DNA of 64,000 bases. Source: a virus. Taxonomy: Duplodnaviria; Caudoviricetes. Numbering within the stretch: position 1 is the stretch's first letter; each line of letters begins with the position of its first letter. Location: positions 1-64,000 of the IMG/VR virus record IMGVR_UViG_3300030433_001574; one strand, written 5' to 3'. Shown here piece after piece: positions 1 to 64,000 of this stretch. A program made the position numbers and the translations under genes. The notes beneath the pieces were generated by a model, which did no database searches, was not told where the DNA came from, and was given only the letters and a program-made list of their open reading frames with translations.

Positions 1-19
1 CCCCCGCCTTCGGCGGGGG
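1..19. repeat. GC-rich perfect hairpin at window start
   Basis: CCCCCGCC (1-8) pairs with GGCGGGGG (12-19), TTC loop. Confidence 0.7.
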
Positions 20-257
20 GATGCGATACCCCTCTCGTTCCATCCTATCCATACGGGTGGTAACATCAGTGACCTCTCATTCATTTTCAATTCGTCTCGA
101 CTGCGAGAGAGACGCACGCCCTAAGCCCCTCGATATATACCTCGCACCTGCGATTCGGTTGCTGTGATACAGCCATGCTTTTCTTCACGCCCCTATAGTA
201 TACGCATAGAACGTATAGTTTGCATAGACATCTATCGCATAGACGTGAAGTAGTGGT

Positions 258-358
258 GTTGTCTAAGTTGTCCGTTGTATTATTCAGACATTATACAAGA
301 CAATATGAGAATATATCTTAGTCTAAACAAGACACAAGACAAGTCGGACAAGTCGGAC
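258..358. other. Candidate origin-like element A (inverted GACAA/CGGACAA boxes around an AT-rich core)
   Basis: TTGTCT/TTGTCCG on the left, AGACAA/CGGACAA on the right; inverted homology to 34700-34788. Confidence 0.45.
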
Positions 359-421
359 TCCTTGCGTATGCCTTTGGTCATTGTGCCAAATACCTTAAGA
401 CTGGCACGCAGTAGCACACTT

Positions 422-814
422 ATGACCGACTTCAAGGAACGATTAGCGAAGGCGAAGGACAAGTTGAACGATAAGATATGGCTCATGAACGTGTCATGGA
501 TGGCTGAACTCTACGAGTATGATGACCTCGACCAACTCACTGAATGCTCACTGCTCAGGCTTGAGCAGTTCATGATTGACAACAAGGAAGACTTCCTCTC
601 ATGTGACTCAGGCCCACACGTTGTTGGTGACATCATCAACGTCCTGTATTGGGCGCTGAAGACAAGGAAGAAAGACGTGAGCATACCTCATGATGATTCG
701 ATATTCAATACAGACATACCCATACCTCCACCTCTGAGTCAAGAGGAGCATGATTTAATCAACTGGTTACCGCCACAACCACATGACGGCTGTAAGTTCT
801 GTAACCTTGAGTAA
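422..814 (+). CDS. Hypothetical protein, C-terminal CxxC
   Basis: ORF 275-814; likely start ATG 422 because the upstream part is repeat-rich non-coding DNA. Confidence 0.6.
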   Translation: MTDFKERLAKAKDKLNDKIWLMNVSWMAELYEYDDLDQLTECSLLRLEQFMIDNKEDFLSCDSGPHVVGDIINVLYWALKTRKKDVSIPHDDSIFNTDIPIPPPLSQEEHDLINWLPPQPHDGCKFCNLE

Positions 815-877
815 GTCTTGACTTACATACAGCACGCAAGCGCTGTAGTTCTGAGACAAATCAATGAACTGAGATTG

Positions 878-896
878 GTTGATATATAAAGCAACA
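878..896 (+). promoter_or_regulatory. Conserved viral TATA promoter motif, copy 1
   Basis: GTTGATATATAAAGCAACA, 34 nt before ATG 912. Confidence 0.85.
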
Positions 897-911
897 CTTC
901 CCAGTCCTTTC

Positions 912-1283
912 ATGGAAACCGAGATTGTAACCATTGAGAATGACGATGAGATGATGTGCTGTTTGGGATGCGGTGGGCATTACACTGCTACTGGATGGGT
1001 TGATGTGATTGACACTGAGACAATGACTGCTCAAGTAGTGTGTCATATCTCATGCTTCGATGTTGAAGACGACATGATTCTCATACCTCCAAGTGCTGTG
1101 TATGTTGATGAAGTGATTGAGATTCCTGAGTGGGCATTCACACAGCCTGACCCTGAGCCAGTCTCTGTTGATGACTTTGCACCAGTGGTTCAGATACGAG
1201 CCGAGTGGGATTCAGTGACTGACGTTCTTATGTATGAGGATTCGATTGGTGACCACCACTTGGATGATGGGGGTGACTACTGA
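912..1283 (+). CDS. Hypothetical acidic protein with CxxC
   Basis: ORF downstream of promoter; CLGC motif. Confidence 0.7.
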   Translation: METEIVTIENDDEMMCCLGCGGHYTATGWVDVIDTETMTAQVVCHISCFDVEDDMILIPPSAVYVDEVIEIPEWAFTQPDPEPVSVDDFAPVVQIRAEWDSVTDVLMYEDSIGDHHLDDGGDY

Positions 1284-1528
1284 TGGAGTTCGTCTACATA
1301 GTCATGTCCTACCCTACCGACTCAGCCTATCCATTCACCAACCATGTCTCAGACAAAGCACCGACTCACATCTATGCTATCTACGATAACATGAGCCAAG
1401 CCGCTGGTGTGGTTGCTGACATCTATGCTCGTCAAATCTTAGGTGTCAAGCATGGCACTGAGTATGCAGTCATCAAGCACAAGGTCGAACCAGCACAAGG
1501 CATGTTCTTGAAGGGGGCGAGCGAATGA
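1283..1528 (+). CDS. Hypothetical protein
   Basis: Coupled TGATG overlap, GGTGA RBS. Confidence 0.65.
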   Translation: MEFVYIVMSYPTDSAYPFTNHVSDKAPTHIYAIYDNMSQAAGVVADIYARQILGVKHGTEYAVIKHKVEPAQGMFLKGASE

Positions 1529-1740
1529 TTGGCCCGCAAGCATGGGAGAATCTATTCTCATACCACACTAAGCGAGCACAGACTGTTATCGTTGAAGGTG
1601 GTGGAAAGATATACACTTACAACTTCATTGATGCATGGGAGATGTTTGAGACACGAACTGAAATGATGGAGTGGTGTGAGTCTGATGTCCGAGACAACGA
1701 CGGCTACTATGCTGATACAATCGAGGACGCAAGCAACTGA
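1525..1740 (+). CDS. Hypothetical protein
   Basis: ATGA overlap with upstream gene. Confidence 0.65.
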   Translation: MIGPQAWENLFSYHTKRAQTVIVEGGGKIYTYNFIDAWEMFETRTEMMEWCESDVRDNDGYYADTIEDASN

Positions 1741-1742
1741 GG

Positions 1743-1761
1743 GTTGATATATAAAGGAACA
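1743..1761 (+). promoter_or_regulatory. Conserved TATA promoter motif, copy 2
   Basis: GTTGATATATAAAGGAACA. Confidence 0.85.
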
Positions 1762-1782
1762 TAATAGACAAAGGTGATTACA

Positions 1783-4389
1783 ATGGTAAAGCAAAGCAAG
1801 AAATTGGTAACGAAGACAGTGATGAGTGAACTCATCCGAAAGTTCAACGCAGTCCATGTGGATGGTGAGTTGGATAACATTGGCCCGAATGCAGGTGACG
1901 CTCCGTTCTTCAAACAGATGTCGTGGTTCTTGGAGAACGACAAGGACATACCTGAGACTATGTATCAAGAAGCATCGGAGCGCTTCTACAAATACAGTCG
2001 AACACAAATCCCTCAACTCATGGAGATGTGTGGCATCCCTCCTCATGTTGATGTTCAGTCCTTCCTCAAGGACATGAGCGAGACTGGTGTGAAGGCAAAG
2101 GCGAGAGCAGCATACCAACAGAAGTTGGCCTCTCGTCTCCGTAAGTTCTTCAAGGACTCAGGCGAGAAGCCATCCAACCTTGCCAATGCTTTGACCTTCG
2201 ATGAAGAGGTCATGAACATGGTCATGGAATACAAGTTGCAGTTCGCTGAGCCTGACATCTCTGTGCGAGAGGAACTCCAACAGTTGTATGAGGAGACACT
2301 CGCTTCCTACATTGTCACTGAGCAACAACAGCGTGCATACATGACTGTCAAGGCTGAGGTCTACGAAGATGTGTGGTATGGTAAGAACGATAGACAGCGA
2401 CGGTGGCCGAAGAAGTCTCGTCGTGTCTCTCTTCGATTCCCTCGTAACAACGCATGTAAAGATGACCTTAAAGCAACACTGGGCTTCCCTGCATTCAAGT
2501 GGACTGGTGAGTTCTGGTCACTCGGTTTCACTGCTGACCTCATCAACAAGGCTGTGCCTATCTTTGAGAAGCATGGATTCTATGCTGACCAACTCAAGGC
2601 ACTCGCTGTCACTGCACCAACTCCTGATACCACGAAGGCTGAGACAGACAGCAACGTCACTGCAACCATTCAGGCTGATGTTCTTGTGCTCAAGTGGCCG
2701 TGGATTCAGGACACTGACCTGCGAACCAAAGTCATGAGCATTGTCAAAGGAGTCATGGGTCGCAAGTGGGATGCGGCAAACAAGGCGTGGCGAGTTCCAC
2801 TATCTCAAGGGGCATTCCTCAAGGGTAGACTCGATGGTATCTACCAACCACTTGCTGATGCCATCGCTTCTGTCAATGGTATGAACGAAGTCATCGAGTC
2901 TCAGGCTGAGCGTATTGCTTTGTCCAGTGCCTCGTCTCTCCATGACGAGGACAAGATTGAGGAGATGCGTGCTCGCTTAGCAGAGCAGTTCCCTGAAGGA
3001 CGTGAACTCTATCCGTTCCAGTATGTCGGTGTTCGATTCGTTGAACTTGCTGGTGGTCGTGCTTTGATTGGTGATGACATGGGTGTGGGTAAGACCATCC
3101 AAGCACTTGCCTACTCAGCCCTCCACCCTGAGAACCATCCAGTCCTTGTTGTTGCACCAGCGAATGTCAAATACAACTGGGTCAAGGAATACAAGACATG
3201 GCTACCCAACCTCACTGTCGAGGCTGTCAAGAATGGCAAGTCTCCTATCCCTGAGACTGATGTGGTTGTCATCAACTACGACCTTATGAAGAAGCAACAA
3301 CTTGCACTGGAGGAGCGTGGCTTCAACATCGTCATCTTCGATGAGTCACACTACCTCAAGAACAGCAAGGCTCAGCGCACACAAGCCAGCCTTGAGGTTG
3401 CTGGTGGTAGCAAGAACGTAGTCTGTTTGTCAGGCACTGCTATCACCAACAGACCGATTGAGTTCTTCACTACACTCAACCTCCTTCGACCAGTTGAGTT
3501 CGGTAACTTCTTCACCTTTGCCAAGCGTTACTGTGATGCTCAGCACAACGGATGGGGTTGGGACTTCAAGGGTTCATCCAACGAGGCTGAGTTGCATGAG
3601 CGAACCAAGACCTTCACCATCCGTCGTCTCAAGAAGGAAGTCATGGAGGAGTTGCCTGACAAGATTCGTCAGGTTGTTGATGTCGTGCCTACACCAAAGG
3701 AGATGAAGGCTTACAAGAATGCTCAGGCTTCATGGTTGAATGAGTATGCTATGCACAAGGCGAGCAACTCTATCCCTGCTGGCTTCGTCTTGAACATGCT
3801 CACTGAACTACGTCACCACTGTGGCATCCTCAAGGTAAGTGCTACTGCGAACTGGGTTCGTGATTACCATGAGGTCACTGGCAAACCAACCATTGTCTTT
3901 GCTCACCACCGTGATGTTGTTGATGCTCTCGTTGATGAACTCAAGGATGACTTCACACTTGGACTCATTACTGGTGATGTCTCAGCAGAGAAGAGGCAAG
4001 AGCGAGTCGATGCTTTCCAACGTGGTGACATTGATGTCATGATATGTTCAACCGTAGCGGCGAAGGAAGGTCTGACCTTGACTCGTGCCGACACTGTGGC
4101 TTTCATTGAGCGTGAGTGGTCACCAGCATGGGAGGAGCAAGCCGAAGACCGAGTGAACCGTATCGGTCAAGAGGCTGAGACTGTTCATGCTGTCTACCTC
4201 TCAGTCACTGGCACGATTGATGAGAAGTTCAATGCTGTTGTCGAAGAGAAGCGTGCTGTCATCCAGTCCATCCTCGATGGCGGAGATGCAGTGGAGCGAC
4301 AGGGTATCGCTAAGGCTCTCCTTCAATCAATGGTAGATGCGGGAGACATCCCAGCAGAGATGCTCCGTGACTTGGGGGTGAAGGCTTGA
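1783..4389 (+). CDS. SWI2/SNF2 ATPase, SMARCAL1/HARP-like annealing helicase
   Basis: LYPFQ, GDDMGVGKT (motif I), DESH (II), LSGT (III), QAEDRVNRIGQ (VI); HARP-like GRKWDAANKAWRVP before the ATPase core. Confidence 0.92.
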   Translation: MVKQSKKLVTKTVMSELIRKFNAVHVDGELDNIGPNAGDAPFFKQMSWFLENDKDIPETMYQEASERFYKYSRTQIPQLMEMCGIPPHVDVQSFLKDMSETGVKAKARAAYQQKLASRLRKFFKDSGEKPSNLANALTFDEEVMNMVMEYKLQFAEPDISVREELQQLYEETLASYIVTEQQQRAYMTVKAEVYEDVWYGKNDRQRRWPKKSRRVSLRFPRNNACKDDLKATLGFPAFKWTGEFWSLGFTADLINKAVPIFEKHGFYADQLKALAVTAPTPDTTKAETDSNVTATIQADVLVLKWPWIQDTDLRTKVMSIVKGVMGRKWDAANKAWRVPLSQGAFLKGRLDGIYQPLADAIASVNGMNEVIESQAERIALSSASSLHDEDKIEEMRARLAEQFPEGRELYPFQYVGVRFVELAGGRALIGDDMGVGKTIQALAYSALHPENHPVLVVAPANVKYNWVKEYKTWLPNLTVEAVKNGKSPIPETDVVVINYDLMKKQQLALEERGFNIVIFDESHYLKNSKAQRTQASLEVAGGSKNVVCLSGTAITNRPIEFFTTLNLLRPVEFGNFFTFAKRYCDAQHNGWGWDFKGSSNEAELHERTKTFTIRRLKKEVMEELPDKIRQVVDVVPTPKEMKAYKNAQASWLNEYAMHKASNSIPAGFVLNMLTELRHHCGILKVSATANWVRDYHEVTGKPTIVFAHHRDVVDALVDELKDDFTLGLITGDVSAEKRQERVDAFQRGDIDVMICSTVAAKEGLTLTRADTVAFIEREWSPAWEEQAEDRVNRIGQEAETVHAVYLSVTGTIDEKFNAVVEEKRAVIQSILDGGDAVERQGIAKALLQSMVDAGDIPAEMLRDLGVKA

Positions 4390-4496
4390 TTCACGAGTTC
4401 GGCGCTTGTCCCGAATGCGACATGCCCTGTTCCTTCACCCTGCATGGTGACACTTGGGTGTGCAACTGCACCTTTTGCGAGGAGGTGAAGGAATGA
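4386..4496 (+). CDS. 36-aa Zn-finger microprotein (not in ORF track)
   Basis: MIHEFGACPECDMPCSFTLHGDTWVCNCTFCEEVKE; GGTGA RBS, overlaps helicase stop. Confidence 0.6.
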   Translation: MIHEFGACPECDMPCSFTLHGDTWVCNCTFCEEVKE

Positions 4497-4621
4497 GATT
4501 CATGATGAACTTGTGCCACCAACGAGACTGTTCCAACGGCACACGCCCCGGCTTCAGGCGCTGTGCTGAATGCATGAGAGGTAACACACCTCAAGCGAAG
4601 AAGAAGCAAGAGGAAGAATGA
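4493..4621 (+). CDS. 42-aa Cys-rich microprotein (not in ORF track)
   Basis: MRFMMNLCHQRDCSNGTRPGFRRCAECMRGNTPQAKKKQEEE; GGAGGTGA RBS, ATGA overlap. Confidence 0.6.
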   Translation: MRFMMNLCHQRDCSNGTRPGFRRCAECMRGNTPQAKKKQEEE

Positions 4622-4622
4622 A

Positions 4623-4641
4623 GTTGATATATAAAGCAACA
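4623..4641 (+). promoter_or_regulatory. Conserved TATA promoter motif, copy 3
   Basis: GTTGATATATAAAGCAACA. Confidence 0.85.
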
Positions 4642-4662
4642 CTAACAATAGGAGATGATACA

Positions 4663-5007
4663 ATGAGAGAGATAAGTAGACTGGCAAGTATAGCACTGAT
4701 GAATCGTGAGAGATTCAAGCGAAGCAACACAAAGGTAGAGGTTCACTTCGATGGTTCAGCAACCATGAAGTTGTTCGGTAACACCATCGCTGCTCATAGC
4801 AAAGATGGCATACTATCCATTGGTGATGGTGACCATCAGACAGTCACAACCAAAGACAGACTCAACGCACTACCCCATGTAAGTATCTACCAACGCAACT
4901 ACCAATGGTATCTCAATGGTGAGAAGTGGGATGGTGAATGGATTGTTGTTCATGACCCTACACCTACTACTCCTGAAGATGATGCTGTAGAGGAGATGAT
5001 ACTGTGA
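4663..5007 (+). CDS. Hypothetical phage protein
   Basis: ORF after promoter; TVTTKDRLNAL...IYQRNYQWY. Confidence 0.75.
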   Translation: MREISRLASIALMNRERFKRSNTKVEVHFDGSATMKLFGNTIAAHSKDGILSIGDGDHQTVTTKDRLNALPHVSIYQRNYQWYLNGEKWDGEWIVVHDPTPTTPEDDAVEEMIL

Positions 5008-5210
5008 GCGAGATAAACTTCAGCGATGCATTGGAATGTGTTATTGATACACTTGAGAGAAGCATTGAGATGCATCAACAAGCAGGTGCGCCACACATAA
5101 TCATTGACACTTTGGTGGACGCATGTAACCACGCATATGACATCAACATGTTACTCAACGATGAGACAGATATTATCGTTGGACTGGATGACATGGAGGA
5201 ATCAGAATGA
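5004..5210 (+). CDS. Hypothetical acidic protein
   Basis: GTGA overlap, RBS. Confidence 0.6.
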   Translation: MSEINFSDALECVIDTLERSIEMHQQAGAPHIIIDTLVDACNHAYDINMLLNDETDIIVGLDDMEESE

Positions 5211-5563
5211 CTGAAGACAACACATGGGGAGCAGACGAAGAGAAGATTATCGCAAGTGTCAAGGCACACTTTGATTGGTATATGGAGAACTGCGATGCTA
5301 TCGTGAAGGCTGACCAACAGAGAACACAAGACCTACATGATGCTGGGTTTAAGAACCCTGAACATTCTCAGTTCATGTCCATCGTTGATGACATCACAAA
5401 GGCACAGCAAATACTGGCACGCTATCAGGAGTTGGGTGAGGACAAGGAAGGGAATGTAAGTGGTCACTTACGTCTTGGAGTCTTCACCTATCTCAACAAC
5501 TTCCGTGTCAGAGTTGGTCATCGACTGGGCATGAAAGAAGTATTCAATGTGAGGAAGTGGTGA
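5207..5563 (+). CDS. Hypothetical protein
   Basis: ATGA overlap, GGAGG RBS. Confidence 0.65.
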   Translation: MTEDNTWGADEEKIIASVKAHFDWYMENCDAIVKADQQRTQDLHDAGFKNPEHSQFMSIVDDITKAQQILARYQELGEDKEGNVSGHLRLGVFTYLNNFRVRVGHRLGMKEVFNVRKW

Positions 5564-5564
5564 C

Positions 5565-5903
5565 ATGATTGACATGGACAAATACGATGGTGCTTCAAAG
5601 GTATACATCACTGAGCATATGTGGCATGGCTTCACAGAAGTAGAGGAAGCAAGGAGTGGTAAAGTCCTCGCAAGAATCTATGCTGGCGACACAGTAAAGG
5701 AAGCGAAGCCAACACCAGCACACTACATTTTACTCGATGCGTTTGTATTACACCGTGAGGTTGTGAGGTTGCGTGGACTCTTGGAGTCTGTTATTGAAAA
5801 TGCGGCTGAGCCTTCAGGTGATGACGGCACAGGCTATCGTTACTGTGAGGTTGATGCGGAATTGGTCGAGATGATTAAAGAAGAATGGAGGCGAAAGGAA
5901 TGA
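5565..5903 (+). CDS. MIDxDKY...EVxRLR family small protein
   Basis: N-terminal MIDMDKYDG and LHREVVRLR, shared with genes at 21156 and 21332. Confidence 0.65.
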   Translation: MIDMDKYDGASKVYITEHMWHGFTEVEEARSGKVLARIYAGDTVKEAKPTPAHYILLDAFVLHREVVRLRGLLESVIENAAEPSGDDGTGYRYCEVDAELVEMIKEEWRRKE

Positions 5904-6025
5904 GTAGTAAGATGAAAGGAATGGCGTTTGCTCTACGGGCTGAACGGAAGAAGACAAAGATGTTGGAAGAAGAAGTCGAGCGACTTCGTAAGGAACTCAC
6001 GGAACTCAAGGAGATGATACAATGA
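5900..6025 (+). CDS. 41-aa coiled-coil microprotein (not in ORF track)
   Basis: MSSKMKGMAFALRAERKKTKMLEEEVERLRKELTELKEMIQ; ATGA overlaps at both ends. Confidence 0.6.
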   Translation: MSSKMKGMAFALRAERKKTKMLEEEVERLRKELTELKEMIQ

Positions 6026-6264
6026 GTTACAGAATCACAGTCGGACAGAACCAATGGCTCATCGTTGAGTATCTCGGTAAGTCAGGTAGGCAATCGCTTT
6101 GGCAAGTGGTTGAATCTCACAGGCTACCTCAAATCAAAGCGGGTGATATGCTACGTCAAGACAACAAGGGTATGTTCGTTGCTTACTCAAGTGTTGATGC
6201 AACAAGACCATCGTATCGTCTACCATCTCACACTCAGTATGAAGGACACTACGAAGAGGAGTAA
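6022..6264 (+). CDS. Hypothetical protein
   Basis: ATGA overlap, GGAGATGA RBS. Confidence 0.65.
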   Translation: MSYRITVGQNQWLIVEYLGKSGRQSLWQVVESHRLPQIKAGDMLRQDNKGMFVAYSSVDATRPSYRLPSHTQYEGHYEEE

Positions 6265-6292
6265 CTGCTTAGAGGTCTATAGTATTTGACGA

Positions 6293-6311
6293 GTTGATAT
6301 ATAAAGCAACA
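6293..6311 (+). promoter_or_regulatory. Conserved TATA promoter motif, copy 4
   Basis: GTTGATATATAAAGCAACA, 35 nt before ATG 6328. Confidence 0.85.
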
Positions 6312-6327
6312 TTAGAATGGTGATAAC

Positions 6328-6594
6328 ATGAAGAACTGGATGAACTTACACATTGATGACTTGGATGGAGAAGTAACTCTATTCAAATCTACAGAAGAAG
6401 GAACTGAAACCATAGCCGTGTTCGATGAAGAACATCGTGCAGTGATACGAGAGATGGTTTCAGATTACAACAGACTGCACAAGGAATACATGGAACTCAA
6501 GGAAGCGGCGTTAGGACATAGAGCGTTGGACTTCAGCAACTTAACTCACGAAGATGTGCTTGAGGAAGTGTTAGGTTACAATCCGTTTGTATGA
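6328..6594 (+). CDS. Hypothetical protein
   Basis: ORF after promoter. Confidence 0.7.
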   Translation: MKNWMNLHIDDLDGEVTLFKSTEEGTETIAVFDEEHRAVIREMVSDYNRLHKEYMELKEAALGHRALDFSNLTHEDVLEEVLGYNPFV

Positions 6595-6603
6595 GGTGAT
6601 AAC

Positions 6604-7062
6604 ATGATGGAATACCCTGATGGAACAATGAGGCTTGTCCTCCTAAGACTGACACAAGAAAGAAGTGACAAGGTGCGTAGGCAACGCAATCCTCGATACC
6701 AACACATACCTGACTTCGGTGGTGGTGGCTTCGACGTGATATGGAAACCCCACACAGTAGAACAAACAATCTTTGACAACTTCGTTGATGCGAGGTCATT
6801 CGTTTACAAATGGATTGACAAGATGATTAAGTTGGCTGAGTCGAGCACTCGTATCAGCATAACATGGAAGCACCACATGGACAGAGCGAATGCTGATTGG
6901 ACACTACACCCTGACCGAGTGATGCCTACAGCCACAGTCGAATGGAGACACAAGACTACAGATGCTACGCCATACAAGCGTTACGTTATTGATGACGAGT
7001 GTGTTGGTGTAATCCCATACTACCCTGAGAAAGAGGATGATGAAAACCAACCAACTGAATGA
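6604..7062 (+). CDS. Hypothetical protein
   Basis: GAGGTGA RBS. Confidence 0.7.
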   Translation: MMEYPDGTMRLVLLRLTQERSDKVRRQRNPRYQHIPDFGGGGFDVIWKPHTVEQTIFDNFVDARSFVYKWIDKMIKLAESSTRISITWKHHMDRANADWTLHPDRVMPTATVEWRHKTTDATPYKRYVIDDECVGVIPYYPEKEDDENQPTE

Positions 7063-7063
7063 T

Positions 7064-7082
7064 GTTGATATATAAAGCAACA
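7064..7082 (+). promoter_or_regulatory. Conserved TATA promoter motif, copy 5
   Basis: GTTGATATATAAAGCAACA. Confidence 0.85.
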
Positions 7083-7119
7083 GTAGAATACAGAAACACA
7101 AACCAAGAGGAATGATACC

Positions 7120-9513
7120 ATGACACAAACCATGACGATAGAAGAACTGAACAATACGGAGCGCATCAAAGCGATAAAGTCACAGAAGGCGAAGGCACTG
7201 TTCACTCATCGCTCAGCCCATCAGCAGTATGCTGTTCCCAAAGACTGGCAACCACTTAACATGGTGGCTATCCATCTGACTGACACACCACTTCACTTGA
7301 CATCAGCAGGTGAACACATTGGCTACCCATGTTTCTTGAGGACTTGCCCTGAGACTCCTCGACATGGTGTCATCGAATCTGTTCGTTGTAACGATGAAGA
7401 GTCACTTGTCTCTGACTTCAAGCGCCTCGCTCAAATCATGAAGGAGGCTGACCCCAATGGTTGTATGCTTCTCATGCCATTCATTGATGCTTCATGCTCG
7501 TCAGTCATGGCTCTCTCTCATCCTGAAGTGGATGAGCATGGTGTGACCGTGATGACCACTGACCCTAAGACTGGGCTTGACACACCAGTTATGTTTCAAG
7601 GTTACAACATCATGGGTGTTGGTCACGATGGTGTCACTGCTGGTCACGGCTTCAACCTTGCATTCCCTCTCCGTGTTGATGAGTATAACAAGGACAACAT
7701 GATTCTCAACTCACTCTCTTACTCTCCTACTCGTCACGAGTTGGAGTTCGTCTTCAAGAACACCGATGACAAACGTGACCGTGGTGTCATGAACTTACCT
7801 CTCATGACTCACAACCTCACACAGATTCGTGGTGCTCCTTCTCACACTCCTGTCTTCCCTCCACCTGAAGGTGTCGATACCATTGGTATGATTGCCGCTG
7901 GCGAGGTTGTCATTCAGGACTTCATCATCATGAGTGGTCTTGAGGAAGTGGCTTGGCTTGAAGAGAACATCACGCCTGAGAAACTACCCGATGGCTTCAT
8001 GGTCGTTGAGCCTACTGGCTCTCGTCTCTCTCACATCTATGCTCACTGTCGTGGTGTCGGTGTTGCTTATGCTATCACCCCTGCTGATACCATCAACAAG
8101 GGTGACCGTTGGGTCGAGGCCGCACCCGGCTGGGTTGTCTTGGACAACGACAACAAGTTCGTGCCTAAGCCTTACCGACCCGATGCCTACCTTGCTGACT
8201 TCTCTCGTGGCCTCAAGGACGGCAACCTCTATTGGCGCAAGCAACAAGGTTGGTTCTCCACCTTCTTCCACCAGTGGGTCAGTCTCCCATACAGCAAGCC
8301 ACAAGATGTTGCATACCTTGCTGGTATGTTCTGTGCTTGGCTACCCAAAGCCATGCTCGCTCTTGGTCTTGGTGAGATGCGCCATGCTCGTAGCCTCAAG
8401 AAGAATGCTAACGCTGAACTGTTCGCTACCATGACTGCTTGTATTGGCAGTGATGTGTGGAAGAAAATCACCAACACTCCTCACCTTGACTCCACTCGTG
8501 GACACTACTACGCCGCTGTTGGACACATCGAAGTAGACTGGGGTGACTGTGCAAAGATGCTTCGCTTCTTGAACAAGCACTTCCAAAAGGGATGGTCGTC
8601 ATCATACGGTGGCCCGAAGTGGGGCGCTTCTATGTTGCAGGGCGCTGAGGTATGTGACGCTCTACAAACATTCACTGCTGAGCCTAACGAAGAAACATTG
8701 GGCGAACTCATCGTCAAGGTGAACATGGCTGAGAATGCAGTTCACAACAATGGTTCTCTGTTCAACAAGTGGTTGAGCAAGTTCGCATTCGACGCTGGCA
8801 CTGCTGGCTTCAACCCACGTCGAGACATGGACAGCATGGCCTCCGTCTTTGAGATGGCTCGTGAGTTCCTCGATGATGGTCTTGCTAATGTTCGTGCTGG
8901 CTTTGAGTCAGCCTCTCCTCCTGAGAATACATGGAGTGACATTCTCGACTATGTTGAGAAGAAGACCCCAGCCTATTGGCGTAAGACTCCTATGGCTTCA
9001 AGCAAGAATGTTCACGAGGCTCTACGCAAAGTGATGGAGATACTACCAGTTGGTTGGCGACATGGTGACAAGGGTAGCCACAACAATCCTTTGAACAAGG
9101 ACTTCATCATGTGTGGTGTATCAACTTGCACCACTTGTGCTACACACTTGCAGTGGGCTGCCAACAACCCTGCTGAGGTTTCACACTCACAAGTCGCTGA
9201 ACTCAAGACACTGTTCGATGAGCACAGCGCTTCTCTCATGATTGCTCCTCCACCTGTTGATGTGTGGCTCACTGGTTCTCAAGGTGAGACTCGTGTAAGT
9301 GTGAAGGAACAGATTCTTTCCATCAAAGCGAAAGAGTTCTTCCCTACAGCGAAGGAGTTCGTTACCTTGTATGAGGCCATCGACCCTTCTGACCCTGACA
9401 CTCCTGAGATGATGTTGATTCTCAACAAGTATCTCGCTAAGCAAGGTGATGGCCTTGAGGACTTCCTCACTGCTATGACTGGAGAAACAGAAACAAAGGA
9501 TGTGAAAGAATGA
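7120..9513 (+). CDS. PPDK/PEP-synthase-like dikinase (ATP-grasp + phospho-His swivel) fused to an uncharacterised C-terminal domain
   Basis: YPCFLRTCP..RHGVIES, LLMPFIDASCSSVM, ELEF, LTQIRG (ATP-grasp-like); VVEPTGSRLSHIYAHCRGVGVA resembles the PEP-utiliser mobile-domain motif GGxTSHxAIxxRxxGIP (His305). Confidence 0.7.
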   Translation: MTQTMTIEELNNTERIKAIKSQKAKALFTHRSAHQQYAVPKDWQPLNMVAIHLTDTPLHLTSAGEHIGYPCFLRTCPETPRHGVIESVRCNDEESLVSDFKRLAQIMKEADPNGCMLLMPFIDASCSSVMALSHPEVDEHGVTVMTTDPKTGLDTPVMFQGYNIMGVGHDGVTAGHGFNLAFPLRVDEYNKDNMILNSLSYSPTRHELEFVFKNTDDKRDRGVMNLPLMTHNLTQIRGAPSHTPVFPPPEGVDTIGMIAAGEVVIQDFIIMSGLEEVAWLEENITPEKLPDGFMVVEPTGSRLSHIYAHCRGVGVAYAITPADTINKGDRWVEAAPGWVVLDNDNKFVPKPYRPDAYLADFSRGLKDGNLYWRKQQGWFSTFFHQWVSLPYSKPQDVAYLAGMFCAWLPKAMLALGLGEMRHARSLKKNANAELFATMTACIGSDVWKKITNTPHLDSTRGHYYAAVGHIEVDWGDCAKMLRFLNKHFQKGWSSSYGGPKWGASMLQGAEVCDALQTFTAEPNEETLGELIVKVNMAENAVHNNGSLFNKWLSKFAFDAGTAGFNPRRDMDSMASVFEMAREFLDDGLANVRAGFESASPPENTWSDILDYVEKKTPAYWRKTPMASSKNVHEALRKVMEILPVGWRHGDKGSHNNPLNKDFIMCGVSTCTTCATHLQWAANNPAEVSHSQVAELKTLFDEHSASLMIAPPPVDVWLTGSQGETRVSVKEQILSIKAKEFFPTAKEFVTLYEAIDPSDPDTPEMMLILNKYLAKQGDGLEDFLTAMTGETETKDVKE

Positions 9514-10793
9514 ATTGGATGCAAGGATATGGAAGTAAAGCAGGTTGTCACACTGGTAACCCAGTAGTGTTTGAGATTGATGGTGTAAGTATACACGCTG
9601 GTGGTCACAGTCGTAACGGTGGGTGGCATCGTATGTCACCGCTACCTGACCTCGCCATCGGCCCAGCACAAGTGATGGACAATCCTCGTGCTACGGTTGT
9701 GCCTGATGGTTGGTCATGTCAAGGCTACATTGGTGGTGATACTCCACAAATTATCAGCATCGACTGGCCTGACTTCAGCATACCTCAAGATGTTCACCGT
9801 GAGTTTTGGTTGGCGCTTGTTGCTGACATCAAAGCCAATGGCATCAAGACTGTATCGACGCAGTGCGTTGGTGGTCATGGTCGGACTGGTGTGCAGTTGT
9901 GTATTCTTGGCTACCTCATGGGTGACCCTACTTGTCTCAAGCAACCCGACGCCGCTTCACTTATCGAGCATGTCCGTGACATCTATTGTCACCATGCTGT
10001 CGAGGGCAAGTCTCAGCAGACCTACGTTGCTGAGGTTCTACAGATACCTGAAGGCAAGTCACTCTTCAAGTCGTTCAAGAAGAAGAACAACTTCTCGTTC
10101 ACTGATACATCTGACTACCCCATGAAGAATGGTAAGAAGAAGGAGGACAAGGACAACTACATGCCGAAGTCTACCTACTGGGTTGAGGATGAAGATGACT
10201 ACGACGATGGCGATGGCTTCCCGACCACATGGCAACTGCATTCCTGTGGTTTGTGTGGCACACCTGAGTGGGTGCATCTCGATGACCCAGTGCCTGAGCA
10301 GTGTAGTAACTGCGGAGCACCTGAGATGATGCTATCCACTGATGCGCTGTATGATATGTCAGGCATCTGTCCTAAGTGTGACAACACTGTGTCTCACTTT
10401 GGTATGCATGATGACGGACACTGCATTGTCTGTGCGGCTGAAGAGGCTGGCATCAAGACTCGTGACGGTATGGTTCAGTGCAAGAAGTCGAAGAAGTTCT
10501 ACTTGCCTGAGTTCATGAACGTCGAGACATGGGTGTCTCGTGATGCTGAGCGCACTGCTCGTATCAAGAAAGAGGAACAGACCAAGCGAGCCAAAGACAA
10601 GAAGGCTAAGGGCAAAGGCAAGGGCAAAGGCAAGAAAGGTAAGGACTACCCTGCGAAGAAAAAGAAACAACTCAACAATAAAGAACTGAAGCGCAAGCAA
10701 GAGGAGGCTCGCTTACGAATCACACAAAGGAGTCTTGATGACTACTTAGAAGACCGTGGGTTTGACTTCGATGGGATGGAAGACTTCATCTGA
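9510..10793 (+). CDS. Cys-based PTP/dual-specificity phosphatase with Zn knuckles, Lys-rich tail and PIP-like box
   Basis: IDWPDF (WPD loop), QCVGGHGRTG (CX5R, Cys119), VEGKSQ (Q-loop-like); several CxxC; QRSLDDYL near C-terminus. Confidence 0.85.
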   Translation: MNWMQGYGSKAGCHTGNPVVFEIDGVSIHAGGHSRNGGWHRMSPLPDLAIGPAQVMDNPRATVVPDGWSCQGYIGGDTPQIISIDWPDFSIPQDVHREFWLALVADIKANGIKTVSTQCVGGHGRTGVQLCILGYLMGDPTCLKQPDAASLIEHVRDIYCHHAVEGKSQQTYVAEVLQIPEGKSLFKSFKKKNNFSFTDTSDYPMKNGKKKEDKDNYMPKSTYWVEDEDDYDDGDGFPTTWQLHSCGLCGTPEWVHLDDPVPEQCSNCGAPEMMLSTDALYDMSGICPKCDNTVSHFGMHDDGHCIVCAAEEAGIKTRDGMVQCKKSKKFYLPEFMNVETWVSRDAERTARIKKEEQTKRAKDKKAKGKGKGKGKKGKDYPAKKKKQLNNKELKRKQEEARLRITQRSLDDYLEDRGFDFDGMEDFI

Positions 10794-10795
10794 TT

Positions 10796-10814
10796 GTTGA
10801 TATATAAAGGAACA
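10796..10814 (+). promoter_or_regulatory. Conserved TATA promoter motif, copy 6
   Basis: GTTGATATATAAAGGAACA, 34 nt before ATG 10830. Confidence 0.85.
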
Positions 10815-10829
10815 TTAGAAGGTGATAAC

Positions 10830-11246
10830 ATGACAAACGATTTTGGACAACCGAGACTACAAGTAAGAACGCAATTTGATACCAACCGCATTCACATTCA
10901 AGGTGTGGGTGAACCTACGGTCAATCGTAAGTATGGTATTGCACTGGAACTACGAGCACCACCTGAACTGACAGAGTGGTTAAGTGAACAAGAACCTACA
11001 CTGGCAAGCCCAGCAAGTGGGTCAGTTCTCTATGCACCACTGGAAGTTATCTCGTATGTGGAGCATGAAGGCACAGTGCAACTACTCATCAAAGGCACAG
11101 AGTTGAACCACCCAAGTGGGGCTATGCTCGATGTCAAGGATGACTCAACAGCAGTGGACACACTCATTACATTCGTGAAGAACACATCGTCAGGTCTTGT
11201 GATTGAGAGTGGCGATGTCTACTCAACTGGCGAAGAGGAGGAATGA
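10830..11246 (+). CDS. Hypothetical protein
   Basis: ORF after promoter. Confidence 0.75.
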   Translation: MTNDFGQPRLQVRTQFDTNRIHIQGVGEPTVNRKYGIALELRAPPELTEWLSEQEPTLASPASGSVLYAPLEVISYVEHEGTVQLLIKGTELNHPSGAMLDVKDDSTAVDTLITFVKNTSSGLVIESGDVYSTGEEEE

Positions 11247-11249
11247 AGC

Positions 11250-11417
11250 GTGAACGTAATCAAAAGATGGAGAGAAATAATTCAAGAAATTAAAACAACA
11301 ACCCATAGTCACAAAGGGCTTGATGGGACAATGAAAAGTCAATACAATAGGCGTGAGCAAATTGCCGCTTTATTGGTTATCGCTGAAGTATTGCAAGGGG
11401 CAAGCAAGGAGGACTAA
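11250..11417 (+). CDS. 55-aa hypothetical microprotein (not in ORF track)
   Basis: GTG start, MNVIKRWREIIQEIK...EVLQGASKED; fills the intergenic gap exactly. Confidence 0.5.
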   Translation: MNVIKRWREIIQEIKTTTHSHKGLDGTMKSQYNRREQIAALLVIAEVLQGASKED

Positions 11418-11419
11418 GC

Positions 11420-11629
11420 ATGACGGCATGGGTAGACATGGGAACACTGGATGAGATTGCATACAACCATCACTGGCATGGCGCTGGGCCGATTACTCGT
11501 GAGACTTTGGAGGAACATTACCCTGAGTTTCTTGAACATATACCCGAAGTCATAGAGCGAATCGAACACGTCCTTGAGATGTGGCAAGACACAATCATAG
11601 ACTTCAGGAAGATACTCAGAGGTGACTGA
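11420..11629 (+). CDS. Hypothetical protein
   Basis: GGAGG RBS. Confidence 0.6.
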   Translation: MTAWVDMGTLDEIAYNHHWHGAGPITRETLEEHYPEFLEHIPEVIERIEHVLEMWQDTIIDFRKILRGD

Positions 11630-11631
11630 AC

Positions 11632-11850
11632 ATGGGACAAGCATGGGATTACAATAGCATGACGAAACTCGCCGCCTTTGTAGCATCAGGTGTAGAAGAG
11701 TATGACCGACAGGATGTAGAGTCGATGGTCGAAACCTGTGGTTGGCAAACGGCTATTCACTTCTTCGCTCGATACGAAAACCAATACGGTGCTAACTGCA
11801 CAAAGCAAATGGCATGGATTGCTGAAATAAAGGAAAGAGAGGAGGAGTGA
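11632..11850 (+). CDS. Hypothetical protein
   Basis: GAGGTGA RBS. Confidence 0.65.
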   Translation: MGQAWDYNSMTKLAAFVASGVEEYDRQDVESMVETCGWQTAIHFFARYENQYGANCTKQMAWIAEIKEREEE

Positions 11851-12524
11851 ACATGACGAAGCCACAGATTTACACAGACATGAGAGCGCAACTTATGCTC
11901 AGCCTATCGAAGATTGTATTCAAGAGTGGTGGGGGCAAGACAAGCAAAGCCCTTCCATCTATTCAAGAGGGCATTGGTGACAAAGGTTTCTTGCTTCCGT
12001 TGCCTGAGTCAGTAAGTGATTACTTAGCGCTACGCAAGAAAGCACTATCCGATTCCTCGTGCCGAGCACAAGACACTGCCAGCACACACCTGACATGGAT
12101 GACATACCATCAACACTTAGCATCACACTGCGACGTTGTTGATGGTGTTGCATGGGAGATGTTGTATCAAGAACTGGCAGAGACATTCAACGTATCTATC
12201 GACGCACTCAACTGTATGGAGATGGGGATTAACGCAGACCCGGCACAGACGTTCCTACACATCAGAGGATTCAAACCAATGCTTACTCCTTCAACAAAGA
12301 CAACACCTGAGTATGTTGCTTATGCTAATGCACATGCGGAAGAACATGAATGGGATTTGTCACAACTCTTCCCACCAGCGTTAGCGCTATCGTTTGATGA
12401 GATGAATCAGTTCGATGAAATCGTCAAAGAGATGCTGACGGACTTAGGCGTAGAAGGAGAAGTCCCATCGTTCCTCGATGTAATGATGGGCGCTGACGTA
12501 GGAGATGACGTGTCTCTCGCATGA
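11847..12524 (+). CDS. Hypothetical protein
   Basis: 225-aa ORF with GTGA overlap. Confidence 0.75.
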   Translation: MNMTKPQIYTDMRAQLMLSLSKIVFKSGGGKTSKALPSIQEGIGDKGFLLPLPESVSDYLALRKKALSDSSCRAQDTASTHLTWMTYHQHLASHCDVVDGVAWEMLYQELAETFNVSIDALNCMEMGINADPAQTFLHIRGFKPMLTPSTKTTPEYVAYANAHAEEHEWDLSQLFPPALALSFDEMNQFDEIVKEMLTDLGVEGEVPSFLDVMMGADVGDDVSLA

Positions 12525-12552
12525 GACGATGATAGTCGCTAAAGGAGCGTGA

Positions 12553-12852
12553 ATGAACATGAGCGAAAGCAAGAACAAAATAATCACTAAATTGACGAAG
12601 ACCATCGGTGACTGTGCGAAGAAAATCGACAACCTTCAACGCATTATTCGTAACGTGAAAGAGCGTTACGATTTCAGGTCATGCCAACTGTGCGATGACC
12701 TGTATGATACACATGAATACTCCCGTTGCCCTGAATGTCCGTATTGCACTGGATGTGAACAGACAGTCGAGCAACTGCATGACAACGGAAACGGAGATGA
12801 GTGGTGCGGAGAATGCATCGAACATCGCCATGACATTGATGATTGGAGATAG
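12553..12852 (+). CDS. Coiled-coil plus multi-CxxC Zn-finger protein
   Basis: CQLC, CPEC, CTGC, CGEC. Confidence 0.7.
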   Translation: MNMSESKNKIITKLTKTIGDCAKKIDNLQRIIRNVKERYDFRSCQLCDDLYDTHEYSRCPECPYCTGCEQTVEQLHDNGNGDEWCGECIEHRHDIDDWR

Positions 12853-12870
12853 TTGATATATAAAGCAACA
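12852..12870 (+). promoter_or_regulatory. Conserved TATA promoter motif, copy 7
   Basis: GTTGATATATAAAGCAACA. Confidence 0.85.
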
Positions 12871-12894
12871 GTAAAGAAAAGAAACACAAGGAGA

Positions 12895-13500
12895 ATGATG
12901 AACATGACAAACGATGATGTAACCATAATTGGACGTAGCGGTATTCCTACCCCTACTGAGCATACGAATGAACAACTGGTGAGCAAATTTGCCTACAGTT
13001 ACAACGGTGACCACAGAGGGTGGGGTCAAGACAGGCTCTACTATCAAGGTAAAGACGACCCTGAAGATGTGAACAGCGTGTTCTTGGGCTACAAGCACAA
13101 CAACACTGGTGTTATCCTCATGCTACAGAACTACCGTCGAGCAAGCAACGGTGTCCGAACCATATACAGACTCGACGGCACAAAGACTGTGAGCACTGTT
13201 TTCAAGGATGACAGCAAGAGCAACTACTTGCACTACTTGACAAATGCTATGGATGCGATTGACTCAAAGCGTAAGAACTGGGATGTAGTTGTATGCTCAG
13301 TCAAGCCTTCAGTAGCACCTGTCTTCAACCGATTACACCTTTGGACGAGCAATGAATACATGCCTGACACTGATTTGAGCATGGTATTCCAAGCCGACCA
13401 AGTGATTCAGAAGGGATGCAAGACCATCCCTACAGTTCAGATTCCAGTTACAACAGTGACAATGGAGAAAACAAACAAGATTGAGGAGTTGATAGTATGA
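12895..13500 (+). CDS. Hypothetical protein
   Basis: ORF after promoter, AGGAG RBS. Confidence 0.75.
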   Translation: MMNMTNDDVTIIGRSGIPTPTEHTNEQLVSKFAYSYNGDHRGWGQDRLYYQGKDDPEDVNSVFLGYKHNNTGVILMLQNYRRASNGVRTIYRLDGTKTVSTVFKDDSKSNYLHYLTNAMDAIDSKRKNWDVVVCSVKPSVAPVFNRLHLWTSNEYMPDTDLSMVFQADQVIQKGCKTIPTVQIPVTTVTMEKTNKIEELIV

Positions 13501-15059
13501 GTGGAGAATGGCAAGGATGGCAAACGTGGAACACATATCTGAAAGCAGGTATCGTGGAGAACAGTGTAGATTTCAGCGAGGAAGCGATTATCGTAGACCA
13601 TGCTGTTGGTCGAACAAAGGATGCAATCGGCAAGTGCTGGCCTATGGATGCGGCAGTTGCCTACACACTGATGAAGGCTGGCCCTGATGTCAGTCTGACA
13701 TGGAGCGAGATGGTGAATACCTACACTCGTGCGGCTTCTGTCATGATGACGGGCAAAGTTGGGTATGGCGAAGTGCCTACACCTAATGTTGCTTCATGTG
13801 GTCACGATGAGGTCATGGGCTTCAAGCACGTTCTTGCTGGGCCTGTCATTACCAATCAAGGTGAGTCTGATGAGGCGTTCTACATCAACACCAACTGGGG
13901 TTCAAGCACACTCGATGCATGGCTTGAAGCAGAGCGATTCAAACTCGATGAGTTGGGTCATGACGTTGATGCACTTCGTAAAAAGTATTCAGTGATTCGT
14001 GCATCGGAGCAACTCGACTTGAGACATTATCATCTTATGACCGACTCGTTCTTTGATGAACTCGTTGATGCCTACCAAGACTTCTTTGGTAACGTCGTTA
14101 TCAAACCTGATTGGAACAACTCAAGCATCATCAAGAACACCAGCCGAACATACGGTGAGTGTGCATGGGCCGATGAAGAAGGCAAGCAGTGCCGACATCA
14201 CGACAGGCCGACCACTCGTATTTGGTCTATGATTCGTAACGGTGAGTCAGACTCTGACTTCATCACAGCATGGTATCGTGGCCCATGTCAAAGTGGTTGG
14301 AACTACGACCAGTGGCCTATGCACACTTCTTCAATGGTTGCGAGCAACGTCGTCGCATGGGATGAGATGCGTCGTGGTCTGTCTCAGGCTGTGCCTGAGC
14401 ATCAAGTCATCGCTGACATTCGTGAGTCGTTGGCTCGTATGCTCAAGCGTAACGACAACATTGTCTCTAAGGAGGGTCGTGGTAAGAACTCCAAGCACCG
14501 ATGGTCTGACTGGGGCTGGCTCGCTGAGATGAGCGCCTATGTCAAGAACACCAGTAGTAAGAACCGTAAGGAAGGTGACGTTGAGAACGGCTGGAGATAC
14601 TGCAAGGTTCGCTCTCGTCGCTCCTTTGGTCACGAGATTGCTGACTTCGTTTGGAAGCCTGTTGATGAAATCAAGGACTTCCTTGTTGGTCGTCAAGAGC
14701 CTACTGATTGGGGTGCGAGTTCCATCATGAGCAACCTCCGCTTCTCTACCAAGCAACAGTGTATCGACTTCATGAGTGCTGTTGCTCAGGCTCACATTGA
14801 CAACGGTGGTCACTACAAGGCTCGGACACATCAGGGTCTTGACAAGAACGATGACGGTAAATGGTCTATCCGTTCCAGCACCATCGAGATTGTCATGCAT
14901 GGTCGTGTAGACCCTGAAGACTATCTCAGTCCTCAAGAGGTTATGAACATGTGGCGACATGCTTCAAGGGCTGTTCTCGATGAGCACAGAAACAACTTTG
15001 AACGTGCGCCACCTTACTCAGTCTCACAAGCCCCACCTGAAAATGAGGCGAGCGACTGA
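13497..15059 (+). CDS. Large hypothetical protein (520 aa)
   Basis: Long ORF with genome-typical codon usage; no motif recognised. Confidence 0.85.
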   Translation: MSGEWQGWQTWNTYLKAGIVENSVDFSEEAIIVDHAVGRTKDAIGKCWPMDAAVAYTLMKAGPDVSLTWSEMVNTYTRAASVMMTGKVGYGEVPTPNVASCGHDEVMGFKHVLAGPVITNQGESDEAFYINTNWGSSTLDAWLEAERFKLDELGHDVDALRKKYSVIRASEQLDLRHYHLMTDSFFDELVDAYQDFFGNVVIKPDWNNSSIIKNTSRTYGECAWADEEGKQCRHHDRPTTRIWSMIRNGESDSDFITAWYRGPCQSGWNYDQWPMHTSSMVASNVVAWDEMRRGLSQAVPEHQVIADIRESLARMLKRNDNIVSKEGRGKNSKHRWSDWGWLAEMSAYVKNTSSKNRKEGDVENGWRYCKVRSRRSFGHEIADFVWKPVDEIKDFLVGRQEPTDWGASSIMSNLRFSTKQQCIDFMSAVAQAHIDNGGHYKARTHQGLDKNDDGKWSIRSSTIEIVMHGRVDPEDYLSPQEVMNMWRHASRAVLDEHRNNFERAPPYSVSQAPPENEASD

Positions 15060-15379
15060 TGGAAGACAAGGACAAATACAAACACGCTCAGTTGAAGCCC
15101 TCAGCCATCACTCCTGATGGTATGTGGATATTACCCGATGGTCACAAGTGTGACCTCCGACATGTTCAATTACAACTCCCTGATGGGAGAGGTGAGGAGT
15201 GGGTCTTAGGTGTCATACTGTCAAGCGAAGGGATATACGAAGTGTGTCCTGAATGCGGTCATGACCTCAAGCAAGGCATGGTTCTCATCATGGAGAACCA
15301 TCACTACTTGGTCGTGCGATGCTGTGACAAACTCCTCCTCTATGAGAATCAGAAGATTAACCTGAACATATGGACGTGA
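15059..15379 (+). CDS. Zn-ribbon protein
   Basis: CPECGH...RCC. Confidence 0.7.
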   Translation: MEDKDKYKHAQLKPSAITPDGMWILPDGHKCDLRHVQLQLPDGRGEEWVLGVILSSEGIYEVCPECGHDLKQGMVLIMENHHYLVVRCCDKLLLYENQKINLNIWT

Positions 15380-15383
15380 TAAC

Positions 15384-16115
15384 ATGACAGAAGAATACGA
15401 ACCTGAACTGAAAGTATGGGCGCTTGAACATTTCAATCAAATGGCTGAGAAAGCAGTGTGGCGACCCGAAGGAACTGGGTGTCGTTATCGCAAGATAGAC
15501 GAGACGACATTACAACTTGAGCACAGGGTAGACCATCCTGACTCAGAAGCACACCACGAGCGCATCACTGGGCTGTTTGCATCAGTGAACATCGACATGA
15601 TTGACGACAATCCTTTGGTCACCAATGTTGCTTTATCAGCAGAAGAAGCATTCAGGCAAGAGATGCAAGAGCGCCAAGCGGTTGCGGCTTCGTGGACAAC
15701 TCCTGAAGGCATACCGCTATCCGAACTTCCACTTGAGGATGCATACCCAAAGTATCTCGGTGACAGAGAAGTGTTGCTTGATAACGGAGACACACATACA
15801 GTCGAAGACTGGGGTGTTGTCGTTCCTTACACTGAAGATGAAACAGGCGACCCGAACACCATCACGATGAATCCTGATGACTACAACTTACTTGCTGGCG
15901 ATGCTTTGTTCATGCGATACAAAATCAACCAACCTCTGAACTTCGACCACTACATGGTAGCCATGACTCGACAACAGATGTTTGATGCGGCTGAGTCAGG
16001 CGAGACTGCTATACTGGTAGGCTCTACTTGTCCTATCACTGGTGACAAAGTGCCTCCGTGGATGTGGGGAACTTGTTGCATGAAAGTTCAGACAGAGGAG
16101 TATGAGGAAGAATGA
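15384..16115 (+). CDS. Hypothetical protein
   Basis: 243-aa ORF. Confidence 0.8.
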   Translation: MTEEYEPELKVWALEHFNQMAEKAVWRPEGTGCRYRKIDETTLQLEHRVDHPDSEAHHERITGLFASVNIDMIDDNPLVTNVALSAEEAFRQEMQERQAVAASWTTPEGIPLSELPLEDAYPKYLGDREVLLDNGDTHTVEDWGVVVPYTEDETGDPNTITMNPDDYNLLAGDALFMRYKINQPLNFDHYMVAMTRQQMFDAAESGETAILVGSTCPITGDKVPPWMWGTCCMKVQTEEYEEE

Positions 16116-16291
16116 TTGGTAGTGAGTGGATTAACAAATATGTAGGCTATCGTGCTCGCATTGTAGGAGAACCTCTTGTTGGTGTCTTTGAACTGGATTA
16201 TTTCAATGATACCATCGGAGTCCAAAGATGGTCAGCGAGGGATTTACACAGGCATTGGGTTCGTGCCGACATGGTTCTTGAGGAGGAGTAG
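16112..16291 (+). CDS. 59-aa hypothetical microprotein (not in ORF track)
   Basis: MIGSEWINKYVGYRARIVG...VLEEE; ATGA overlap. Confidence 0.55.
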   Translation: MIGSEWINKYVGYRARIVGEPLVGVFELDYFNDTIGVQRWSARDLHRHWVRADMVLEEE

Positions 16292-16293
16292 AC

Positions 16294-16554
16294 ATGACTG
16301 AGAAGACTGTATGGCAATCGAGTAGCCTTGAGGCAAAGTGGAAGGATGGGCGAGGAGATGTCAGGCTTGCACATGTCAGTTTCTATGGCAAGGATTGGAT
16401 TGACCTACGCATACTTCGTGACGGTAAACAACACACAAGACATGGAGTTCGCTTGTCTATAGAACAGGCAACTGAGATGCTACCACGTCTCATAGAAGCC
16501 ATCGAAAGTGCGAAGGCTGACGAAGAACAGAAGGAAAGAAAAGACGACTCTTGA
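16294..16554 (+). CDS. PC4/YdbC-like ssDNA-binding protein
   Basis: VRLAHVSFYGKDWIDLR...TRHGVRLSIEQ resembles the PC4 pattern (FxGKxxIDIR..TKKGISL). Confidence 0.75.
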   Translation: MTEKTVWQSSSLEAKWKDGRGDVRLAHVSFYGKDWIDLRILRDGKQHTRHGVRLSIEQATEMLPRLIEAIESAKADEEQKERKDDS

Positions 16555-16555
16555 T

Positions 16556-16574
16556 GTTGATATATAAAGAGACA
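16556..16574 (+). promoter_or_regulatory. Conserved TATA promoter motif, copy 8
   Basis: GTTGATATATAAAGAGACA, 33 nt before ATG 16589. Confidence 0.85.
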
Positions 16575-16588
16575 GTATACTGTTCTCT

Positions 16589-16816
16589 ATGGAAAGAGCA
16601 GGGAGTGTTAGCCATGTCGAGTTTGAGGTCATCAGTTGGCTTCGTGACAACATCGACATCAGAGAATTAGAACAAGCGATGGTCAATGACGAAGTGACAA
16701 AGAAGCGTTGGTCTACTGGTGTAGCCAATGTTTGTGCTTTACTGGACAACATGTGCAGTAGGCGAACACACAAGTTACCAAAGACACACACAGAATACAA
16801 GGAGAAATCAAAATGA
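16589..16816 (+). CDS. Hypothetical protein
   Basis: ORF after promoter. Confidence 0.7.
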   Translation: MERAGSVSHVEFEVISWLRDNIDIRELEQAMVNDEVTKKRWSTGVANVCALLDNMCSRRTHKLPKTHTEYKEKSK

Positions 16817-17118
16817 ACAGCAAGAAAGAATGGAACTACCCCCCACTTTCAACCTTCGCTACCTTTGAAGTATTGTTGGTTGAAGATAGAGAAGATTGGG
16901 TGCAAGATGTGAGTGACAGGGGACTCCCTGCACCTGCATGGGAACACTACGCACAACTTGACAGTTGCGAAGACGCTTACAAACACGCTACATCAGTTGA
17001 GCCACCCGAAGGTTATCGGATTGCATTTATTGGTAATCAAAAAGAGGGGAAGGTATCGGGTGATTGGATATTTTCGTGGGAAGATTTTGAAAAGTTCAAG
17101 GAGAAATCAAAATGAACA
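16798..17118 (+). repeat. 22-bp perfect direct repeat flanking gene 16813-17115
   Basis: CAAGGAGAAATCAAAATGAACA at 16798-16819 and 17097-17118. Confidence 0.9.
16813..17115 (+). CDS. Hypothetical protein (repeat-flanked cassette)
   Basis: ATGA overlaps at both ends. Confidence 0.7.
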   Translation: MNSKKEWNYPPLSTFATFEVLLVEDREDWVQDVSDRGLPAPAWEHYAQLDSCEDAYKHATSVEPPEGYRIAFIGNQKEGKVSGDWIFSWEDFEKFKEKSK

Positions 17119-17639
17119 TATTCATCTTACACTTTCAAGCGGTCATAGCGGCCATGATGTATTGCGACAAGCACGTTCCTAAGATGTGCGTCGAACTACT
17201 CCAACAGATGGGTAGTGCTGTCATTCGTCATGGTGCTACACCTGAGCAAATGCCACTAACAAAGAAGGGAACACCACTCAAGGGTGGTTACCATCGTCAC
17301 CCATGCACTGTATGGTGTGGTGATTCACGAGCCAACTTTGAGTGGGCTTCTCGTCATGCCATTGGACTGTGCGAAGAATACACTCGACGCTTTGACAAGA
17401 CTCACTTCTGTGAGAAAGGCATTCGCCACTTGGCTGAGATGTCTCACATGATTCCTGAAGGTGAACTCACACCATTCGCTCAGGCTATGCCTGATGAATA
17501 CAAACATGAGAATGCAGTCACTGCTTATCGAGCATACTACCACAGCAAGCGATTCTCCAATGGCCCTCCACGATGGGACAGGTCACCTACTGGTGCTCCT
17601 AAGTGGTGGGTCGAACCTACACTGGAGGTGACAGCATGA
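17112..17639 (+). CDS. Pyrimidine-dimer DNA glycosylase / DenV-like family protein
   Basis: MNIF..CDKHVPKMCVE..HRHPCTVW..SRAN..LCEEYTRRF..H..FAQAMP..AYRAYY. Confidence 0.8.
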   Translation: MNIFILHFQAVIAAMMYCDKHVPKMCVELLQQMGSAVIRHGATPEQMPLTKKGTPLKGGYHRHPCTVWCGDSRANFEWASRHAIGLCEEYTRRFDKTHFCEKGIRHLAEMSHMIPEGELTPFAQAMPDEYKHENAVTAYRAYYHSKRFSNGPPRWDRSPTGAPKWWVEPTLEVTA

Positions 17640-18034
17640 GTTTCTTTCACGAACCTGAGAAAGCATCCTGTAAAGTCTACGAAGGTAAGACCTGTATACC
17701 TTCCATAAGGGCTTTCGTTATTCATCATTGTCCTGAAACAGACAACATATGGCGAGACAAGTTGCTGAAAGATTTAGACGAGATGGAAGAAAGAAAGTAT
17801 CTCGTAAAGGGTAATGGACAGATAGGCATACAAATTGACCGTGATGGTAGACTGATAGACTACACATGGTCATTCGGTCAGAAGACTAAGCGCAGACTAA
17901 GCGTATGGTGTAGGGGTAGACTCTACAACGCCAATGGGGGCATAGTGATTGCTGCTCGTATTGACTCTCCTACTTGGGTTATCAGAGAAGATTGTTTGAA
18001 ACAACCTCTCGATGACAGCGTAGAGGAGGAATGA
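17636..18034 (+). CDS. Hypothetical protein
   Basis: GGAGGTGA RBS, ATGA overlap. Confidence 0.7.
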   Translation: MSFFHEPEKASCKVYEGKTCIPSIRAFVIHHCPETDNIWRDKLLKDLDEMEERKYLVKGNGQIGIQIDRDGRLIDYTWSFGQKTKRRLSVWCRGRLYNANGGIVIAARIDSPTWVIREDCLKQPLDDSVEEE

Positions 18035-18252
18035 AAATGAAATGTAGTTGCGAAAGAGAAGATTGTCTATGGCTGGATGGCGACCCTGAAGGAGAGAACG
18101 ACCACGGTTGTCCTGTCTTTGTCAAGTCAGCGATATTAGCACAAATGGAAGACTTAGATGCATACGATAAGAAGAAAGTAATCATGGAGATAGTGGACTA
18201 TCTCGGTGACAATATCTCTCCAGTAGGTTGGTGGATAAAATGGTTAAGATAA
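18031..18252 (+). CDS. Small Cys-containing hypothetical protein
   Basis: ATGA overlap. Confidence 0.6.
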   Translation: MKMKCSCEREDCLWLDGDPEGENDHGCPVFVKSAILAQMEDLDAYDKKKVIMEIVDYLGDNISPVGWWIKWLR

Positions 18253-19181
18253 GAAACGCATTAGGATTGTTTGATGGTATAGCATGTGGCCGACTGGCTT
18301 TGGAGCGAGCAGGTATCGAGTTCGATAACTACTACTCGTCTGAGGTAGACAAGTATGCCATTCAGATTGCTGACAAGAACTACCCGGACAACATACGCTT
18401 AGGCGACATTCTCAACTGGCGTGACTGGGATTTAGAGGATGTCGATTTAATTATGGGTGGCTCACCCTGCCAAGGCTTCTCCTTCGCTGGACACAGACTC
18501 AACTTCGATGACCCTCGTAGTCGTTTGTTCTTCGACTTCGTAGATGTCGTGAAGCACTACAAGCCGAAGTATTTTCTACTGGAGAATGTGAGGATGCGGA
18601 AGGACATTCAAGATGCCATAAGTGCCATACTCGGTGTAGAGCCTGTCATGATAAACTCAAGTCTCGTATCAGCACAGAACAGAGTCAGACTCTACTGGAC
18701 AAACATACCGAACATCACACAGCCTGAAGACAAAGGCATTGTGCTGAAAGACATACTGGAGATTGATGGGTATGTGGACAGAGACAAGTCGTATTGCTTA
18801 GATGCCAACTACTACAAGGGTGGCAACTTGAAATCTTACTTTGAGAAACACAGACGACAGTTGGTGTTCAGCGACAGTGGCTTGTGTCATGTAGGCGATG
18901 CTGACATCAACTCCAAACATGAATCTATCAAACGAGTCTACCATCCCGATGGCAAATGTCCTACGCTTACTACAAGCATGGGTGGACACAGAGAAGCAAA
19001 GATAGCAACAAGCGAAACGACGTGGAGAAAACTCACACCACTAGAGTGTGAGCGATTACAGACTCTTCCTGATGGCTACACAGAGGGAGTGAGTAACACT
19101 CGGAGATACAAAGCCATCGGTAACGGTTGGACTGTTGATGTGATAGCACACATCTTCAATCACATAGAGGTGAAAGAATGA
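18240..19181 (+). CDS. C5-cytosine DNA methyltransferase
   Basis: LFDGIAC (motif I), GGSPCQGFS (IV), LLENV (VI), QNRVRLYW (VIII), ECERLQT, GNGW. Confidence 0.95.
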   Translation: MVKIRNALGLFDGIACGRLALERAGIEFDNYYSSEVDKYAIQIADKNYPDNIRLGDILNWRDWDLEDVDLIMGGSPCQGFSFAGHRLNFDDPRSRLFFDFVDVVKHYKPKYFLLENVRMRKDIQDAISAILGVEPVMINSSLVSAQNRVRLYWTNIPNITQPEDKGIVLKDILEIDGYVDRDKSYCLDANYYKGGNLKSYFEKHRRQLVFSDSGLCHVGDADINSKHESIKRVYHPDGKCPTLTTSMGGHREAKIATSETTWRKLTPLECERLQTLPDGYTEGVSNTRRYKAIGNGWTVDVIAHIFNHIEVKE

Positions 19182-19324
19182 TTACTTGTTTTTCATGTGT
19201 AAGAGACGACCCTGTATTTCAAGAATGTCTTAATGATTTAGCGAGGGCTTTGGATAACATAGGCTACAACTCTTGGCACTCTTACTGCCCTTGTTGCGGT
19301 AAGCGTTTGGAGGTGAAAGAATGA
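19178..19324 (+). CDS. 48-aa Zn-finger microprotein flanked by a 15-bp direct repeat (not in ORF track)
   Basis: MITCFSC...YCPCCGKRLEVKE; GAGGTGAAAGAATGA at 19167-19181 and 19310-19324. Confidence 0.6.
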   Translation: MITCFSCVRDDPVFQECLNDLARALDNIGYNSWHSYCPCCGKRLEVKE

Positions 19325-19644
19325 AATTTGTTCATGGAGAGAAGCGATACACGCCAACGGTGTTGCACACCAGTATAGACGGAACTGGTTACTTGTGTGG
19401 TGCAGAGCGAATAGGTTCGTGGCATGACAGATGTATGACTAATCAATTTGTCAAGTCTCTACCAAAATGCGAGGACTGCGAGGCTGTGAAAGGTGACAGA
19501 ACTAAGATGGCTGTAACTTTCCCTCCACCTACAGTGAAAGAGAACATACTCTCGTCTCCGAGTGTCATTGACTTTGATGCTTGGTCAGCAGATAGGAGTA
19601 GTGATGCTGGTATATATGTCAAAGACTACAGGAGGAATGCTTGA
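19321..19644 (+). CDS. Hypothetical Zn-binding protein
   Basis: H..YLCG..CEDC. Confidence 0.65.
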   Translation: MKFVHGEKRYTPTVLHTSIDGTGYLCGAERIGSWHDRCMTNQFVKSLPKCEDCEAVKGDRTKMAVTFPPPTVKENILSSPSVIDFDAWSADRSSDAGIYVKDYRRNA

Positions 19645-20171
19645 TGACTTACAGCGTTGAGTGTATCAAGTGTAAACTTCCTTTCACAAAGAGGTCGATG
19701 AAATCTAATCAAAAGGTTTGCCACGACTGTCTCTACAAAAATGCATACGGAAAGTTACAGAACATTCGTGTGATGTCGAGCAACGATGAATTGACTAAGC
19801 AAGAGTTGGTTGCGAAACTCGACATCATGGATGAGAAGATGGACACACTCACACAGACAATCGACACACTGGTCAAAGAGGCTGTTGAGAAGTTGGTTGA
19901 TGAAGCCTCATTGGAATACAGTGACGAGTTTGCTACCTTAAAAGCCAGCATTGTTTCTATGCAAAAGGAACACGAGGAGAAAATGAAGACACTGCTCTCC
20001 ACAGTGAACACTCGTATGGTCGCATTTGAGAAGCGATTGGAGGAGCGAATTGTTATCCTCATGAGGAAGGTGAGGGAACTCAGGAATCAAGCGAAGAAAC
20101 GCAAGTGGCGTATTACGAAAGGGGGAGTAAAGAATGCTCTCGATAAACGATTGTTTGAAGTTGATATATAA
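19644..20171 (+). CDS. Zn-finger plus coiled-coil protein
   Basis: CIKC..CHDC followed by a long heptad-rich region. Confidence 0.75.
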   Translation: MTYSVECIKCKLPFTKRSMKSNQKVCHDCLYKNAYGKLQNIRVMSSNDELTKQELVAKLDIMDEKMDTLTQTIDTLVKEAVEKLVDEASLEYSDEFATLKASIVSMQKEHEEKMKTLLSTVNTRMVAFEKRLEERIVILMRKVRELRNQAKKRKWRITKGGVKNALDKRLFEVDI

Positions 20172-20178
20172 AGCAACA
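20160..20178 (+). promoter_or_regulatory. Conserved TATA promoter motif, copy 9
   Basis: GTTGATATATAAAGCAACA, 34 nt before ATG 20194. Confidence 0.85.
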
Positions 20179-20193
20179 GTAGAAGGTGATAAC

Positions 20194-20757
20194 ATGGAAT
20201 GGACTGATGGAACAGGTAAGGCATTGAGCAAGTTCGCAAGTGAACTGACGAAGCAAGAGAAGAACAGGCGTGACTCCAAAGAGGAATACTACGCTGACCC
20301 TCATCTCTACGTCATGGATTTGAAGACTGGTGCGGCCATGCTGATTGAGACTGACTTTGAAAACACAGGTGGTAAGACACATGGTAGAGGTTATCGAAAG
20401 TGTGCTGAGGTTCAGCAACGGATGCCAGCCAAGTTCCCACAGAAGAATGTCATGGCTCGTCTATTGGCTATGGCTATTCGTAACTTCGTGCCTACAGATA
20501 CAGACCCAGCCTACTACAGCGTGGTGGTTGAGAATGCCATTGACGATATAGCGAAGATGCTCACTGACGATTCTGAATGGAGTATCGAAGAAGAGAAACA
20601 TGCACCAGCGCTCAAGAAAGCCATTGACAAATTGATGGATGAAACAATCAGCACTCGTGCTGGAGACACACTACTCAATGTTATGTTCACTGAGGTAGAG
20701 ACAGCCATGATGGATGTCTCCGCTATCATGGAGAACAAGAAGGAGGTGGCACAGTGA
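20194..20757 (+). CDS. Hypothetical protein
   Basis: ORF after promoter. Confidence 0.75.
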   Translation: MEWTDGTGKALSKFASELTKQEKNRRDSKEEYYADPHLYVMDLKTGAAMLIETDFENTGGKTHGRGYRKCAEVQQRMPAKFPQKNVMARLLAMAIRNFVPTDTDPAYYSVVVENAIDDIAKMLTDDSEWSIEEEKHAPALKKAIDKLMDETISTRAGDTLLNVMFTEVETAMMDVSAIMENKKEVAQ

Positions 20758-20957
20758 TGGAATTCCCAACATTGGTCATTCAGTTAAGAAACGACGCTGG
20801 CTTTGCTATTGACATGCCTGATGACTGGTTTGAGACTGTCATGCAAATAGCCACTGTGGTTCATAGCAAATACGACTGTGGCGTAGATGTGTTATACGGC
20901 ACTGCTTCTAAGGAGGGTTTCATTATCATAGAGGAAGAGGTGAACAAGAATGACTGA
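20754..20957 (+). CDS. Hypothetical protein
   Basis: GGAGGTG RBS. Confidence 0.6.
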   Translation: MMEFPTLVIQLRNDAGFAIDMPDDWFETVMQIATVVHSKYDCGVDVLYGTASKEGFIIIEEEVNKND

Positions 20958-21159
20958 CATAACAATAGACAGATGGATAGAATCAGCGAGAGTATCGCTG
21001 GACGAATTAGAGAAAGAAGTCAAGCGGTTGCGAAGAGCATGGCAAATACTACGCTCAAAAACAGAGATGAGTTGCGTATGCTTCACTGAATATCCCGACA
21101 AGCAAGACATAAACACACATGAATTGATGGACTTGGCACTTAAGGAGGCGAGCGAATGA
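20950..21159 (+). CDS. EVKRLR-family small protein
   Basis: LEKEVKRLRR; GAGGTGA RBS. Confidence 0.65.
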   Translation: MTDITIDRWIESARVSLDELEKEVKRLRRAWQILRSKTEMSCVCFTEYPDKQDINTHELMDLALKEASE

Positions 21160-21335
21160 TTGACACAGACAAACATGAAGGAAGCAAAGGCCAATACTTC
21201 ACAGGCAAAATGGTTGATAACTACTTGAATATGCAAGTAGAAATCAAGCGGTTGCGTGAGAAGAATAAGAAGTTGCATAGCAGGTGTATGCACCTTGAGA
21301 ATTTGTTAGAAGAATGGCAGGGGGCATACGAATGA
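21156..21335 (+). CDS. MIDTDK...EIKRLRE family 59-aa protein (not in ORF track)
   Basis: MIDTDKHEGSKGQYFTGKMVDNYLNMQVEIKRLREKNKK... Confidence 0.65.
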   Translation: MIDTDKHEGSKGQYFTGKMVDNYLNMQVEIKRLREKNKKLHSRCMHLENLLEEWQGAYE

Positions 21336-21544
21336 TTGACACAGACAGATACGAAGAAACAGACCACCCCGAACTTGTAGAGTTTGAAGGTGAAACGCTC
21401 GGAGATACACTAACGAACCTGCTCGCAGAAGTCAAGCGGTTGCGTGAAACGATTAAGGTAGCGATTACTGACCTTGAACAGACGAACTTACACGAAGAAA
21501 CAAGAGAGGATTTACTTGACTTGCTGAAGGAGATGATTGAATGA
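21332..21544 (+). CDS. MIDTDR...LLAEVKRLRE family protein
   Basis: ATGA overlap; paralogous motifs. Confidence 0.7.
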   Translation: MIDTDRYEETDHPELVEFEGETLGDTLTNLLAEVKRLRETIKVAITDLEQTNLHEETREDLLDLLKEMIE

Positions 21545-21648
21545 TTGAGCGCTGTAAAGAATGTGACATCATTCTAAGTCCGTCATGGGATGAGAGCGAG
21601 GACTGTTGTTGCTGGTGCGAAGAACGAATGAAGGGGTTGATTGAATGA
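21541..21648 (+). CDS. 35-aa Zn-finger microprotein (not in ORF track)
   Basis: MIERCKECDIILSPSWDESEDCCCWCEERMKGLIE; ATGA overlaps on both sides. Confidence 0.6.
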   Translation: MIERCKECDIILSPSWDESEDCCCWCEERMKGLIE

Positions 21649-21890
21649 ACGACCATCAAGACAGTGAAAACTTCTCCTACGAGAGAACATGGGAAGAGAT
21701 TGAGACTATGCTCAACGAGGCTGAGCGAAAACAGAACAAGCATCTCTTGGCTATCACAAGAAAAACTGACAAGAAGACTAAGATGTATCACATGAGAAAA
21801 TACAAAGGATTGGAGGGAGTTATCAGAGGACTCCGTTGGGTTCTTGGTGATTTGAAGATGTCAAGAAAGAGGGTGTTAGGCGATGAGTGA
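21645..21890 (+). CDS. Hypothetical basic protein
   Basis: ERTWEEIE..GLRWVLGD. Confidence 0.7.
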   Translation: MNDHQDSENFSYERTWEEIETMLNEAERKQNKHLLAITRKTDKKTKMYHMRKYKGLEGVIRGLRWVLGDLKMSRKRVLGDE

Positions 21891-22221
21891 CAAAGCAGAG
21901 ATACTGGCTCGCACAGTAGAGACACATGCTGGTGTAGACAGAGGCATGGAACTGGCATTGGCTATGGGCTTGAAGGGGGGCGAGTATGCTTCCGCTAAGG
22001 CTCTGTCAATCAAGGTAGCAGGTGATGATAGATGGATGAACCAACGAAGCCCACATGGGTTGATGGTTGATTGCATCTACCTATGCGCTAAGCGTAGAGG
22101 TATCAAGACCAGCGCTGTCAAGGTTCGTGACCTGACGTTTCAGATATTCGGAGTAGGCACACAGCCACGACCCAACGGTTGGCAGAGCGATTTTACAGAT
22201 TTGATTGAGGCATGGCTATGA
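21883..22221 (+). CDS. Single-cyclin-repeat TFB/TFIIB-like protein
   Basis: QRSPHGLMVDCIYLCAKRRG resembles TFB GRSPxGxAAAxIYIAxR. Confidence 0.6.
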   Translation: MSDKAEILARTVETHAGVDRGMELALAMGLKGGEYASAKALSIKVAGDDRWMNQRSPHGLMVDCIYLCAKRRGIKTSAVKVRDLTFQIFGVGTQPRPNGWQSDFTDLIEAWL

Positions 22222-23471
22222 CGAAGTTTGCACTACTTGCTGACATACATGAGCAACTACGCTTGGGTGAATCACCAGTCAAGCAACTGGCTCGGCTGGA
22301 AAAACTTGAGGACGTGATGGCTCTCTATCGTCTGTTCTACATCGACCACACGCCATATAGAACTGACCCATTCAAACTCATCGCTTATGAAGCAACATCG
22401 TTTTACGATGTGGTCAAGGACATACTACCTGAAGAAGAGACATGGATGGTTCTTGCATCTGAGAGTGCGAACTCAGGCTCACGAGACTTCGACCTCGCCT
22501 ATGTCGAAGCACTGCTCCAATCAGCCACGACTTTCACAAAGGTGGCACACAAATTCAACGAGAAGGAAGCACGACTGCTTTGGCGATGGTGTCTTAAAGA
22601 CAAGCCAGTCATAACGAAGAGAGCATTCTTTGGGGCGCTCGCTCGTATTCATGCAGTGCCTAACGAAGTCGTGACACGCAACATGACTTCAGCAACCATC
22701 GTCAAATTATTCAGAGACAAAGAGAGTCTCAAAGCAAACAAACGATGGACTGAGTATGATTGGTTTCCCTCACCTATGCGATGGAAAGCATACACTTCAC
22801 TCGCTCCTCCTGAAGAAAATCACTTGGCTGTAGTTGTTCCCAAAGGTGACATCGTATATCTTCACAACCATGTTGTGCGAGACAGGATGGGGCGAAGGAT
22901 AGGTAAACATGCTTACAGTGCCAACTATCTCTATGAAGTAGTGCGATGTCCCGATAGCGGTGTTGAAACAATCATAGACAGAGTGAAAATACGTTCACCG
23001 CTTGAGCCTTTTCCTACTCGTATGGCGGGTGATGGGAGAGGCCACATGTCTACTGACAGCAACTGGGACGACATTGTTCGTAAATTGCAGTCACCTGATG
23101 TAAGTTGTATTCGACTCATCAAACCTTCTCAAGAGTTCAAGCCTGATGCTATTGGTGGTTATGTGATGCACGCTGACCGAACTAAGGTCTTCTTGAAAGT
23201 AGAATACTTGACTGGGGGTGAGTATCTGTTGGCGGCTCTTGATGGTATTGATGACGTTGTATGTGTAACAGATGCACATGCTCTTCCTGATGAGTTACAG
23301 AACCCACTGGACATCGAGTGCGCTGTGGCTGAGGTAGCGGCTGTGCAAGTTGGTATTAGAAACCACTCTCTCTTCCTATACGACTGGACGGTCATTAAAC
23401 TGAGGACTGACTTGGGTATCAAAGACGTGACTCAGTATGTCGAACTGTTAGCAAGGAGTGGTGTAGAATGA
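22218..23471 (+). CDS. Degenerate ATP-dependent DNA ligase-like protein
   Basis: KFALLADIHE N-terminus, EKEARLLWR, PSPM, C-terminal LRTDLG; canonical KxDG not found. Confidence 0.5.
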   Translation: MTKFALLADIHEQLRLGESPVKQLARLEKLEDVMALYRLFYIDHTPYRTDPFKLIAYEATSFYDVVKDILPEEETWMVLASESANSGSRDFDLAYVEALLQSATTFTKVAHKFNEKEARLLWRWCLKDKPVITKRAFFGALARIHAVPNEVVTRNMTSATIVKLFRDKESLKANKRWTEYDWFPSPMRWKAYTSLAPPEENHLAVVVPKGDIVYLHNHVVRDRMGRRIGKHAYSANYLYEVVRCPDSGVETIIDRVKIRSPLEPFPTRMAGDGRGHMSTDSNWDDIVRKLQSPDVSCIRLIKPSQEFKPDAIGGYVMHADRTKVFLKVEYLTGGEYLLAALDGIDDVVCVTDAHALPDELQNPLDIECAVAEVAAVQVGIRNHSLFLYDWTVIKLRTDLGIKDVTQYVELLARSGVE

Positions 23472-23926
23472 CGATGCAAACAAATGACAAGACAGGATTC
23501 GGTATCGGCTTAGGCTACATGCTCGGCCAACTCAAGTTCAACACCTATGTAAGTAGAGACTCACAAGCAAAGGTAGGTTACAGGGTTAGACGTTCTGTTG
23601 TGTGGCGTGACCCTCCACCAGCGCACGTTCTTCCTTACATTCAAAAGGTGCTGGGTATCGGAGACTTCCTTGCACACGAGTTTCCTATTGACGGATTCAC
23701 GACAAAGAGAGCACAGGAACGACTACGCTTACTTTTTGTCACACTCAACAAAGAGTTCTATCCAGTCGCCAACGCTTTTGCTGACAAAGTAGGTTTTCAC
23801 ATGTGGGTGTTTGTGTGTGACAACCCACCTCCCAGTGACTATGAGGCGTTTCTCAGATGGGCTGAGGTATACGATGCTGAGTATAAGTCAATTCTATTTG
23901 AAGGAACAATGGAAGAGCCAATTTGA
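23468..23926 (+). CDS. Possible degenerate LAGLIDADG-fold DNA-binding protein
   Basis: IGLGYMLGQLKFNTYVSRDSQAKVGYRVRRSV resembles the LAGLIDADG helix plus beta-hairpin, without the acidic residue. Confidence 0.4.
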   Translation: MTMQTNDKTGFGIGLGYMLGQLKFNTYVSRDSQAKVGYRVRRSVVWRDPPPAHVLPYIQKVLGIGDFLAHEFPIDGFTTKRAQERLRLLFVTLNKEFYPVANAFADKVGFHMWVFVCDNPPPSDYEAFLRWAEVYDAEYKSILFEGTMEEPI

Positions 23927-23927
23927 A

Positions 23928-23946
23928 GTTGATATATAAAGAGACA
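23928..23946 (+). promoter_or_regulatory. Conserved TATA promoter motif, copy 10
   Basis: GTTGATATATAAAGAGACA, 34 nt before ATG 23962. Confidence 0.85.
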
Positions 23947-23961
23947 GTAGAGATGATATTC

Positions 23962-24939
23962 ATGGAGAACAGCACAGAACCACAGACTTTGGAGGACATA
24001 GCAGGTCAAACTGCCTTTGTCTCCGACGCTATGGGCTGGCGTGACTCAGGTTCGTGGCCTCGTGCTGTTCTCCTACACGGTATGCAAGGCACTGGCAAGT
24101 CCACTGCGGCGAAGGTCATGCTCCGTGAGAAGATGGGTGACTTCTTTGACCCCATGAACTACATCATTGTCAATGCCTCAGACGACAGAGGGCTTGACTA
24201 CATTCGTAACCAACTCAAACAGATGAGCGCTGTCAAGGCTGTAGGCACTGACAGGAGAGGCATCATCGTAGACGAGGCTGATGGCCTCACACCAGCGGCT
24301 CAGGATGCACTGAGAGGCATCATGGAGGAGTATGCTGAGAACGTCTTCTACATCTTTACATGCAACGAGATTAGTAAAATCAAACCTGCTATTCAGAGCA
24401 GGTGTCTCGTGTATGAGTTCAAGCCCATCAGTCCTGAAGATGGGGCTGAGAGACTTATGCAATTATTCAAGCCTCATTTAGATTTAGGACTTGGTAAAGA
24501 TGCTATCACTACTGCTTCTAATCATACTAAACAGACTTGGAGTATTACCTTCATGCGACTCATGAAGTTTACTGGTGGTGACATGCGTAGCGCTATCGCT
24601 ATCATGGAGAGTCATGGTGACGCTCCTCTTGATGCTCTACAGAAGAGACTATCCGATGGGGGCAACCCATCACAAGCCGCACTCGCCGCCATTAGTGGTG
24701 ACTACGGCGACATGCGAAAGCAATTCTATTCCATGCTTGACCGAGGGCTTTCACTTACCTTCGTCATGCGAACATTCCATGAGAATCTAACCGAGTTCTT
24801 TGAGATGGATGAAGACAACACATGGACAGTCATGGGTGTGTTGGGAGAGATGATTCCCCACATGTATGAATGGCCTATCGGTTCACATTCCTTTGTTGAT
24901 TGCCTTGTGGCACGACTACGAAAGGAGGTATTATCATGA
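23962..24939 (+). CDS. rfcS: Replication factor C small subunit (clamp loader)
   Basis: PQTLEDIAGQ, GMQGTGKST, NASDDRG, DEAD, SRC, GDMR. Confidence 0.92.
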   Translation: MENSTEPQTLEDIAGQTAFVSDAMGWRDSGSWPRAVLLHGMQGTGKSTAAKVMLREKMGDFFDPMNYIIVNASDDRGLDYIRNQLKQMSAVKAVGTDRRGIIVDEADGLTPAAQDALRGIMEEYAENVFYIFTCNEISKIKPAIQSRCLVYEFKPISPEDGAERLMQLFKPHLDLGLGKDAITTASNHTKQTWSITFMRLMKFTGGDMRSAIAIMESHGDAPLDALQKRLSDGGNPSQAALAAISGDYGDMRKQFYSMLDRGLSLTFVMRTFHENLTEFFEMDEDNTWTVMGVLGEMIPHMYEWPIGSHSFVDCLVARLRKEVLS

Positions 24940-26282
24940 CTGAAGAATACGAAGATAACGAACAAAACGAAGACGACCACACCACAGCGGTAGGTAGTAA
25001 CCTACCTGAAGGTGTGCTGGAGCGACTGGAGCAATACGCTACTCGCACGAAGCAAGACATCCAAAAGGTAGTTGCAGACTTCCTTGAGCAAATCAGCAAG
25101 GAGCATGGATGCACTGACCCAAGCCAAGAAGATGAGGACTTGCTCATTGACTGGGCTGAACAGATGTTCATTGAGACACGAAACATTGGTAGCGGTGGCG
25201 CACCTATGGCCGGGTCTGTTCCATTCGTTGGATGCTTTGTCGGTGTCGATGACAAGCGACGTGACCGTCGAAGCAACCTCGTTGCTCGTGCTAAGCGTGA
25301 CTTTACACTCGACCCCAACAACGCTATCGGTAGCGGTATGGTTGGACACTACAACAAAGTGAACGGACAAGCCACATGGACACTGACTAACAGTGAAGGC
25401 ACTGTTCGCACAGAGATACCTGTGGATGAAGTCCCTGAAAACTCATTCATCGCTGACGGCGAGCGTATCTGTTTGCTTGCTAAGAGTGGCCGACCAAAGG
25501 CCATGTCAATGAATGGTCGCAACTACCACTTCTTGGGTGCTCCTGAGAGCGATTTCACCAACGATGGTGCTATCCAACTATGGAGACTCGACATGCAAGG
25601 CGAAGATGCTGACGCTGAAGTTCTCATTGGTGAGCCATGTCGTATCATGGCACGACCACCGAGCGAGAAGGCCGCTGAAGGATTCAAGGATGTCTTGTCT
25701 ACCAGCATGGGAACATCCAAAGCCATCGAATACACAGATGAGTTCGTCAATGAGAACATGCGTGGTCTACTCCGACCATTCAAGTTTTGGACAGACAACG
25801 AACTACACCCTCACTTCGTCCCACTCGATGAGTTGGTTGAAGCGTTTGAGTCAGGCAGTCGCACCTTCACCATCAACGGTGAGCAAGGTCGCAGTGGCCC
25901 TATCGTCTTCACGAAGGGAACAGTGAACCGTATGTCCACTGAGCCTCGTGACAATCAGTATGACGAAGACGGACGAGGTTACTCAATCACTCTCACTTCC
26001 ACTGCCCTTCAGAGCGCACATGGTAGTAGCGATGCCGCTGATGTCATGTGTTGGGTCGGTAGTGCTTGTAACGATTTGACTGCTCCTTTCGTTGCACGAA
26101 CAGATGACGAGACTATTCCTTATGCAGAGCGCTCCACAGTATTGGTGTGTGGTCGTATTGCAGTCAAGCGCAAAGACGGTAAGGACATCCCAAGCCTCAA
26201 GGTGATGGGTGTCTTTGCTGACGCTCGACGCATCCGACGACGACAGACTGGTGGAGATACTGGCGAGGGTCAATTTAACTGA
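24936..26282 (+). CDS. Replication-module protein, possibly OB-fold ssDNA-binding (RPA-like)
   Basis: Position between RFC and ATPase; beta-rich C-terminus; no diagnostic motif. Confidence 0.4.
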   Translation: MTEEYEDNEQNEDDHTTAVGSNLPEGVLERLEQYATRTKQDIQKVVADFLEQISKEHGCTDPSQEDEDLLIDWAEQMFIETRNIGSGGAPMAGSVPFVGCFVGVDDKRRDRRSNLVARAKRDFTLDPNNAIGSGMVGHYNKVNGQATWTLTNSEGTVRTEIPVDEVPENSFIADGERICLLAKSGRPKAMSMNGRNYHFLGAPESDFTNDGAIQLWRLDMQGEDADAEVLIGEPCRIMARPPSEKAAEGFKDVLSTSMGTSKAIEYTDEFVNENMRGLLRPFKFWTDNELHPHFVPLDELVEAFESGSRTFTINGEQGRSGPIVFTKGTVNRMSTEPRDNQYDEDGRGYSITLTSTALQSAHGSSDAADVMCWVGSACNDLTAPFVARTDDETIPYAERSTVLVCGRIAVKRKDGKDIPSLKVMGVFADARRIRRRQTGGDTGEGQFN

Positions 26283-26293
26283 GGTGATGAAGA

Positions 26294-27295
26294 ATGGCAG
26301 GTTTTGGAAAGACGAAAGAAGCAAACAAAGCAGATGAAGAAGAAAAGGTATTGGAGGAAACACCAGCGACGAAGCGCACTGATGATGACCCCTTTGCCTC
26401 TCTCCGTAAAGAACTGGAGATGATGGACAACACACCACAGACTCACTTGTTCATGGGTATCGCAGGGCATGACAACACTGGTAAGACAGCAATCGTTACT
26501 GATGCTTTCTCCAAGTGGTTGTCCTCACCTGAGCGCACTGAACAAGAGAAGCAATACCAACTGTGGGGTCTTGACTTTGAGGGTGGCCTTGCCGCTAACA
26601 AGTCAGCATTCCATCGTGACAATGACAACATCAAGACATTTGAGCCGTGGGTCATGATGAAAGGTGACAGCACTGCTTACAACTACCCAGCAACTCACGA
26701 CAGAGTGATGTCTCTTGCACAGTTCGCTGTTGATATTGCACAGAAGCAACGTGACCCTGACTACAATGGGCCACGACTGTGGGGATTCCACGTCACTGGT
26801 GTAGACCTTTGGGACAGCGTATGCGTGAACTGTATGCGTATCGTAGACTTGAACATCGCTAAGGATGGTATCGAGGCGGCTGACTGGAACAAGAAGGTCG
26901 GCCACCAATGGGACTGGGCTATCCGTAAGACTCGTTTCCACCAACTTACAGGGCTTTGCCGAGCGCTTGTGAAACTGGGTGTGCGAGTCTTTTGGGAGAC
27001 ACACTTGCGACTGACCAACTACTCTTGGGGTAAGAACGAGGATGCGGCATCAACGTGGCGACCTGACTGGGAGAAGGCGAGCAACAACTTCGTCTATCAA
27101 ATCCTTATCTGTGAGCGCAAGGACATTCTCGATGAGGACACTGGTGATGTTGTCAAATCTGAATACACTGTCACATTCGACAAGAGCAAGACCAATGCTC
27201 GACTGCAAGGACAGAAGCGCACTACACTCGTTACAGAGGCTGGTAAAGACCCACAGTGGTATGGATTACCTGAACTCTACGACGGAACACTTTGA
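26294..27295 (+). CDS. RecA-fold P-loop ATPase (Sak4/RadB-like)
   Basis: GIAGHDNTGKT Walker A, LDFEGG, VFWETH. Confidence 0.65.
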   Translation: MAGFGKTKEANKADEEEKVLEETPATKRTDDDPFASLRKELEMMDNTPQTHLFMGIAGHDNTGKTAIVTDAFSKWLSSPERTEQEKQYQLWGLDFEGGLAANKSAFHRDNDNIKTFEPWVMMKGDSTAYNYPATHDRVMSLAQFAVDIAQKQRDPDYNGPRLWGFHVTGVDLWDSVCVNCMRIVDLNIAKDGIEAADWNKKVGHQWDWAIRKTRFHQLTGLCRALVKLGVRVFWETHLRLTNYSWGKNEDAASTWRPDWEKASNNFVYQILICERKDILDEDTGDVVKSEYTVTFDKSKTNARLQGQKRTTLVTEAGKDPQWYGLPELYDGTL

Positions 27296-27297
27296 TA

Positions 27298-27422
27298 CTC
27301 ATGGGGGTTTACGGGGTAAAAATTCAGGACTCTTTGGGGAGCAGGGCCGTGTAACATCCTGTTCTTTCCGTTAGGGGGTTACACTTTCCTCCTCCACTGA
27401 ATTTCCCCCCACCTTGAGGTGA
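27298..27422 (+). other. Structured intergenic element (nested inverted repeats) overlapping the clamp-gene RBS
   Basis: AAATTCAG/CTGAATTT, GTGTAAC/GTTACAC, CTCATGGGGG/CCCCCA..TGAG. Confidence 0.6.
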
Positions 27423-27426
27423 TACT

Positions 27427-28179
27427 ATGACGAAACTAAGCATAAACAGAAAACAGTTGTTGGGCTTCCTATCGGAGTTCGGCAAGGCAGAGGACTTGCG
27501 AATACACTTCGATGACAAATCCATGACAGCATCAGTTGCTTTCATCTCCCACTACATAACGAAGACAAGAGAAGTAGACGGAGAGGTGAAAGAGAATGGT
27601 AACCTTGACATCACTGAACTGGTCAAGGTTCGTCAGTTCCTCAAGGCGGCGAAGGATGATGTCGTGAACATTTCACAGACAGGCTCAGCCAAGACACTGA
27701 ACATCACATGCGGGTCATCCAAGATTTCAATGCCTACGTCTTCAACAATCGTCAGTGCGGCTAAGGCTTCACTGTTTGAGAAGTTGATTGAGGAGGCTGA
27801 AGCCAGCGAGTGGACAAAGTTTCACTCGTGCGACCTGAGCGTATCAGGGGTTATCACACTGGATGAGTTGGCTACTGTATCGAAGATGCGAGGCATTCTC
27901 AACAGCAGTCCTATCTTCAAGATTACAGCCAACCCCAGTGAGAATGAGTTCCTCATATCATCGGGCAAGAGGCACGAAACCAAGTTGTTCACTACGCTTG
28001 AGTTGCGTGATTCTACTGGCCCAGTCACTGGTAGCGTGAGTTCTACATACGGCTCGTGGTTGATGGACAGCATCGCTTTACTGGGTGGTGGCGAGGCCAC
28101 CATACACATAGGCGAAGCGACTATCATCGCTCTTGAGAAAGATGATGACCTACTTGTTATCGTAGACCAACGAGCGTGA
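27427..28179 (+). CDS. Sliding clamp (PCNA-like)
   Basis: 250 aa, alpha/beta pattern, located between the RFC operon and polB; no strong motif. Confidence 0.6.
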   Translation: MTKLSINRKQLLGFLSEFGKAEDLRIHFDDKSMTASVAFISHYITKTREVDGEVKENGNLDITELVKVRQFLKAAKDDVVNISQTGSAKTLNITCGSSKISMPTSSTIVSAAKASLFEKLIEEAEASEWTKFHSCDLSVSGVITLDELATVSKMRGILNSSPIFKITANPSENEFLISSGKRHETKLFTTLELRDSTGPVTGSVSSTYGSWLMDSIALLGGGEATIHIGEATIIALEKDDDLLVIVDQRA

Positions 28180-28183
28180 TTGA

Positions 28184-30592
28184 ATGATTATCGACTGGTA
28201 TTACCCTGCTGAGTCTGACAACTTTGGACAACCCAATCTCTACCTACGGACTCGTGACAAAGAAGGCACACTGCACGAAGAGCACATATGGCCTGAAGAC
28301 GAGAGGTATGTGAAACCACACTGCTGGATTCCAGTGAACACACCTGAGTGGAAACTCAATCGTATGATGGCTCGATACCCCAGTGCTCAGATTCATCGGA
28401 GTATTCGTGCCACTGGTATCGACAAGACCCCACTTATGAAGGTCGAAGTGGACAGACCTACTGACTTATGGGACATCAAAGATGAGATGCCTACTTATGA
28501 AGCAGACTTGAATTATCTCGACCAAGTGCTACTGCAACTCTATCCTGAGAAGTTACCTGAGTTCAAGCCACGAGTGTGGTATTTTGATTTGGAGTGGGAC
28601 ACCAAAGATGACTTCACATCCGTCATGGCTGTTGTAGACAGCGACCTTGAGACTCCTGTTGTATTCGCATGGGCTGATGAGGAAAGAACCAACTGTCCTC
28701 ATCCAACACACATCGTAAGTGCGAGGCACATGAAGGTGCGTGATGAAGAATACATACTGCAAATCTACCCTTCCGAAGCGGAGATGCATGAAGCCTTCAT
28801 CAAATTTCTACACAAGCGTGACCCTGACATTCTCGTAGCCCATGCTATCATGTGGGCTGACTTACCGCATCTGATGCGTAGACTGAAAGACCCTGACCAA
28901 CTCTCACCACTCGGTCAAGTGATTCGACCATTCAAAGGTAGAGATGGCTACAAGGACACTCAACAGCCCATCAAGGGTAGGCTGTGCTGGGACTCAGCGG
29001 CTCACTGGAAGAGTGGTAGTGGTTTTGAAACGCTATGGCAAAAATCAGGTCGTGGGCAACTACCTAACCGTAAGTTGAATACCATAGCAGAATTGCTTGG
29101 ACTTGGTAGTAAACTGACAGAAGAGATTGAGGGCATGACCGTTCACAATGGTTGGTATGAATACTGGAGTTATTTCGTAGATTACTGTCTCCTCGATACC
29201 ACGTTACTGCGTGACATCGACAAGAAACTCAACGCTATTGACTTCTTCGTTGCTACTCAGCAGTTGTGTGGTGTCTCGTGGGCGAGCACACACAAAGTTA
29301 CTCGATACTTCAGAGGGCTTGTTGGTAGAAGGACGGACAAGAAAGCCAAGAGTGCCATGAACCAGCGACGTGAAAAACTCACTGCCGCCCACATTCCCGA
29401 CCCTATACCGGGTCGTCACGAAGGCGTAGCCATTGTGGACTATGCTTCTCTCTATCCTAACATCATCCTCTCCGACAATCTCTCCTACGAGACAAAGCGT
29501 GACCAACCTACAGAGACTACCAAGACACTGGGCGATGGCTCACACTGGTGTCAGAAGGAGAAGGGTCTACTCCCTGCTATCGTAGAAGAGATGCTTGAAC
29601 TGCGTGCTGAATACAAGAGACTCATGCGTGAGGCTACAGACCCTGATGAGAAACTCGGTTACGACATGATGCAAACAGCGGCGAAGGTTCTCGTCAATGC
29701 GCTCTACGGTATGACTGGGATGAAAGCCCTGCAAGGTATGTGGATTGACAACGACATAGCCGCCGCTATCACACACAGAGGGCGTGAATGTATTCACCAC
29801 CTACTGACTGAAAGTGAAGAGCAGGGTTACAAATCGCTCTACGGTCACACAGATTCAGCCTTTATCCAAGTTCCCTTTGATAAAGCGACATCGCTTGCAG
29901 AGCACTTGACCAAGACTGCTAAGGACAAACTTGAGTTACCAACAATGGAAGTTGAACTTGAGGCTTACTTCGATTACTGGACGACTGCACCAGTGAAGAA
30001 TCGTTACTTTGGTATCAAGGTGTGGCCTGAGAAGAGCAAAGGTGAGATGAAGATTGCTGGCTATGAAATCAAAGCCTCCAGTTCTTCACGTTTGACCAAG
30101 CACATTCAACAAGTGGCTATGCAAATGATAGGCACTGGTGCTGATGAGACGGCTGTTACTGACGTGCTGAGAGAGATAAGCCTCCAAGTCAAGAACGGCG
30201 AGATACCGATTGAGGACGTGGCTTGCTCGTCTCGATTGACGATGGATTTCAAGGACTACAAGAGCCTACCCGCACCAGCCAAAGCCGCCATGTATTACAA
30301 CCAACACGTTGCCACCAACGCTGAAGAGCGATGGAGCAAAGGCGACAGTGTATCATGGATTTATGTCAAGGGCTTCAACAATGACGTGCCTGACTACTAC
30401 ACACTCAAAGGAGAGCGAAAGAAGGTAGACTTCGTTGCTTTCCGTGATAAAGCGGAGTTGGAGAACTACACCATAGACTGGGACAAAGTGCTCAGTGTGA
30501 TGGTTAAATCTAAACTCATGCGAATCTACGAGAGCCTTGACTGGGCGCTTGACGCTGCTTCAGGAGCGACAATGCCAAAGTCATATTTTTGA
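28184..30592 (+). CDS. polB: Family B DNA polymerase
   Basis: Exonuclease FDLE, YCLLD; DYASLYPNII, KVLVNALYG, YGHTDS, KNRY. Confidence 0.97.
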   Translation: MIIDWYYPAESDNFGQPNLYLRTRDKEGTLHEEHIWPEDERYVKPHCWIPVNTPEWKLNRMMARYPSAQIHRSIRATGIDKTPLMKVEVDRPTDLWDIKDEMPTYEADLNYLDQVLLQLYPEKLPEFKPRVWYFDLEWDTKDDFTSVMAVVDSDLETPVVFAWADEERTNCPHPTHIVSARHMKVRDEEYILQIYPSEAEMHEAFIKFLHKRDPDILVAHAIMWADLPHLMRRLKDPDQLSPLGQVIRPFKGRDGYKDTQQPIKGRLCWDSAAHWKSGSGFETLWQKSGRGQLPNRKLNTIAELLGLGSKLTEEIEGMTVHNGWYEYWSYFVDYCLLDTTLLRDIDKKLNAIDFFVATQQLCGVSWASTHKVTRYFRGLVGRRTDKKAKSAMNQRREKLTAAHIPDPIPGRHEGVAIVDYASLYPNIILSDNLSYETKRDQPTETTKTLGDGSHWCQKEKGLLPAIVEEMLELRAEYKRLMREATDPDEKLGYDMMQTAAKVLVNALYGMTGMKALQGMWIDNDIAAAITHRGRECIHHLLTESEEQGYKSLYGHTDSAFIQVPFDKATSLAEHLTKTAKDKLELPTMEVELEAYFDYWTTAPVKNRYFGIKVWPEKSKGEMKIAGYEIKASSSSRLTKHIQQVAMQMIGTGADETAVTDVLREISLQVKNGEIPIEDVACSSRLTMDFKDYKSLPAPAKAAMYYNQHVATNAEERWSKGDSVSWIYVKGFNNDVPDYYTLKGERKKVDFVAFRDKAELENYTIDWDKVLSVMVKSKLMRIYESLDWALDAASGATMPKSYF

Positions 30593-30601
30593 GGTGATAA
30601 A

Positions 30602-30745
30602 ATGAAAAAGACAAGACAAACAACACTGGACGAATACGGACTGACAACTGATGGACGAAGACAAACCAAACTCACTGAGTTTGGAATGACGTTTGAAGTT
30701 GATATAAAAAGGAACAGTAAAGACGATGTTGGTGAGGAAGAATGA
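30602..30745 (+). CDS. 47-aa tandem PIP-box microprotein (not in ORF track)
   Basis: MKKTRQTTLDEYGLTTDGRRQTKLTEFGMTFEVDIKRNSKDDVGEEE; GAGGTGA RBS; ATGA overlap with next gene. Confidence 0.7.
   Translation: MKKTRQTTLDEYGLTTDGRRQTKLTEFGMTFEVDIKRNSKDDVGEEE
30698..30716 (+). promoter_or_regulatory. Conserved TATA promoter motif, copy 11 (variant)
   Basis: GTTGATATAAAAAGGAACA. Confidence 0.75.
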
Positions 30746-30927
30746 GTAAGAAGCGAGTTAAATTCACTGGGATAATAGACATAGACGAATCTGAATTACA
30801 AGACGGACATCTAAGTTCTTTGTATGAAGCATATGGATGGACACTTGAAGATGTGGTGAAGGATAACATGAATCGACCTACCACACCTGTCAATTTCTCT
30901 ATCACTGACGCAGAGGTGGTTGAATGA
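30742..30927 (+). CDS. Hypothetical protein
   Basis: RBS and overlaps. Confidence 0.65.
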   Translation: MSKKRVKFTGIIDIDESELQDGHLSSLYEAYGWTLEDVVKDNMNRPTTPVNFSITDAEVVE

Positions 30928-31340
30928 GTGAAGAGACTTTCAAAATCAAATGTGCCAAGATTGCAGGTAAGGTAGTGAACCTACTCGCTGAGAAGAATGC
31001 TCAGTATGGCGACAGTGCCTTCGACCCTATCCGTTTCTTCAGTGACCTTCCTCCTGATGCTGGCTTAAGAGTCAGGATTGATGACAAACTCAGTAGGCTC
31101 ATGCGTGGAAGCGATACCATCGAGTCTGACATTGATGTGATTGAAGACTTGATTGGTTACTTCATTCTCTTGCGCCTGACAATGGATGACGAGGAAACAG
31201 ATGAGGTATACAAAGACTCAGGACTTGACAAGTTGAAGCCACGTTACAACCATCCTTCTAAGCGAACACCATTTGACTACGAGGCGGCTCGTAACTACGT
31301 TCCTCCTCCACGATACAACAAATTCGGAGATGACAAGTGA
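30924..31340 (+). CDS. DUF1599/Nmad1-like (MazG-like) protein
   Basis: LLAEKNAQYGDS..RIDDKLSRL..EDLIGYFILL. Confidence 0.75.
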   Translation: MSEETFKIKCAKIAGKVVNLLAEKNAQYGDSAFDPIRFFSDLPPDAGLRVRIDDKLSRLMRGSDTIESDIDVIEDLIGYFILLRLTMDDEETDEVYKDSGLDKLKPRYNHPSKRTPFDYEAARNYVPPPRYNKFGDDK

Positions 31341-32299
31341 TGCGCTGGAATCCTAACGAAGAAGAGGATGAGCCATACAAATATCCTGAGATGCTTGAGT
31401 CATACGAGAAGAGCCTATACAACTGGCAACCTGAGATGACCGACAAGATACTTCGTGTATCAAAGTCCTCACTCAGCACATTCGATTTTTGTCCGAAGCA
31501 GTATTATTTTGAGAAGATACTGGGGATGAGAGGCGAAGACCAAGACCATCATATCCGTGGGTCAAACGTCCACGACGCAGTTGAATACTTTTGGAAAGCC
31601 TCGTCAGATAATCTACAAACAGTGAACGACCTCATTAGCAAGGGCAATCTCAACTTAGCGAAGAAGGAGTTGCGTAAGTCACTACCTAAGCCTCCTACGC
31701 CCTACGTTTTTGGTGAAGAGCCTCAACTTAATCTGTATGTAGACTGGCAGTTTGAACGGCTGTTACATATGCAAGGCAACTCAAGAGACTGGTTTCCTAT
31801 CGCCAATGAAGTAGAGGTTCACTCAAAGCGAATTGTGGTAGCCAGTGACGGAACGGAAGTGCCGATTCACATGAAGGGTTACATTGACCGTATCTTCATT
31901 GATGAAGACCACACTGGTATTATCCTGATGGAGTTGAAGACTGGTAAGTGGGTTGAGCGTAAGCGCTCTCAGATGCGTGCGGAGATGCAGTTCTACCGTA
32001 TGATGCTGGAGCACAGCCCTCACATCGAATTCCTACCAGTCGTCGGCTGGGGTTGGCAGTTTCCCGGCGGGGGTATCAACGGAGGCGACGGCCCTCTATG
32101 GGATTACGAGAGTGTGAAAGGGCCGGGTGGTCGCTACGCTCCTAAGACCGTAGAGAAGAGACTCGTGCGATTGGTCGATGCACACTTGAAAGATGACTTC
32201 CCTGCTGAGGCTCACGAGAACAAGTGTGCTTGGTGTGATTTCATGGAACTATGCCCTGCTTGGATGGGCGAGTTGGCTATTGACCCTGAAGACATGTGA
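31337..32299 (+). CDS. PD-(D/E)xK exonuclease, Cas4/AddB-like with Fe-S cysteines
   Basis: FCPKQY, GSNVH, GYIDRI, ELKTG, QFY, CAWCDFMELC. Confidence 0.88.
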   Translation: MMRWNPNEEEDEPYKYPEMLESYEKSLYNWQPEMTDKILRVSKSSLSTFDFCPKQYYFEKILGMRGEDQDHHIRGSNVHDAVEYFWKASSDNLQTVNDLISKGNLNLAKKELRKSLPKPPTPYVFGEEPQLNLYVDWQFERLLHMQGNSRDWFPIANEVEVHSKRIVVASDGTEVPIHMKGYIDRIFIDEDHTGIILMELKTGKWVERKRSQMRAEMQFYRMMLEHSPHIEFLPVVGWGWQFPGGGINGGDGPLWDYESVKGPGGRYAPKTVEKRLVRLVDAHLKDDFPAEAHENKCAWCDFMELCPAWMGELAIDPEDM

Positions 32300-32308
32300 G
32301 GTGAAGAT

Positions 32309-32614
32309 ATGGATAGAGAGGGACTTATCACAGTCTGTAAACTCATGGAGAAGGCGTTAAGCAAGATATGGCCGTTCTACACGTTCACAGTCGAATACTC
32401 ACTTCTTTCACGGAGTAGGCAAATCAGAATCCACACTACATCACGGATAATAAATGAAGATGATTTTGATGCCACAGTGGAGGTTAGAGGCTTGGTTTTT
32501 GAAGTCCTTGTTCATCCGTCAAGACTGACATCACAATACATTGACGAAACCTTTGATGATGTCGTTAGTAGATTGTTAGAAGAAATCACACTCATAGAAA
32601 GCGTAGAGGATTGA
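32309..32614 (+). CDS. Hypothetical protein
   Basis: GAGGTGA RBS. Confidence 0.65.
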   Translation: MDREGLITVCKLMEKALSKIWPFYTFTVEYSLLSRSRQIRIHTTSRIINEDDFDATVEVRGLVFEVLVHPSRLTSQYIDETFDDVVSRLLEEITLIESVED

Positions 32615-32618
32615 TACA

Positions 32619-33734
32619 ATGGGCTTCATCACACTGGACTTTCCTCGTGAGGTGCTTGAGATAGCATCAAACGGAAAGCAGGGTGGTCGCTACTGCGTAA
32701 AGAACTGGCAAGAGTTGGAGCGATACTGGAAGGGCAAGAACGGTAGTGGTAACGTCTACTTCACAGCATACGGTTATCGTGCCACTAAACCACCGAGAAA
32801 CCACAGAGTAGACTACGACACACCAATCATCCGTCACTTCGTCATGGACTTCGATTGTAAGGACTTCAAGCAGAGAGGTGCGGAGGTAGATTTTTCGTTC
32901 ATGCACGAACAGGTTAAAAGGCTACATCGTTTTTTGCTCAGTGAAGACATTCGCCACTTCGTATGGTTCAGTGGCGGTGGCTTCCACATTTGGATTCCGC
33001 TACAGAACATACACACCCCATCAGATGGCTACAGCGTAGCGAGAGTCAAAGAGGGTGGTAGGAAACTCATAGCCTCGTGGCACAAGAAACTCTCACTCTC
33101 TTGCAACGACCCTACTGTCGCCTTCGATACGTCAGGTATGATTCGCATTCCGAACTCATACAACAGTAGACGAGGATGCTGGAGCATACCACTCGACTCT
33201 GATTCTATTCTCAACCTCACGCACGATGGCTTGATGGAGAAAGCCCAAGAGCCTGTCAGTGGTTACATCGAGCATGGTCAAAACAATGTTGCTATTAAAG
33301 TAGCAGAGCGTAGAAGTCCATTCAAGAAGACGATTGAGAAGGTCGAAGGGCTACCTGACATTACGTTGGGTGACATCATCGTGCTCCCATGTCTCGCACA
33401 GTCAGCCCTCGGTGAAGGTAACCCGACACACAAGGCGAGGTTTCACTTAGCATCGTATCTCGCCGCACGACTGCGTTGGTTTTATCCACCTGATGCCATC
33501 GAAGATGATGTGAAGGCTGAACATGTCAATCGCATCTGTGCCATCATAGAAGAGCAGGGATGGGTTGATTACTCCCCTCGTATTACTCGTGAACAAGTAG
33601 AGAACATCGTCTTTGGCGGCGCTGGTAACAACGGTTATTCAGCCGCATCGTGCGCTACGCTTGAATACGATGGGCTTTGCAGTGGTAGATGTCGATACTT
33701 TGACGGTAGCATAGGTGATACAGATGGTGACTAA
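32619..33734 (+). CDS. Archaeo-eukaryotic primase, catalytic domain fused to PriL-like Fe-S domain
   Basis: DFD, SGGGFH, RIPNS; C-terminal LPCL..H..R..SC..LCSGRC. Confidence 0.85.
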   Translation: MGFITLDFPREVLEIASNGKQGGRYCVKNWQELERYWKGKNGSGNVYFTAYGYRATKPPRNHRVDYDTPIIRHFVMDFDCKDFKQRGAEVDFSFMHEQVKRLHRFLLSEDIRHFVWFSGGGFHIWIPLQNIHTPSDGYSVARVKEGGRKLIASWHKKLSLSCNDPTVAFDTSGMIRIPNSYNSRRGCWSIPLDSDSILNLTHDGLMEKAQEPVSGYIEHGQNNVAIKVAERRSPFKKTIEKVEGLPDITLGDIIVLPCLAQSALGEGNPTHKARFHLASYLAARLRWFYPPDAIEDDVKAEHVNRICAIIEEQGWVDYSPRITREQVENIVFGGAGNNGYSAASCATLEYDGLCSGRCRYFDGSIGDTDGD

Positions 33735-33972
33735 ACATAGAATGCATGGGTATCACTGCTCAGTATGTGGCGGTGCAACCAGTAGAAGAAACAGACAAAA
33801 GGTGAAGTTAAACATCTGTGCCACCTGTAAAGAAAACGTAGACGCACTCCCTGACCACTTTCGTTGTAAAGGCACGACCAGTAGGGGAACAAGATGCCGT
33901 CAAGTCGTTCACGATGACTATTGCCATAATCATAAACATCAAGCAAAGGGTGACAAAGATGCCGAAACCTGA
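33724..33972 (+). CDS. Zn-finger protein
   Basis: CSVC..CATC, C..TSRGTRC..YCHNH. Confidence 0.7.
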   Translation: MVTKHRMHGYHCSVCGGATSRRNRQKVKLNICATCKENVDALPDHFRCKGTTSRGTRCRQVVHDDYCHNHKHQAKGDKDAET

Positions 33973-34669
33973 CCTAATTATTGACTCAAACGAAAGAGGA
34001 ACACTATGCGAATCAATAGAGCGTAGAGCCAAGAAAGAAGGATTGAACGTCGTTAGACAGCCTCTCGTTGTCGGTGACTACCTGTTAGGCGCTGCTTGCG
34101 TAGAGGCAAAGAGCGTTACGGACTTGTTTCAATCGAGTCACAGCGGTCATCTATGGCGACAATTGGACAACATGGATGCCAACTACGAGCGCTTCTTCCT
34201 CGTCATTCATGGCTCGATAGCCAAGTATGTGGCCTTCGCCAAGAAGCAGGGTCGATTCCTAACCCACAGTAGGGTGCAAAACGAACTCACTGGCACGATT
34301 GCTCGCATCATGGCTGACTTCGACTGTCAAGTTTTCTTCACTGCTAACGTCAGCGAAGCGGCCATGTTCATCACAAAGTTGCACAACAAGTTGCACAAAC
34401 CAGCCAGTAAGCATGGTGCTCATGCTATTCGTAGGGTATCTACGAATGACGTGCGTGTGGACATGTTGCTCACAATACCCGGTGTGGGTGCTGAGTTGGC
34501 TGAGCGTTTATTGGACAAGTGTGGTAACTTGGAAGAGATGTGCTTTCCTGAGTCATTGAAGCAGGTAAAGGGTCTTGGTGAGAAGAAAAGGCAACTCATT
34601 GTCAATGTTTTGACCAGCGAATCACCTGTTCATATTGAGCGAAAAGTCAGGCGCAAGAGGGGTATTTAA
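33959..34669 (+). CDS. XPF/ERCC4 structure-specific endonuclease with HhH motifs
   Basis: IIDSNE, VGDY, VEAKS; TIPGVG, QVKGLGEK. Confidence 0.9.
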   Translation: MPKPDLIIDSNERGTLCESIERRAKKEGLNVVRQPLVVGDYLLGAACVEAKSVTDLFQSSHSGHLWRQLDNMDANYERFFLVIHGSIAKYVAFAKKQGRFLTHSRVQNELTGTIARIMADFDCQVFFTANVSEAAMFITKLHNKLHKPASKHGAHAIRRVSTNDVRVDMLLTIPGVGAELAERLLDKCGNLEEMCFPESLKQVKGLGEKKRQLIVNVLTSESPVHIERKVRRKRGI

Positions 34670-34699
34670 AGCAACATCGTGATACATAGTTGTATAGCC

Positions 34700-34788
34700 T
34701 GTCCGATGTCTTGTCTATACACTATGATTATATGCTGAGTAGAATAGAAGCATAATGTTCAGACGATACAACGGACAATCAAGACAAC
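34700..34788. other. Candidate origin-like element B, upstream of MCM-like helicase
   Basis: TGTCCG/TGTCT on the left, CGGACAA/AGACAAC on the right, AT-rich core; inverted homolog of 258-350. Confidence 0.5.
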
Positions 34789-34799
34789 CAAGATTGAAA

Positions 34800-34818
34800 G
34801 TTGATATATAAAGGAACA
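34800..34818 (+). promoter_or_regulatory. Conserved TATA promoter motif, copy 12
   Basis: GTTGATATATAAAGGAACA. Confidence 0.85.
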
Positions 34819-34836
34819 GTAAGAGGTAGAGATATT

Positions 34837-36243
34837 ATGAGAGAAGCACAAGATTACATGGCAGTCAAGAACTACCCGTTCTTCGATGGCTACGTTGAAA
34901 GATTTAGTAGAACGAGTATTGACAACGACATCCCAGCGATGCTATCATTCTTTTACATACAAGGACAGATAGCCGCACCCTTCATTCGTATACCGTGGGA
35001 TGCAAGCCACCTTGACCCACGAGTCCACGTCTTTTGGATTCAACCATCAAGGACTGGTAAGTCCGTAGCATGGGAGTTTGTAGGTGACGTATTGAAGGAC
35101 TGCGGTTTAACTCAGGATATGTATACGTCAGGGTCTGACGCTGGGTTGATTGGTGGTGTCACCAATGAGACAGTGGTAGACGAGAACGGTAAGAAAGAAC
35201 AAATCGCTGTGCAAACAGAGGGAATGCTTGCTGGTCAGAAGGCACTGAACTTTGACGAGGGTAGTATCATCCTCAATCCCGGCAAGCACTCACAAGAGAC
35301 TGTCCTGTATCTACAGTCAGCGTGCAACCCGATTGGTAGCAACTCAAACATTCTTGTCAAGCACTTGAGTGGTCGTCGTATCGAGACTGAATCGCTTGTC
35401 TCACTGTGGATTACAACCTACCCACCTGCTGGTGTCAAGGAGTATGTTTTGACGAAGGGTATCTTCCAACGTGTTCTGTTGTATTGGTCTGACTGGGACA
35501 TGGACAGACGTATGGGAGTCAGTATGAAACGTATGGAGCGTGCATTCACGAAGACCCCTAAGCAAAAGTTGTCCTACGAGGAGATTATTGACTACTTCAC
35601 TGGGCTTGAAAAGCGACTGCGTGACCGAGTTCTGAACCTGACTGAGATTTCATTCACTGAATGGGATGGTATGACTCGTGAAGAACAAGAAGATGTCGTC
35701 CAGTCTGTCATGAACGAGATGTTCACAGCCGACGAGTCATTCTATGTGGCTACATACGACTTGGTTGAGGACTTGTATTCGCTACTGGATGGTTTGAACT
35801 TCGCTATCGGTAACGTCGTTGCATCGTTCATTCCCGCTATGGAGAACTACTCAGTCATCCTCGCTACTCACATCGCCATGATGGATGAGAAGTGGGTTAT
35901 CACTGGTGAGCATCTTGACATGGCGAAGGAGATTATCTACGACCTGTTCAAGAATCTGATTCTATGGCTTGAAGGTGAGGTTGAAGTCGGTGCTAAGCAA
36001 ACTGAGAAGGCCAACCATGCAAAGAACTGGGTCAATGCATACAACACAGTTGCACCAGTCGAATTGGATAAGCGTGGCGAAGGCTGGCGTAAGAAGTCGG
36101 CTGTCATCAAGCAATACTGTATCGCTGAGCAAGTTACTCGTGGCACTGCGTTCAATCGCTTCTCCAAGTGGGGCGCTCACATGTTCGATGCGGCTAAGGA
36201 TGGCTCTACCGTCTACATCCGTCAAAAGGAGGTGGATGCATGA
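34837..36243 (+). CDS. MCM-like AAA+ ATPase / replicative helicase
   Basis: QPSRTGKS, SGSDAGLIGG, GML, NFDE, IFQR. Confidence 0.7.
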   Translation: MREAQDYMAVKNYPFFDGYVERFSRTSIDNDIPAMLSFFYIQGQIAAPFIRIPWDASHLDPRVHVFWIQPSRTGKSVAWEFVGDVLKDCGLTQDMYTSGSDAGLIGGVTNETVVDENGKKEQIAVQTEGMLAGQKALNFDEGSIILNPGKHSQETVLYLQSACNPIGSNSNILVKHLSGRRIETESLVSLWITTYPPAGVKEYVLTKGIFQRVLLYWSDWDMDRRMGVSMKRMERAFTKTPKQKLSYEEIIDYFTGLEKRLRDRVLNLTEISFTEWDGMTREEQEDVVQSVMNEMFTADESFYVATYDLVEDLYSLLDGLNFAIGNVVASFIPAMENYSVILATHIAMMDEKWVITGEHLDMAKEIIYDLFKNLILWLEGEVEVGAKQTEKANHAKNWVNAYNTVAPVELDKRGEGWRKKSAVIKQYCIAEQVTRGTAFNRFSKWGAHMFDAAKDGSTVYIRQKEVDA

Positions 36244-36404
36244 AGTGTGTCTGTTGCGAGAAAGAGGCAAAATTCGATGACCACACCGCTATAGGTGTGA
36301 GACATTTTTGTAGTGAGAAGTGCTGGGCTGAATACAATGGTGTGCCAGTCCAACCTGAAGGACACTACGGTTTCATCAACAAAGCAGTAGGATGGTGGGC
36401 ATGA
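36240..36404 (+). CDS. 54-aa TRASH/MYM-type Zn-finger microprotein (not in ORF track)
   Basis: MKCVCCEK...HFCSEKCWAEY; GGAGGTG RBS. Confidence 0.65.
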   Translation: MKCVCCEKEAKFDDHTAIGVRHFCSEKCWAEYNGVPVQPEGHYGFINKAVGWWA

Positions 36405-36474
36405 TGGATAACTCCGAAGAATTGAAGGTTTACATTGAGACAGAGGAGTTCATCTACTGGGAATACTGGGAGGC

Positions 36475-37092
36475 ATGAGTATGAGCGATGTAATGGCACT
36501 TGATATTGAAACTGGTAACTTCTCTTGGGAGATAGGTGGTTGGGACAAGCACAGTTTGTTTGAGCCTACAGTCGTCGCCACATGGGACGGCAACGATGGT
36601 CACGTCTTTGCCAAAGAAGACATTGAGATGGCTAACGCCACAGTGCATGACCTACACCCTCGCACGTTAGGTGACCACTTACAGAAGCACATCGACGGTG
36701 GTGGCAAGATTCTTGGTCACAACATTCGCAAGTTCGATTTACCAGTGCTAAACGCCGCACTGGACTGCTGGACAGCAGGTGAACTGATTGGTAAGAGCGA
36801 GAGTATCATTGATACCAAGATGTTGATTGATAAAGCAGCATTGAGTGTGGGTAAGGTTCACACGACGCTTGACACTCTTGTTCGCTCTACTCTCGATTCA
36901 TCGAAGAGTATGCAAAGTAGCGATGCGCCAACAGCATGGCGTGAAGGTAAATTCCTTGAGGTAGCCGACTACTGCCTCAAAGACTGCCAATTGACATACG
37001 ACCTCTACATGTATGGTCGTGACAATGGTATTGTAAAGAGCCGAAGTATGGACGACGGCTCTATAGTTGAAATTGAGGTAGATTGGATATGA
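36475..37092 (+). CDS. DEDD(y) 3'-5' exonuclease / RNase H-like protein
   Basis: LDIET, GHNIRKFDLPVL, YCLKD. Confidence 0.85.
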   Translation: MSMSDVMALDIETGNFSWEIGGWDKHSLFEPTVVATWDGNDGHVFAKEDIEMANATVHDLHPRTLGDHLQKHIDGGGKILGHNIRKFDLPVLNAALDCWTAGELIGKSESIIDTKMLIDKAALSVGKVHTTLDTLVRSTLDSSKSMQSSDAPTAWREGKFLEVADYCLKDCQLTYDLYMYGRDNGIVKSRSMDDGSIVEIEVDWI

Positions 37093-38600
37093 CGGATAAC
37101 AATGCAACACAGAGGCTAAACATTGAAGCAGTCAAGCGTATCGCTGAAACTGTAAGAACGACACTTGGGCCATTGGGTATGGACAAGATGATGGTGGATG
37201 GTGGTGGTAACGTCATCGTGACCAACGATGGTGCTACCATTCTACGAGAAGTAGACACTGCTCACCCTGCCGCCAAGATGGTGGTAGAAGTATCGAAGAT
37301 GCAAGAAGCAAACGCATACGATGGCACTACGAGCACAGTCGTTCTTGCGAGCCAATTGCTTGCTAACTCAGAGGGTCTATTCAGTAAGGGCTTACACCCT
37401 AACGTGATTATCAAGGGCTACTCAACAGCACGAAACATGGCTGTTGAGTGCCTGAGTGAGATGAGTATTATCTCTACACCATCGGATGAGTTACTCTTCG
37501 ATATAGCAAAGACTGCGATTACTGGTAAGTCCCTTGAAGCATCTGAAGAGAAGGTTGCTAAATTGTGCGTTGAGACTATCAAGACAATAGGAAACGCTCG
37601 TGACGTGAAAACGCTCGCTGTTCCCGGTGGCTCTCTTGCTGACTCATGGCTTTACAACGGTGTAGTGCTTGACAAAGACTTCATCGGTGGTGGTGATGAG
37701 TTCCGTAACTGGGACAACGAAGATGGTGTAGAGATACTGCTTCTCAATGGCGGTCTGACAGAAGGCAAAGAGAGCGCAAACGTATCTGTTCAGGTATCTG
37801 ATGCAAACTCCTACAGCCAAGTCCAAGCGATGGGTCGAGACAAACTGCTTGAAGCGGCTAAGGCCGTGGTCAATTGTGGTGCTGGAGTCGTTGTTTGTAG
37901 AGACTCCGTTCATGATACTGCGATTGCATATCTACGCAAGCAAGGTATCTCTGTCGTGCAACGTGTGCCTGAGAGCACAATGCGTAGACTGTCAAATGAG
38001 TTGATGAACACTCCAATCCACATGACTCCTGAGCCATCATCAACAACAGGCATAGGTCACATTGACCGTGTTATTCACAACGATGTCCCGTATCTGTATG
38101 TCAATTCATTAGCAAAGGAGTGCATGACCACACACAGAGAATCCACACTGATACTGAAGGGTGCTACACAATCTACTCTCGATGAGATTCAACGAGGATT
38201 TGACGACGCATTGGGTGTTGTGTCACTGGTCAAGAACGGCGACTCCATACGCTTCGGTGGTGGCTCTACATACGTCGCCATCGCTGCTCACTTGCGTGCT
38301 AACGCTTCTGAGGTTGGTGGACGTGCTCAGATGGCGATTGAAGCCTTTGCTGATGCACTTGAAGCCATCCCTGCTACCATCGCTGAGAACGCAGGTTATG
38401 ACCCACTCGATACAGTCTTGGCTATGCGACACAAACTTCCTGAGTTCTATGGCCCTGACGTAGAAAATGGAGGCGTGCGTAGCATGGCGGGTATATATGA
38501 ACCAACATCGCTTATTCGCAGTGCTATCGACGGGGCAACAGAAGTCTCATGTGCCATCCTACGCATTGATGATGTCATCGGGCGTAGAGGTGCTGAGTGA
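37089..38600 (+). CDS. ths: Group II chaperonin (thermosome subunit)
   Basis: RTTLGPLGMDKM, TNDGATIL, HPAAK, DGTTST, GLHP, LAENAG-like IAENAG, ILRIDD. Confidence 0.95.
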   Translation: MTDNNATQRLNIEAVKRIAETVRTTLGPLGMDKMMVDGGGNVIVTNDGATILREVDTAHPAAKMVVEVSKMQEANAYDGTTSTVVLASQLLANSEGLFSKGLHPNVIIKGYSTARNMAVECLSEMSIISTPSDELLFDIAKTAITGKSLEASEEKVAKLCVETIKTIGNARDVKTLAVPGGSLADSWLYNGVVLDKDFIGGGDEFRNWDNEDGVEILLLNGGLTEGKESANVSVQVSDANSYSQVQAMGRDKLLEAAKAVVNCGAGVVVCRDSVHDTAIAYLRKQGISVVQRVPESTMRRLSNELMNTPIHMTPEPSSTTGIGHIDRVIHNDVPYLYVNSLAKECMTTHRESTLILKGATQSTLDEIQRGFDDALGVVSLVKNGDSIRFGGGSTYVAIAAHLRANASEVGGRAQMAIEAFADALEAIPATIAENAGYDPLDTVLAMRHKLPEFYGPDVENGGVRSMAGIYEPTSLIRSAIDGATEVSCAILRIDDVIGRRGAE

Positions 38601-38773
38601 TGGGAAGACTCCTTGACAAACTCACAGTGAAGTGCAGGGCTTGCACACACAAGCACATTCCAAGAAGGCTACAAGCACGTTATCTTGATGGTGACCGTAA
38701 GCGCATAAGCCTGTGGCAGTGCAAAGAATGCGGTCACATATGGCAAGACAGCGTCTTCAATCGCCAATCGTAG
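38600..38773 (+). CDS. 57-aa TFS/TFIIS-C-like Zn-ribbon microprotein (not in ORF track)
   Basis: KCRACTH...LQARYLDGDRKRISLWQCKECGHIWQD; GAGGTG RBS, TGATG overlap. Confidence 0.65.
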   Translation: MGRLLDKLTVKCRACTHKHIPRRLQARYLDGDRKRISLWQCKECGHIWQDSVFNRQS

Positions 38774-38831
38774 CGAGCCATGTCAGGACAAACCCTGCGA
38801 TGAATGCCAGTAGAGCCATTAACACCATCAT
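38757..38831 (-). CDS. 24-aa single-TM micropeptide (not in ORF track)
   Basis: MMVLMALLAFIAGFVLTWLATIGD; ATGA overlap with tail-fibre stop. Confidence 0.5.
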   Translation of the reverse strand: MMVLMALLAFIAGFVLTWLATIGD

Positions 38832-41161
38832 GGTATCAATGCCGCCCCACCTAATGCTGCAATCTCAGTTGTAACATAGGATGCTATTCTATCAATAGCC
38901 TCTTGTATGGTTGCGGGAGCAGCACCAGCCCAAGCACCACCTGAACCAATAGGAGTAAACGGCTCGCTTTCAGACGCACCTGCTAACTGGTAAGCCCCAA
39001 GCGCACTCGTAAGAGCAACTGCTGTTCCTCCTACAGTGATATTGTGACCCGATGCAACCGCTACATCAGCGTTAATATCAACGCCACCACCGTCTTTGAA
39101 TTTCATTATCTCTTGACCATCAGGACTTCCATCTTCGTCACGAATGGATAAATCAGTTCCACCATTGGTCATTTGAATACGCCATTGTAACGAAGGAGTA
39201 GTAGCCATATCATCGTAGAACAACATAGCGGCATCGTAAGAGGAGTTCGCACGACCAAAACGCAAGTTAGCGTGTGAACCTGTGCTTGCTACTCTTGCAA
39301 TCGTAGTTGCTGCTTTTTTGACATCTAAATCTACATCAGGAGTAGATGTGCCGATACCAACTTTCCCAGTCTCGTCAATAATCATTCTCTCAGAGCCAGC
39401 GGTATCGAAGCGTATTTTGTCTTCATCAGAAGATGCTTCAACATCTATTTTCGTATCTGAATCAGCATCGGCTATGTTTGTGCCACCACCACCGCCACCA
39501 CCCAATGCCGCTATAGAAGTAGCAGTGACCGTCTTGATATTGTTGCTATCATCTGTGTCTTGTATCAACACTTTGTCGTTGGCGGCGACTGTCGCTGCTG
39601 TGTAAGTGTGACCAGCAATAGCAGCATTGACGTTTGTTGCATCAGTAACATCGGCTGAAGTCTCAATGCCTGTGAGTTTCGTGCGCTCACTTGAGGTTAT
39701 GATAGCGCCCGAACCTACGTTGCTCACATCACTTAGGTCAGTTACACTACTGGTAGAAAGAATCACTTCACCGTCAGTTCCAGCATCGTTTGTGAAGTAG
39801 AGTTCGTTTGGTGTAGAGTTTTTGACCCATAGTAGACCCTTACCAGCGGCTGTAGTATGCCCTGTAGCGGCGACATTGGCCTTCTCATCAATAACCAACC
39901 CAGTAGGGTCAATCAGTCCTGTAACAGTCAATTTACCATTGACAGTGAGTGTAGACGAGCCAGCAGTCCAAAACAACTTAGCATCGCTGTTGTGATTACC
40001 AGCACCGTCAGAGAACTGAATCAAGCCGACAGCACCGCTTGCGTTACTGACTGTTGTGGCACTCACCATGATTCGCTTCCAAGCAGTTCCGTTGTATACA
40101 AATAAAGCAGCATCGCCAGCAGTCAAAGCGGCGTTTAACCCACTGCTATCAAAAGTTACAGCGCTACCACTCGGCACACTGACAATAACTGTATGACCGG
40201 GTGGGAACGTCCCTGCTGGATTAAGATTGATTGCACCACCTGCGTTGCATTCAAACACCTGAGCCTCGTCAAAATCAAAGGTTACTGTTCCTGACGACGC
40301 TGTAATTGTCTTGATACGATTTGGGCCAAGCAAATGTGTGTGACGGTTTGACCCATCCTTAGCACTGAAGTAGAGGTTTGGTAGGTTGTCATCCTCGTTA
40401 TACGACAGCCATAGCACACCGTTAGCACCAAAGTCTCCGTGTTCACCACTACCATGTATTTGCTCCAAAGCAGTATGCCCGTTCAAGTGGTCTGTCGAGC
40501 CTACCGCACCCGTAGTTACGGGAGACAAATAGAATGGTGAAGGTCGAACAAAGACTCGCTTGTCGTTGAGTTCAGACAGTGTGAGTTTGAGGTCGTTTGC
40601 AACAGCGGCGCTACCGTTGAACGTAGCCCTGATGGTAGCCAAAACCACAGTTTGCTTATTTGAAGCAGCACTAACACCAGTCATCTTCAAGTAAGCATCT
40701 GCTACTGAGCCTGATATGTCTGAGTAAGCACCAGCGGCGGTTGTAACAGGCGTGGTTTGAACAAACTTCGCACCCAAAGAAGTGGCTACAATGACAAACA
40801 GACACTCCTTCCCTGATGTCAATGCAGTAGTGGTCGTCCCAGCGAGTAAATCACCTGTCGATGTCAAATTCAGTGTAACGTCACCACCTGAGCCGTTGTC
40901 AATGGTGTAAGGCACACCATCGAGAATAACACTGCAAGCCTTGACAACGACTTGATGAGCCACAGAACTCGATACAGCACCGGGTAGACTTGCTGGTGTG
41001 TTTCTGTGGCTACTACCAAAGGCTGTATCATGTGCATTGAGCACACCGTTGCCGTGTAGTCCTTCGTAGATGTTCGTTAGCGACGGAGATAGGATGTGGT
41101 CACCGTCTCGTAGTCCGTCGTTTGTCCCTGCTGTGTGTCCTGATATTGGATTGTCTGCCAT
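38828..41161 (-). CDS. Tail fibre / virion structural protein
   Basis: Gly/Ser/Thr-rich; DADSDTKIDVE..RFDTAGSERM..GKVGIGTSTP phage-fibre-type motifs. Confidence 0.75.
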   Translation of the reverse strand: MADNPISGHTAGTNDGLRDGDHILSPSLTNIYEGLHGNGVLNAHDTAFGSSHRNTPASLPGAVSSSVAHQVVVKACSVILDGVPYTIDNGSGGDVTLNLTSTGDLLAGTTTTALTSGKECLFVIVATSLGAKFVQTTPVTTAAGAYSDISGSVADAYLKMTGVSAASNKQTVVLATIRATFNGSAAVANDLKLTLSELNDKRVFVRPSPFYLSPVTTGAVGSTDHLNGHTALEQIHGSGEHGDFGANGVLWLSYNEDDNLPNLYFSAKDGSNRHTHLLGPNRIKTITASSGTVTFDFDEAQVFECNAGGAINLNPAGTFPPGHTVIVSVPSGSAVTFDSSGLNAALTAGDAALFVYNGTAWKRIMVSATTVSNASGAVGLIQFSDGAGNHNSDAKLFWTAGSSTLTVNGKLTVTGLIDPTGLVIDEKANVAATGHTTAAGKGLLWVKNSTPNELYFTNDAGTDGEVILSTSSVTDLSDVSNVGSGAIITSSERTKLTGIETSADVTDATNVNAAIAGHTYTAATVAANDKVLIQDTDDSNNIKTVTATSIAALGGGGGGGTNIADADSDTKIDVEASSDEDKIRFDTAGSERMIIDETGKVGIGTSTPDVDLDVKKAATTIARVASTGSHANLRFGRANSSYDAAMLFYDDMATTPSLQWRIQMTNGGTDLSIRDEDGSPDGQEIMKFKDGGGVDINADVAVASGHNITVGGTAVALTSALGAYQLAGASESEPFTPIGSGGAWAGAAPATIQEAIDRIASYVTTEIAALGGAALIP

Positions 41162-41505
41162 TATTTCACCTCAATGAGTATCTGTATTCGTATCTCGTTT
41201 GATGTTGTTTTCGTAAACGATGCTATAGTGTGCCTCGCTATTGGAATAGTATTGAGTGCGCCTCTGAATTGGATAAAGACTTCTTTGAGTGACTCGTTGA
41301 AGGAATGCGATGCGTCTAAGAATCCCTCGACCAGTAGTGAAGAATCGCTTACGATACGCACTGTAGGATTGACAACCTTAGCGGGTCTACCAGCAGCGCC
41401 ATCGCTTTTCGTAGCAGGGTTACCGTCGAAACCAATGACCATCTCATTGATGTTATCAGCAATCGTCTCAATTAACAACCGTCTTACATGATTTGATACT
41501 GGCAT
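41161..41505 (-). CDS. Small tail/baseplate protein
   Basis: Position in tail module; GGTGA RBS. Confidence 0.6.
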   Translation of the reverse strand: MPVSNHVRRLLIETIADNINEMVIGFDGNPATKSDGAAGRPAKVVNPTVRIVSDSSLLVEGFLDASHSFNESLKEVFIQFRGALNTIPIARHTIASFTKTTSNEIRIQILIEVK

Positions 41506-42933
41506 TCACTCACCTCTTTCTGTAAATCTTGCAGTTTTGCTACCGCCTATGACTTCTTTATCACCGCTTCTACCTACGACACCTCTACCCATACCTCGTC
41601 CTATGATGAAACCATCGCCTGAAACACCGTGTCCAACAACTTCTGTTATGACAACTGAGACAATCTCAATGTCACCAAACAGAGCCATGTTCTTCTCAAG
41701 AACCTGTTCAATAGTATCGTCTTGCTCACCAGTGTTCTTTGTGCCTTCAAGAATGCCTTGCAGCACACCTTCGATGCCACCTTCTACGCTCAAGAATACA
41801 AGGTCAGCGATGTTCTGAGATAATCTGTGTCTTACCTCGACCAAGATTTTTCTTTGTCCGTCATACTCGATAATCATACCCGGCCTCAAATCCCAACTGT
41901 TAGGGTGACCAGCGCTTGTGAGATTACCAAGCATAACCGCATTGGCCTTCAATATGTTACGACCAATCTCTCTTGCTTGCTCGTTGCTTCGCACAGTAAA
42001 GTCACCGACAACCTGTGGTTCTTCTAACACTTCACCAGCCCGACCTGACTGCTTCTCTGAGTTGTTTACCTCAGCAAAGGCAGTATCATTTACAGCCGTT
42101 GGTAGACCCTCTACGATGACCCTGTTCGATATGTTCTCAATTGGGTTATTGACAGCAGGGCCAGTGCGAGCGTTGTGGTCGATAAATCGACTCTTCTCTT
42201 CAAACTGGAACGGAACGTAAAGCAAGTTACCAAACCTGTCAAAGTGGATGACTCGACCATCATGGCGACTAATGAACCGTAGAGCATCAACAAGCGTGAT
42301 ACCGTGAAAGTCTACGCCGACGAAACTGTTGCTGTGTAGCCTTCTATCGACTTGGGAGTTGCTCGGACTCAATGGTAGTGCGATGTTCACGGACGTAAGA
42401 GAATCAGCGATGTCTCTACTAATGCGTATAGCCAAGTCTGTTGTTCTTAAGCCAGCATCAATTGGTTGTCCAAAGTGTGCTTGCCTCTGAGAAAAGCCAA
42501 CGTCATCGAGTGTCTTACCCTTCATGTTTCTTAGAGCGAATGTAGTTCCTGTTCCGCTATTGAGAACTGATGATGTTCGCAGTCGCTCACTTTCAGCACC
42601 TTTACCATAAAGCAACACTGGTTTGTTTTTATCACTGTCACTGGTAATGCTTGAACCCAAGTAGACCACAGAACCTTCGTAGTTTCGCCCATGCGTGCCT
42701 GTGTGCTTTAGGATAACAGAATCCTGTAGTTCTGTCATGGTGTAAGTATGTGGTGTAGAGACAGCATAGGTGGTGGTTTTGCGTTGTCTCACCGTGACCT
42801 TCTTCTCCAAGTTCTTCTGTGGCGTATACTCACCAAGATGAAGGGCGTTGTCCACGAACTTTGGTTTACGCACTGCTTTCATCACAACATCCGTGTCGGC
42901 TGTTGCTCGTTTGTCTTTGAGTAAACCCATCAT
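41506..42933 (-). CDS. Putative tail hub/baseplate protein
   Basis: FDRFGNLLY..NRVIVEG..DLRPG pattern and position. Confidence 0.55.
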   Translation of the reverse strand: MMGLLKDKRATADTDVVMKAVRKPKFVDNALHLGEYTPQKNLEKKVTVRQRKTTTYAVSTPHTYTMTELQDSVILKHTGTHGRNYEGSVVYLGSSITSDSDKNKPVLLYGKGAESERLRTSSVLNSGTGTTFALRNMKGKTLDDVGFSQRQAHFGQPIDAGLRTTDLAIRISRDIADSLTSVNIALPLSPSNSQVDRRLHSNSFVGVDFHGITLVDALRFISRHDGRVIHFDRFGNLLYVPFQFEEKSRFIDHNARTGPAVNNPIENISNRVIVEGLPTAVNDTAFAEVNNSEKQSGRAGEVLEEPQVVGDFTVRSNEQAREIGRNILKANAVMLGNLTSAGHPNSWDLRPGMIIEYDGQRKILVEVRHRLSQNIADLVFLSVEGGIEGVLQGILEGTKNTGEQDDTIEQVLEKNMALFGDIEIVSVVITEVVGHGVSGDGFIIGRGMGRGVVGRSGDKEVIGGSKTARFTERGE

Positions 42934-45900
42934 GCATCACCACTGTGGTCTGATGTATTGAACGATACATCCTCTTTATGTCCCTTGCTGTGCAACGATT
43001 GACTGAATCTTGGTTTGACGGTGTAATCTTTACTCTCACCAGTTCTTCTTGGAGCATCGCTCTTGAAGTGCTGTAGTGTGTTTTCACTGATAATGAGTCG
43101 AGTAACAGTGCTCTTCAGTGTTGTCTTGTCAAAGCCAGTAACCTCTGTTCCCGGTAACTTTGGCCCTTTCGATACTGGCACAGTGTCACTACTGCTCTCA
43201 ACGAGATACACTGGTTGGTATGGCGCTGATGTGTCAGGGTTGGTAGCACGCATGTATGACCCACTGCTTGCTCTACCGTTTGGAGTCGAGTAGGTAAACA
43301 GCCCATACTTACCACCAGCAGTGGCTGTAAACGCAGTGCTACCGTTTTGCTTACTACCGCTATGCAAAGCCAATGCTGGTCTAAATACAGCGATATGCTG
43401 GTTGTCAAGGAGTCGTATAGGTCGTAGCATAAACTGCACTGCATCGTCAGTCATGTTTGTCTGACTGGCTACAGAACTCGTTGTTTGGTATGGGTTGCTT
43501 GTCTTTGTGCCACTCATGCCACTTCGTCCCCAGCCTGTATCATCGAATGGGCTGGCGAAACTGCGAGCCTCCAAGATGTAAGTTCCACCCATAGGCTTGA
43601 AGTTGCTTGTGTGGCTGAATCGCATCACACCACCATGAGGCTGAGCAGCGAAGGACAAGGATGTCAGGTCGTAGTCACCAAGCGTCTGAGAACCTGACTG
43701 CATACCACCATGCAACACAACTCTCTGACCTACACCTCTGTTGGTGTGTAGGCTGTGTGCTTCTGAGTTGATGGCTACCATGTTGGCGTTGCTACCAGTC
43801 AAGGATTCTATGGTGTCTCCGTCAATACCAATTCGTGGTGAAGAGCGAGAAACAGCATCCTTGTGAACCGATGTTCCGCTGATGGATTCTACCTTGTCGC
43901 TAACCGTCGCTTCAGGTTTAAGCAAACCATCTTCATCAACTTCCAATCGAGCGCTGATACCTCTGACGATTTCACTTGGTTGCAGTGCGTCGTTTCTTGG
44001 CCGAATCAAACCTTGACCGAATGTAGGCTCAGCAGTGTTGCTTGATAACACCACACCTGAGTTTTGGTATACTGCGCTGAGTTCAACCAATCTGTCTTCA
44101 TTGAACTGTGTTGGGAATCGCACACCACGTCCGTTACCCATGTCTCCTACTCGTAGCGCATTGGTAGGAGCAAACACATCGACCAACGTGGTATCTGTGT
44201 TATTGTTACCAGTGTTCTTTCTACCACCAAAGCGAGGTATTGTAGCCGTTGGAGATGACAGCACGTTGCCGTTGCTGAAATCAACGATACCCTTCAGATT
44301 GAAGATAGGCTTGCCATTGTTCCAAACTCGCTCAAACGGCGTGCGGTTGTTGGTTCTGTCATACTCGTATGCGTCTCCAGCATCCCAAGACGGATTGATA
44401 CCAAAACTACGCACTGGGAAGCGACGGACATCCTCACCACGAGTGTTACCCCACCAGTCAATGAGATAATACGATACAGCATCTTTGTAATACAACAATC
44501 CCATACCAGCAGAATCACCCCACCAATCTCGTATGACTGTGCTGGAGTTTCGCAAAGTGCGTAGAGCACAACCAAATCCTCTTGTCATTCGTCGTCCATC
44601 GCTGTAGCGCACTTGCCATTCGTATTTGTCAGCATTCAACATACCAGCAGCCGTTGTGCTACGCTCAAGAATACCAACATAGGTAGTTGGTAGGTCAGTG
44701 TTGCTTTGTGTGCTGTCTCCACCAGCGTAAAGCCACCCGTTACTTGATATACTCTCATACTCAATTAGTGGCCCTGCTTTGTAGCCAACAGCAAGATTGC
44801 TTGCACCTGAGTGAGTGGCTTGCTCTTGGAATGCTCGCATACCATAGTGACCCCACTGAGGTCTGTTCCAAGCCTGTCGTAGTCCAAAGCGGTAACCAAA
44901 TGGATATGTGCGTAGAGCGCTGAGTGAGCCAGTGCTTACACCGTTAGCAACTGCATAACTACCGTCATCGTCATCGTCTTCCCAATGAATCCCACCATTG
45001 TGTGCGTAACTTTGCGGTAAGTGCCACGCCGCAGCGGCAGCAGCATAGCCATCTAATCGGCTAACGAGTGGGCCACCACGACTACCACACGGCCAGTAGT
45101 TTGAAAGCATAAACGTGCCACTTTGAGATGATAAACCACTGATAGCATTGATGCCTGAGCCACTCAAGACTTCGCCATCACCGTCAAGATAAACCTTATC
45201 GCCCGACACAAGATTGCTCTCAAATATCTTGGTGTAGAGCGTAATGTCAGCACCGCTTGTGCCGTTTACTCTACCAAGAACTCGACCCTTAGCGAACAAA
45301 ACATCTCCGTTACTTACGCCAGTAACCGTATCGGTCATTGTAATAACGGAGACAGTTGTAGTTGCAACCGAACTGACAGTTCCAGTAAGTGGCTTAGGAG
45401 GCACTGGTGTTTTCATTCGTAACGTAAGTGGGCCATGACTCGCTGCGTAATTGACATCTTGATAGTGGATTGTCTCAAAGTGCTGTGGCATACTGTTGTA
45501 TGCGGCGTTATTGACGGCTCTGTCTGAGGTATGATTGACACCGTTTGTAATCCAAGTCCGACTGGCATCTGAATAGAATGTGTGAGGCCGACCCAAGTTA
45601 GGACTCCAAGCACACAGATATGCGTCGGTTAGGAAAAGACTGTTTGTATCTCTTGTTCCTGTAAGCAACTGACCGAGATTCTTGGTCAATACGCTTTCGC
45701 TGTCGTTGTTGAAAATGTCGTTTACAGACTTTGTAGAATACGGTTTACTCAACGTCAGTTTTGTGCCATCGGCTATGGTAATCCCTGTTGGTAAATGGAA
45801 CACATCAGGCTCGTTCATCGTCGCTGAACTATGACTCAGACCTTGCCGAGTTGTGTAACTAAACGATACAGTTTTGCCCGTAGAAGGGTCAATGTATTGC

Positions 45901-48900
45901 AGTTTTTGTCCGTAATACGGTTTTTCAGGGAAGAGCGAAGCGTCATCAACTTGTATGGCAGTCGCTGAAGAATGTGCTCCGACGACTTTACATGTAGGAG
46001 CGAGGCTTACGTTCTCCATAATCTTGGAGTAGATGTCAGGATAGATGCTTGGGTAACCAGCCAATGTCAATTGGGCAGCGACTGCGCCGTAACTCGCTCG
46101 ACAGAATTGGTAGTAGTTGTCAATACGATACAGAGCAAGATGTCTGAAACCAACAGCCGATGCGTCAGACGGAGTGCCTTGATGCATGATACTCCACCAC
46201 GGTATGTTCGTGGTAAAGCCCGGTGTAGCGTCTTTGAACTCTATCTCAGGAGTTGTTGGGTGATACGGATGACCTCGCCGTGTAAACGAAGGACTCTCCG
46301 ACCCTTGAACTCCCAATGGGTTATAAAGCAACATCGGTGGGATGTTAGCCAACTGACTACCGTGGTCAGGGTCGTGGTCAAGGATGACCTCGTTCAAGAA
46401 TATCTCACAGCCTCTTACGTCAGCCAGTGTAGCCTCAGCAAGAATAAGCGTAACACCGCCGATGTTGGCAGAGTTTGTCAGACTTGAGTGTCGCTCTTCG
46501 TCGTATTTGATACCGATAACAAGATTGACTTGCTGACTGGTAAGACCTGATAGTTCTGTGCCAGCAGTTGGTAAACCTGTAGCATCAGCATTGTTGCGAT
46601 GGAATCCAGTGACTTGTTGTGAGCGTAGGTTTGGCTGAATGACGATTTGATATGCACCAACTTCAGCAGGGTCAGGGAAGTGATTAGCCTGAGTATAGTT
46701 ACCACCAGCCTCAAGGACAATTGAGTGTCCACCAGCCTTGTTCATGTCACCAGCAGTGCCTTTTGATGCGAGTATACCGTAGCCGTCATACTTGATTTTC
46801 GTCTCAAACATCAGCGTAAATGCACCACCGTGAATGTCGCTTGGGCCTGACGGATTGGCTGTGAGCGAACCTACTCTGAGCGCTGGGTTGAGTGGGAATA
46901 TCCTGTCTGTAACTGCGGTAGGAATAGAGGTCTGATTGTTCGTTGTGCCGTCTACCTCGACCAAGTTGTCAGCCAGTGTCGTATAATCTTCGTCAGGTAG
47001 TGACGCTAATTTGTCGCTGTTCGCTTTCTCGTATAGTCCTTGATAGGCTGGGTGCGCCCAGTGACCGGGCATCATTGGCATCGTTGCATTGACGAAGTGA
47101 TGACCCATACGAGGAATAGGCATTGGAGTAAGTTGTGGCTTACTGTATCGTGAGTGTATAGTTGTTTGAGCATCGCCGTCAAAGTAGAGAGTGTGAGCCA
47201 TGTCAGGGCTGTTACCGCTTACCTCAGCATGGTCACGCAGTCGGCGTGCAGCGAATATACGAGCACTACCAGCAGGGACATAGTATGACGGTGTGATAGT
47301 CAATGCACCAACAGCAAAATTATCAGCCATAAATTGAGTAAAGTCAATATCACCAACAAGGTCGTTAAACACATCTGAACTTATTGATTTATACGAAGCA
47401 ATAACACTCTCACCTGCTGCGTTGCTAATTCGTATGAATCGTCGGTTATCGGCTACTTCTTGTGTTCCAAAGCCAGTAGAGAATATGTTTTCGTTGATAG
47501 CAGCACTCGCTGTAATTGAGGTTGAAGTGTAGGAATCTACGGTAAGGGCTTGATTAACCACACCAGCGGTGTGAGTGTAGGTCGTCGGGAACTTTTCAGT
47601 GTGGCTGTGACCCATCTTTGTAATGTGGAAGTATAGTGCTCTGTCCTGTTGCTCGTAGGAACTGCGTAGTGTATTGTTACCAGTCGCTGCTACCCAGCCG
47701 TCACGAGTAGACTCAGGGAAGTTCTCATCTTGTGAGATGTGCTCCCATCCTACTTCGTTCATGGTTGGCCCTTTTCTTGGAGATTTGACCACGTTGTCAA
47801 ACAGATGACCAATATGACTTGCACCCAAGTCAGGGTGAATCATACCACCGTCACCGAATGTTTCTGTTTGGTATGCCTGTATTGGGTCGAAACCACTGCG
47901 AACAAGGATGTTACCGGGAATGGATTCAGGGTCAGGTAATTGAATCTCAAAGTTTGGAGGTATACCACTGTTTGCAGGGACTGGTTGTAGACCGCTTGCC
48001 AATCTTGTCGATGCAGGTTTATACGCTCTGATGACAATACCCAACGGTGAACCACCCTCAAGCGTATGCACCTGTCCTGTGTCGTCTACAACAGTGATGT
48101 CCTCAAACTGTATCTCTTCGTTTGGTATCTCAAGCACACCACCAAGAGCAATAGGATGTTCCTTTGCTAACGTAGGGTGGGCTATCTCTTGTGCTTGTAG
48201 AACTGGCATCATAGCCGAGTTTGTTGTCTCAAAAGAGAATCGAATGTTACCATACAACTTCTCGCCCATTGTGTGAGCGTTGCCACCTACTACACGAGTA
48301 ATCCACGGCACTGCACCTAAGCCACGAGCATTGGAGGCTGGCATGGTGACTGTTCCACCGTCCATTCGCTTCCATACAATATGCTCTGTGCTGAAGTTCT
48401 TGTGAGGGCTACGCTTCAATACATCGTAAGCATTGACATCACCAGCCCAAAAGATACCTGATTGAACATCATGAGAAGTTGATACCATATTATTCGATGG
48501 AGTGTTGGTTGATGTGATAAAATCAGTAGCAAGGTTACGCTCACCGATGTTTAATTCGTGATTTACAATTCCTACGTTTTTGTCAATATCGAAGAACAAA
48601 TCACCAGTTTCAGCACGACATGGCTCGGCATTTGACAACGAAGAGTCAGCGGAAAGAGAAGGGTGTAAGTAAACTTGAGCATTGAATGGAGCGCCGTCTA
48701 AGACAGTGCTCGTGGTGTAATCGCTAATGGTAGGAGGTGCTGTGTTGTCAGCAATCAAAGCCTCTACGTTTGGCCCAGCGTTAGCGGGTGCTACAAAGCG
48801 GTCACTGTGGTGAAATCGCTCGTCCCATTGGGTTGTGCCTCCAGCCAGCAAGTAGTCGCCTGTAGAGGTATGGTTGTCTCTGTCTTTCCTTGCCACCAAA

Positions 48901-51900
48901 CTCAACTCACCTTCGTGGGCTACAACGAGCAAAGCACGAGAGTAAGTGCCTTGAGCGTGAATCAACTCTTTCTGTATCTCAGGCATATCTCGCATAACTG
49001 GTGGGTTGTTGAACTGAGCGCCATCAGTCCAGCCCATAATGTATGTGCCAAATCCTACTGTATCATCAGTGCTGTAAGATACAGAGTCAGCCTCGGTATC
49101 GCCGTCACTTGGGAAGTTGCTGAGACTACCACCCGGTATGTCTGTCGGTGGCATACTTTCGGGAGAGTTAGGTAGAGGGGTTGTGTGAGGTAGATGACCA
49201 AGCATGTTGGCGCAAGACGAAGAGCCACCGTATGGTGAAAACCCAAGCATAGAATGCCAAGCACCAAGACCAGCCGAGAAACCACCGTCTACTGACAATG
49301 TGTTGAGGTAAGAGTATCGTTCACCATGCCACCCTACTGCTCCGACTGGCTTTGTTCTGTCTATTGCATCAGCGATACCACTGAAATGTGGTGCTCCGAT
49401 ACCGTAGTTTGAGAAACGACTACCTGCTGAGTTATCCACTCCGATGGTTGCGCTCTTTGACCATATCCATATTTTTGTCCCAACAGAAGGCGCAGGGTGT
49501 GGTAATGTTACTCCACTTACGTTTGAGCCGCCACCACTGTTGAACGCTACTGAAGTATTTGCGTAGATACGCCAAGCCTCTCCGTCTTCAAAGGCTTTCA
49601 AACCTGTAACCTTATTGTGTGACAAAAAGAATCGACAACGCAACGGGCTATCTACAGCGCTTCCGTCTCTGTAAAACGCACGACTATGATAAGAAGCCCA
49701 CGCCGATGACTTGACTGAACTACTTACAGACGCTCCATAGTCATGATTGGCTTCTGTTCGCAACCAACCTGATGCTGGCACACGATTTGCAACTGACTCT
49801 TCGTTTCCTGTTGCAGCACCAGTAATCTCAACGTCGATAAAGCAATCACCGTTCTTAAGACTCGCACCACCTGTTGCTGTGTTACCGAGTGTATTGCGGG
49901 TGAATGTAATTGTGACACCAGTGTTTGTAGCATTCGGGGCTGGGTTTATTGTGACAGTGTTTGCTGTTGAGTTAAAGGAAGCAACTACACTGTTGGCTTG
50001 AATACCAGTTCCGCTTACAGATTGACCCGCTTGTATCAAAGCAGGGAACGTCCCAGTGACTGCTATAGCAGCAACACCACTGGTGACGTTTGCAGTAAAC
50101 GTGCTGGTTGCTGTGCCGCTTCTGACCATAGGTGCGACACTTACTGTGTTGTTTGAATAACCATAATCAGTAACATCGCTATTCGCTGTAACTCCGCCTA
50201 CTGTTCCGTTTCCGTAAACGCCGCTTGGTATTGCTTTTGAAATACTTTCTATCCATCCATATCGGTCTTGGCGAGTAGCGTTACCCATTGATGGCATAAA
50301 CGTCCCACCAATAGCCTTGAGAGCACCTTTACCGGGAAACGTATTGATAGCAGCACCCAGCACACAAGCCAACTCTTCTCCGTTCTGACAACGTGTAGCA
50401 TCTACTACGATGTATTCGTGGTCTACGTCGCTTGCTGTCAATGTATCAGTGCTAAAGCCGGGAGAGCCTGAGTTGTCGTTTGAATGTAGCATCTTCGTTG
50501 CCAGCACACCAGCGACTCTGAATGCAGTCTTGTTGATACGACTAACATTTGTGTTCAAACTAATTCTTGTTGCAGCGCCCTGTAGTGGTGGATTCATAGT
50601 GATTTGATTATCCATCCAAGAACCACCGGGATGGTTACCGTTGTCCATATGCCAGCACAAGTCAGCGTTTTTGACCATACCTCCAGCGTAAAACATAGCG
50701 TGTCTACTGGGTTGAGCAACAGCATATGCTTTCGCTACGTCATCTGTAAAGTTAGAAGCAGTGCTGTAGTGGTCAAAGGCGTTAGCGGTAAACGAGTTAC
50801 CGTAGTTTCTACCATTCTCAGGTCGCTCTCGCAAAAACACAGTATCGGGTATACCGAGAGGCGACTCCCAGTTTAGCACTTGTCGGTAATGGAATCGGTG
50901 CTTAGCCAACTGTGTTGCTGCACGCTCAGGCATGTATTCTCCAGTAGAATTTTGAATGTGATTTGGTAAAAAGGCACGACCACCAGCCCCACTTGACATA
51001 TTCGGAACTTTTGACCAAGCGTTACCAGTGCTCACAGCCTCGCCGGGGTGTGGCTCAAACGCATTGTCGGGACTTGCTTTTTCTTGACAGAGAGGGAATG
51101 CTTGACCCGGCCCAAAAATGATGTATGTTGTCTTGTTGTCTACACTGTCACGATGGTCGTTGTATCGTGCGGTTGGGTGTGCAAAGCGCAACACCATAGG
51201 AGACGGCACTTGCATGTGAACCCCAGCGGTATATGGAGCAGCATTGGGGTGTATGTTACTCACACTTTGAGCACCTCTCTTGATGTCAGGAGACAAAATG
51301 TTGTCCTTGTTGTAAACTGGTGGATTGATACTACCACGATGTTGCTTTAACAAAGCAGTTGCTGGGAAGAAAGCCATGATAGCGTTACAGTCAAGTGTAG
51401 AGAATGAAGAAAGAATTTCATTGGCATTTTGAATACCAGCAGAGCCTGTTGGCCCATTAGCATACGGATGTGTGTTGTGCTCTGAGTAATCGTTCTGTGT
51501 CCCGTCATTGATGTCTACCACAGCGCCGCTGAAACCACCACCAAAGAACAGAGGAACGTAATTGTCAGGGCCATCACGAGCGCCAGTAAAGTGAATGATT
51601 GGTAAAGAATGCACGCTACCAAGAGAGCGCTTACCAGCAAACAAATACGCCCTTAAATCAGCGTATTTTTGGACAACAAGTGTCCCGCTTGGGTTTGATG
51701 AAGGCCAGTCTCCGCTTCTCAAATTAGAATCAAGTAATTGGCTAAACGTTTTCTCAGAAACATATCCACCACTATTTACATTCTGACTTTCTGTGACTGC
51801 TGTATGTGTGCCATAACTGATAGGAGTCTTTGTGCCAAAAGAATCTACTCTTGCGTAGTCTTGTGTTTGCCCTTGTTCAACGTGATTAACCGATGCTTCG

Positions 51901-54900
51901 TAACCAGCGGGTTTAGCGAAGTGCCACATTTCATTATCGCCGTGTAAAGCCATCATAGATGCAGAATGAACATTGGTCATCTTTAGTGTTGGATTGTCGA
52001 GATTTGGTAGAATCAAATCTCCGCTTGATTCAATAAAGTTTTCACCAATCAAATTCTTTCGCCATGTGCTGGTATTGATAGGATTGTTTTGCGAGTCTAC
52101 GATATTTGGCGTAGCAGTATTTGCATTATGTCCTCTACCCTTTGTTGTAATCTGTATAATCGTTGAAGGGATATAACCACAGTTCAGGCTTCGTCCTTTA
52201 GCAATCAAGCCATCGCCTACTGGTCGTGTCGCATCACCTGTTACAGTAACTCCGTCGTTGTTAATCTTCAGGCTCTCGACTTCACCATACTCAATGTGGC
52301 TGGCTCTGATACCAACGTCTTGTGAAAGACTCGCTGTAAAGAAGTCCGATATAGGCTCAATGTTGCCTTTTGTATTGTAGGCTTTGATTTTGATTGACTC
52401 ATCTGTAATACCCCATTCACCGAAAGTGCGACCATCAGCGGCATACATGTTGGTGCAATCAAAAGTCGTTTCTTCATTGGGGTCTGTTAGGTTGATGGCG
52501 GCAGCAGTTACGGCTGCCATTAGTTCGTCTGTGACAAGCGTAGTCCAGTTAGCAACTGGTGTTATCAAAGCAGAGATACCGTCTGTTTCTTCACCAACAA
52601 CAAAGTCACCAAGAGTGAGCGTGGGAGCAGTGTTGCTGTGAGTGTGAATTTTGTGTCGTGAGATGTATGTGTCTCCAGTTACACCGTGGAATACATGTGT
52701 TCCTGTTTTGTCGTTTCTTGTGCGGTGAGTGTAGGCAAACATGTTACCCCAGTTACCAGTAAGGGATGCATCGTTGTAAGGGTCTGATAAGTGAATGACA
52801 CCGTTTTCAGCAGGGAATCCCATGTAACCCAATACATCATGATGAGGGCAGTCATCGTATGGAGCATAGAGTGTAACTGTAATTGTTTTATCCGTTGTAT
52901 TGTAAACAACGTCTGTGTTGTAAGAAGCATTTGGAGCAGGTGCTCCTCGCCATAGGTTGCCTCGCCAGTTTGCAAGACCAGCGTTAGAAGGCGTGGCTGG
53001 GAATCGCCCTGTTGGGTCGCTTATACCATGCATGTGCTTACCAATCGTGAAACCACCTTGCGAGCAATCTTTGTGATTGAAGTAAACTACAATTTCATTC
53101 TCCAACGTCTTTGGTAGAAGCGTGTTGTCTAAGGCAAATTTCTCTCCCATGTTCTTGTAGATGTAACGTATACCATGCTCTACCCCTCTGTGGTCTTGCA
53201 ATCGTAGACCGTAGATAGGAGAATCGCCTATACTATCAGGGAATACCTGAGCAGTAGGAACGTGACCAGTATAGGTGGTAGCGGGTTCTGTGTCCACCAC
53301 CTTTGTGAGTTTACCATAGTCGTTAGCAAATCGCTCATCGCCCTTTCTACCAAAGCCCCACTTACCAGCGTCAGGTGCGAAGCCGGGGACACCAGCAGAG
53401 ACAAGACCACCGAAGTTTATTCGTGCCACAGCGTTTGTTCCGACACGCAAACCCTCTGTGAATGATGTGTTGAATCCCTCAATTTCAAGTGATTCAGTGT
53501 TGAGCGTATTGTGGTTTTGTCCACTACCGCTGTGCGCTGATACTGCACGCAGTCTTGGTGTCGTCGTCTCGTCATGGTTGTTGGAGAACTCACCTTTTGG
53601 AACGACGGCTTGCATGGACTCATCGGGTTGAGTATACTGTCTCAAAGAAGTAATCGGAGCAAACGGTCTTCCATGTTTATTAAGCGGCATTGGCGCTGGG
53701 TGCATGTTTTCTCCACTCAGTTCATCAGGCATACACCAAAATGTTCTGAAACGACCACCATGACCAATCATAAATTCAGGCTTGTAAGGAACTTGCCCTT
53801 TGCTGTTGTCGAGCCATACAGCAAAGTTACGCCCAGTAGCACCGGGAACTGTGCTGTGAATGATGATTGAGAATCCTTCTTCGTTACCGTCCACGTCTCT
53901 AACGACACGACCAAGATGAGCACGAATGTAACCCATGTGTGTTCCCTTATCGTGCGACTCAAACGCCTTGTCCTCATCCCACCATACAACAGGGTCGTGA
54001 GTAGAACCAGTTGTAGCAAAATCAGCCTCACCAACAACTTTCACAGGGTATTGTTTGTTTGTGTTGTTGCTGTGTGTGCGCCCTTTCTTTGCAGCGGCTT
54101 GATTTATCATACGCACAACTTCGGTAGCCGCCGCTTCGACGCTGGTGATACCATCTCTAACTGCGACTTCGCCCAAGTCAATAGTCATCCTTCTTGTGAA
54201 ATCCATCTGAGTCCATTGAGGTAGATGCTGTAGTCTTGTCTCAGTAGTCATGTTGGATAGGTCAAGAGCCTCTGAGCGAATGCCCTTGAGAGCAAGGAAG
54301 GCTGGGATGACACGAGTGCCGTCAGGTGTATCGAACAGCGTAGATGTTTCTTCGTTTCTTCTGTTCATAAACAGGGTAAAACTACCATCTTCGTTACCGC
54401 TTACATTCGCTGTGCCTGTTGGAAGAATGTAGAGGCTTCGGTCACCGATGAAAATGGTGTCACCTTCTTCGTAGAGACTGTCACCATGTCGATTTACAGT
54501 AGCGGTAACAACTGCGTTGCTTGCGATAGTGACATCAACGGTCATGCCACTGCCTTGACCATCTGTGGTTGTTTTTACATTGTAGAACGTGCCGTTGTTA
54601 TATCCGCTACCACCAGCCTTTAGCGTCAAAGTTTTGCCTTTTGAAATACGATGTTGCATTAAAGCCTTAATCAAAACGTCGTTGGATGAAAACAACTTTC
54701 TCGTTTTGTTATGTTCTTTGTTAGCATGGTATGGTATAGCAACCGCATTGTTGGTGCGAGATGTAATGCTATCACCCAGCGTGCGTTTCTTAGCCAGTGG
54801 GCCACCAGTATGGTAACCAGTGTGTATGAAGTGACCATGTGCTTTACCATAGAGAGCAGCCTGAGTCATAGAAGTTAGAGCATTGACGATGCCTGAAGTG

Positions 54901-57900
54901 GTTGTAAAGACCTTGAAAACTGCGTCATTGTTTCCACCTGTAATTCTGACTCGCCTTTCTTGTCCACTTCTTGAGTTGCTGTAACCACTTCCACCGTTTC
55001 TGACTACAATGTTGGTAATTTGTCCAGCAGACGCTGTAATGTCTACCGTTAGCCCTGTTCCACCAGCATTGATGTCAGTCGTAGACAAGTTATTGGCTGT
55101 TGAATAACCAGTTCCGTTTTGTCGGTGAAGCAAATTTGTTCCTAAAGACTCAAGCCTTGTGACAACCCCTGAAACTGGGCTTAACATCGCATCTGAGATG
55201 TTGTTGCCGATGTTGTGAGCGTATGCACTCTCCATGAAGTTGGATTGTTGATACGCTCTGATGTATTTGTTTTGAGAAGAATAGCCGTTAGCGACATCTA
55301 TTTGCGTGATAAATGGGTTCTGAGCACCGCCGTTGTATTTGATAGCGTAGTTGCTCAAGTCAATTTCATCTGTCCCATCGGCCACGTTGATTGACGATGA
55401 CAGCCTCTCAAAGCCCAACTCAGCAGCCTTTGGTGAAGTTTGGACTTGCATATGTATGTCTTGGAAAGCGATGAACTCACGGTCATGCGCTACGTCATAC
55501 AACAACACACGAGCGTGGCCTTCTGTAGCAAGATACGGGTCAAGGTAAGCCACAGTCGGTGGATTGCTCATACCCAGTTCATCGTAGTTCAACTCAATGG
55601 TTTTATTGACGTGCTGAACAAAGTTACGAGCCGTTTCGATACAACTATCACCAATCAAGAAGTTTTCAAGAGGGATTGAATCACGAGGCTCTGTAGCCAT
55701 AAGCCCTTGACCACCATTGAATCCCTTCCAAACAAGCGCTTCGTTAAGCACACCACGACTCTTAGCAAACATACCCTGAACAGCGTGAGGGTTGTTGTAG
55801 GTCATGTTCATCCATACAGTATCACCACGACGCAAACCACCTTGAGCGTAAGGGAACAACCACGTTCTGTTTAGACAAGCCTCTTCGTCATTCTTCATCA
55901 TCGAATGACATCCAGTTCGGAGGTATACTTTTTCCGTAGAAGGCGAAGCCGCTGCTTGAGTAATCATATTGTTGAGACTGGTCTTGTTGGCAGCAGGGAC
56001 TGCTGTTTTGAGGTAAATTTTCGTATTGACGGCTGGAATTGTTACTGGATTACCTCTGATTGCCCCTTCAACGATGTATTCAACTTGACCCAACAATGTC
56101 ACAGTAGTAGGACTTCCGCTAATTTCATGTTCGGCATAAATCCAATCGTTAGGTTTGACATTCAAATAGAGTGTATTGGCTTGTAGAAGTTGAGATTTTG
56201 TCTGACTCTCAAGAGTCAGTTCCTTATCACTCCCGCTAATGCCCGCTATCTCCCACGGCGATGAATAGAATGCGGCTCTACCAGTATGCGACTTGTTTAC
56301 TGTGTTGTCCAACTTTGTGTTGTATTTGTCGCTTGAGAAGAAAACATCGTAGCCGTATTTTGTCAGCGTGGCTGTCTCACCTTTCAGTGTGTCGTTCTTG
56401 AGATAAGAAGGAACTGTGTTGTTCTCTTTGGTCATCACTATGATGCTGGACAGTGTATCAAGAGAGTCAGTAGGTGTTAGACCACCACTAACCAACGTGC
56501 TCTTGTTTTTGTTCCCTTCTCCAAAGTAGACAAATATGTTTGAGTCAATCTCCAAACTGTAGTGTGCTTGTCCCATCTCCCACTCATAATCAGCGTTGAT
56601 ACTGTTCGGTTGCCTTTCGACAGATGGGAACTTGTCTACATCTTCCTGACTCATAATGAGATGAGCAAAACCAGTATACACCGAGCCATTCATGATTGGC
56701 TCTACACTCAAGACAGTTCCTGTTGCACGACCACTTTGCACTCTTGCGGCGTGAGGATTTGATAGCGGCCCTGCCTTAAACTCGACAGCGCTTACATACT
56801 GACGCAAACCGTAGTCGATGTTACCGCCTTGCGTCTTGACACTGGCTGCGTCGTAGTAGTATTCGCTTCTGTTCTCAAAGTCAGCAGCGGCGTTGAGCGC
56901 ATCACCCTTGAGTGGCACTAAGACCTCAGAGTCGTATGCATTCCCCATGAGAAGAGGCGTGCCTATGGTGAGTTGAGAGACAAAGCCTTTCGATACATAG
57001 GATTCTTCTTTTGTAATTTCTATGTAACCATCTGTTATTGGGTCATTGGAGTAGATAGCCCACTCTCCTGAAGGAAGGAAGACTCTACGGAACAGCAAGA
57101 CGTTATCGACGTTGTAGTGATTGGTGTTGGTCGTTGTTACATCACCTGCTGGGAACATGGCTGGATTACTAACATAGATTCGATAATTGGTTGAGTTCGT
57201 CTCAAAGTTCGTGATGTTCGACTGATTGTTCCTCTCGTTAGCGAGAATACTCTTTGCATACGCTCCGTATGCGCTTCTGTCTGATGGAGGTAGGTCTTGG
57301 TATCTACGCCCTACTGGTGAAGGATTCCATGTGTGTGCGGTCATGGTAGGGTCGATGTGAAGTTTCAACGAGTTGTCAGGGCTTGGGTAACTGTTGTTTT
57401 CTCTATCAGCAAAGAACTGACCTCTGAACAAAGGTATCTCAACCAAAGCACGAGTTGAAGCAAATTGAGTCCCAAGTTGATAATCATGTGATATGTTGTC
57501 CATTGATTGGAACATTCGGTCATTGACTGTCGTGCCGTCAGACTGTAGGTTTTCAATGAAGAAGTGACCGTCTCCCATGATGATTTCACCAAGAGGAAAA
57601 TCTTGAGACTGCGTGCCAGTTAGAACATCAGCATCCTTTCGCAAACCGCTACCAACTACCCAGTCTTGGAATGTGGCAACAGCGTTACCGTTGGGTAGTA
57701 GGAAACGACGAGTAGATACGTTAGAATCAGTGAACAAGAAACACGCACCAGTCTTGCTTTGATATTCCGCATTTGCTCCGTTTTTCAGGTAAATTCTTCC
57801 TACTTTCGGAAACGGATAAGTCCCCCAACTCGCTAAATCGGGGGAGTCGTTGTTAAGAGGAGACACTTCGATAAATTGCGTTCCGTTACTGGTGCTCAAA

Positions 57901-60860
57901 TCGACCCTTACTTTAGTAGCAAGACAAGAGAACCCTCTTCGACTACTGTATGGTAAATGAGCCAGTGTGCTTCTGTCAAACGATGGCTTTGTGTCGTATG
58001 CTCCTTGACCTACACCACCCAACGTAACACTCACGACAGGTGCGTTAGGGTCTATCTCTTTGACGACATGAGAGTCAGGGCTGCCTGAGCCTAACTCGTT
58101 GATGCTTCGTGTAGCAGCGACATCAGAAAGACCAACGCAGTGAACAAGCGTAGAACGCCCGTTTTCATCTTCTACTTGTTCAATCCCTCGCAACTTTGAG
58201 CGACCCATTAAGAACATGACAGTGGCTATGTTGCTGGAGTTAGGTCTGTCTTTTGTGGAATAGACGTATTGCAACTGATTTGTGCGTGTTCTGTCTGAGG
58301 GCTGGACAAAGAAACGATGTGTGATACCTACACTACCCTTAACTTCTACATTGTCGATAATGTCGAATATCTCGTGAATAGGAGAGGCTGAAGAGGTCAC
58401 ACCTATGTCAAACTGACCAGCGCTTGGACTGCTGTGAACTGTATGCGGTGTCATACGGTTGAACTCAGAAGACACAGTAAGAGAGCCGCTATCCGCTACT
58501 CTTTCAATCAGTATGCGATGGAATACAGAATCATGCTGGGCTTTGGTCGTATGCGATGCTGTCAGATTCTGAGGTGTTGTGTTACCGACAGTTCCCGCTG
58601 CTGTAAAATTAGCAGGTGTGCGTCGTTCATCCAACTCAACATCGGCCTCAAAACCCTCGCTGATGTCACCTACCAATGAGTGACTGAAATTGACTGAGCC
58701 TAAGTTTCCTTCTTTTGATTTACCAACGTCAATATAGCCACCAGCGGCGTAAAGCGTAGCGTTACCAGCAGCGACATCGGTTGCTATGTCATCATAGACA
58801 TACACACCGCTGGCAACTTCGTAGTTTGATGCTGGGACTGTTTTTTCAACCATGAGCATCGGTGCTGTCTTACTCATCGAAGCCCCTGTAAAATCAATAG
58901 CATTGTAGTGAACCTCAACATACGGCGCAAGCCCACGACTGGCGAGGGTAGGAACTTCCAGTAGGGCTACACGGCTGTCTCTCGATGGGTGTAAGTGAAA
59001 TTTACGAACATTATCGTCAATGTTGTTTATGTCTTGAGGCACTGGCCCTTTCAAAGCAAACGGTAGTGGGTCAAAGTCATTGTCGGTAGCACTCGCACCC
59101 CCCAACGCTATGAGCGTCCTATTTGCTCCGCTTAGTCCGTTGGAGACAATCTCATGAACAGTGCTGTTATTGACAACTCTTAGGATTTCAAACGCTGCTG
59201 TGTCTTTGTAGTAATCAACTTGAGAGTTGATAGGAAACATCGAATCAATACCTTTTGAAGCAGCATCGTATGTCAGTGTAAGAATGTCAGAATTACCAGC
59301 CTGTTGGTCAAGCGTTTCTTCATTGGCACGAGGCATGAGCCTGAGATACGGATGACCTTCAACGTGATTGAGTGTATGACGACCTGAGTGTCCTATCTGA
59401 AAACTCTCATCCAAATCGGTAGGCCAAGCCACTGCAAACGGGTTGTCTGTATCGACAGCAGTTGTAGACATACGGCTGGAATATACCATAGCGTGTTGCT
59501 CGTATAGCCCTTCATCAATCAACATCTGACCTGCTCTGTCAATCAATTGTGTAGAAAGATGAGGTGGTTGATACGGGCGACCTGTGCCGTTTTCGATGAG
59601 GCAATCGGCTGAGATAACAACAAATGAGTTTGCTCCATTAGCCGATGTGTGTGTTGAATGAAGAATGGGTCGCAGTCCATCGGTGTTGGTTGTTGTCTTG
59701 AAATCCAAGTGAATACTTGATACTAACAATCGACCTGATGAAATGTTGATGCGGTGCAAACGCACACGCTCAGGTGGTTTACCGTTTGGCTTCTTTGAGT
59801 CTTGGTTGATTGAGCCGGGATTGATGAGAAGATTGTAAGGAACGTGAGGCACGAGATGGTTGGTAGTCGTGCCGGGTGTGCTGTATCTGTCGATAACAGA
59901 GTAATTACCAGTTGAGTATGGGGAGACTGTAAAATCAACATAGGTGTCTGTAATTGTTTTACCAGTCAAAGCGTTAGCCAAAGATTGAGCATCAGCGGAA
60001 GAGATTGGTATTGAAGAAAGATGAGTTTCTGCTGAGGCTAATCCATCGTCATTGTAAGATGTTTCAATCACATCAGTTATGGTGTAAACACCACTTAGAG
60101 GTGAGATAGGCTCTTCAAATCTATACAACGATACAGTCTTATCACCAACCATTGATGGGTTACGAGTTATCATCTCGTTGTTAAACGATGAGGAGACGTG
60201 AATGCCTTCAATCACACCTCTAAACTCACCACCCTTACCACCAATGTAAACGTGTGAGTTCTTTGGTCTTAAGGCAGCATCGAGAGGAATTATTTGTTGG
60301 GCTACCAAATCCCCATTGACGTAAACTTCAGCCTTACCTCTATTGATACAAGCAACAAGATGGTAGAGTGGTCTTTGATTTTGACTTAGTGATGTTGCTT
60401 TATCCTTAGCACTATCAAAGCGGTTGTAAGAATCATCAAGCCCACCAAATGTAGTCACTGGGTAGACTTGTCCATCATACCCATTTGTCTCAGGCTGAGC
60501 GCTGCGAAGAAAAACCTTCATCGCACCTGTAGAGGCAGAGGTGAGATTGGCTTCAAACTCAACTGGGCCGGGTGTATCAACCGTTCCCATGCTAAGACGA
60601 AACTGACCTTCTTTCATGAGAATCACGCCACCACAATCAGGAACGACCCATGCTTCAATAGCCAAGCCATCACCTAACAAATCAGCAACCATACCTCTTC
60701 CCGTTGCGTGAGATACAATCGACGCTGAACTTCTACGGGTAATATCAGTTTCTTTGTCGTAGTCTTCTCCTACCCTACTGAAGTTGCCCTGTGGAATAAT
60801 GACGCTATCGCTCACGCCATCAAAGAACAAAGCGTGATTAGACTGAAGCATGATTGGCAC
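42930..60860 (-). CDS. Giant 5,976-aa virion/tail protein with N-terminal LamG-like domain
   Basis: Uninterrupted 17.9-kb ORF; ALFFDGVSDSV..AIEAWV..YHLV..VYVNG..YIGG..FRGVI. Confidence 0.85.
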   Translation of the reverse strand: MPIMLQSNHALFFDGVSDSVIIPQGNFSRVGEDYDKETDITRRSSASIVSHATGRGMVADLLGDGLAIEAWVVPDCGGVILMKEGQFRLSMGTVDTPGPVEFEANLTSASTGAMKVFLRSAQPETNGYDGQVYPVTTFGGLDDSYNRFDSAKDKATSLSQNQRPLYHLVACINRGKAEVYVNGDLVAQQIIPLDAALRPKNSHVYIGGKGGEFRGVIEGIHVSSSFNNEMITRNPSMVGDKTVSLYRFEEPISPLSGVYTITDVIETSYNDDGLASAETHLSSIPISSADAQSLANALTGKTITDTYVDFTVSPYSTGNYSVIDRYSTPGTTTNHLVPHVPYNLLINPGSINQDSKKPNGKPPERVRLHRINISSGRLLVSSIHLDFKTTTNTDGLRPILHSTHTSANGANSFVVISADCLIENGTGRPYQPPHLSTQLIDRAGQMLIDEGLYEQHAMVYSSRMSTTAVDTDNPFAVAWPTDLDESFQIGHSGRHTLNHVEGHPYLRLMPRANEETLDQQAGNSDILTLTYDAASKGIDSMFPINSQVDYYKDTAAFEILRVVNNSTVHEIVSNGLSGANRTLIALGGASATDNDFDPLPFALKGPVPQDINNIDDNVRKFHLHPSRDSRVALLEVPTLASRGLAPYVEVHYNAIDFTGASMSKTAPMLMVEKTVPASNYEVASGVYVYDDIATDVAAGNATLYAAGGYIDVGKSKEGNLGSVNFSHSLVGDISEGFEADVELDERRTPANFTAAGTVGNTTPQNLTASHTTKAQHDSVFHRILIERVADSGSLTVSSEFNRMTPHTVHSSPSAGQFDIGVTSSASPIHEIFDIIDNVEVKGSVGITHRFFVQPSDRTRTNQLQYVYSTKDRPNSSNIATVMFLMGRSKLRGIEQVEDENGRSTLVHCVGLSDVAATRSINELGSGSPDSHVVKEIDPNAPVVSVTLGGVGQGAYDTKPSFDRSTLAHLPYSSRRGFSCLATKVRVDLSTSNGTQFIEVSPLNNDSPDLASWGTYPFPKVGRIYLKNGANAEYQSKTGACFLFTDSNVSTRRFLLPNGNAVATFQDWVVGSGLRKDADVLTGTQSQDFPLGEIIMGDGHFFIENLQSDGTTVNDRMFQSMDNISHDYQLGTQFASTRALVEIPLFRGQFFADRENNSYPSPDNSLKLHIDPTMTAHTWNPSPVGRRYQDLPPSDRSAYGAYAKSILANERNNQSNITNFETNSTNYRIYVSNPAMFPAGDVTTTNTNHYNVDNVLLFRRVFLPSGEWAIYSNDPITDGYIEITKEESYVSKGFVSQLTIGTPLLMGNAYDSEVLVPLKGDALNAAADFENRSEYYYDAASVKTQGGNIDYGLRQYVSAVEFKAGPLSNPHAARVQSGRATGTVLSVEPIMNGSVYTGFAHLIMSQEDVDKFPSVERQPNSINADYEWEMGQAHYSLEIDSNIFVYFGEGNKNKSTLVSGGLTPTDSLDTLSSIIVMTKENNTVPSYLKNDTLKGETATLTKYGYDVFFSSDKYNTKLDNTVNKSHTGRAAFYSSPWEIAGISGSDKELTLESQTKSQLLQANTLYLNVKPNDWIYAEHEISGSPTTVTLLGQVEYIVEGAIRGNPVTIPAVNTKIYLKTAVPAANKTSLNNMITQAAASPSTEKVYLRTGCHSMMKNDEEACLNRTWLFPYAQGGLRRGDTVWMNMTYNNPHAVQGMFAKSRGVLNEALVWKGFNGGQGLMATEPRDSIPLENFLIGDSCIETARNFVQHVNKTIELNYDELGMSNPPTVAYLDPYLATEGHARVLLYDVAHDREFIAFQDIHMQVQTSPKAAELGFERLSSSINVADGTDEIDLSNYAIKYNGGAQNPFITQIDVANGYSSQNKYIRAYQQSNFMESAYAHNIGNNISDAMLSPVSGVVTRLESLGTNLLHRQNGTGYSTANNLSTTDINAGGTGLTVDITASAGQITNIVVRNGGSGYSNSRSGQERRVRITGGNNDAVFKVFTTTSGIVNALTSMTQAALYGKAHGHFIHTGYHTGGPLAKKRTLGDSITSRTNNAVAIPYHANKEHNKTRKLFSSNDVLIKALMQHRISKGKTLTLKAGGSGYNNGTFYNVKTTTDGQGSGMTVDVTIASNAVVTATVNRHGDSLYEEGDTIFIGDRSLYILPTGTANVSGNEDGSFTLFMNRRNEETSTLFDTPDGTRVIPAFLALKGIRSEALDLSNMTTETRLQHLPQWTQMDFTRRMTIDLGEVAVRDGITSVEAAATEVVRMINQAAAKKGRTHSNNTNKQYPVKVVGEADFATTGSTHDPVVWWDEDKAFESHDKGTHMGYIRAHLGRVVRDVDGNEEGFSIIIHSTVPGATGRNFAVWLDNSKGQVPYKPEFMIGHGGRFRTFWCMPDELSGENMHPAPMPLNKHGRPFAPITSLRQYTQPDESMQAVVPKGEFSNNHDETTTPRLRAVSAHSGSGQNHNTLNTESLEIEGFNTSFTEGLRVGTNAVARINFGGLVSAGVPGFAPDAGKWGFGRKGDERFANDYGKLTKVVDTEPATTYTGHVPTAQVFPDSIGDSPIYGLRLQDHRGVEHGIRYIYKNMGEKFALDNTLLPKTLENEIVVYFNHKDCSQGGFTIGKHMHGISDPTGRFPATPSNAGLANWRGNLWRGAPAPNASYNTDVVYNTTDKTITVTLYAPYDDCPHHDVLGYMGFPAENGVIHLSDPYNDASLTGNWGNMFAYTHRTRNDKTGTHVFHGVTGDTYISRHKIHTHSNTAPTLTLGDFVVGEETDGISALITPVANWTTLVTDELMAAVTAAAINLTDPNEETTFDCTNMYAADGRTFGEWGITDESIKIKAYNTKGNIEPISDFFTASLSQDVGIRASHIEYGEVESLKINNDGVTVTGDATRPVGDGLIAKGRSLNCGYIPSTIIQITTKGRGHNANTATPNIVDSQNNPINTSTWRKNLIGENFIESSGDLILPNLDNPTLKMTNVHSASMMALHGDNEMWHFAKPAGYEASVNHVEQGQTQDYARVDSFGTKTPISYGTHTAVTESQNVNSGGYVSEKTFSQLLDSNLRSGDWPSSNPSGTLVVQKYADLRAYLFAGKRSLGSVHSLPIIHFTGARDGPDNYVPLFFGGGFSGAVVDINDGTQNDYSEHNTHPYANGPTGSAGIQNANEILSSFSTLDCNAIMAFFPATALLKQHRGSINPPVYNKDNILSPDIKRGAQSVSNIHPNAAPYTAGVHMQVPSPMVLRFAHPTARYNDHRDSVDNKTTYIIFGPGQAFPLCQEKASPDNAFEPHPGEAVSTGNAWSKVPNMSSGAGGRAFLPNHIQNSTGEYMPERAATQLAKHRFHYRQVLNWESPLGIPDTVFLRERPENGRNYGNSFTANAFDHYSTASNFTDDVAKAYAVAQPSRHAMFYAGGMVKNADLCWHMDNGNHPGGSWMDNQITMNPPLQGAATRISLNTNVSRINKTAFRVAGVLATKMLHSNDNSGSPGFSTDTLTASDVDHEYIVVDATRCQNGEELACVLGAAINTFPGKGALKAIGGTFMPSMGNATRQDRYGWIESISKAIPSGVYGNGTVGGVTANSDVTDYGYSNNTVSVAPMVRSGTATSTFTANVTSGVAAIAVTGTFPALIQAGQSVSGTGIQANSVVASFNSTANTVTINPAPNATNTGVTITFTRNTLGNTATGGASLKNGDCFIDVEITGAATGNEESVANRVPASGWLRTEANHDYGASVSSSVKSSAWASYHSRAFYRDGSAVDSPLRCRFFLSHNKVTGLKAFEDGEAWRIYANTSVAFNSGGGSNVSGVTLPHPAPSVGTKIWIWSKSATIGVDNSAGSRFSNYGIGAPHFSGIADAIDRTKPVGAVGWHGERYSYLNTLSVDGGFSAGLGAWHSMLGFSPYGGSSSCANMLGHLPHTTPLPNSPESMPPTDIPGGSLSNFPSDGDTEADSVSYSTDDTVGFGTYIMGWTDGAQFNNPPVMRDMPEIQKELIHAQGTYSRALLVVAHEGELSLVARKDRDNHTSTGDYLLAGGTTQWDERFHHSDRFVAPANAGPNVEALIADNTAPPTISDYTTSTVLDGAPFNAQVYLHPSLSADSSLSNAEPCRAETGDLFFDIDKNVGIVNHELNIGERNLATDFITSTNTPSNNMVSTSHDVQSGIFWAGDVNAYDVLKRSPHKNFSTEHIVWKRMDGGTVTMPASNARGLGAVPWITRVVGGNAHTMGEKLYGNIRFSFETTNSAMMPVLQAQEIAHPTLAKEHPIALGGVLEIPNEEIQFEDITVVDDTGQVHTLEGGSPLGIVIRAYKPASTRLASGLQPVPANSGIPPNFEIQLPDPESIPGNILVRSGFDPIQAYQTETFGDGGMIHPDLGASHIGHLFDNVVKSPRKGPTMNEVGWEHISQDENFPESTRDGWVAATGNNTLRSSYEQQDRALYFHITKMGHSHTEKFPTTYTHTAGVVNQALTVDSYTSTSITASAAINENIFSTGFGTQEVADNRRFIRISNAAGESVIASYKSISSDVFNDLVGDIDFTQFMADNFAVGALTITPSYYVPAGSARIFAARRLRDHAEVSGNSPDMAHTLYFDGDAQTTIHSRYSKPQLTPMPIPRMGHHFVNATMPMMPGHWAHPAYQGLYEKANSDKLASLPDEDYTTLADNLVEVDGTTNNQTSIPTAVTDRIFPLNPALRVGSLTANPSGPSDIHGGAFTLMFETKIKYDGYGILASKGTAGDMNKAGGHSIVLEAGGNYTQANHFPDPAEVGAYQIVIQPNLRSQQVTGFHRNNADATGLPTAGTELSGLTSQQVNLVIGIKYDEERHSSLTNSANIGGVTLILAEATLADVRGCEIFLNEVILDHDPDHGSQLANIPPMLLYNPLGVQGSESPSFTRRGHPYHPTTPEIEFKDATPGFTTNIPWWSIMHQGTPSDASAVGFRHLALYRIDNYYQFCRASYGAVAAQLTLAGYPSIYPDIYSKIMENVSLAPTCKVVGAHSSATAIQVDDASLFPEKPYYGQKLQYIDPSTGKTVSFSYTTRQGLSHSSATMNEPDVFHLPTGITIADGTKLTLSKPYSTKSVNDIFNNDSESVLTKNLGQLLTGTRDTNSLFLTDAYLCAWSPNLGRPHTFYSDASRTWITNGVNHTSDRAVNNAAYNSMPQHFETIHYQDVNYAASHGPLTLRMKTPVPPKPLTGTVSSVATTTVSVITMTDTVTGVSNGDVLFAKGRVLGRVNGTSGADITLYTKIFESNLVSGDKVYLDGDGEVLSGSGINAISGLSSQSGTFMLSNYWPCGSRGGPLVSRLDGYAAAAAAWHLPQSYAHNGGIHWEDDDDDGSYAVANGVSTGSLSALRTYPFGYRFGLRQAWNRPQWGHYGMRAFQEQATHSGASNLAVGYKAGPLIEYESISSNGWLYAGGDSTQSNTDLPTTYVGILERSTTAAGMLNADKYEWQVRYSDGRRMTRGFGCALRTLRNSSTVIRDWWGDSAGMGLLYYKDAVSYYLIDWWGNTRGEDVRRFPVRSFGINPSWDAGDAYEYDRTNNRTPFERVWNNGKPIFNLKGIVDFSNGNVLSSPTATIPRFGGRKNTGNNNTDTTLVDVFAPTNALRVGDMGNGRGVRFPTQFNEDRLVELSAVYQNSGVVLSSNTAEPTFGQGLIRPRNDALQPSEIVRGISARLEVDEDGLLKPEATVSDKVESISGTSVHKDAVSRSSPRIGIDGDTIESLTGSNANMVAINSEAHSLHTNRGVGQRVVLHGGMQSGSQTLGDYDLTSLSFAAQPHGGVMRFSHTSNFKPMGGTYILEARSFASPFDDTGWGRSGMSGTKTSNPYQTTSSVASQTNMTDDAVQFMLRPIRLLDNQHIAVFRPALALHSGSKQNGSTAFTATAGGKYGLFTYSTPNGRASSGSYMRATNPDTSAPYQPVYLVESSSDTVPVSKGPKLPGTEVTGFDKTTLKSTVTRLIISENTLQHFKSDAPRRTGESKDYTVKPRFSQSLHSKGHKEDVSFNTSDHSGDA

Positions 60861-60869
60861 GTTGTCACC

Positions 60870-62096
60870 TCAGATAATCATGTCAATCGGAGCAAAGACC
60901 ATTTGATATGTGTAGTGCTGTTCTCCAGCGTTGTAACCCACATCGAATTTTTGTATTGTGCCTTGAATACCAGTTGTTTCATCAATAGTGCTAAATTCTT
61001 GATTAGCGCTGAAATCGTTGTTGTCAGAAATTTTATCGTTTGTGCTTTGAAAAAGACCAGTGCGAATCAAAAAGTTACGCACACTGTATTTTTTACCACC
61101 TTCAGCAGTAATCATTGAGTTGTAAGGTATCTGTAGACCGATGGGGTAGTCTCCGTTGAAAATTGTTTGAAGCCCACCTGTGGCCGCCACAGCGCCAGCA
61201 GCGGCGAGTGCTACCCCTCCTGATGCTATAGCCACTGTTGCACCAACGATTAAAGCGGCAGTGCCTCTATCTGTATTGTGTAAGATACCATACAAGTCTT
61301 GCACTTTATCTCCAGCCGATTTGTTATTGATGTCCGTAGCACTTGTGCCTCCGCTAAACGGCCTATGATATGGAGCATAGTCTCCTGAAGTGCGGAACAA
61401 TACTGAATCATTGGAGGTCATCTTTCCTGTTGTGCCTTGCGTGAGCGTAAGTTTTGAACTACCAGCAGCGGGTGCAAATTCAGATGTCGATACAGAGCCA
61501 GTGATTGTTGAATTAAGATGGCTACCGCCCAATGCTGTAATGACTGACTGGGCTATGACTGCTGGAGGAGTGAGTGTGGTGTGCGTGTAAATTTTTGTTC
61601 CTGAAGGAGAGCCGCTTGATGAGACATTCGATACACCGGGATTAGAAAAATCACCACTACCCGCTATGAACAAAATCTCCAATTCTGTTCCATCTTTTTG
61701 CGTCAAGGTTAATTCACGAAGATTATCGTAAAAAACTCGGTCTGCTACTTGAGTAAACTGCCCCACCGTATCAACTTGAGACTGGTCTACAGCAAAATCA
61801 ATGACAGATACAGCGGCTGTGGCGGCTGATGAGCGTCGGTTTACATCGTCATCGGTAAAAATACCTTCAATAACAATAGTAGAATTGACCATATTCAGGT
61901 CAATACCCATACGTTTTCCCCCGAAAAGAGGAATAGGCATACCACCCACTTTTCGCTCTACACTGAGAGCAATAGAAAGAGCCTGAAGTTCCATAGGAGG
62001 AAAAGGTGCTACATCAGCACCCAATTCACCAAGCAAATCCATACCTAACCCACCGTCAAAGTGGAGGCGAATTGGTGTGCCGTAGCCGTCGCTCAT
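60870..62096 (-). CDS. Tail protein (distal-tail position)
   Basis: Directly after the tape measure gene. Confidence 0.55.
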   Translation of the reverse strand: MSDGYGTPIRLHFDGGLGMDLLGELGADVAPFPPMELQALSIALSVERKVGGMPIPLFGGKRMGIDLNMVNSTIVIEGIFTDDDVNRRSSAATAAVSVIDFAVDQSQVDTVGQFTQVADRVFYDNLRELTLTQKDGTELEILFIAGSGDFSNPGVSNVSSSGSPSGTKIYTHTTLTPPAVIAQSVITALGGSHLNSTITGSVSTSEFAPAAGSSKLTLTQGTTGKMTSNDSVLFRTSGDYAPYHRPFSGGTSATDINNKSAGDKVQDLYGILHNTDRGTAALIVGATVAIASGGVALAAAGAVAATGGLQTIFNGDYPIGLQIPYNSMITAEGGKKYSVRNFLIRTGLFQSTNDKISDNNDFSANQEFSTIDETTGIQGTIQKFDVGYNAGEQHYTYQMVFAPIDMII

Positions 62097-63406
62097 CTAC
62101 CTGACCTCATTGTAGAGCCACCGCTGGCACGAGCAATCTCTTGTTGAATGGCGTTGCTTATTTGTCTTGCAAACTCACGCTTGTCTGTTCTGTCTGTCAT
62201 GCCTGACGCATTGATGCTAATGTTGAAGGTATTACCTCCACCACCGCCACCGCCGTTAATTTCAACAGGAATAGAACGACCACCTGATAGTGGAACAATT
62301 GCCTCTGTGCCGTGAAGAGTTACAGGATAACCGCTTTCAGGCCCACTGGCTACACCACCCTCAGAGAAGCCAAGAAACCCTCCTATTGCCCCGATACCGT
62401 CGCCAATGAAACCACCAATTGCATCTAAACCATCTAAAAGGGGTTCAAGTAAACCAGCCACATAGTCAATAGCATCACCAATCCAACCAAAAACAGGAGA
62501 TATGACGTTATCCCAAGCCCAAGTAAATCCAGCGACAATGCCATCCCAAGCAAGTTTGAAAGGTGTTAAGAGAATGTTAGCGTATGTTTTGATTCCTTCA
62601 AAGATTGGCTTTAAGAATCTCTCGTAGGCATTTTTCATTCCTAACATGACCAAATCCCAGTTGTTGAGAATAAATTTGATACTGTCGATAAGTGGGCCGA
62701 AGAGAGCCATTACAGGATTGACAATGTAAGAAGTCCATACGTTCTTGGCAGCATCAAATACCTTAAACCAAGCACTGCCAATAGCGCTTAGACCAGCAAG
62801 AAGAGCGTCAATGAGAGGATTGACAACTTTACCTATCGTGCCATTCCATACTTTCTTCATGCCCTCCATGACTCCATCCCAGTCACCTTTGGCAATCGCC
62901 ATACCAACTTTGAATAAATCAATAAACGGTTGAATGATTGGCATGATGACTGAATCCCATATACCACCCATCGCATCCATAACGCCTTCCCAGTCTCCTC
63001 GTATCAGCGCCATACCAGCGTTAAACAAGCCAGTGAAAATGTCGATAAGTGGTTGAACTGTTACGTCCCAAGCAACCTTCAGTAAATCAACTAACAGTTC
63101 CCACGCTATGACTAAACCATCAAATGCTAAACCAAAACTTTCTGTTACCAGTGTCGATATGAGTGTGATGATAGGTTCAGCAACAGCATAAAACGCATCC
63201 CAAATGGGCATGATGTTTTCGTCCCAAAAATCCTTTACACTCTGAAACTTTTCTTTGACAAACGATACAAGCCCACCAAATAGCCCACTGACTACTGAAA
63301 TTGCTCCACCAAAAATGCCACCAAGAGCACCAAAGATACCTGATACAGAAGCAGCACCAGTTGCCAGCCCACCAAGAGCAACGGTTAAGCCAGCCAGTGC
63401 TACCAT
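62093..63406 (-). CDS. Tape measure protein (short, 437 aa)
   Basis: Amphipathic W/F-periodic repeats (GDWEGVM/GDWDGVM); C-terminal FSEGG..HGTEAIVPL. Confidence 0.8.
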   Translation of the reverse strand: MVALAGLTVALGGLATGAASVSGIFGALGGIFGGAISVVSGLFGGLVSFVKEKFQSVKDFWDENIMPIWDAFYAVAEPIITLISTLVTESFGLAFDGLVIAWELLVDLLKVAWDVTVQPLIDIFTGLFNAGMALIRGDWEGVMDAMGGIWDSVIMPIIQPFIDLFKVGMAIAKGDWDGVMEGMKKVWNGTIGKVVNPLIDALLAGLSAIGSAWFKVFDAAKNVWTSYIVNPVMALFGPLIDSIKFILNNWDLVMLGMKNAYERFLKPIFEGIKTYANILLTPFKLAWDGIVAGFTWAWDNVISPVFGWIGDAIDYVAGLLEPLLDGLDAIGGFIGDGIGAIGGFLGFSEGGVASGPESGYPVTLHGTEAIVPLSGGRSIPVEINGGGGGGGNTFNISINASGMTDRTDKREFARQISNAIQQEIARASGGSTMRSGR

Positions 63407-63684
63407 CAGAAGTCCTCCCTATTGAGGAAGTCGTAGTCAAGAGATACTGTTTCTCGACCACCACTCTTTGCGGATTGATTGTTTCGCTTGTTGGCTTTTT
63501 CTTCTTCTCTACGAGCAACCATCGCCCATGTAAAGGACTGATAGAATTGCTGTGGAGTCATCTCTTGCACCTCTTTAATCGAAACTGAATAATGTTTTGC
63601 TACAATATAGGCTTGCATTTCAAGTGAGAGTTCTAAATCGGCAGGGTTTGCTATCGTGTTGCGACGAAGAAAATCTTCAATCAC
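63406..63684 (-). CDS. Tail assembly chaperone, T-part
   Basis: VAKHYSVSIKEVQEMTP; upstream of TMP; -1 frame relative to the upstream ORF. Confidence 0.6.
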   Translation of the reverse strand: MIEDFLRRNTIANPADLELSLEMQAYIVAKHYSVSIKEVQEMTPQQFYQSFTWAMVARREEEKANKRNNQSAKSGGRETVSLDYDFLNREDF

Positions 63685-64000
63685 ACGTTCCCGCCTTTCG
63701 TAAACCCCCCTGACATCATCTCACCAAGTTCGTTAGGACTCGGTAGAAGTGCCGAGATTTGTTCACCAATGTGGCCTTTGAGTTTCATCAAGTCATCACT
63801 TGACATAACTGGATTGGTTCGCACGACCCAGTTTGTAAAAGCATACTTGTAATACCCTTCAAGATTGAGAGACATCTGACCGTCTTTACCAATGTTGAAC
63901 ATCTCTTGTGCGGCTTTCTGAATATCAAAGAAAGAGACATCACGCACCCAAACCTCCATGATGACGTTGGGGTCATCGGGGTCTACGCTAATCTCGTGCT
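63681..64000 (-). CDS. Tail assembly chaperone, G-part (5' end beyond window)
   Basis: Frame open to window edge (..HEISVDPDDPNVIMEVW); typical position. Confidence 0.6.
   Translation of the reverse strand, partial: HEISVDPDDPNVIMEVWVRDVSFFDIQKAAQEMFNIGKDGQMSLNLEGYYKYAFTNWVVRTNPVMSSDDLMKLKGHIGEQISALLPSPNELGEMMSGGFTKGGNV

What the first reader, a model, noticed from the sequence alone, without database searches (positions are those of the whole stretch)
7064..10793. Viral dikinase plus CX5R phosphatase unit: candidate phospho-writer/eraser system
Seen: two ATGA-coupled genes lie between promoter copies 5 and 6, so they look like their own transcription unit. Gene 1 has ATP-grasp-like motifs (FLRTCP..HGVIES, MPFIDA.CSSV, ELEF, LTQIRG) and a swivel motif GSRLSH (His305). 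Where PPDK/PEP synthase has its pyruvate-binding barrel it carries a different ~450-aa domain (GEMRH, YGGPKWG, HNNGSLFNKW). Gene 2 has a WPD loop and CVGGHGR. Knowledge: ATP-grasp plus His-swivel enzymes with swapped substrate domains phosphorylate non-pyruvate targets (rifampin phosphotransferase, glucan water dikinase), and GWD is opposed by the CX5R phosphatase SEX4. Inference: the virus encodes a reversible phosphorylation switch on an unknown substrate (protein, nucleotide, DNA or glycan). I know of no characterised viral system of this kind.
Basis: partly seen in the sequence, partly recalled or inferred. Interest (0 to 1): 0.92.

Follow-up and report, generated by a model that had tools for sequence, protein, structure and literature searches.

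The report
Viral dikinase with phosphatase partner
Two coupled genes of a marine archaeal virus encode an ATP-driven phosphate-shuttling kinase, whose substrate-binding part has no recognisable fold, and a cysteine phosphatase; the pair recurs in many viruses of archaea and bacteria, and its substrate is unknown.

Summary
Gene 1 (7120-9513, 797 aa) and gene 2 (9510-10793, 427 aa) overlap by ATGA. They lie between copies 5 and 6 of a 14-nt promoter-like motif.

- **Gene 1 head:** the model superposes on rifampin phosphotransferase (Z 16.3) and PPDK (Z 13.3) across both the ATP-grasp and the phospho-His swivel domain. His305 is kept in 129 of 130 family representatives.
- **Gene 1 C-terminus:** the pyruvate barrel is replaced by an all-helical "HNNG" domain that matches no solved or Atlas structure.
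- **Gene 2:** a PTP-fold phosphatase with a WPD Asp88, a C119-X5-R125 loop and a Q-loop.
- **Conservation:** the two genes are adjacent in every informative IMG/VR locus (52).
- **Split form:** in Vibrio, Rhodobacter, Stenotrophomonas and Rhizobium phages the HNNG domain is a separate protein. It sits beside a genuine PPDK_N + PEP-utilizers "head" and PTP genes. Papers label that head a PPDK metabolic gene, which is not tenable.

This window therefore holds the fused form of a module that this scan already met in split form on other DNA (e1-2068993).

The substrate is unknown. My preferred guess is a nucleic-acid, nucleotide or sugar hydroxyl handled at the replication fork, and the evidence for it is weak. 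Novelty: new variant of a known enzyme kind. Interest is high.

The parts
7064..7077 (+). Promoter-like motif GTTGATATATAAAG, copy 5 of 12; TATA-box-like, 56 nt upstream of the gene 1 ATG
   Evidence: 12 copies, all on the + strand, against 0.01 expected. Promoter function is inferred, not shown.
7120..9513 (+). Gene 1: 797-aa three-domain phosphohistidine dikinase-like protein (P0001)
   Evidence: It has 616 relatives in the representative library. AF2 model: pLDDT 86.8, pTM 0.82.
7141..7848 (+). ATP-grasp nucleotide-binding domain (about aa 8-243), with near-invariant K23, R74, E209, Q235 and R237
   Evidence: VIA Z 11.6 to the RPH ATP-binding domain over model residues 8-241. Foldseek puts PPDK and RPH on top. 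Residue conservation. ELEF and QxR line up with DIEF and QsR of PPDK-type heads.
7867..8154 (+). Phospho-His swivel domain (about aa 250-345); the His305 codon is at 8032-8034, at the N-terminus of helix 305-313
   Evidence: Two-domain superpositions: RPH 5hv3 Z 16.3 (274 residues, model 8-343) and PPDK 1dik Z 13.3 (model 5-351). His305 is kept in 129/130 representatives. hhalign puts GSRLSH on GGRTCH (His421) of E. coli PpsA and on the TSH of phage heads.
8155..9219 (+). All-alpha 'HNNG' acceptor domain (about aa 346-700), with near-invariant H384, E419, R421, R460, W492, G497, G498, N535, H542, N543 and K550, and a CGx3Cx2C knuckle near aa 664-675
   Evidence: Model of aa 345-797: pLDDT 89.4. 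No structural match. Homologous to stand-alone phage proteins: RcZahn gp10 prob 96%, E 2e-9; profile against profile 96.7%, E 3e-10.
9220..9510 (+). C-terminal tail of gene 1 (aa 701-797): a low-confidence linker followed by helices, conserved only in close relatives
   Evidence: pLDDT below 50 at 703-725. Match ranges.
9510..10793 (+). Gene 2: 427-aa phosphatase with a Zn-ribbon and basic tail (P0002); its start overlaps the gene 1 stop (ATGA)
9510..10094 (+). PTP-fold catalytic domain (aa 1-195): WPD with invariant D88, C119-VGGHG-R125 (Cys119 codon at 9864-9866) and Q-loop Q169/Q170
   Evidence: Invariant columns. The profile hits classical PTPs (2pi7, E 3.5e-6), with the WPD, P-loop and Q-loop all aligned. 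Weak PF00102 hit.
10227..10790 (+). Cys-rich Zn-ribbon region, Lys/Gly-rich tract, and a terminal PIP-box-like QRSLDDYL (10725-10748)
   Evidence: Conserved CxxC pairs and a recurrent C-terminal xxLxx[WYF] motif in the A3 alignment. PCNA binding is inferred only.
10796..10809 (+). Promoter-like motif, copy 6; it closes the two-gene unit and precedes the third gene
10830..11246 (+). Third, frequently linked gene (138 aa, P0272), with invariant Q11, H22, Q24, R33, Y35, G36, S60, Y68 and N93 and an acidic C-terminus; role unknown
   Evidence: It follows the pair in 40 of about 52 loci. Alignment A5. No Pfam, PHROG or PDB hit. No counterpart in the bacterial-phage modules.

Best explanation
Gene 1 is a divergent PPDK/PEPS/RPH-type dikinase. 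Proposed steps: (1) the ATP-grasp domain binds ATP; (2) His305 on the swivel domain takes the beta-phosphate, with the gamma-phosphate lost as Pi and AMP released; (3) the domain swings to the C-terminal all-helical HNNG domain; (4) there a pocket lined by invariant His, Arg, Lys, Asn, Glu and Trp residues holds a non-pyruvate acceptor, which becomes phosphorylated. Gene 2 is translationally coupled and always adjacent. It is a hydrolytic Cys-phosphatase (Cys119 nucleophile, Arg125, general acid Asp88, Q-loop water activation) that belongs to the same pathway. The module is virus-specific and occurs in two layouts: fused, as here and in small freshwater podoviruses, or split into head, HNNG protein and PTP(s) in bacterial siphoviruses. 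The fused form works as a Rosetta stone: it marks HNNG as the acceptor domain of the head. Shown: the folds, the conserved residues, the gene linkage and the homology between layouts. Inferred: the chemistry. Preferred guess (about 1 in 4): the two enzymes act on different positions of a nucleic-acid, nucleotide or sugar substrate at the replication fork. Examples would be 5'-OH kinase plus 3'-phosphatase end-healing, or a phosphate-position swap, rather than a switch toggling one site.
For: Fold of the head: Foldseek top hits are PPDK 1kbl/1dik (E 8.6e-5, prob 1.0), RPH and PEPS. VIA gives RPH 5hv3 Z 16.3 over 274 residues spanning model 8-343, and PPDK 1dik Z 13.3 spanning 5-351. Both stand above the pure ATP-grasp hits at Z about 11-12. 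Catalytic motifs are collinear with PPDK-type heads: ELEF/DIEF, QIR/QsR and SH/TSH. Conservation across 130 representatives: H305 129, R74 128, Q235 127, R237 128, E419 129, R421 129, H542/N543/K550 127 each. Phosphatase features. Linkage: the phosphatase gene lies directly downstream of the dikinase gene in all 52 informative IMG/VR loci, down to about 23% identity. HNNG and the phosphatase are the two components shared with the PPDK_N + PEP-utilizers modules of bacterial phages. A 569-aa fused homologue with an overlapping DSP gene occurs in 41-kb podoviruses (prob 99.8%, E 1e-28). Virus-restricted: one hit among 185,579 species genomes, and that hit lies on a 30-kb MAG contig carrying 81%-identical dikinase and 71%-identical phosphatase genes, so it looks viral. 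For the substrate guess: the module sits in replication modules near the DNA polymerase gene in four lineages, and the phosphatase carries Zn ribbons, a Lys-rich tail and a PIP-like C-terminus.
Against: No Pfam, NCBIfam, PHROG or PDB sequence hit for gene 1 or for 48 relatives, so the head assignment rests on predicted structure, weak profile alignments (E 0.02-0.2) and context. No activity, ligand or substrate evidence exists. The HNNG domain has no structural relative to borrow a function from. The replication-fork idea rests on gene position and tail motifs only. The basic tail and PIP-like motif are limited to part of the family. No hydroxymethylase or other base-modification gene was seen in the ORFs scanned. 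DLP3's restriction-resistant DNA is already explained by other genes (PMC13326640).
Confidence: 0.7

Rival explanations
1. A reversible switch: the dikinase phosphorylates a host or viral protein, for example on Tyr, and the phosphatase removes that same phosphate.
For: The phosphatase profile matches classical pTyr phosphatases, including the WPD and Q loops. Dikinases that phosphorylate phenolic OH groups exist: HpeHI is cited in PMC12624787, and phenylphosphate synthase is known to me from the literature. The third gene has invariant Tyr35 and Tyr68.
Against: The genes are translationally coupled and so co-expressed, which would make a futile cycle on one site. No protein-directed dikinase is known. 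The third gene is absent from the bacterial-phage modules. The N-terminal region before the WPD loop is much shorter than in classical PTPs, and a pTyr-recognition loop was not identified.
Confidence: 0.15
2. Polynucleotide end-healing, a functional analogue of T4 Pnkp: the dikinase phosphorylates 5'-OH ends and the PTP removes 3'-phosphates, so that a viral ligase can reseal RNA or DNA cut by host nucleases.
For: This is the one well-known reason for a phage to couple a kinase to a phosphatase. Ligase genes are present in this virus (PF01068 hit) and in DLP3. The invariant general-acid Asp fits a monoester with an alkoxide leaving group (inference). The phosphatase has nucleic-acid-binding-like tails.
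Against: There is no homology to any known polynucleotide kinase or 3'-phosphatase. No ligase is consistently linked to the module. The idea is purely inferential.
Confidence: 0.15
3. A small-molecule pathway: a nucleotide, sugar or cofactor is phosphorylated at one position and dephosphorylated at another. This would feed DNA modification, nucleotide supply or counter-defence.
For: A kinase-then-phosphatase position swap (Araf5P to Araf1,5P to Araf1P) is documented in phage DNA-glycosylation pathways (PMC13326640). All known non-pyruvate dikinases act on small molecules or glucans. The HNNG pocket residues are rich in Trp, Tyr, Asn, His and Arg, as in sugar- and nucleotide-binding sites (inference).
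Against: No transferase or other pathway enzyme is consistently linked. PTP-fold enzymes rarely act on free metabolites.
Confidence: 0.2
4. An auxiliary metabolic PPDK that interconverts pyruvate and PEP, which is how the phage homologues are annotated in the literature.
For: GenBank and paper annotations of the phage heads. Those heads hit PPDK_N and PEP-utilizers.
Against: No PEP-utilizers_C barrel is found in the phage heads or in gene 1. In gene 1 that position is filled by an unrelated all-helical domain. The obligatory PTP partner has no role in PPDK chemistry.
Confidence: 0.03

Closest known systems
Rifampin phosphotransferase (RPH-Lm; PDB 5hv1, 5hv3, 5fbs)
   Same: ATP-grasp plus swivel-His domain serving a helical, non-pyruvate acceptor domain. 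It gives the best structural match (Z 16.3 over 274 residues).
   Different: The domain order differs: RPH is grasp, acceptor, His, whereas here it is grasp, His, acceptor. The HNNG domain did not match the RPH rifampin-binding domain in any search. There is no Pfam hit. RPH has no phosphatase partner.
Pyruvate phosphate dikinase and PEP synthase (1kbl, 1dik, 2ols; E. coli PpsA)
   Same: The same domain order for head and swivel. The catalytic motifs E..QxR and SH are collinear.
   Different: There is no PEP/pyruvate TIM barrel. The sequence is too divergent for PPDK_N or PEP-utilizers HMMs.
Split 'PPDK'-PTP-helical protein module of bacterial siphoviruses (Vibrio VH2_2019/Virtus/J26, Rhodobacter RcZahn, Stenotrophomonas DLP3, Rhizobium RHph_Y1_11); earlier scan finding e1-2068993
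   Same: The HNNG domain and the GGHGRTG-type phosphatase are homologous (prob 96.7-99%). Both modules sit in replication regions.
   Different: In the phages the head is a recognisable PPDK_N + PEP-utilizers protein, HNNG is a separate 326-478-aa protein, and four of the five modules I inspected (one search lists one PTP in Virtus) have two PTP paralogues. Here head and HNNG are one polypeptide and the head is far more divergent.
Glucan water dikinase with the SEX4/LSF2 glucan phosphatases
   Same: The logic of a dikinase opposed or followed by a CX5R phosphatase.
   Different: No starch-binding modules. GWD has its His domain before the ATP-grasp. In plants the two genes are neither linked nor viral.
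Two-component small-molecule dikinases (HpeHI, phenylphosphate synthase)
   Same: Phosphohistidine dikinases for non-pyruvate hydroxyl acceptors that produce AMP (PMC12624787).
   Different: Their acceptor parts are unrelated. They are catabolic bacterial enzymes with no phosphatase partner.
T4 polynucleotide kinase-phosphatase (Pnkp)
   Same: A phage-encoded coupled kinase and phosphatase acting on different ends of one substrate. This is a functional analogy only.
   Different: Pnkp is a P-loop kinase plus a DxDxT phosphatase, so there is no fold relationship.

Membership tests
PEP-utilizing / phosphohistidine dikinase superfamily (PPDK, PEPS, RPH, GWD) | N-terminal ATP-grasp nucleotide-binding domain | tested here: met
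   VIA Z 11.6 to the RPH ATP-binding domain. Foldseek prob 1.0 to PPDK. K23, R74, E209, Q235 and R237 are conserved.
PEP-utilizing / phosphohistidine dikinase superfamily (PPDK, PEPS, RPH, GWD) | Swivel domain with the catalytic His at a helix N-terminus | tested here: met
   Two-domain superpositions with Z 16.3 and Z 13.3. His305 starts helix 305-313 and is kept in 129/130 representatives. It aligns to PpsA His421.
PEP-utilizing / phosphohistidine dikinase superfamily (PPDK, PEPS, RPH, GWD) | Matches to the PPDK_N (PF01326) and PEP-utilizers (PF00391) models | tested here: not met
   No Pfam hit at E up to 1 for P0001, and none for 48 relatives.
PEP-utilizing / phosphohistidine dikinase superfamily (PPDK, PEPS, RPH, GWD) | ATP converted to AMP + Pi with beta-phosphate transfer through phospho-His | not testable with these tools
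   Needs biochemistry.
PPDK / PEP synthase proper | C-terminal PEP/pyruvate-binding TIM barrel (PEP-utilizers_C) | tested here: not met
   The C-terminal 450 aa are all-helical. There is no Pfam hit and no barrel match.
Rifampin phosphotransferase | Rifampin-binding domain placed between the ATP-grasp and a C-terminal His domain | tested here: inconclusive
   The domain order differs. No RPH match for the HNNG model. A weak Atlas feature lead to Rph_4th (0.85) was not backed by the structure search.
Cys-based PTP superfamily (gene 2) | CX5R phosphate-binding loop with a nucleophilic Cys | tested here: met
   C119-VGGHG-R125 is invariant in 30 relatives and aligns to the PTP P-loop.
Cys-based PTP superfamily (gene 2) | General-acid Asp (WPD loop) and a Q-loop | tested here: met
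   W86 is nearly invariant (90% or more); P87, D88 and Q169 are invariant, and Q170 is nearly invariant (90% or more). They align to the WPD and QTxxQ segments of classical PTPs.
Cys-based PTP superfamily (gene 2) | Pfam Y_phosphatase score above the gathering threshold | tested here: not met
   15.7 bits against a cut-off of 20.9 for P0002. Some relatives do carry PF00102, and the family profile hits PTP structures at E 3.5e-6.
Split phage head / HNNG / PTP module (e1-2068993) | Co-occurrence of a swivel-His head, an HNNG helical unit and a GGHGRTG-type PTP | tested here: met
GWD/SEX4 system | Carbohydrate-binding modules, and a His domain N-terminal to the ATP-grasp | tested here: not met
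   No CBM hit. The domain order is grasp then His.

The most novel reading that the evidence does not exclude
The HNNG domain is a previously unseen fold that presents a macromolecular acceptor to phospho-His305. The acceptor would be a DNA or RNA end, a DNA base or sugar, or a replisome-protein tyrosine. That would make this the first dikinase to act on nucleic acid or protein. A clamp-tethered PTP would work beside it at viral replication forks, in viruses of both archaea and bacteria.
Probability: 0.25. Interest if true: 0.9.

Novelty: new variant of a known kind. Interest (0 to 1): 0.75.

Why it matters
Phosphohistidine dikinases are a small enzyme class, and each new acceptor domain so far has meant new chemistry: pyruvate, starch, rifampin, phenols. 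This one has a conserved acceptor domain with no recognisable fold and an obligatory phosphatase partner. It has at least 616 cluster representatives, and nearly all of those placed so far come from viruses, from marine archaeal magroviruses to cultured Vibrio and Stenotrophomonas phages. The fused form seen here identifies which "hypothetical protein" of the phage modules is the substrate-binding part. It also shows that the published "PPDK auxiliary metabolic gene" label is probably wrong, and so is the "thymidylate synthase" label on the second phosphatase. Because cultured phages carry the module, the unknown substrate can be sought by experiment now.

Tried and rejected
- **Sequence libraries:** Pfam, NCBIfam, PHROG and PDB searches of gene 1 and its relatives found nothing.
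- **Phage collection:** blastn and tblastn of gene 1 against it found nothing.
- **HNNG domain structure:** Foldseek PDB gave a best E of 0.2. VIA-wide gave a best Z of 6.5, to designed or GPCR-like helix bundles, which is below the noise level for helical models. The Atlas gave TM of at most 0.27. No family can be named from these.
- **Rph_4th lead:** the Atlas feature score of 0.85 was not supported by the structure search.
- **Third gene:** it has no relative in the phage modules and no library hit.
- **DNA-hypermodification idea:** DLP3 DNA resists 15 restriction enzymes (PMC7326821). That is already explained by an arabinosyl-5-hydroxycytosine pathway encoded elsewhere in the genome (PMC13326640), so it is no evidence for this module. 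No Thymidylat_synt hit was found in the ORFs scanned.
- **His-to-Cys phosphorelay:** a PTS-like relay was considered and set aside, because the phosphatase keeps a Q-loop typical of hydrolytic PTPs.
- **RNA libraries:** contigs from metatranscriptomic runs of two studies cover parts of both genes, and one 727-nt contig bridges the junction in a variant strain. DNA carry-over cannot be excluded, so expression is not shown.


Full report
**Context**

The window is the first 64 kb of a 107,203-bp IMG/VR virus record rated complete. It encodes a thermosome-type chaperonin, family-B DNA polymerase, an SNF2 helicase, a Cas4-like nuclease and a C5 methylase. Elsewhere the record has an SU10-type capsid protein, portal, terminase and an HMGL-like gene. 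This gene content fits the magroviruses of marine group II archaea. Group A magroviruses are reported to carry a pyruvate-carboxyltransferase-like gene (PMC11706807). Host and family are inferred from gene content only.

**Observation**

Gene 1 (7120-9513, 797 aa) and gene 2 (9510-10793, 427 aa) overlap in ATGA. A 14-nt motif, GTTGATATATAAAG, occurs 12 times, only on the + strand and only across the replication module. Chance would give 0.01 copies. Copies 5 and 6 bracket the two genes.

**Gene 1, head**

No sequence library recognises the protein. It does have 616 relatives among 1.8 billion cluster representatives, and none of the 48 relatives scanned has a relevant Pfam domain.

An AlphaFold model built on 42 relatives is confident (pLDDT 86.8, pTM 0.82).
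- Foldseek ranks PPDK (1kbl, 1dik), rifampin phosphotransferase and PEP synthase first, followed by generic ATP-grasp enzymes.
- VIA-align gives Z 11.6 to the RPH ATP-binding domain for residues 8-241.
- On the second look, two-domain superpositions stand above the one-domain hits. RPH 5hv3 gives Z 16.3 with 274 residues and model 8-343 onto chain 3-866. PPDK 1dik gives Z 13.3 with model 5-351 onto 2-516.

So both the grasp and the swivel domain are there, modelled in the docked-on-ATP position.

Profile alignments are weak (E 0.02-0.2) but in register. ELEF aligns with DIEF, QIR with QsR, and GSRLSH305 with the catalytic GGxTSH of E. coli PpsA and of the phage heads. His305 opens helix 305-313 and is kept in 129 of 130 representatives. 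K23, R74, E209, Q235 and R237 are kept in 120-128.

**Gene 1, C-terminus**

Residues about 346-700 are all-helical (pLDDT 89.4 when folded alone). They carry near-invariant H384, E419, R421, R460, W492, G497, G498, N535, H542, N543 and K550. Neither Foldseek, nor an exhaustive VIA search of 48,161 chains, nor the ESM Atlas gives a meaningful match. I call it the HNNG domain after its best-conserved motif.

**Gene 2**

The first 195 residues have an invariant D88 in a WPD loop, an invariant C119-VGGHG-R125-T, and an SQQxY segment. The family profile hits classical protein tyrosine phosphatases (2pi7, E 3.5e-6), with the WPD loop, P-loop and Q-loop all aligned. The general acid and the Q-loop argue for a hydrolytic phosphomonoesterase. 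They argue against an RNA triphosphatase-type enzyme or a phosphorelay protein; this step is inference from PTP enzymology.

The rest of the protein has paired CxxC ribbons, a Lys/Gly tract and a terminal QRSLDDYL. Variants of xxLxx[WYF] recur at the C-termini of many relatives. That pattern resembles archaeal PCNA-interaction motifs, but binding was not tested.

**Linkage**

Of 55 IMG/VR loci with a gene 1 relative, 53 have a tblastn match to the phosphatase domain downstream; one of the other two loci is cut short and the other is only a marginal match. ORF clustering puts a phosphatase ORF directly downstream in 51 of them, and in this window, down to about 23% identity. A third gene (10830-11246) follows in 40 loci. 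Its product has invariant His, Arg, Tyr, Ser and Asn residues and no known relatives.

Among 185,579 prokaryotic species genomes, only one contig matched. It is a 30-kb piece binned as Parvibaculum that carries near-identical viral genes.

**Link to bacterial phages**

tblastn with the phosphatase domain found Vibrio, Stenotrophomonas, Rhodobacter and Rhizobium phages. These are the same host groups in which "viral PPDK" has been reported (PMC12038007). In those genomes the gene order is as follows:
- a PPDK_N + PEP-utilizers protein without a barrel domain;
- one to three small genes;
- a PTP;
- a 326-478-aa hypothetical protein;
- a second PTP;
- further on, the DNA polymerase I gene.

The hypothetical protein is homologous to the HNNG domain: prob 96%, E 2e-9, with the ExRH, GYGGxxW and HNNGxxFNK motifs matching, and 96.7% profile against profile. 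The second PTP is the counterpart of gene 2 (99%, E 3e-18). In DLP3 that protein is annotated "thymidylate synthase", which probably explains the odd label on PHROG 17568. A 41-kb freshwater podovirus has a compact 569-aa fused homologue with an overlapping DSP gene (99.8%, E 1e-28).

The window therefore holds the fused version of a three-part module, and the fusion identifies HNNG as the acceptor domain. An earlier agent of this scan described the split form on other DNA (e1-2068993). I reached the phage loci independently through and tested the homology myself.

**Function**

The architecture predicts ATP + X-OH + H2O giving AMP + Pi + X-O-P, through phospho-His305. X is not pyruvate. What X is remains open.

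Three observations point weakly towards the replication fork:
- The module sits in replication regions near the polymerase gene in four virus lineages.
- The phosphatase has nucleic-acid-binding-like and clamp-binding-like tails.
- The conserved pocket residues are of the kind that bind sugars, nucleotides or phosphates.

A strictly co-expressed writer and eraser acting on one site would waste ATP. Coupled kinase-phosphatase pairs in phages usually act on different positions, as in Pnkp end-healing or the Araf5P to Araf1,5P to Araf1P route (PMC13326640).

A hint that DLP3 DNA is modified is fully explained by other genes, so I dropped it. No paper found here assigns a function beyond "PPDK AMG".

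**Expression**

Contigs from metatranscriptomic libraries of two studies cover parts of both genes, and one bridges the junction. This does not exclude DNA carry-over.

**Verdict**

The structural reading is supported. The "reversible switch" reading and the substrate are untested. This is a new variant of the dikinase kind, with an acceptor domain that matches no known fold and an obligatory PTP partner, and it is widespread in viruses of two domains.

Noticed in passing
window 42930-60860 (-): A single 5976-aa ORF lies in the minus-strand (structural) half of the genome. A further 1834-aa ORF lies beyond the window at genome 73229-78733. Neither was analysed.
   Followed up: no
window 878-34813 (+): Twelve copies of GTTGATATATAAAG, all on the + strand and all upstream of genes in the replication module, against 0.01 expected. 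It is probably the virus's early or middle promoter (a TATA-like box). None occurs on the minus-strand module.
   Followed up: partly
window 10830-11246 (+): A 138-aa protein family with invariant Q11, H22, Q24, R33, Y35, G36, S60, Y68 and N93 and an acidic C-terminus. It follows the dikinase-phosphatase pair in 40 loci. It has no known relatives and is absent from the bacterial-phage modules.
   Followed up: partly
L064:8415-9191 (Stenotrophomonas phage DLP3 gp141); PHROG 17568: The protein annotated 'thymidylate synthase' is a GGHGRTG-type PTP-fold phosphatase homologous to gene 2 (hhalign prob 97.8%, E 1e-12). The PHROG family label is probably a propagated error.
   Followed up: yes
L058 (NZQM01000111.1, MAG 'Parvibaculum sp. 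EAC60'): A 30-kb contig binned into an alphaproteobacterial MAG carries an 81%-identical dikinase gene, and the 71%-identical phosphatase P0155 carries this MAG's Parvibaculum label with a longest contig of the same length. It looks like a mis-binned magrovirus-like contig.
   Followed up: partly
L066:5155-7627 (Manatee Spring podoviruses, 41 kb): A compact fused dikinase homologue (569 aa) overlaps a 262-aa DSP gene in small freshwater podoviruses of unknown host. It is the smallest full version of the module seen.
   Followed up: partly
window 10725-10748 and the C-termini of gene 2 relatives: A PIP-box-like QxxLxxYL motif sits at or near the C-terminus. Similar xxLxx[WYF] endings occur in many relatives. 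The virus encodes its own clamp-like gene (27427-28179).
   Followed up: partly
window 37083-38600 (+): A virus-encoded thermosome-type group II chaperonin (NCBIfam thermosome_alpha, E 2.5e-120, below the equivalog cut-off).
   Followed up: no
L062:3716-4198 (Vibrio phage VH2_2019 gp26): A CsrA-like domain protein lies between the PPDK-like head and the first PTP of the Vibrio phage module.
   Followed up: no

Follow-up and report, generated by a model that had tools for sequence, protein, structure and literature searches.

A PTP-fold phosphatase with a putative clamp-binding tail in a magrovirus genome

PIP-box docking on the sliding clamp PCNA, shared by archaeal and eukaryotic enzymes, is the standard route by which nucleases, ligases, polymerases and glycosylases reach PCNA. 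The gp43, gp33 and gp55 proteins of phages T4 and RB69 likewise carry C-terminal hydrophobic clamp-binding tails. In plants, glucan, water dikinase (GWD) phosphorylates a polymer from which the DSP glucan phosphatases SEX4 and LSF2 remove the phosphate. Described archaeal PCNA clients include A. fulgidus RNase HII, whose PIP box QKTLDDF was crystallised on PCNA (PMC3089482), archaeal FEN1 and RFC-L. Positive flanks raise PIP affinity, and acidic residues just downstream disfavour PCNA binding (PMC6881253). We found no phosphatase client of PCNA in the literature searched.

Magroviruses, which are abundant and uncultured, infect one of the archaeal groups most common in the surface ocean; to our knowledge, what is known of how they replicate comes from gene lists alone. 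They carry their own replisome (PMC5434244). The magrovirus literature that we searched makes no mention of the phosphatase described here or of its dikinase-like partner.

Here we analyse a phosphatase encoded in a window of 64,000 nucleotides (positions 1 to 64,000 of IMG/VR record IMGVR_UViG_3300030433_001574). We propose, at roughly even odds (probability about 0.5), that it is a catalytically competent PTP/DSP-fold phosphomonoesterase with a 60-residue C-terminal clamp tether. It shares with archaeal PIP clients a catalytic domain, a flexible hinge and a Q/K-x-T/S-L-D-D/E-aromatic peptide at the C-terminus or close to it; the setting is archaeal replication, with PCNA encoded nearby. The putative viral client is a PTP-fold phosphatase and not a nuclease, ligase or polymerase; it has two tandem motifs with an aliphatic position 8, preceded by a double zinc-ribbon-like domain and an extended K/G tract. 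As in T4 and RB69, a virus protein would reach a virus PCNA-like trimer through a C-terminal S/T-L-D-x-hydrophobic peptide, putatively so for the phosphatase; in those phages, however, the host is bacterial and the clients are a polymerase and transcription factors. GWD and SEX4/LSF2 offer an analogy only, in that a phosphohistidine dikinase is paired with a DSP-fold phosphatase: the likeness is at the level of general domain classes, the viral genes are adjacent, and the viral polymer, if any, would be DNA or a replisome protein.

A conserved three-gene module in a magrovirus

Gene content, set against the description in PMC5434244, identifies the genome (107,203 bp) as a magrovirus (Magrovirales), group A-like, a virus of marine Poseidoniales archaea. 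It is a tailed-virus genome of ~100 kb with PolB, clamp, RFC, nucleases, a group II chaperonin (thermosome) subunit and an SNF2 helicase. The archaeal context on which the original prediction relied is therefore right: the virus is archaeal, with an archaeal-type PolB and a thermosome, and canonical PIP boxes occur elsewhere in the family.

The phosphatase is the middle gene of a conserved module that occurs in dozens of ~100-kb viral genomes:

7120..9513, + strand: dikinase-like protein, the upstream partner, 797 aa
9510..10793, + strand: phosphatase gene, 427 aa
10830..11246, + strand: 138-aa protein, the downstream partner, with an acidic EEE tail

The three are in tight linkage, with coupled translation; the phosphatase ATG shares ATGA (9510-9513) with the stop codon of the upstream gene, and AGGTGA lies 5 nt before the ATG of the 138-aa protein gene. 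The dikinase-like gene is directly upstream of the phosphatase in 63 of 79 related loci. Profile sequence searches of its product against Pfam, PHROGs and PDB gave no usable match, and a feature-based atlas gave a lead to PPDK_N/PEP-utilizers (score 0.91); His305, in the motif GSRLSH, is invariant across 30 sequences. A homolog of the 138-aa protein is present in 48 of the 79 loci (directly adjacent in 37), with Q11, H22, Q24, R33, Y35 and N93 invariant and no match in PDB, Pfam or the atlas.

A divergent PTP-fold phosphatase

The ORF at 9510-10793 comprises five parts, namely a catalytic domain, a linker, a zinc domain, a basic tract and PIP-like motifs:

9531..10079, + strand: PTP-fold catalytic domain, aa 8-190, AF2 pLDDT mostly >90
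9762-9776, + strand: WPD loop DWPDF, aa 85-89
9864-9890, + strand: CX5R P-loop CVGGHGRTG, aa 119-127
10011-10025, + strand: Q-loop-like motif SQQTY, inside the catalytic domain
10092..10211, + strand: disordered mixed-charge linker, aa 195-234, pLDDT <50
10227..10619, + strand: double zinc-ribbon-like domain, aa 240-370, pLDDT 91-97
10245-10256, + strand: CGLC, aa 246-249
10302-10313, + strand: CSNC, aa 265-268
10368-10379, + strand: CPKC, aa 287-290
10422-10433, + strand: CIVC, aa 305-308
10602..10700, + strand: basic tract, the K/G repeat at aa 365-378 plus the AKKKKQLNNKELKRKQ stretch at aa 382-397
10602-10643, + strand: K/G repeat KAKGKGKGKGKKGK, aa 365-378
10725-10748, + strand: PIP-like box 1, QRSLDDYL, aa 406-413
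10767-10790, + strand: PIP-like box 2, FDGMEDFI, aa 420-427, the last 8 residues

The P-loop, WPD loop, CxxC pairs, K/G tract and QRSLDDYL all lie where they were first reported. Homology searches found 229 homologs at E<=1e-3, and 1547 in a representative library. C119, R125 and D88 are each kept in 62 of 63 aligned homologs, and the D88 loop aligns with the WPD loop of PTPN4. Foldseek matched the model to Tk-PTP, VHZ and DUSP23 (E 8e-5; probability 1.00 to Tk-PTP and VHZ), and VIA gave Z 10-11.6 over 130-146 residues against PTEN-like, DSP and PTP chains. With a CX5R(S/T) P-loop, a general-acid Asp and a PTP fold all present, the ORF is a PTP-fold Cys phosphatase with intact catalytic residues, its activity being predicted from these residues and the model. 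Because Pfam Y_phosphatase scores it below threshold (15.7 bits, the cutoff being 20.9; E 0.012), we regard it as a divergent lineage placed by fold and motifs. The general-acid Asp of its predicted WPD loop points only to a phosphomonoester substrate, with activity expected on monoesters and not on triphosphate ends. A PHROG label of 'thymidylate synthase' was rejected, as fold and motifs contradict it, and a weak Pfam Pns11_12 match to the lysine-rich region was taken as compositional.

The nearest known enzymes are small archaeal and atypical PTP/DSPs: Tk-PTP (5z5a/5z5b), SsoPTP (2dxp) and human VHZ/DUSP23 (4erc, 2img). The viral catalytic domain has in common with them a size of ~150-180 aa, a compact PTP fold, a CX5R P-loop ending in RTG and a general-acid Asp, although sequence similarity is marginal. 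Its loop WPDFSIP, unlike theirs, resembles that of classical PTPs, and it has the extra conserved residues C13, H14, C70 and C160. The known small enzymes lack both a zinc ribbon and a PIP tail, whereas the viral protein has a zinc-ribbon-like domain and a putative PIP tail.

Four conserved CxxC pairs, forming two four-Cys sets in a confident, beta-hairpin-rich AF2 model, identify the zinc-ribbon-like domain. Site 1 (C246, C249, C265 and C268) is kept in 57-61 of the 63 aligned homologs and site 2 (C287, C290, C305 and C308) in 47-63 of them. The Pfam DZR match to this domain is sub-threshold (E 0.024), and fold searches with the whole model were filled by catalytic-domain matches. The basic tract that follows is modelled with low confidence (pLDDT 51-55 at aa 371-390), and K/G-rich tracts are found again in close homologs.

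The tail motif and its conservation

QRSLDDYL had been predicted, at exactly these coordinates, to be an archaeal-type PIP box ending a disordered tail. Its form agrees with Qxx[aliphatic]xx[aromatic], with Q406 as the Gln at position 1, and the tail beyond aa 371 is basic and of low confidence (pLDDT 49-82), with a short helix (aa 409-415; pLDDT 65-82) over PIP-like box 1. The box is not terminal, however: it stops 14 residues short of the end, and the C-terminus is held by FDGMEDFI, which had been overlooked. In both boxes position 4 is aliphatic and position 7 aromatic (L409 and Y412 in box 1; M423 and F426 in box 2), and a second aromatic at position 8 is missing (L413 and I427). Box 1 lies in the disordered terminal region with a positive upstream flank; its downstream flank is acidic, a feature that counts against PCNA binding (PMC6881253). 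Relatives keep box 1 as KSLDDYL (L006) and KSLDEYM (P0012), and box 2 has counterparts at sister-clade C-termini (GMNLDEWI, TLDDWI and SLDDWI).

When the last 60 residues of the phosphatase are shuffled, 0.6% of the shuffles contain the pattern Qxx[LIMV]xx[FYW][hydrophobic], but ten such strings occur genome-wide by composition (34,469 aa), so a single match means little alone. It is conservation among homologs that lifts the motif above chance. The original prediction named absence from homologs as grounds for rejection, and that objection fails since the motif is kept: of 162 non-redundant homologs, 44 have the core [K/Q]-x-[T/S/N]-L-x-[D/E]-[W/F/Y] within their last 60 aa, whereas 1000 shuffles gave 5.5 +/- 2.3 (maximum 15), an enrichment of about 8-fold. 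Tails hold 0.46 copies per 100 aa and other regions 0.08; the motif is concentrated in an 81-member clade and recurs at distances of 6 to 57 residues from the end. The homolog tails are otherwise unalignable; the motif follows basic residues (net charge +1.5 over the 12 residues upstream, against -0.05 for background tail windows), while its site shifts from the extreme C-terminus to as much as 57 residues inside and its surroundings vary too.

Across the family, positions 4 and 7 hold L/I/V and W/F/Y. Most copies are non-canonical, because position 8 is non-aromatic (mostly I, L, V or T) and K and G together outnumber Q at position 1 (K in 26, Q in 16 and G in 16 of 104 instances). Variants such as KKTLDDWI, QKTVDDYI, GKTLDDYT, KSTLDDFT and QRTLTDFT match the RNase HII box QKTLDDF almost letter for letter, and that box likewise has no second aromatic at position 8. 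A 33-member sister clade has no motif in its phosphatases and its genomes retain the clamp, so tethering is not obligatory for the dikinase/phosphatase module.

Two further sets of strings were set aside. QGDGLEDFL in the dikinase-like protein was rejected as a third PIP, its Q-to-L spacing being off by one and the segment decaying in relatives to an ordinary amphipathic helix. Two EQ[KR]RL[FY]E[FY] strings in a 799-aa ORF (genome 102707-105106) belong to a ~27-aa repeated block conserved as a unit, and are probably a folded repeat, not a linear motif.

The clamp and the replication genes

The candidate docking partner lies among replication genes:

23923..24939, + strand: RFC-like clamp-loader ATPase, Pfam AAA E 1.5e-11, DNA_pol3_delta2 E 3.8e-11
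27427..28179, + strand: PCNA-type sliding clamp, candidate docking partner, 250 aa
28184..30592, + strand: family B DNA polymerase, archaeal type, Pfam DNA_pol_B E 3e-45
30602..30745, + strand: 47-aa ORF after PolB, canonical PIP boxes RQTTLDEYG and RQTKLTEFG

The ORF at 27427-28179, earlier named as the viral clamp, does have the PCNA fold by AF2 and Foldseek. Its model (pLDDT 86.7, pTM 0.84) has two repeated beta-alpha-beta-beta-beta domains in about 250 aa, its best match is P. furiosus PCNA (E 6.6e-13, TM 0.65-0.71) and its top five matches are archaeal PCNAs (E 7e-13 to 1.5e-11); PDB 1rxm and 1isq, from archaeal FEN1 and RFC-L systems, are among its fold matches. As modelled it is a PCNA-fold clamp, with trimer formation and loading by RFC proposed from the gene neighbourhood alone, its neighbours being the RFC-like loader and PolB. 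The best PDB matches of PolB are Thermococcales PolBs (E 2e-33). Of 23 related genomes, 18 have a clamp homolog, both with and without the phosphatase motif, and only the five most distant lack one; across these 23 genomes the phylogenetic profiles of clamp and motif do not discriminate.

The phosphatase motif was not found in the viral PolB, the RFC-like loader or the neighbouring replication proteins, and PolB and the loader show no canonical PIP box. The C-terminus of PolB is a conserved PKxY[W/F] and that of a 333-aa protein is QW[YF]GLPELYDGTL. The 47-aa ORF after PolB shows, in its predicted product, a PIP motif grammar that this virus family uses: conserved counterparts lie after PolB in L003, L004, L094, L096, L097 and L099, and small ORFs just after PolB in seven genomes have canonical RQTTL[DLE]EF[FG] boxes. 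Several unrelated ORFs in the genome end in acidic-aromatic tails (DIDDWR, VDWI).

Possible roles of the tail

We propose that the last 60 residues of the phosphatase are a tether. The lysine-rich disordered stretch would touch DNA, the clamp's acidic face or both, and QRSLDDYL and the terminal FDGMEDFI would insert in the hydrophobic pocket of a PCNA subunit, the partner being the viral clamp, host Poseidoniales PCNA or both. Docking would enrich the phosphatase at viral replication forks, on DNA loaded with the clamp, and the double zinc-ribbon domain probably adds a nucleic-acid or protein contact. Because the tail carries two copies of the putative clamp-docking peptide, the phosphatase probably acts at the replication fork. 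That it binds the clamp, contacts DNA and acts there is what we infer from these features; the putative PCNA tethering is well supported at the motif level, and the original interpretation as a whole is partly supported.

The conserved peptide might instead dock a partner other than PCNA (the dikinase-like enzyme, the 138-aa protein, the viral single-strand-binding protein or another hub), holding the module together or delivering the phosphatase to a protein substrate. The tight linkage and translational coupling of the three genes would suit this, as would the lack of the motif in PolB and RFC of the same virus, and the acidic-aromatic ORF tails could serve another hub. The module is, however, present in motif-lacking clades, so the motif is not needed for its assembly; the motif also matches a solved PCNA ligand nearly letter for letter, and PIP-type boxes occur in ORFs inside the replication block. 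We consider such docking unlikely.

Distinctly unlikely, in our view, is a non-specific polycationic tail for nucleic-acid binding or solubility, with the L-x-[DE]-aromatic peptide kept for an intramolecular reason such as packing on the zinc domain or active-site autoinhibition. Low-complexity K/G repeats that vary freely among relatives, a motif helix of moderate pLDDT and the many homologs without the motif are consistent with it, but an intramolecular contact would not tolerate a motif that moves between the C-terminus and 57 residues inside across unrelated intervening sequence, and the motif is enriched over shuffled tails. Very improbable is a PCNA decoy that, as the double-PIP 47-aa product would too, occupies host PCNA pockets and shuts down host replication or repair, with catalysis unrelated to the clamp: tandem PIP-like boxes recur in the 47-aa ORF, a small PCNA-inhibiting Thermococcales protein is known (PDB 5da7 is among the fold matches of the clamp) and magroviruses have their own replisome (PMC5434244), but conserved catalysis, a flexible linker and a putatively DNA-contacting basic tract argue for a tethered client, not a plug.

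Discussion

A clamp-tethered phosphatase would act within the three-gene module, alongside the phosphohistidine dikinase-like enzyme and the 138-aa protein. A bolder extension, which we rate as quite improbable, is that the module is a viral phosphorylation cycle at the fork, the dikinase-like protein being the writer and the PCNA-tethered phosphatase the eraser on clamp-loaded DNA. The target would be DNA-linked or replisome-bound: a DNA end, a modified base, PCNA itself or the 138-aa protein. If true, the module would supply both the first phosphatase directed to a clamp and, for archaeal viruses, the first description of a writer/eraser pair.

The non-canonical PIP variants that occur naturally in the phosphatase family may be useful for studying archaeal PCNA specificity. 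For magroviruses, the module and its clamp-linked peptide would offer a handle on how these viruses act on DNA or replisome proteins during infection.

A PTP-fold phosphatase with a cysteine-rich second domain

The phosphatase gene lies at the centre of a conserved three-gene module, and its ATG overlaps the stop codon of the preceding gene (ATGA, 9510–9513).

7120–9513 (+), dikinase-like gene (797 aa)
9510–10793 (+), phosphatase (427 aa)
10830–11246 (+), 138-aa ORF

The 797-aa protein is encoded directly upstream of the phosphatase in 63 of 79 related IMG/VR loci and contains an invariant His305 in GSRLSH. Its sole family lead comes from a language model, which likened it to PPDK_N/PEP-utilizer proteins (score 0.91); this is compatible with the dikinase of the original prediction. 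The 138-aa ORF has a homolog in 48 of the 79 loci (directly adjacent in 37), with invariant Q11, H22, Q24, R33, Y35 and N93 and an acidic EEE C-terminal tail; a search for its relatives of known function detected none.

Domain layout of the phosphatase (AlphaFold2 model, 63 homologs as input)
aa 8–190, catalytic domain, confident
aa 195–234, linker, disordered (pLDDT <50)
aa 240–370, second domain, confident (pLDDT 91–97)
aa 390–405 and 409–415, helices of the tail, low confidence

The catalytic domain carries a CX5R P-loop (CVGGHGRTG), a WPD-type loop (DWPDF) and SQQTY, and C119, R125 and D88 are each kept in 62 of 63 aligned homologs. A Pfam Y_phosphatase match stayed below threshold (E 0.012). 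Foldseek matched the catalytic fold to Tk-PTP, VHZ/DUSP23 and SsoPTP with probability 1.00, and an independent aligner gave Z scores of 10–11.6 against PTEN-like, DSP and classical PTP chains; as modelled, the fold is clearly that of a PTP. In PTP chemistry, a conserved general-acid Asp goes with phosphomonoester substrates, and the RNA 5′-triphosphatase branch of the fold lacks this residue. Because the general-acid Asp is conserved here, the sequence points to phosphomonoesters, the exact substrate not being given by the fold matches. C13, H14, C70, C160 and H162 (9546–9551, 9717–9719 and 9987–9995), nearly invariant and within the catalytic domain but outside the active site, may bind an extra structural metal or act as a redox switch.

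The original prediction, that the phosphatase is tethered to a sliding clamp, drew on elements that are all present downstream, where it placed them: CGLC, CSNC, CPKC and CIVC (aa 246–249, 265–268, 287–290 and 305–308), a K/G tract (aa 365–378) and the PCNA-interacting peptide (PIP)-like box QRSLDDYL (aa 406–413; 10725–10748). The first Cys set (C246, C249, C265 and C268) is kept in 57–61 of 63 homologs and the second (C287, C290, C305 and C308) in 47–63 of 63. The only family hint for this domain is a sub-threshold ‘double zinc ribbon’ match (E 0.024); the fold searches used the whole model, in which the catalytic domain took up the matches.

The PIP-like peptide is conserved in unalignable tails

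Canonical-form PIP strings occur 10 times in 34,469 aa of large ORFs genome-wide, so a single regex match carries little weight, even though just 0.6% of shuffles of the phosphatase tail contain such a string. The case for the motif rests on conservation. Although the tails of homologs defy alignment, the same peptide recurs following a basic stretch, either at the extreme C terminus (YGMNLDEWI, KKTLDDWI, SRTLDEWI and GSLDDWI) or internally (QRTLTDFTDDG, KSTLDDFT, KPTLEDYT, QKSLDSWT and GKTLDDYT), with the family consensus [K/Q/G]-x-[T/N/S]-L-x-[D/E]-[W/F/Y]. The pattern [STN][LIV]x[DENSQ][FWY] was found in the last 60 residues of 44 of 162 non-redundant homologs, against 5.5 ± 2.3 expected from 1,000 shuffles (maximum 15), a comparison in which relatedness among homologs overstates independence. 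Tails contain it at 0.46 per 100 aa, other regions at 0.08, and the 12 residues upstream have a net charge of +1.5 versus −0.05 in background tail windows.

In the tree, the motif clusters in one clade of 81 members, the window protein among them. Within this clade its distance from the end ranges from 6 to 57 residues and its local context shifts, yet it persists, as a linear motif under selection does. Two copies are present in the window protein, QRSLDDYL and, as its last eight residues, FDGMEDFI, which corresponds to GMNLDEWI of a sister clade; close relatives keep both (KSLDDYL and GLGDFI in L006; KSLDEYM and DLGDFI in P0012). A 33-member sister clade ends in a putative zinc ribbon without the motif, and those genomes still have the clamp. 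The distant homolog in L054 (IMG/VR 3300030419_003599) has a different hydrophobic C terminus, DDGLDLLF, resembling bacterial and T4-type clamp-binding peptides.

The consensus is essentially QKTLDDF, the C-terminal PIP box with which Archaeoglobus fulgidus RNase HII was crystallised on PCNA (PMC3089482). The canonical box, Qxx[L/M/I/V]xx[aromatic][aromatic], has an aromatic residue at position 8, whereas the phosphatase motif has an aliphatic one; positive flanks can shift affinity by four orders of magnitude (PMC6881253). The residues after QRSLDDYL form an acidic flank.

A magrovirus-like genome with a predicted clamp

The viral record spans 107,203 bp, and the window, its first 64 kb, has genes for an RFC-like clamp loader, a family B polymerase (PolB) nearest to Thermococcales enzymes, PD-(D/E)XK and ERCC4-HhH nucleases, an SNF2 helicase, a C5 methylase and a chaperonin that matches archaeal thermosomes best (E 9e-86). 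Magroviruses infect Marine Group II (Poseidoniales) archaea, and those of group A have both an SNF2 helicase and a subunit of the thermosome (PMC5434244; PMC10768690). The gene content matches this description, suggesting a magrovirus, and the archaeal PIP grammar used in the original prediction is therefore apt. The structural half of the genome includes a single 5,976-aa ORF (42930–60860, −), of exceptional size for a tailed virus of archaea, adjoining 475-aa and 777-aa ORFs.

26294–27295 (+), 333-aa protein
27427–28179 (+), clamp
30602–30745 (+), 47-aa ORF directly after PolB

The clamp ORF, without a Pfam or PHROG match, gives a confident two-domain clamp model (pLDDT 86.7, pTM 0.84) that the fold search matched best to PCNAs of Pyrococcus and Thermococcus (E 6.6e-13, TM 0.65–0.71); its place between clamp loader and PolB is kept in relatives. 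The C terminus of PolB is a conserved PKxY[W/F]; its tail G-x-x-x-P-K-x-Y/H-W/F, here MPKSYF (30560–30592), is conserved in 15 related genomes (L085–L099), a candidate non-canonical clamp-binding tail. The 333-aa protein, between clamp loader genes and clamp and without a family match, has a strictly conserved C terminus, QW[YF]GLPELYDGTL, which may be another docking tail.

PIP boxes elsewhere in the virus family

The 47-aa ORF, with GAGGTGA upstream and an ATGA junction with the next gene, contains RQTTLDEYG and RQTKLTEFG. Six more genomes, with much diverged clamps, have post-PolB counterparts; the set (window, L003 at 13208–13315, L004 at about 13150–13250, L094, L096, L097 and L099; 35–77 aa) has, per protein, one or two canonical boxes that follow RQTTLxEF(F/G).

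PIP boxes of the post-PolB counterparts in six genomes
KQATLFEWG and GQTTLLDFY
RQTTLFEFG and GQTQLTDFF
RQTTLDEFF and QKRLTDYE
RQTTLLEFF
RQTTLEEFG
QTKLTEYG and QTKLTEFG

By sequence these are textbook PIP boxes inside the replication block, an independent sign of PIP grammar in the virus family. The microprotein may serve PolB as a clamp adaptor or else block PCNA, as the Thermococcales inhibitor TIP does. In a fast-evolving 799-aa ORF (L001, a further stretch of the same genome, 12711–15107, −; genome 102707–105106), a block of about 27 aa, DF[IL]xxPxEQ[KR]RL[FY]E[FY][GD]xxHxxxYRNM, occurs twice, with a PIP-like string inside; two relatives keep the second of these copies. Acidic-aromatic C termini also end a small Cys-rich protein (12553–12852, +; DIDDWR) and a DnaQ-like exonuclease (36475–37092, +; VDWI, with VEW or VEWK in relatives).

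Proposed clamp tethering of the phosphatase

The original observation is confirmed, and extended by a second motif and the three-gene module. Tethering of the phosphatase to PCNA is the best-supported reading, to which we give a probability of about one half; as a prediction it is well grounded in motif, context and conservation. It is weakened by the motif-less 33-member clade that retains the clamp, the aliphatic position 8 and the acidic flank, and also by viral PolB and RFC, in which the phosphatase-type motif was sought and not found. The tail could equally target host PCNA. A nucleic-acid or replisome substrate, as in the original prediction, is a further inference from tethering. In the literature searched, no archaeal virus was described as encoding a PTP-fold phosphatase tethered through a PIP box.

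What the first reader, a model, noticed from the sequence alone, without database searches (positions are those of the whole stretch)
30602..30745. Unannotated 47-aa microprotein made of two PIP boxes, right after polB
Seen: a GAGGTGA RBS and an ORF with RQTTLDEYG and RQTKLTEFG, while PolB itself ends in TMPKSYF with no canonical QxxLxxF. Inference: either a split-off clamp adaptor for the viral polymerase, or a bivalent decoy that occupies two sites of host PCNA and blocks host replication. It is too short for the ORF track.
Basis: partly seen in the sequence, partly recalled or inferred. Interest (0 to 1): 0.8.

Follow-up and report, generated by a model that had tools for sequence, protein, structure and literature searches.

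The report
Viral mini-protein of two clamp-docking motifs
A virus of abundant marine archaea encodes, right after its DNA polymerase gene, a real and conserved 47-residue protein made of little more than two copies of the peptide that replication enzymes use to grip the sliding clamp PCNA, so it most likely works by occupying a clamp's docking pocket, although binding is untested.

Summary
ORF 30602-30745 (47 aa) has a GAGGTGA ribosome-binding site overlapping the polB stop and two tandem PIP-box-like motifs.

The genome is a 107-kb magrovirus-like archaeal virus with RFC-like loader, its own PCNA-fold clamp (27427-28179) and PolB (28184-30592).

The mini-ORF is a separate cistron. It follows polB in 24 of 60 distinct relatives, on both sides of the deepest PolB split. 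About 25 further clusters of 28-69-aa peptides with one to three motifs sit elsewhere in viral replication modules, two overlapping the start of a clamp gene.

Only the motif Q-T-[TK]-[LI]-x-E-[FWY] is conserved, with many synonymous codons (pS 0.82, pN 0.25). It matches the PIP grammar of the presumed host order (Poseidoniales FEN1, PolD) and the p21 PIP.

No viral protein in this genome has a terminal PIP. Complete relatives without the motif still have clamp and PolB.

Best reading: a PIP-only, clamp-pocket-occupying peptide, with host PCNA the favoured target and the viral clamp possible. The adaptor idea is weak. Bridging two pockets of one ring is unlikely because the linker is short.

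Binding is untested; the complex prediction gave no verdict. This scan noted similar PIP-only microproteins on other DNA (a giant virus, an Asgard element).

The parts
30602..30745 (+). 47-aa mini-protein ORF (stop included): short basic lead, PIP motif 1, 8-residue linker, PIP motif 2, acidic tail
   Evidence: conserved in 31 loci; exact protein called in public data
30591..30597 (+). Shine-Dalgarno-like GAGGTGA, overlapping the polB stop codon (30590-30592)
   Evidence: an SD-like GGTGA/GGAGG stands 4-9 nt before the ATG in the relatives. In the distant clade it is built from polB's terminal TGG-TGG-TGA
30614..30640 (+). PIP-like motif 1 (R-Q-T-T-L-D-E-Y-G)
30659..30685 (+). PIP-like motif 2 (R-Q-T-K-L-T-E-F-G), close to the p21 PIP
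   Evidence: p21 sequence from PMC6881253
30731..30745 (+). GGTGAGGA SD plus ATGA stop/start overlap with the next gene (ATG 30742). This explains the conserved V-G-E-E-E tail of the peptide
   Evidence: tail conserved only in the near clade
28184..30592 (+). family B DNA polymerase, ends ...PKSYF (no canonical PIP)
27427..28179 (+). virus-encoded PCNA-fold sliding clamp with a helical interdomain connector
   Evidence: AF2 pLDDT 92; Foldseek top hits are archaeal PCNAs at E about 1e-12; hhalign to host-order PCNAs 79%, E 1.6e-5, 17% identity
23923..24939 (+). RFC-like clamp-loader ATPase
   Evidence: Pfam AAA and DNA_pol3_delta2
32309..32614 (+). 101-aa protein upstream of the primase. Its orthologues in some relatives carry the same PIP motif in a loop or at the C-terminus; the window's copy does not
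   Evidence: primase 32619-33734 by PHROG

Best explanation
The ORF encodes a translated, probably disordered mini-protein whose only selected feature is a pair of PIP boxes. It docks in the client pocket of a PCNA sliding clamp and acts by occupancy, competing with proteins that use the same pocket.

My favoured version is 'replace and poison'. The virus brings its own divergent clamp and a polymerase with a non-PIP tail, and the peptide, made together with PolB, saturates the host (Poseidoniales) PCNA. That would displace host PolD, FEN1 and RNase HII and stall host replication.

Shown: the ORF, its conservation, peptide-level selection on the motif, the likeness to host PIP tails, and the presence of a viral clamp.

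Inferred: binding to any clamp, which clamp, and the effect on the host.

Odds: about 0.75 that it is a PCNA-pocket ligand at all; about 0.4 that host PCNA is the main target; about 0.3 that the viral clamp is.
For: 1. Real gene. SD plus ATG are present in all 31 loci, and the frame relative to polB is 0, +1 or +2, so it is its own cistron.

2. Peptide-level selection. In 28 distinct nucleotide versions of the motif, Q is 28/28 with both codons, T2 uses all four ACN codons, L/I uses six codons, E6 is 25/28 and position 7 is always aromatic. pS is 0.82 against pN 0.25.

3. Only the motifs are conserved across both PolB superclades (A3). The near-clade tail overlaps the next gene's SD.

4. PIP identity.
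- The motif is near-identical to the archaeal consensus PIP crystallised on PCNA (PMC4929162) and to the p21 PIP (PMC6881253).
- Host-order clients end in the same grammar: FEN1 G-Q-[TPS]-[ST]-L-[FL]-[SDE]-F* in 28 genomes, PolD DP2 K-Q-[ML]-S-L-S-D-F-L*.

5. Host assignment. The best cellular matches of the viral thermosome are Poseidoniaceae.

6. Pointers to the host clamp.
- No protein of this virus has a terminal PIP.
- Complete relatives without the motif still have clamp and PolB.
- All PolBs share a non-PIP tail.
- The viral clamp's connector is a 36-aa segment with a helix, where the host PCNA has the canonical 19-aa loop.
- Host PCNAs are strongly acidic (pI 4.5) and viral clamps near neutral, while the lead of motif 1 is basic.

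7. Precedents for small clamp blockers: TIP and phage Twort Gp168 (PMC8565349).
Against: - No binding evidence of any kind.
- Position 8 is G, not aromatic, although the host's own PIPs also lack a second aromatic.
- The flanks are not uniformly basic, and single-motif variants have acidic leads.
- In some relatives other viral replication-module proteins carry the same motif. Mini-PIP ORFs also overlap the start of element-encoded clamp genes (L012-14; L254). Both facts fit a role on the virus's own clamp as well as a poison-plus-immune-clamp module.
- Three longer relatives fuse the motif pair to a lipobox-like membrane segment, which is unexplained.
- The motif core also resembles the DUF7487 repeat.
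Confidence: 0.5

Rival explanations
1. The peptide acts on the virus's own clamp. It would be a co-produced pocket ligand that gates or times access of clients (PolB, nucleases, the primase-associated protein), or keeps host PIP proteins off viral DNA.
For: - It is genetically linked to viral replication genes everywhere it was found.
- In two independent contexts a mini-PIP ORF overlaps the start of a clamp gene (L012-14; L254 next to a true PCNA homologue).
- Other viral replication-module proteins carry the same motif in some clades.
Against: - The magrovirus clamp has a rebuilt connector and is near neutral.
- Clamp and PolB exist without any such motif in complete relatives.
- No client of this virus has a PIP with which the peptide could compete.
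Confidence: 0.25
2. Split-off adaptor: the peptide bridges viral PolB to a clamp, supplying the PIP that PolB lacks.
For: It lies directly after polB in many lineages, and PolB has no canonical PIP.
Against: - Nothing but the PIP motifs is conserved, so there is no PolB-binding part. Some versions are 25-30 aa with one motif.
- Other family members are not next to polB.
- No fused ancestor or relative was found.
- All PolBs keep their own conserved tail. In the related T4-type polymerases that tail is the clamp hook (PMC7544198).
Confidence: 0.08
3. Not a PCNA ligand. The repeats are a short version of another module, such as the DUF7487 repeat of endonuclease-like proteins, or they bind another partner or nucleic acid.
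For: The peptide profile hits 23 DUF7487 proteins through a shared [KR]-Q-T-x-L-x-x-Y-G core. The lipobox-fused relatives are odd for a PIP.
Against: - Position +5 is acidic in 99% of mini-protein motifs and basic in 89% of DUF7487 repeats.
- The period is 13-15 against 23 or 19.
- DUF7487 is conserved for 20 further residues and the mini-proteins are not.
- Pfam does not place the peptide in DUF7487.
- The motif can be the extreme C-terminus, as in the host's PIP tails.
Confidence: 0.1
4. A coupling ORF or a read-through tail. Either only the act of translating it matters for downstream genes, or in the window's sub-lineage a TGA read-through adds it to PolB, since here it is in frame (TGA GGT GAT AAA ATG).
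For: In the window and in L001-5 and L011 the ORF is in frame with polB. Stop/start overlaps link it to both neighbours.
Against: The frame differs in other lineages. Amino-acid-level selection on the motif is not expected of a mere coupling ORF.
Confidence: 0.05

Closest known systems
C-terminal PCNA-binding peptide of p21 (CDKN1A)
   Same: A disordered PIP peptide that blocks PCNA clients by occupying the pocket. Motif 2 matches the p21 PIP at R, Q, T, T5 and F7 and is conservative at positions 4 and 6.
   Different: p21 is a eukaryotic 164-aa cell-cycle regulator with strongly basic flanks and an aromatic at position 8. This is a 47-aa stand-alone viral peptide with two motifs, G at position 8 and mixed flanks. 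There is no homology beyond the motif.
TIP, the Thermococcales inhibitor of PCNA (64 aa)
   Same: A small archaeal protein that inhibits PCNA stimulation of PolB and FEN1 in vitro. An N-terminal PIP has been proposed for it (PMC4929162).
   Different: TIP is cellular, restricted to Thermococcales, and has a PH-like folded half and one putative PIP. Sequence relation was not tested here and none is expected.
Archaeal C-terminal PIP tails (FEN1, PolD DP2, RNase HII, RFC-L, PolB)
   Same: Same motif grammar, especially that of the presumed host order.
   Different: Those are tails on enzymes. Here the motif is the whole protein and it is duplicated.
Phage-encoded host-clamp inhibitors (Twort Gp168; PMC8565349)
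   Same: A small phage protein that stops host replication by targeting the sliding clamp.
   Different: It targets the bacterial beta-clamp and occupies the DNA channel, not the client pocket. It is unrelated in sequence.
PIP-only microproteins noted earlier in this scan (giant-virus 79-aa protein with three PIPs; Asgard element microprotein beside a clamp)
   Same: Virus- or element-encoded microproteins consisting of PCNA-docking motifs.
   Different: Different hosts and sequences. Those are unchecked AI notes and were not examined here.

Membership tests
PIP box (PCNA-interacting peptide, Q-x-x-[LIM]-x-x-[FY]-[FY]) | Gln at position 1 | tested here: met
   Invariant in 28/28 motif versions, encoded by both CAA and CAG
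PIP box (PCNA-interacting peptide, Q-x-x-[LIM]-x-x-[FY]-[FY]) | Aliphatic residue at position 4 | tested here: met
   L 24, I 4 of 28, encoded by six codons
PIP box (PCNA-interacting peptide, Q-x-x-[LIM]-x-x-[FY]-[FY]) | Aromatic residue at position 7 | tested here: met
   F 11, W 12, Y 5 of 28
PIP box (PCNA-interacting peptide, Q-x-x-[LIM]-x-x-[FY]-[FY]) | Second aromatic at position 8 | tested here: not met
   G in both window motifs; G in 62% of the family, otherwise I/M/L. Host-order FEN1 and PolD PIPs also lack it, and a few viral relatives have F-F
PIP box (PCNA-interacting peptide, Q-x-x-[LIM]-x-x-[FY]-[FY]) | Lies in a disordered region or at a terminus | tested here: inconclusive
   The peptide is 25-70 aa with no conserved core. 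In one clade the motif is the extreme C-terminus. No dedicated disorder or fold test was run
PIP box (PCNA-interacting peptide, Q-x-x-[LIM]-x-x-[FY]-[FY]) | Physical binding to the PCNA pocket under the interdomain connector | not testable with these tools
   Needs ITC, pull-down or a structure. The one complex prediction gave no verdict (see Tried and rejected)
DUF7487 repeat (PF24308) | Match to the Pfam model | tested here: not met
   No Pfam hit for the peptide at E 0.01, while the long hits score 1e-13 to 1e-83
DUF7487 repeat (PF24308) | Repeat anatomy: basic +5, Y at +6, G-V-E...Q-S-E-E-I-K-E-K extension, period 23 or 19 | tested here: not met
   Mini-proteins have acidic +5 in 99%, mixed F/W/Y, no conserved extension and period 13-15
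Magrovirus-like archaeal tailed virus (order Magrovirales) | About 100-kb genome with a replication block holding RFC, PCNA, PolB, primase, ligase-like gene, nucleases and a chaperonin | tested here: met
   107,203-bp record. RFC-like, PCNA fold, PolB, primase, ERCC4, Cas4-like and thermosome are present. Gene order matches PMC10768690. PolB's nearest GenBank relatives are haloviruses, as reported for magroviruses
Magrovirus-like archaeal tailed virus (order Magrovirales) | Phylogenetic placement with named magrovirus genomes | not tested
   No named magrovirus record was available in the collections searched

The most novel reading that the evidence does not exclude
'Replace and poison': magroviruses and related archaeal viruses shut off host DNA replication with a p21-like peptide made only of PIP boxes that saturates host PCNA. 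Meanwhile they replicate with an orthogonal clamp-polymerase pair (rebuilt connector, non-PIP polymerase tail) that is immune to the peptide. The peptide and the immune clamp would travel together as a module.
Probability: 0.35. Interest if true: 0.8.

Novelty: new variant of a known kind. Interest (0 to 1): 0.62.

Why it matters
PIP boxes are known as tails on enzymes and as the inhibitory peptide of p21. I found no description of a family of virus-encoded proteins that are nothing but PIP boxes, neither in the magrovirus papers nor in a full-text search.

Magroviruses are among the most abundant viruses of the surface ocean and cannot be cultured. A 47-residue peptide that can be synthesised, together with two clamps that can be expressed, gives a rare, directly testable handle on how they take over the replication of Marine Group II archaea.

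If the host-directed reading holds, it would be the first archaeal-virus counterpart of phage clamp inhibitors, and a natural PCNA-blocking peptide.

Tried and rejected
- Complex prediction of the viral clamp (A1) with the peptide (A2): no verdict, score 0.00, controls not run.
- blastn of the region against GenBank phages: no match.
- Sequence search of the clamp against PDB, singly and as a profile: nothing. The fold search was needed.
- Peptide profile against PDB chains: only chance hits. PIP peptides are too short for this tool.
- ESM Atlas look-up: holds the exact sequence, no usable neighbours.
- Word-index search for longer or fused forms: none (weak evidence). The exhaustive profile search found no PolB fusion either.
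- Motif pattern hits in three host-type genomes other than FEN1 (L171-L174), and one in G004 (L175), were chance matches in non-coding frames.
- Clamp-sized neighbours of P0023, P0040 and P0020 are not clamps by hhalign.
- Rejected: a fixed read-through or frameshift extension of PolB, because the frame varies.
- Rejected: a DNA-level repeat element, because synonymous sites vary freely while residues are kept.

Full report
**What is there.** The window is the first 64 kb of a 107,203-bp virus record.
- ORF 30602-30745 is open for 47 codons.
- GAGGTGA (30591-30597) stands 4 nt before its ATG and overlaps the TGA of polB.
- The product has a basic lead (M-K-K-T), motif 1 (R-Q-T-T-L-D-E-Y-G), an 8-residue linker, motif 2 (R-Q-T-K-L-T-E-F-G) and an acidic tail.
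- Its stop overlaps the ATG of the next gene (ATGA). The tail codons G-E-E coincide with that gene's GGTGAGGA ribosome-binding site, so the tail's conservation need not reflect the peptide.
- PolB (28184-30592; Pfam DNA_pol_B 3e-45) ends ...PKSYF.

**The genome.**
- The 250-aa gene just upstream of polB has no Pfam or PDB sequence match. It folds with pLDDT 92 into a PCNA fold, and the top Foldseek hits are all archaeal PCNAs at E about 1e-12.
- An RFC-like ATPase, SNF2 helicase, C5 methylase, thermosome, primase, Cas4-like and ERCC4 nucleases surround it.
- Order and content match published magrovirus maps (PMC5434244, PMC10768690).
- PolB's nearest GenBank relatives are haloviruses at 23% identity, as reported for magroviruses.
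- The best cellular matches of the viral thermosome are Candidatus Poseidoniaceae MAGs, in line with the proposed MGII host.

**Is the ORF real?** Eighty related loci were fetched through PolB.
- A mini-ORF with the motif follows polB in 31 of them, which is 24 of 60 distinct PolBs. It is present in all ten members of the window's clade and in two clades on the other side of the deepest split in the PolB tree.
- An SD-like element precedes every copy. The frame relative to polB is 0, +1 or +2, so it is an independent cistron and not a fixed read-through tail.
- Lengths run from 25 to 74 aa and linkers and tails vary, but the motif is kept.
- Over 28 distinct nucleotide versions, Q is invariant with both codons, T2 uses all four ACN codons, L/I uses six codons, E6 is 25/28 and position 7 is always F, W or Y. 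Synonymous sites are near saturation (pS 0.82) while pN is 0.25.
- This is selection on a translated peptide, not on a DNA repeat.
- Gene callers have called the exact protein on 22 public contigs.

**A wider family.** An exhaustive profile search (A3) found 49 proteins.
- About 25 are short (28-111 aa) with two or three tandem motifs.
- Their contexts, where contigs are long enough, are again viral replication modules:
  - after PolB (L194, L253)
  - upstream of ligase and RFC (L189)
  - overlapping the start of an ERCC4 nuclease in a split-PolB contig (L252)
  - overlapping the start of a true PCNA homologue in a D5-primase element (L254; hhalign 95.5%)
- In L012-L014, sisters of the window's clade that lack the post-polB ORF, a 67-77-aa ORF with tandem PIP-like motifs overlaps the start of the clamp gene.
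- A ~100-aa protein upstream of the primase carries the motif in a loop or at its C-terminus in some clades. The window's copy (32309-32614) does not.

**Is it a PIP box?**
- The motif Q-T-[TK]-[LI]-x-E-[FWY] meets positions 1, 4 and 7 of the PIP consensus and lacks the second aromatic.
- It is almost the archaeal consensus PIP peptide crystallised on A. fulgidus PCNA (PMC4929162). Motif 2 matches the p21 PIP at five of nine positions, with two conservative changes (PMC6881253).
- The presumed host order uses the same grammar. FEN1 ends G-Q-[TPS]-[ST]-L-[FL]-[SDE]-F* in 28 genomes, PolD DP2 ends K-Q-[ML]-S-L-S-D-F-L*, and RNase HII ends Q-R-T-L-F*. Each has a single aromatic at or next to the C-terminus. 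Several viral peptides end the same way.

**A rival look-alike.** Twenty-three long hits of the profile are DUF7487 repeat proteins that share [KR]-Q-T-x-L-x-x-Y-G.
- Their repeats have a basic residue where the mini-proteins are 99% acidic.
- They have Y almost only, a period of 23 or 19 against 13-15, and a further 20 conserved residues that the mini-proteins lack.
- Their significance comes from many repeats of a short match.
- I treat this as convergence, but kinship is not excluded.

**Which clamp?** This is open.

Pointing to the host PCNA:
- No protein of this virus has a terminal PIP, even by a loose definition.
- Near-complete genomes of other clades (G004, G005) have clamp and PolB but no copy of the motif, so the viral pair works without it.
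- All PolBs share a P-[KA]-x-Y-[WF] tail. By analogy with the related T4-type polymerases (PMC7544198), that tail may be their own clamp hook.
- The viral clamp's interdomain connector is 36 residues with an 18-residue helical segment. A host-order PCNA folded here has the canonical 19-residue extended loop that PIP peptides pair with.
- Host PCNAs are very acidic (pI 4.5, net -17) and viral clamps near neutral.

Pointing to the viral clamp:
- The recurrent coupling of mini-PIP ORFs to element-encoded clamp genes.
- The presence of the motif on other viral replication-module proteins.

Both facts also fit a module of poison plus immune clamp. The single complex prediction gave no verdict.

**Geometry.** The Q-to-Q spacing is 13-15 residues in nearly all family members, which leaves 6-8 linker residues. 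From the known size of PCNA rings this cannot span two pockets of one ring. This is inference, not measured here. The two motifs more likely give rebinding avidity or serve different sites. Single-motif versions exist.

**Verdict.** The feature is a real, conserved, undescribed family of PIP-only mini-proteins of marine archaeal viruses. It most likely works as a pocket-occupying competitor on PCNA. The adaptor reading is weak. Binding, target and effect remain to be measured.

Earlier notes of this scan describe similar PIP-only microproteins in a giant virus and beside a clamp in an Asgard element. I did not check them.

Noticed in passing
window 30742-30927: The 61-aa ORF between the mini-protein and the 138-aa gene is absent from L001 (PolB 98% identical) and the rest of the near clade. 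There the mini-ORF's stop overlaps the start of the 138-aa homologue directly. This looks like a recently inserted microgene with ATGA junctions on both sides.
   Followed up: partly
window 27427-28179 (residues 103-138): The viral clamp's interdomain connector is 36 residues with a confident helical segment at 109-126. A host-order PCNA model has a 19-residue coil. The helix-compatible pattern is conserved in the 29-sequence alignment A1.
   Followed up: partly
window 30575-30592 and all PolB loci L001-L078: Every PolB of the family ends in a conserved G-x-P-x-P-[KA]-x-Y-[WF] tail (variants ...YGWW, ...KLW). It is a candidate non-canonical clamp-binding tail, untested.
   Followed up: no
window 32309-32614; L012:7678-7989, L015:6482-6781, L033:7463-7774: A ~100-aa protein family upstream of the primase gains the PIP motif in an internal loop in some clades and at the C-terminus in others. 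The window's copy lacks it.
   Followed up: partly
P0015, P0032, P0049 (loci L186-L188, L196): Three clusters of 99-143-aa proteins start with the double motif, followed at once by a hydrophobic stretch ending L-A-G-C (lipobox-like) and a conserved ~90-aa domain. Only short contigs carry them, so the context is unknown.
   Followed up: partly
P0007, P0011, P0013, P0016, P0019 and others: DUF7487 repeat proteins (Zn-ribbon-like N-terminus, 4-12 repeats, endonuclease-like C-terminus) share the [KR]-Q-T-x-L-x-x-Y-G core with the mini-proteins. Convergence or distant kinship is not settled.
   Followed up: partly
L082, L083 (NZQM01000043.1, NZQM01000180.1): Two contigs of a MAG labelled Parvibaculum sp. 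encode thermosomes 79% and 49% identical to the viral one. They are probably magrovirus contigs mis-binned into a bacterial MAG.
   Followed up: no
window 30590-30604: In the window and in L001-L005 and L011 the mini-ORF is in frame with polB, separated by TGA plus three codons. In other lineages the frame differs.
   Followed up: yes
genome 84173-85075 (-), outside the window: The only other in-gene copy of the strict pattern in the genome (R-Q-S-L-I-D-R-F-G) is internal to a 300-aa ORF. It has R instead of E at position 6 and is probably chance.
   Followed up: no
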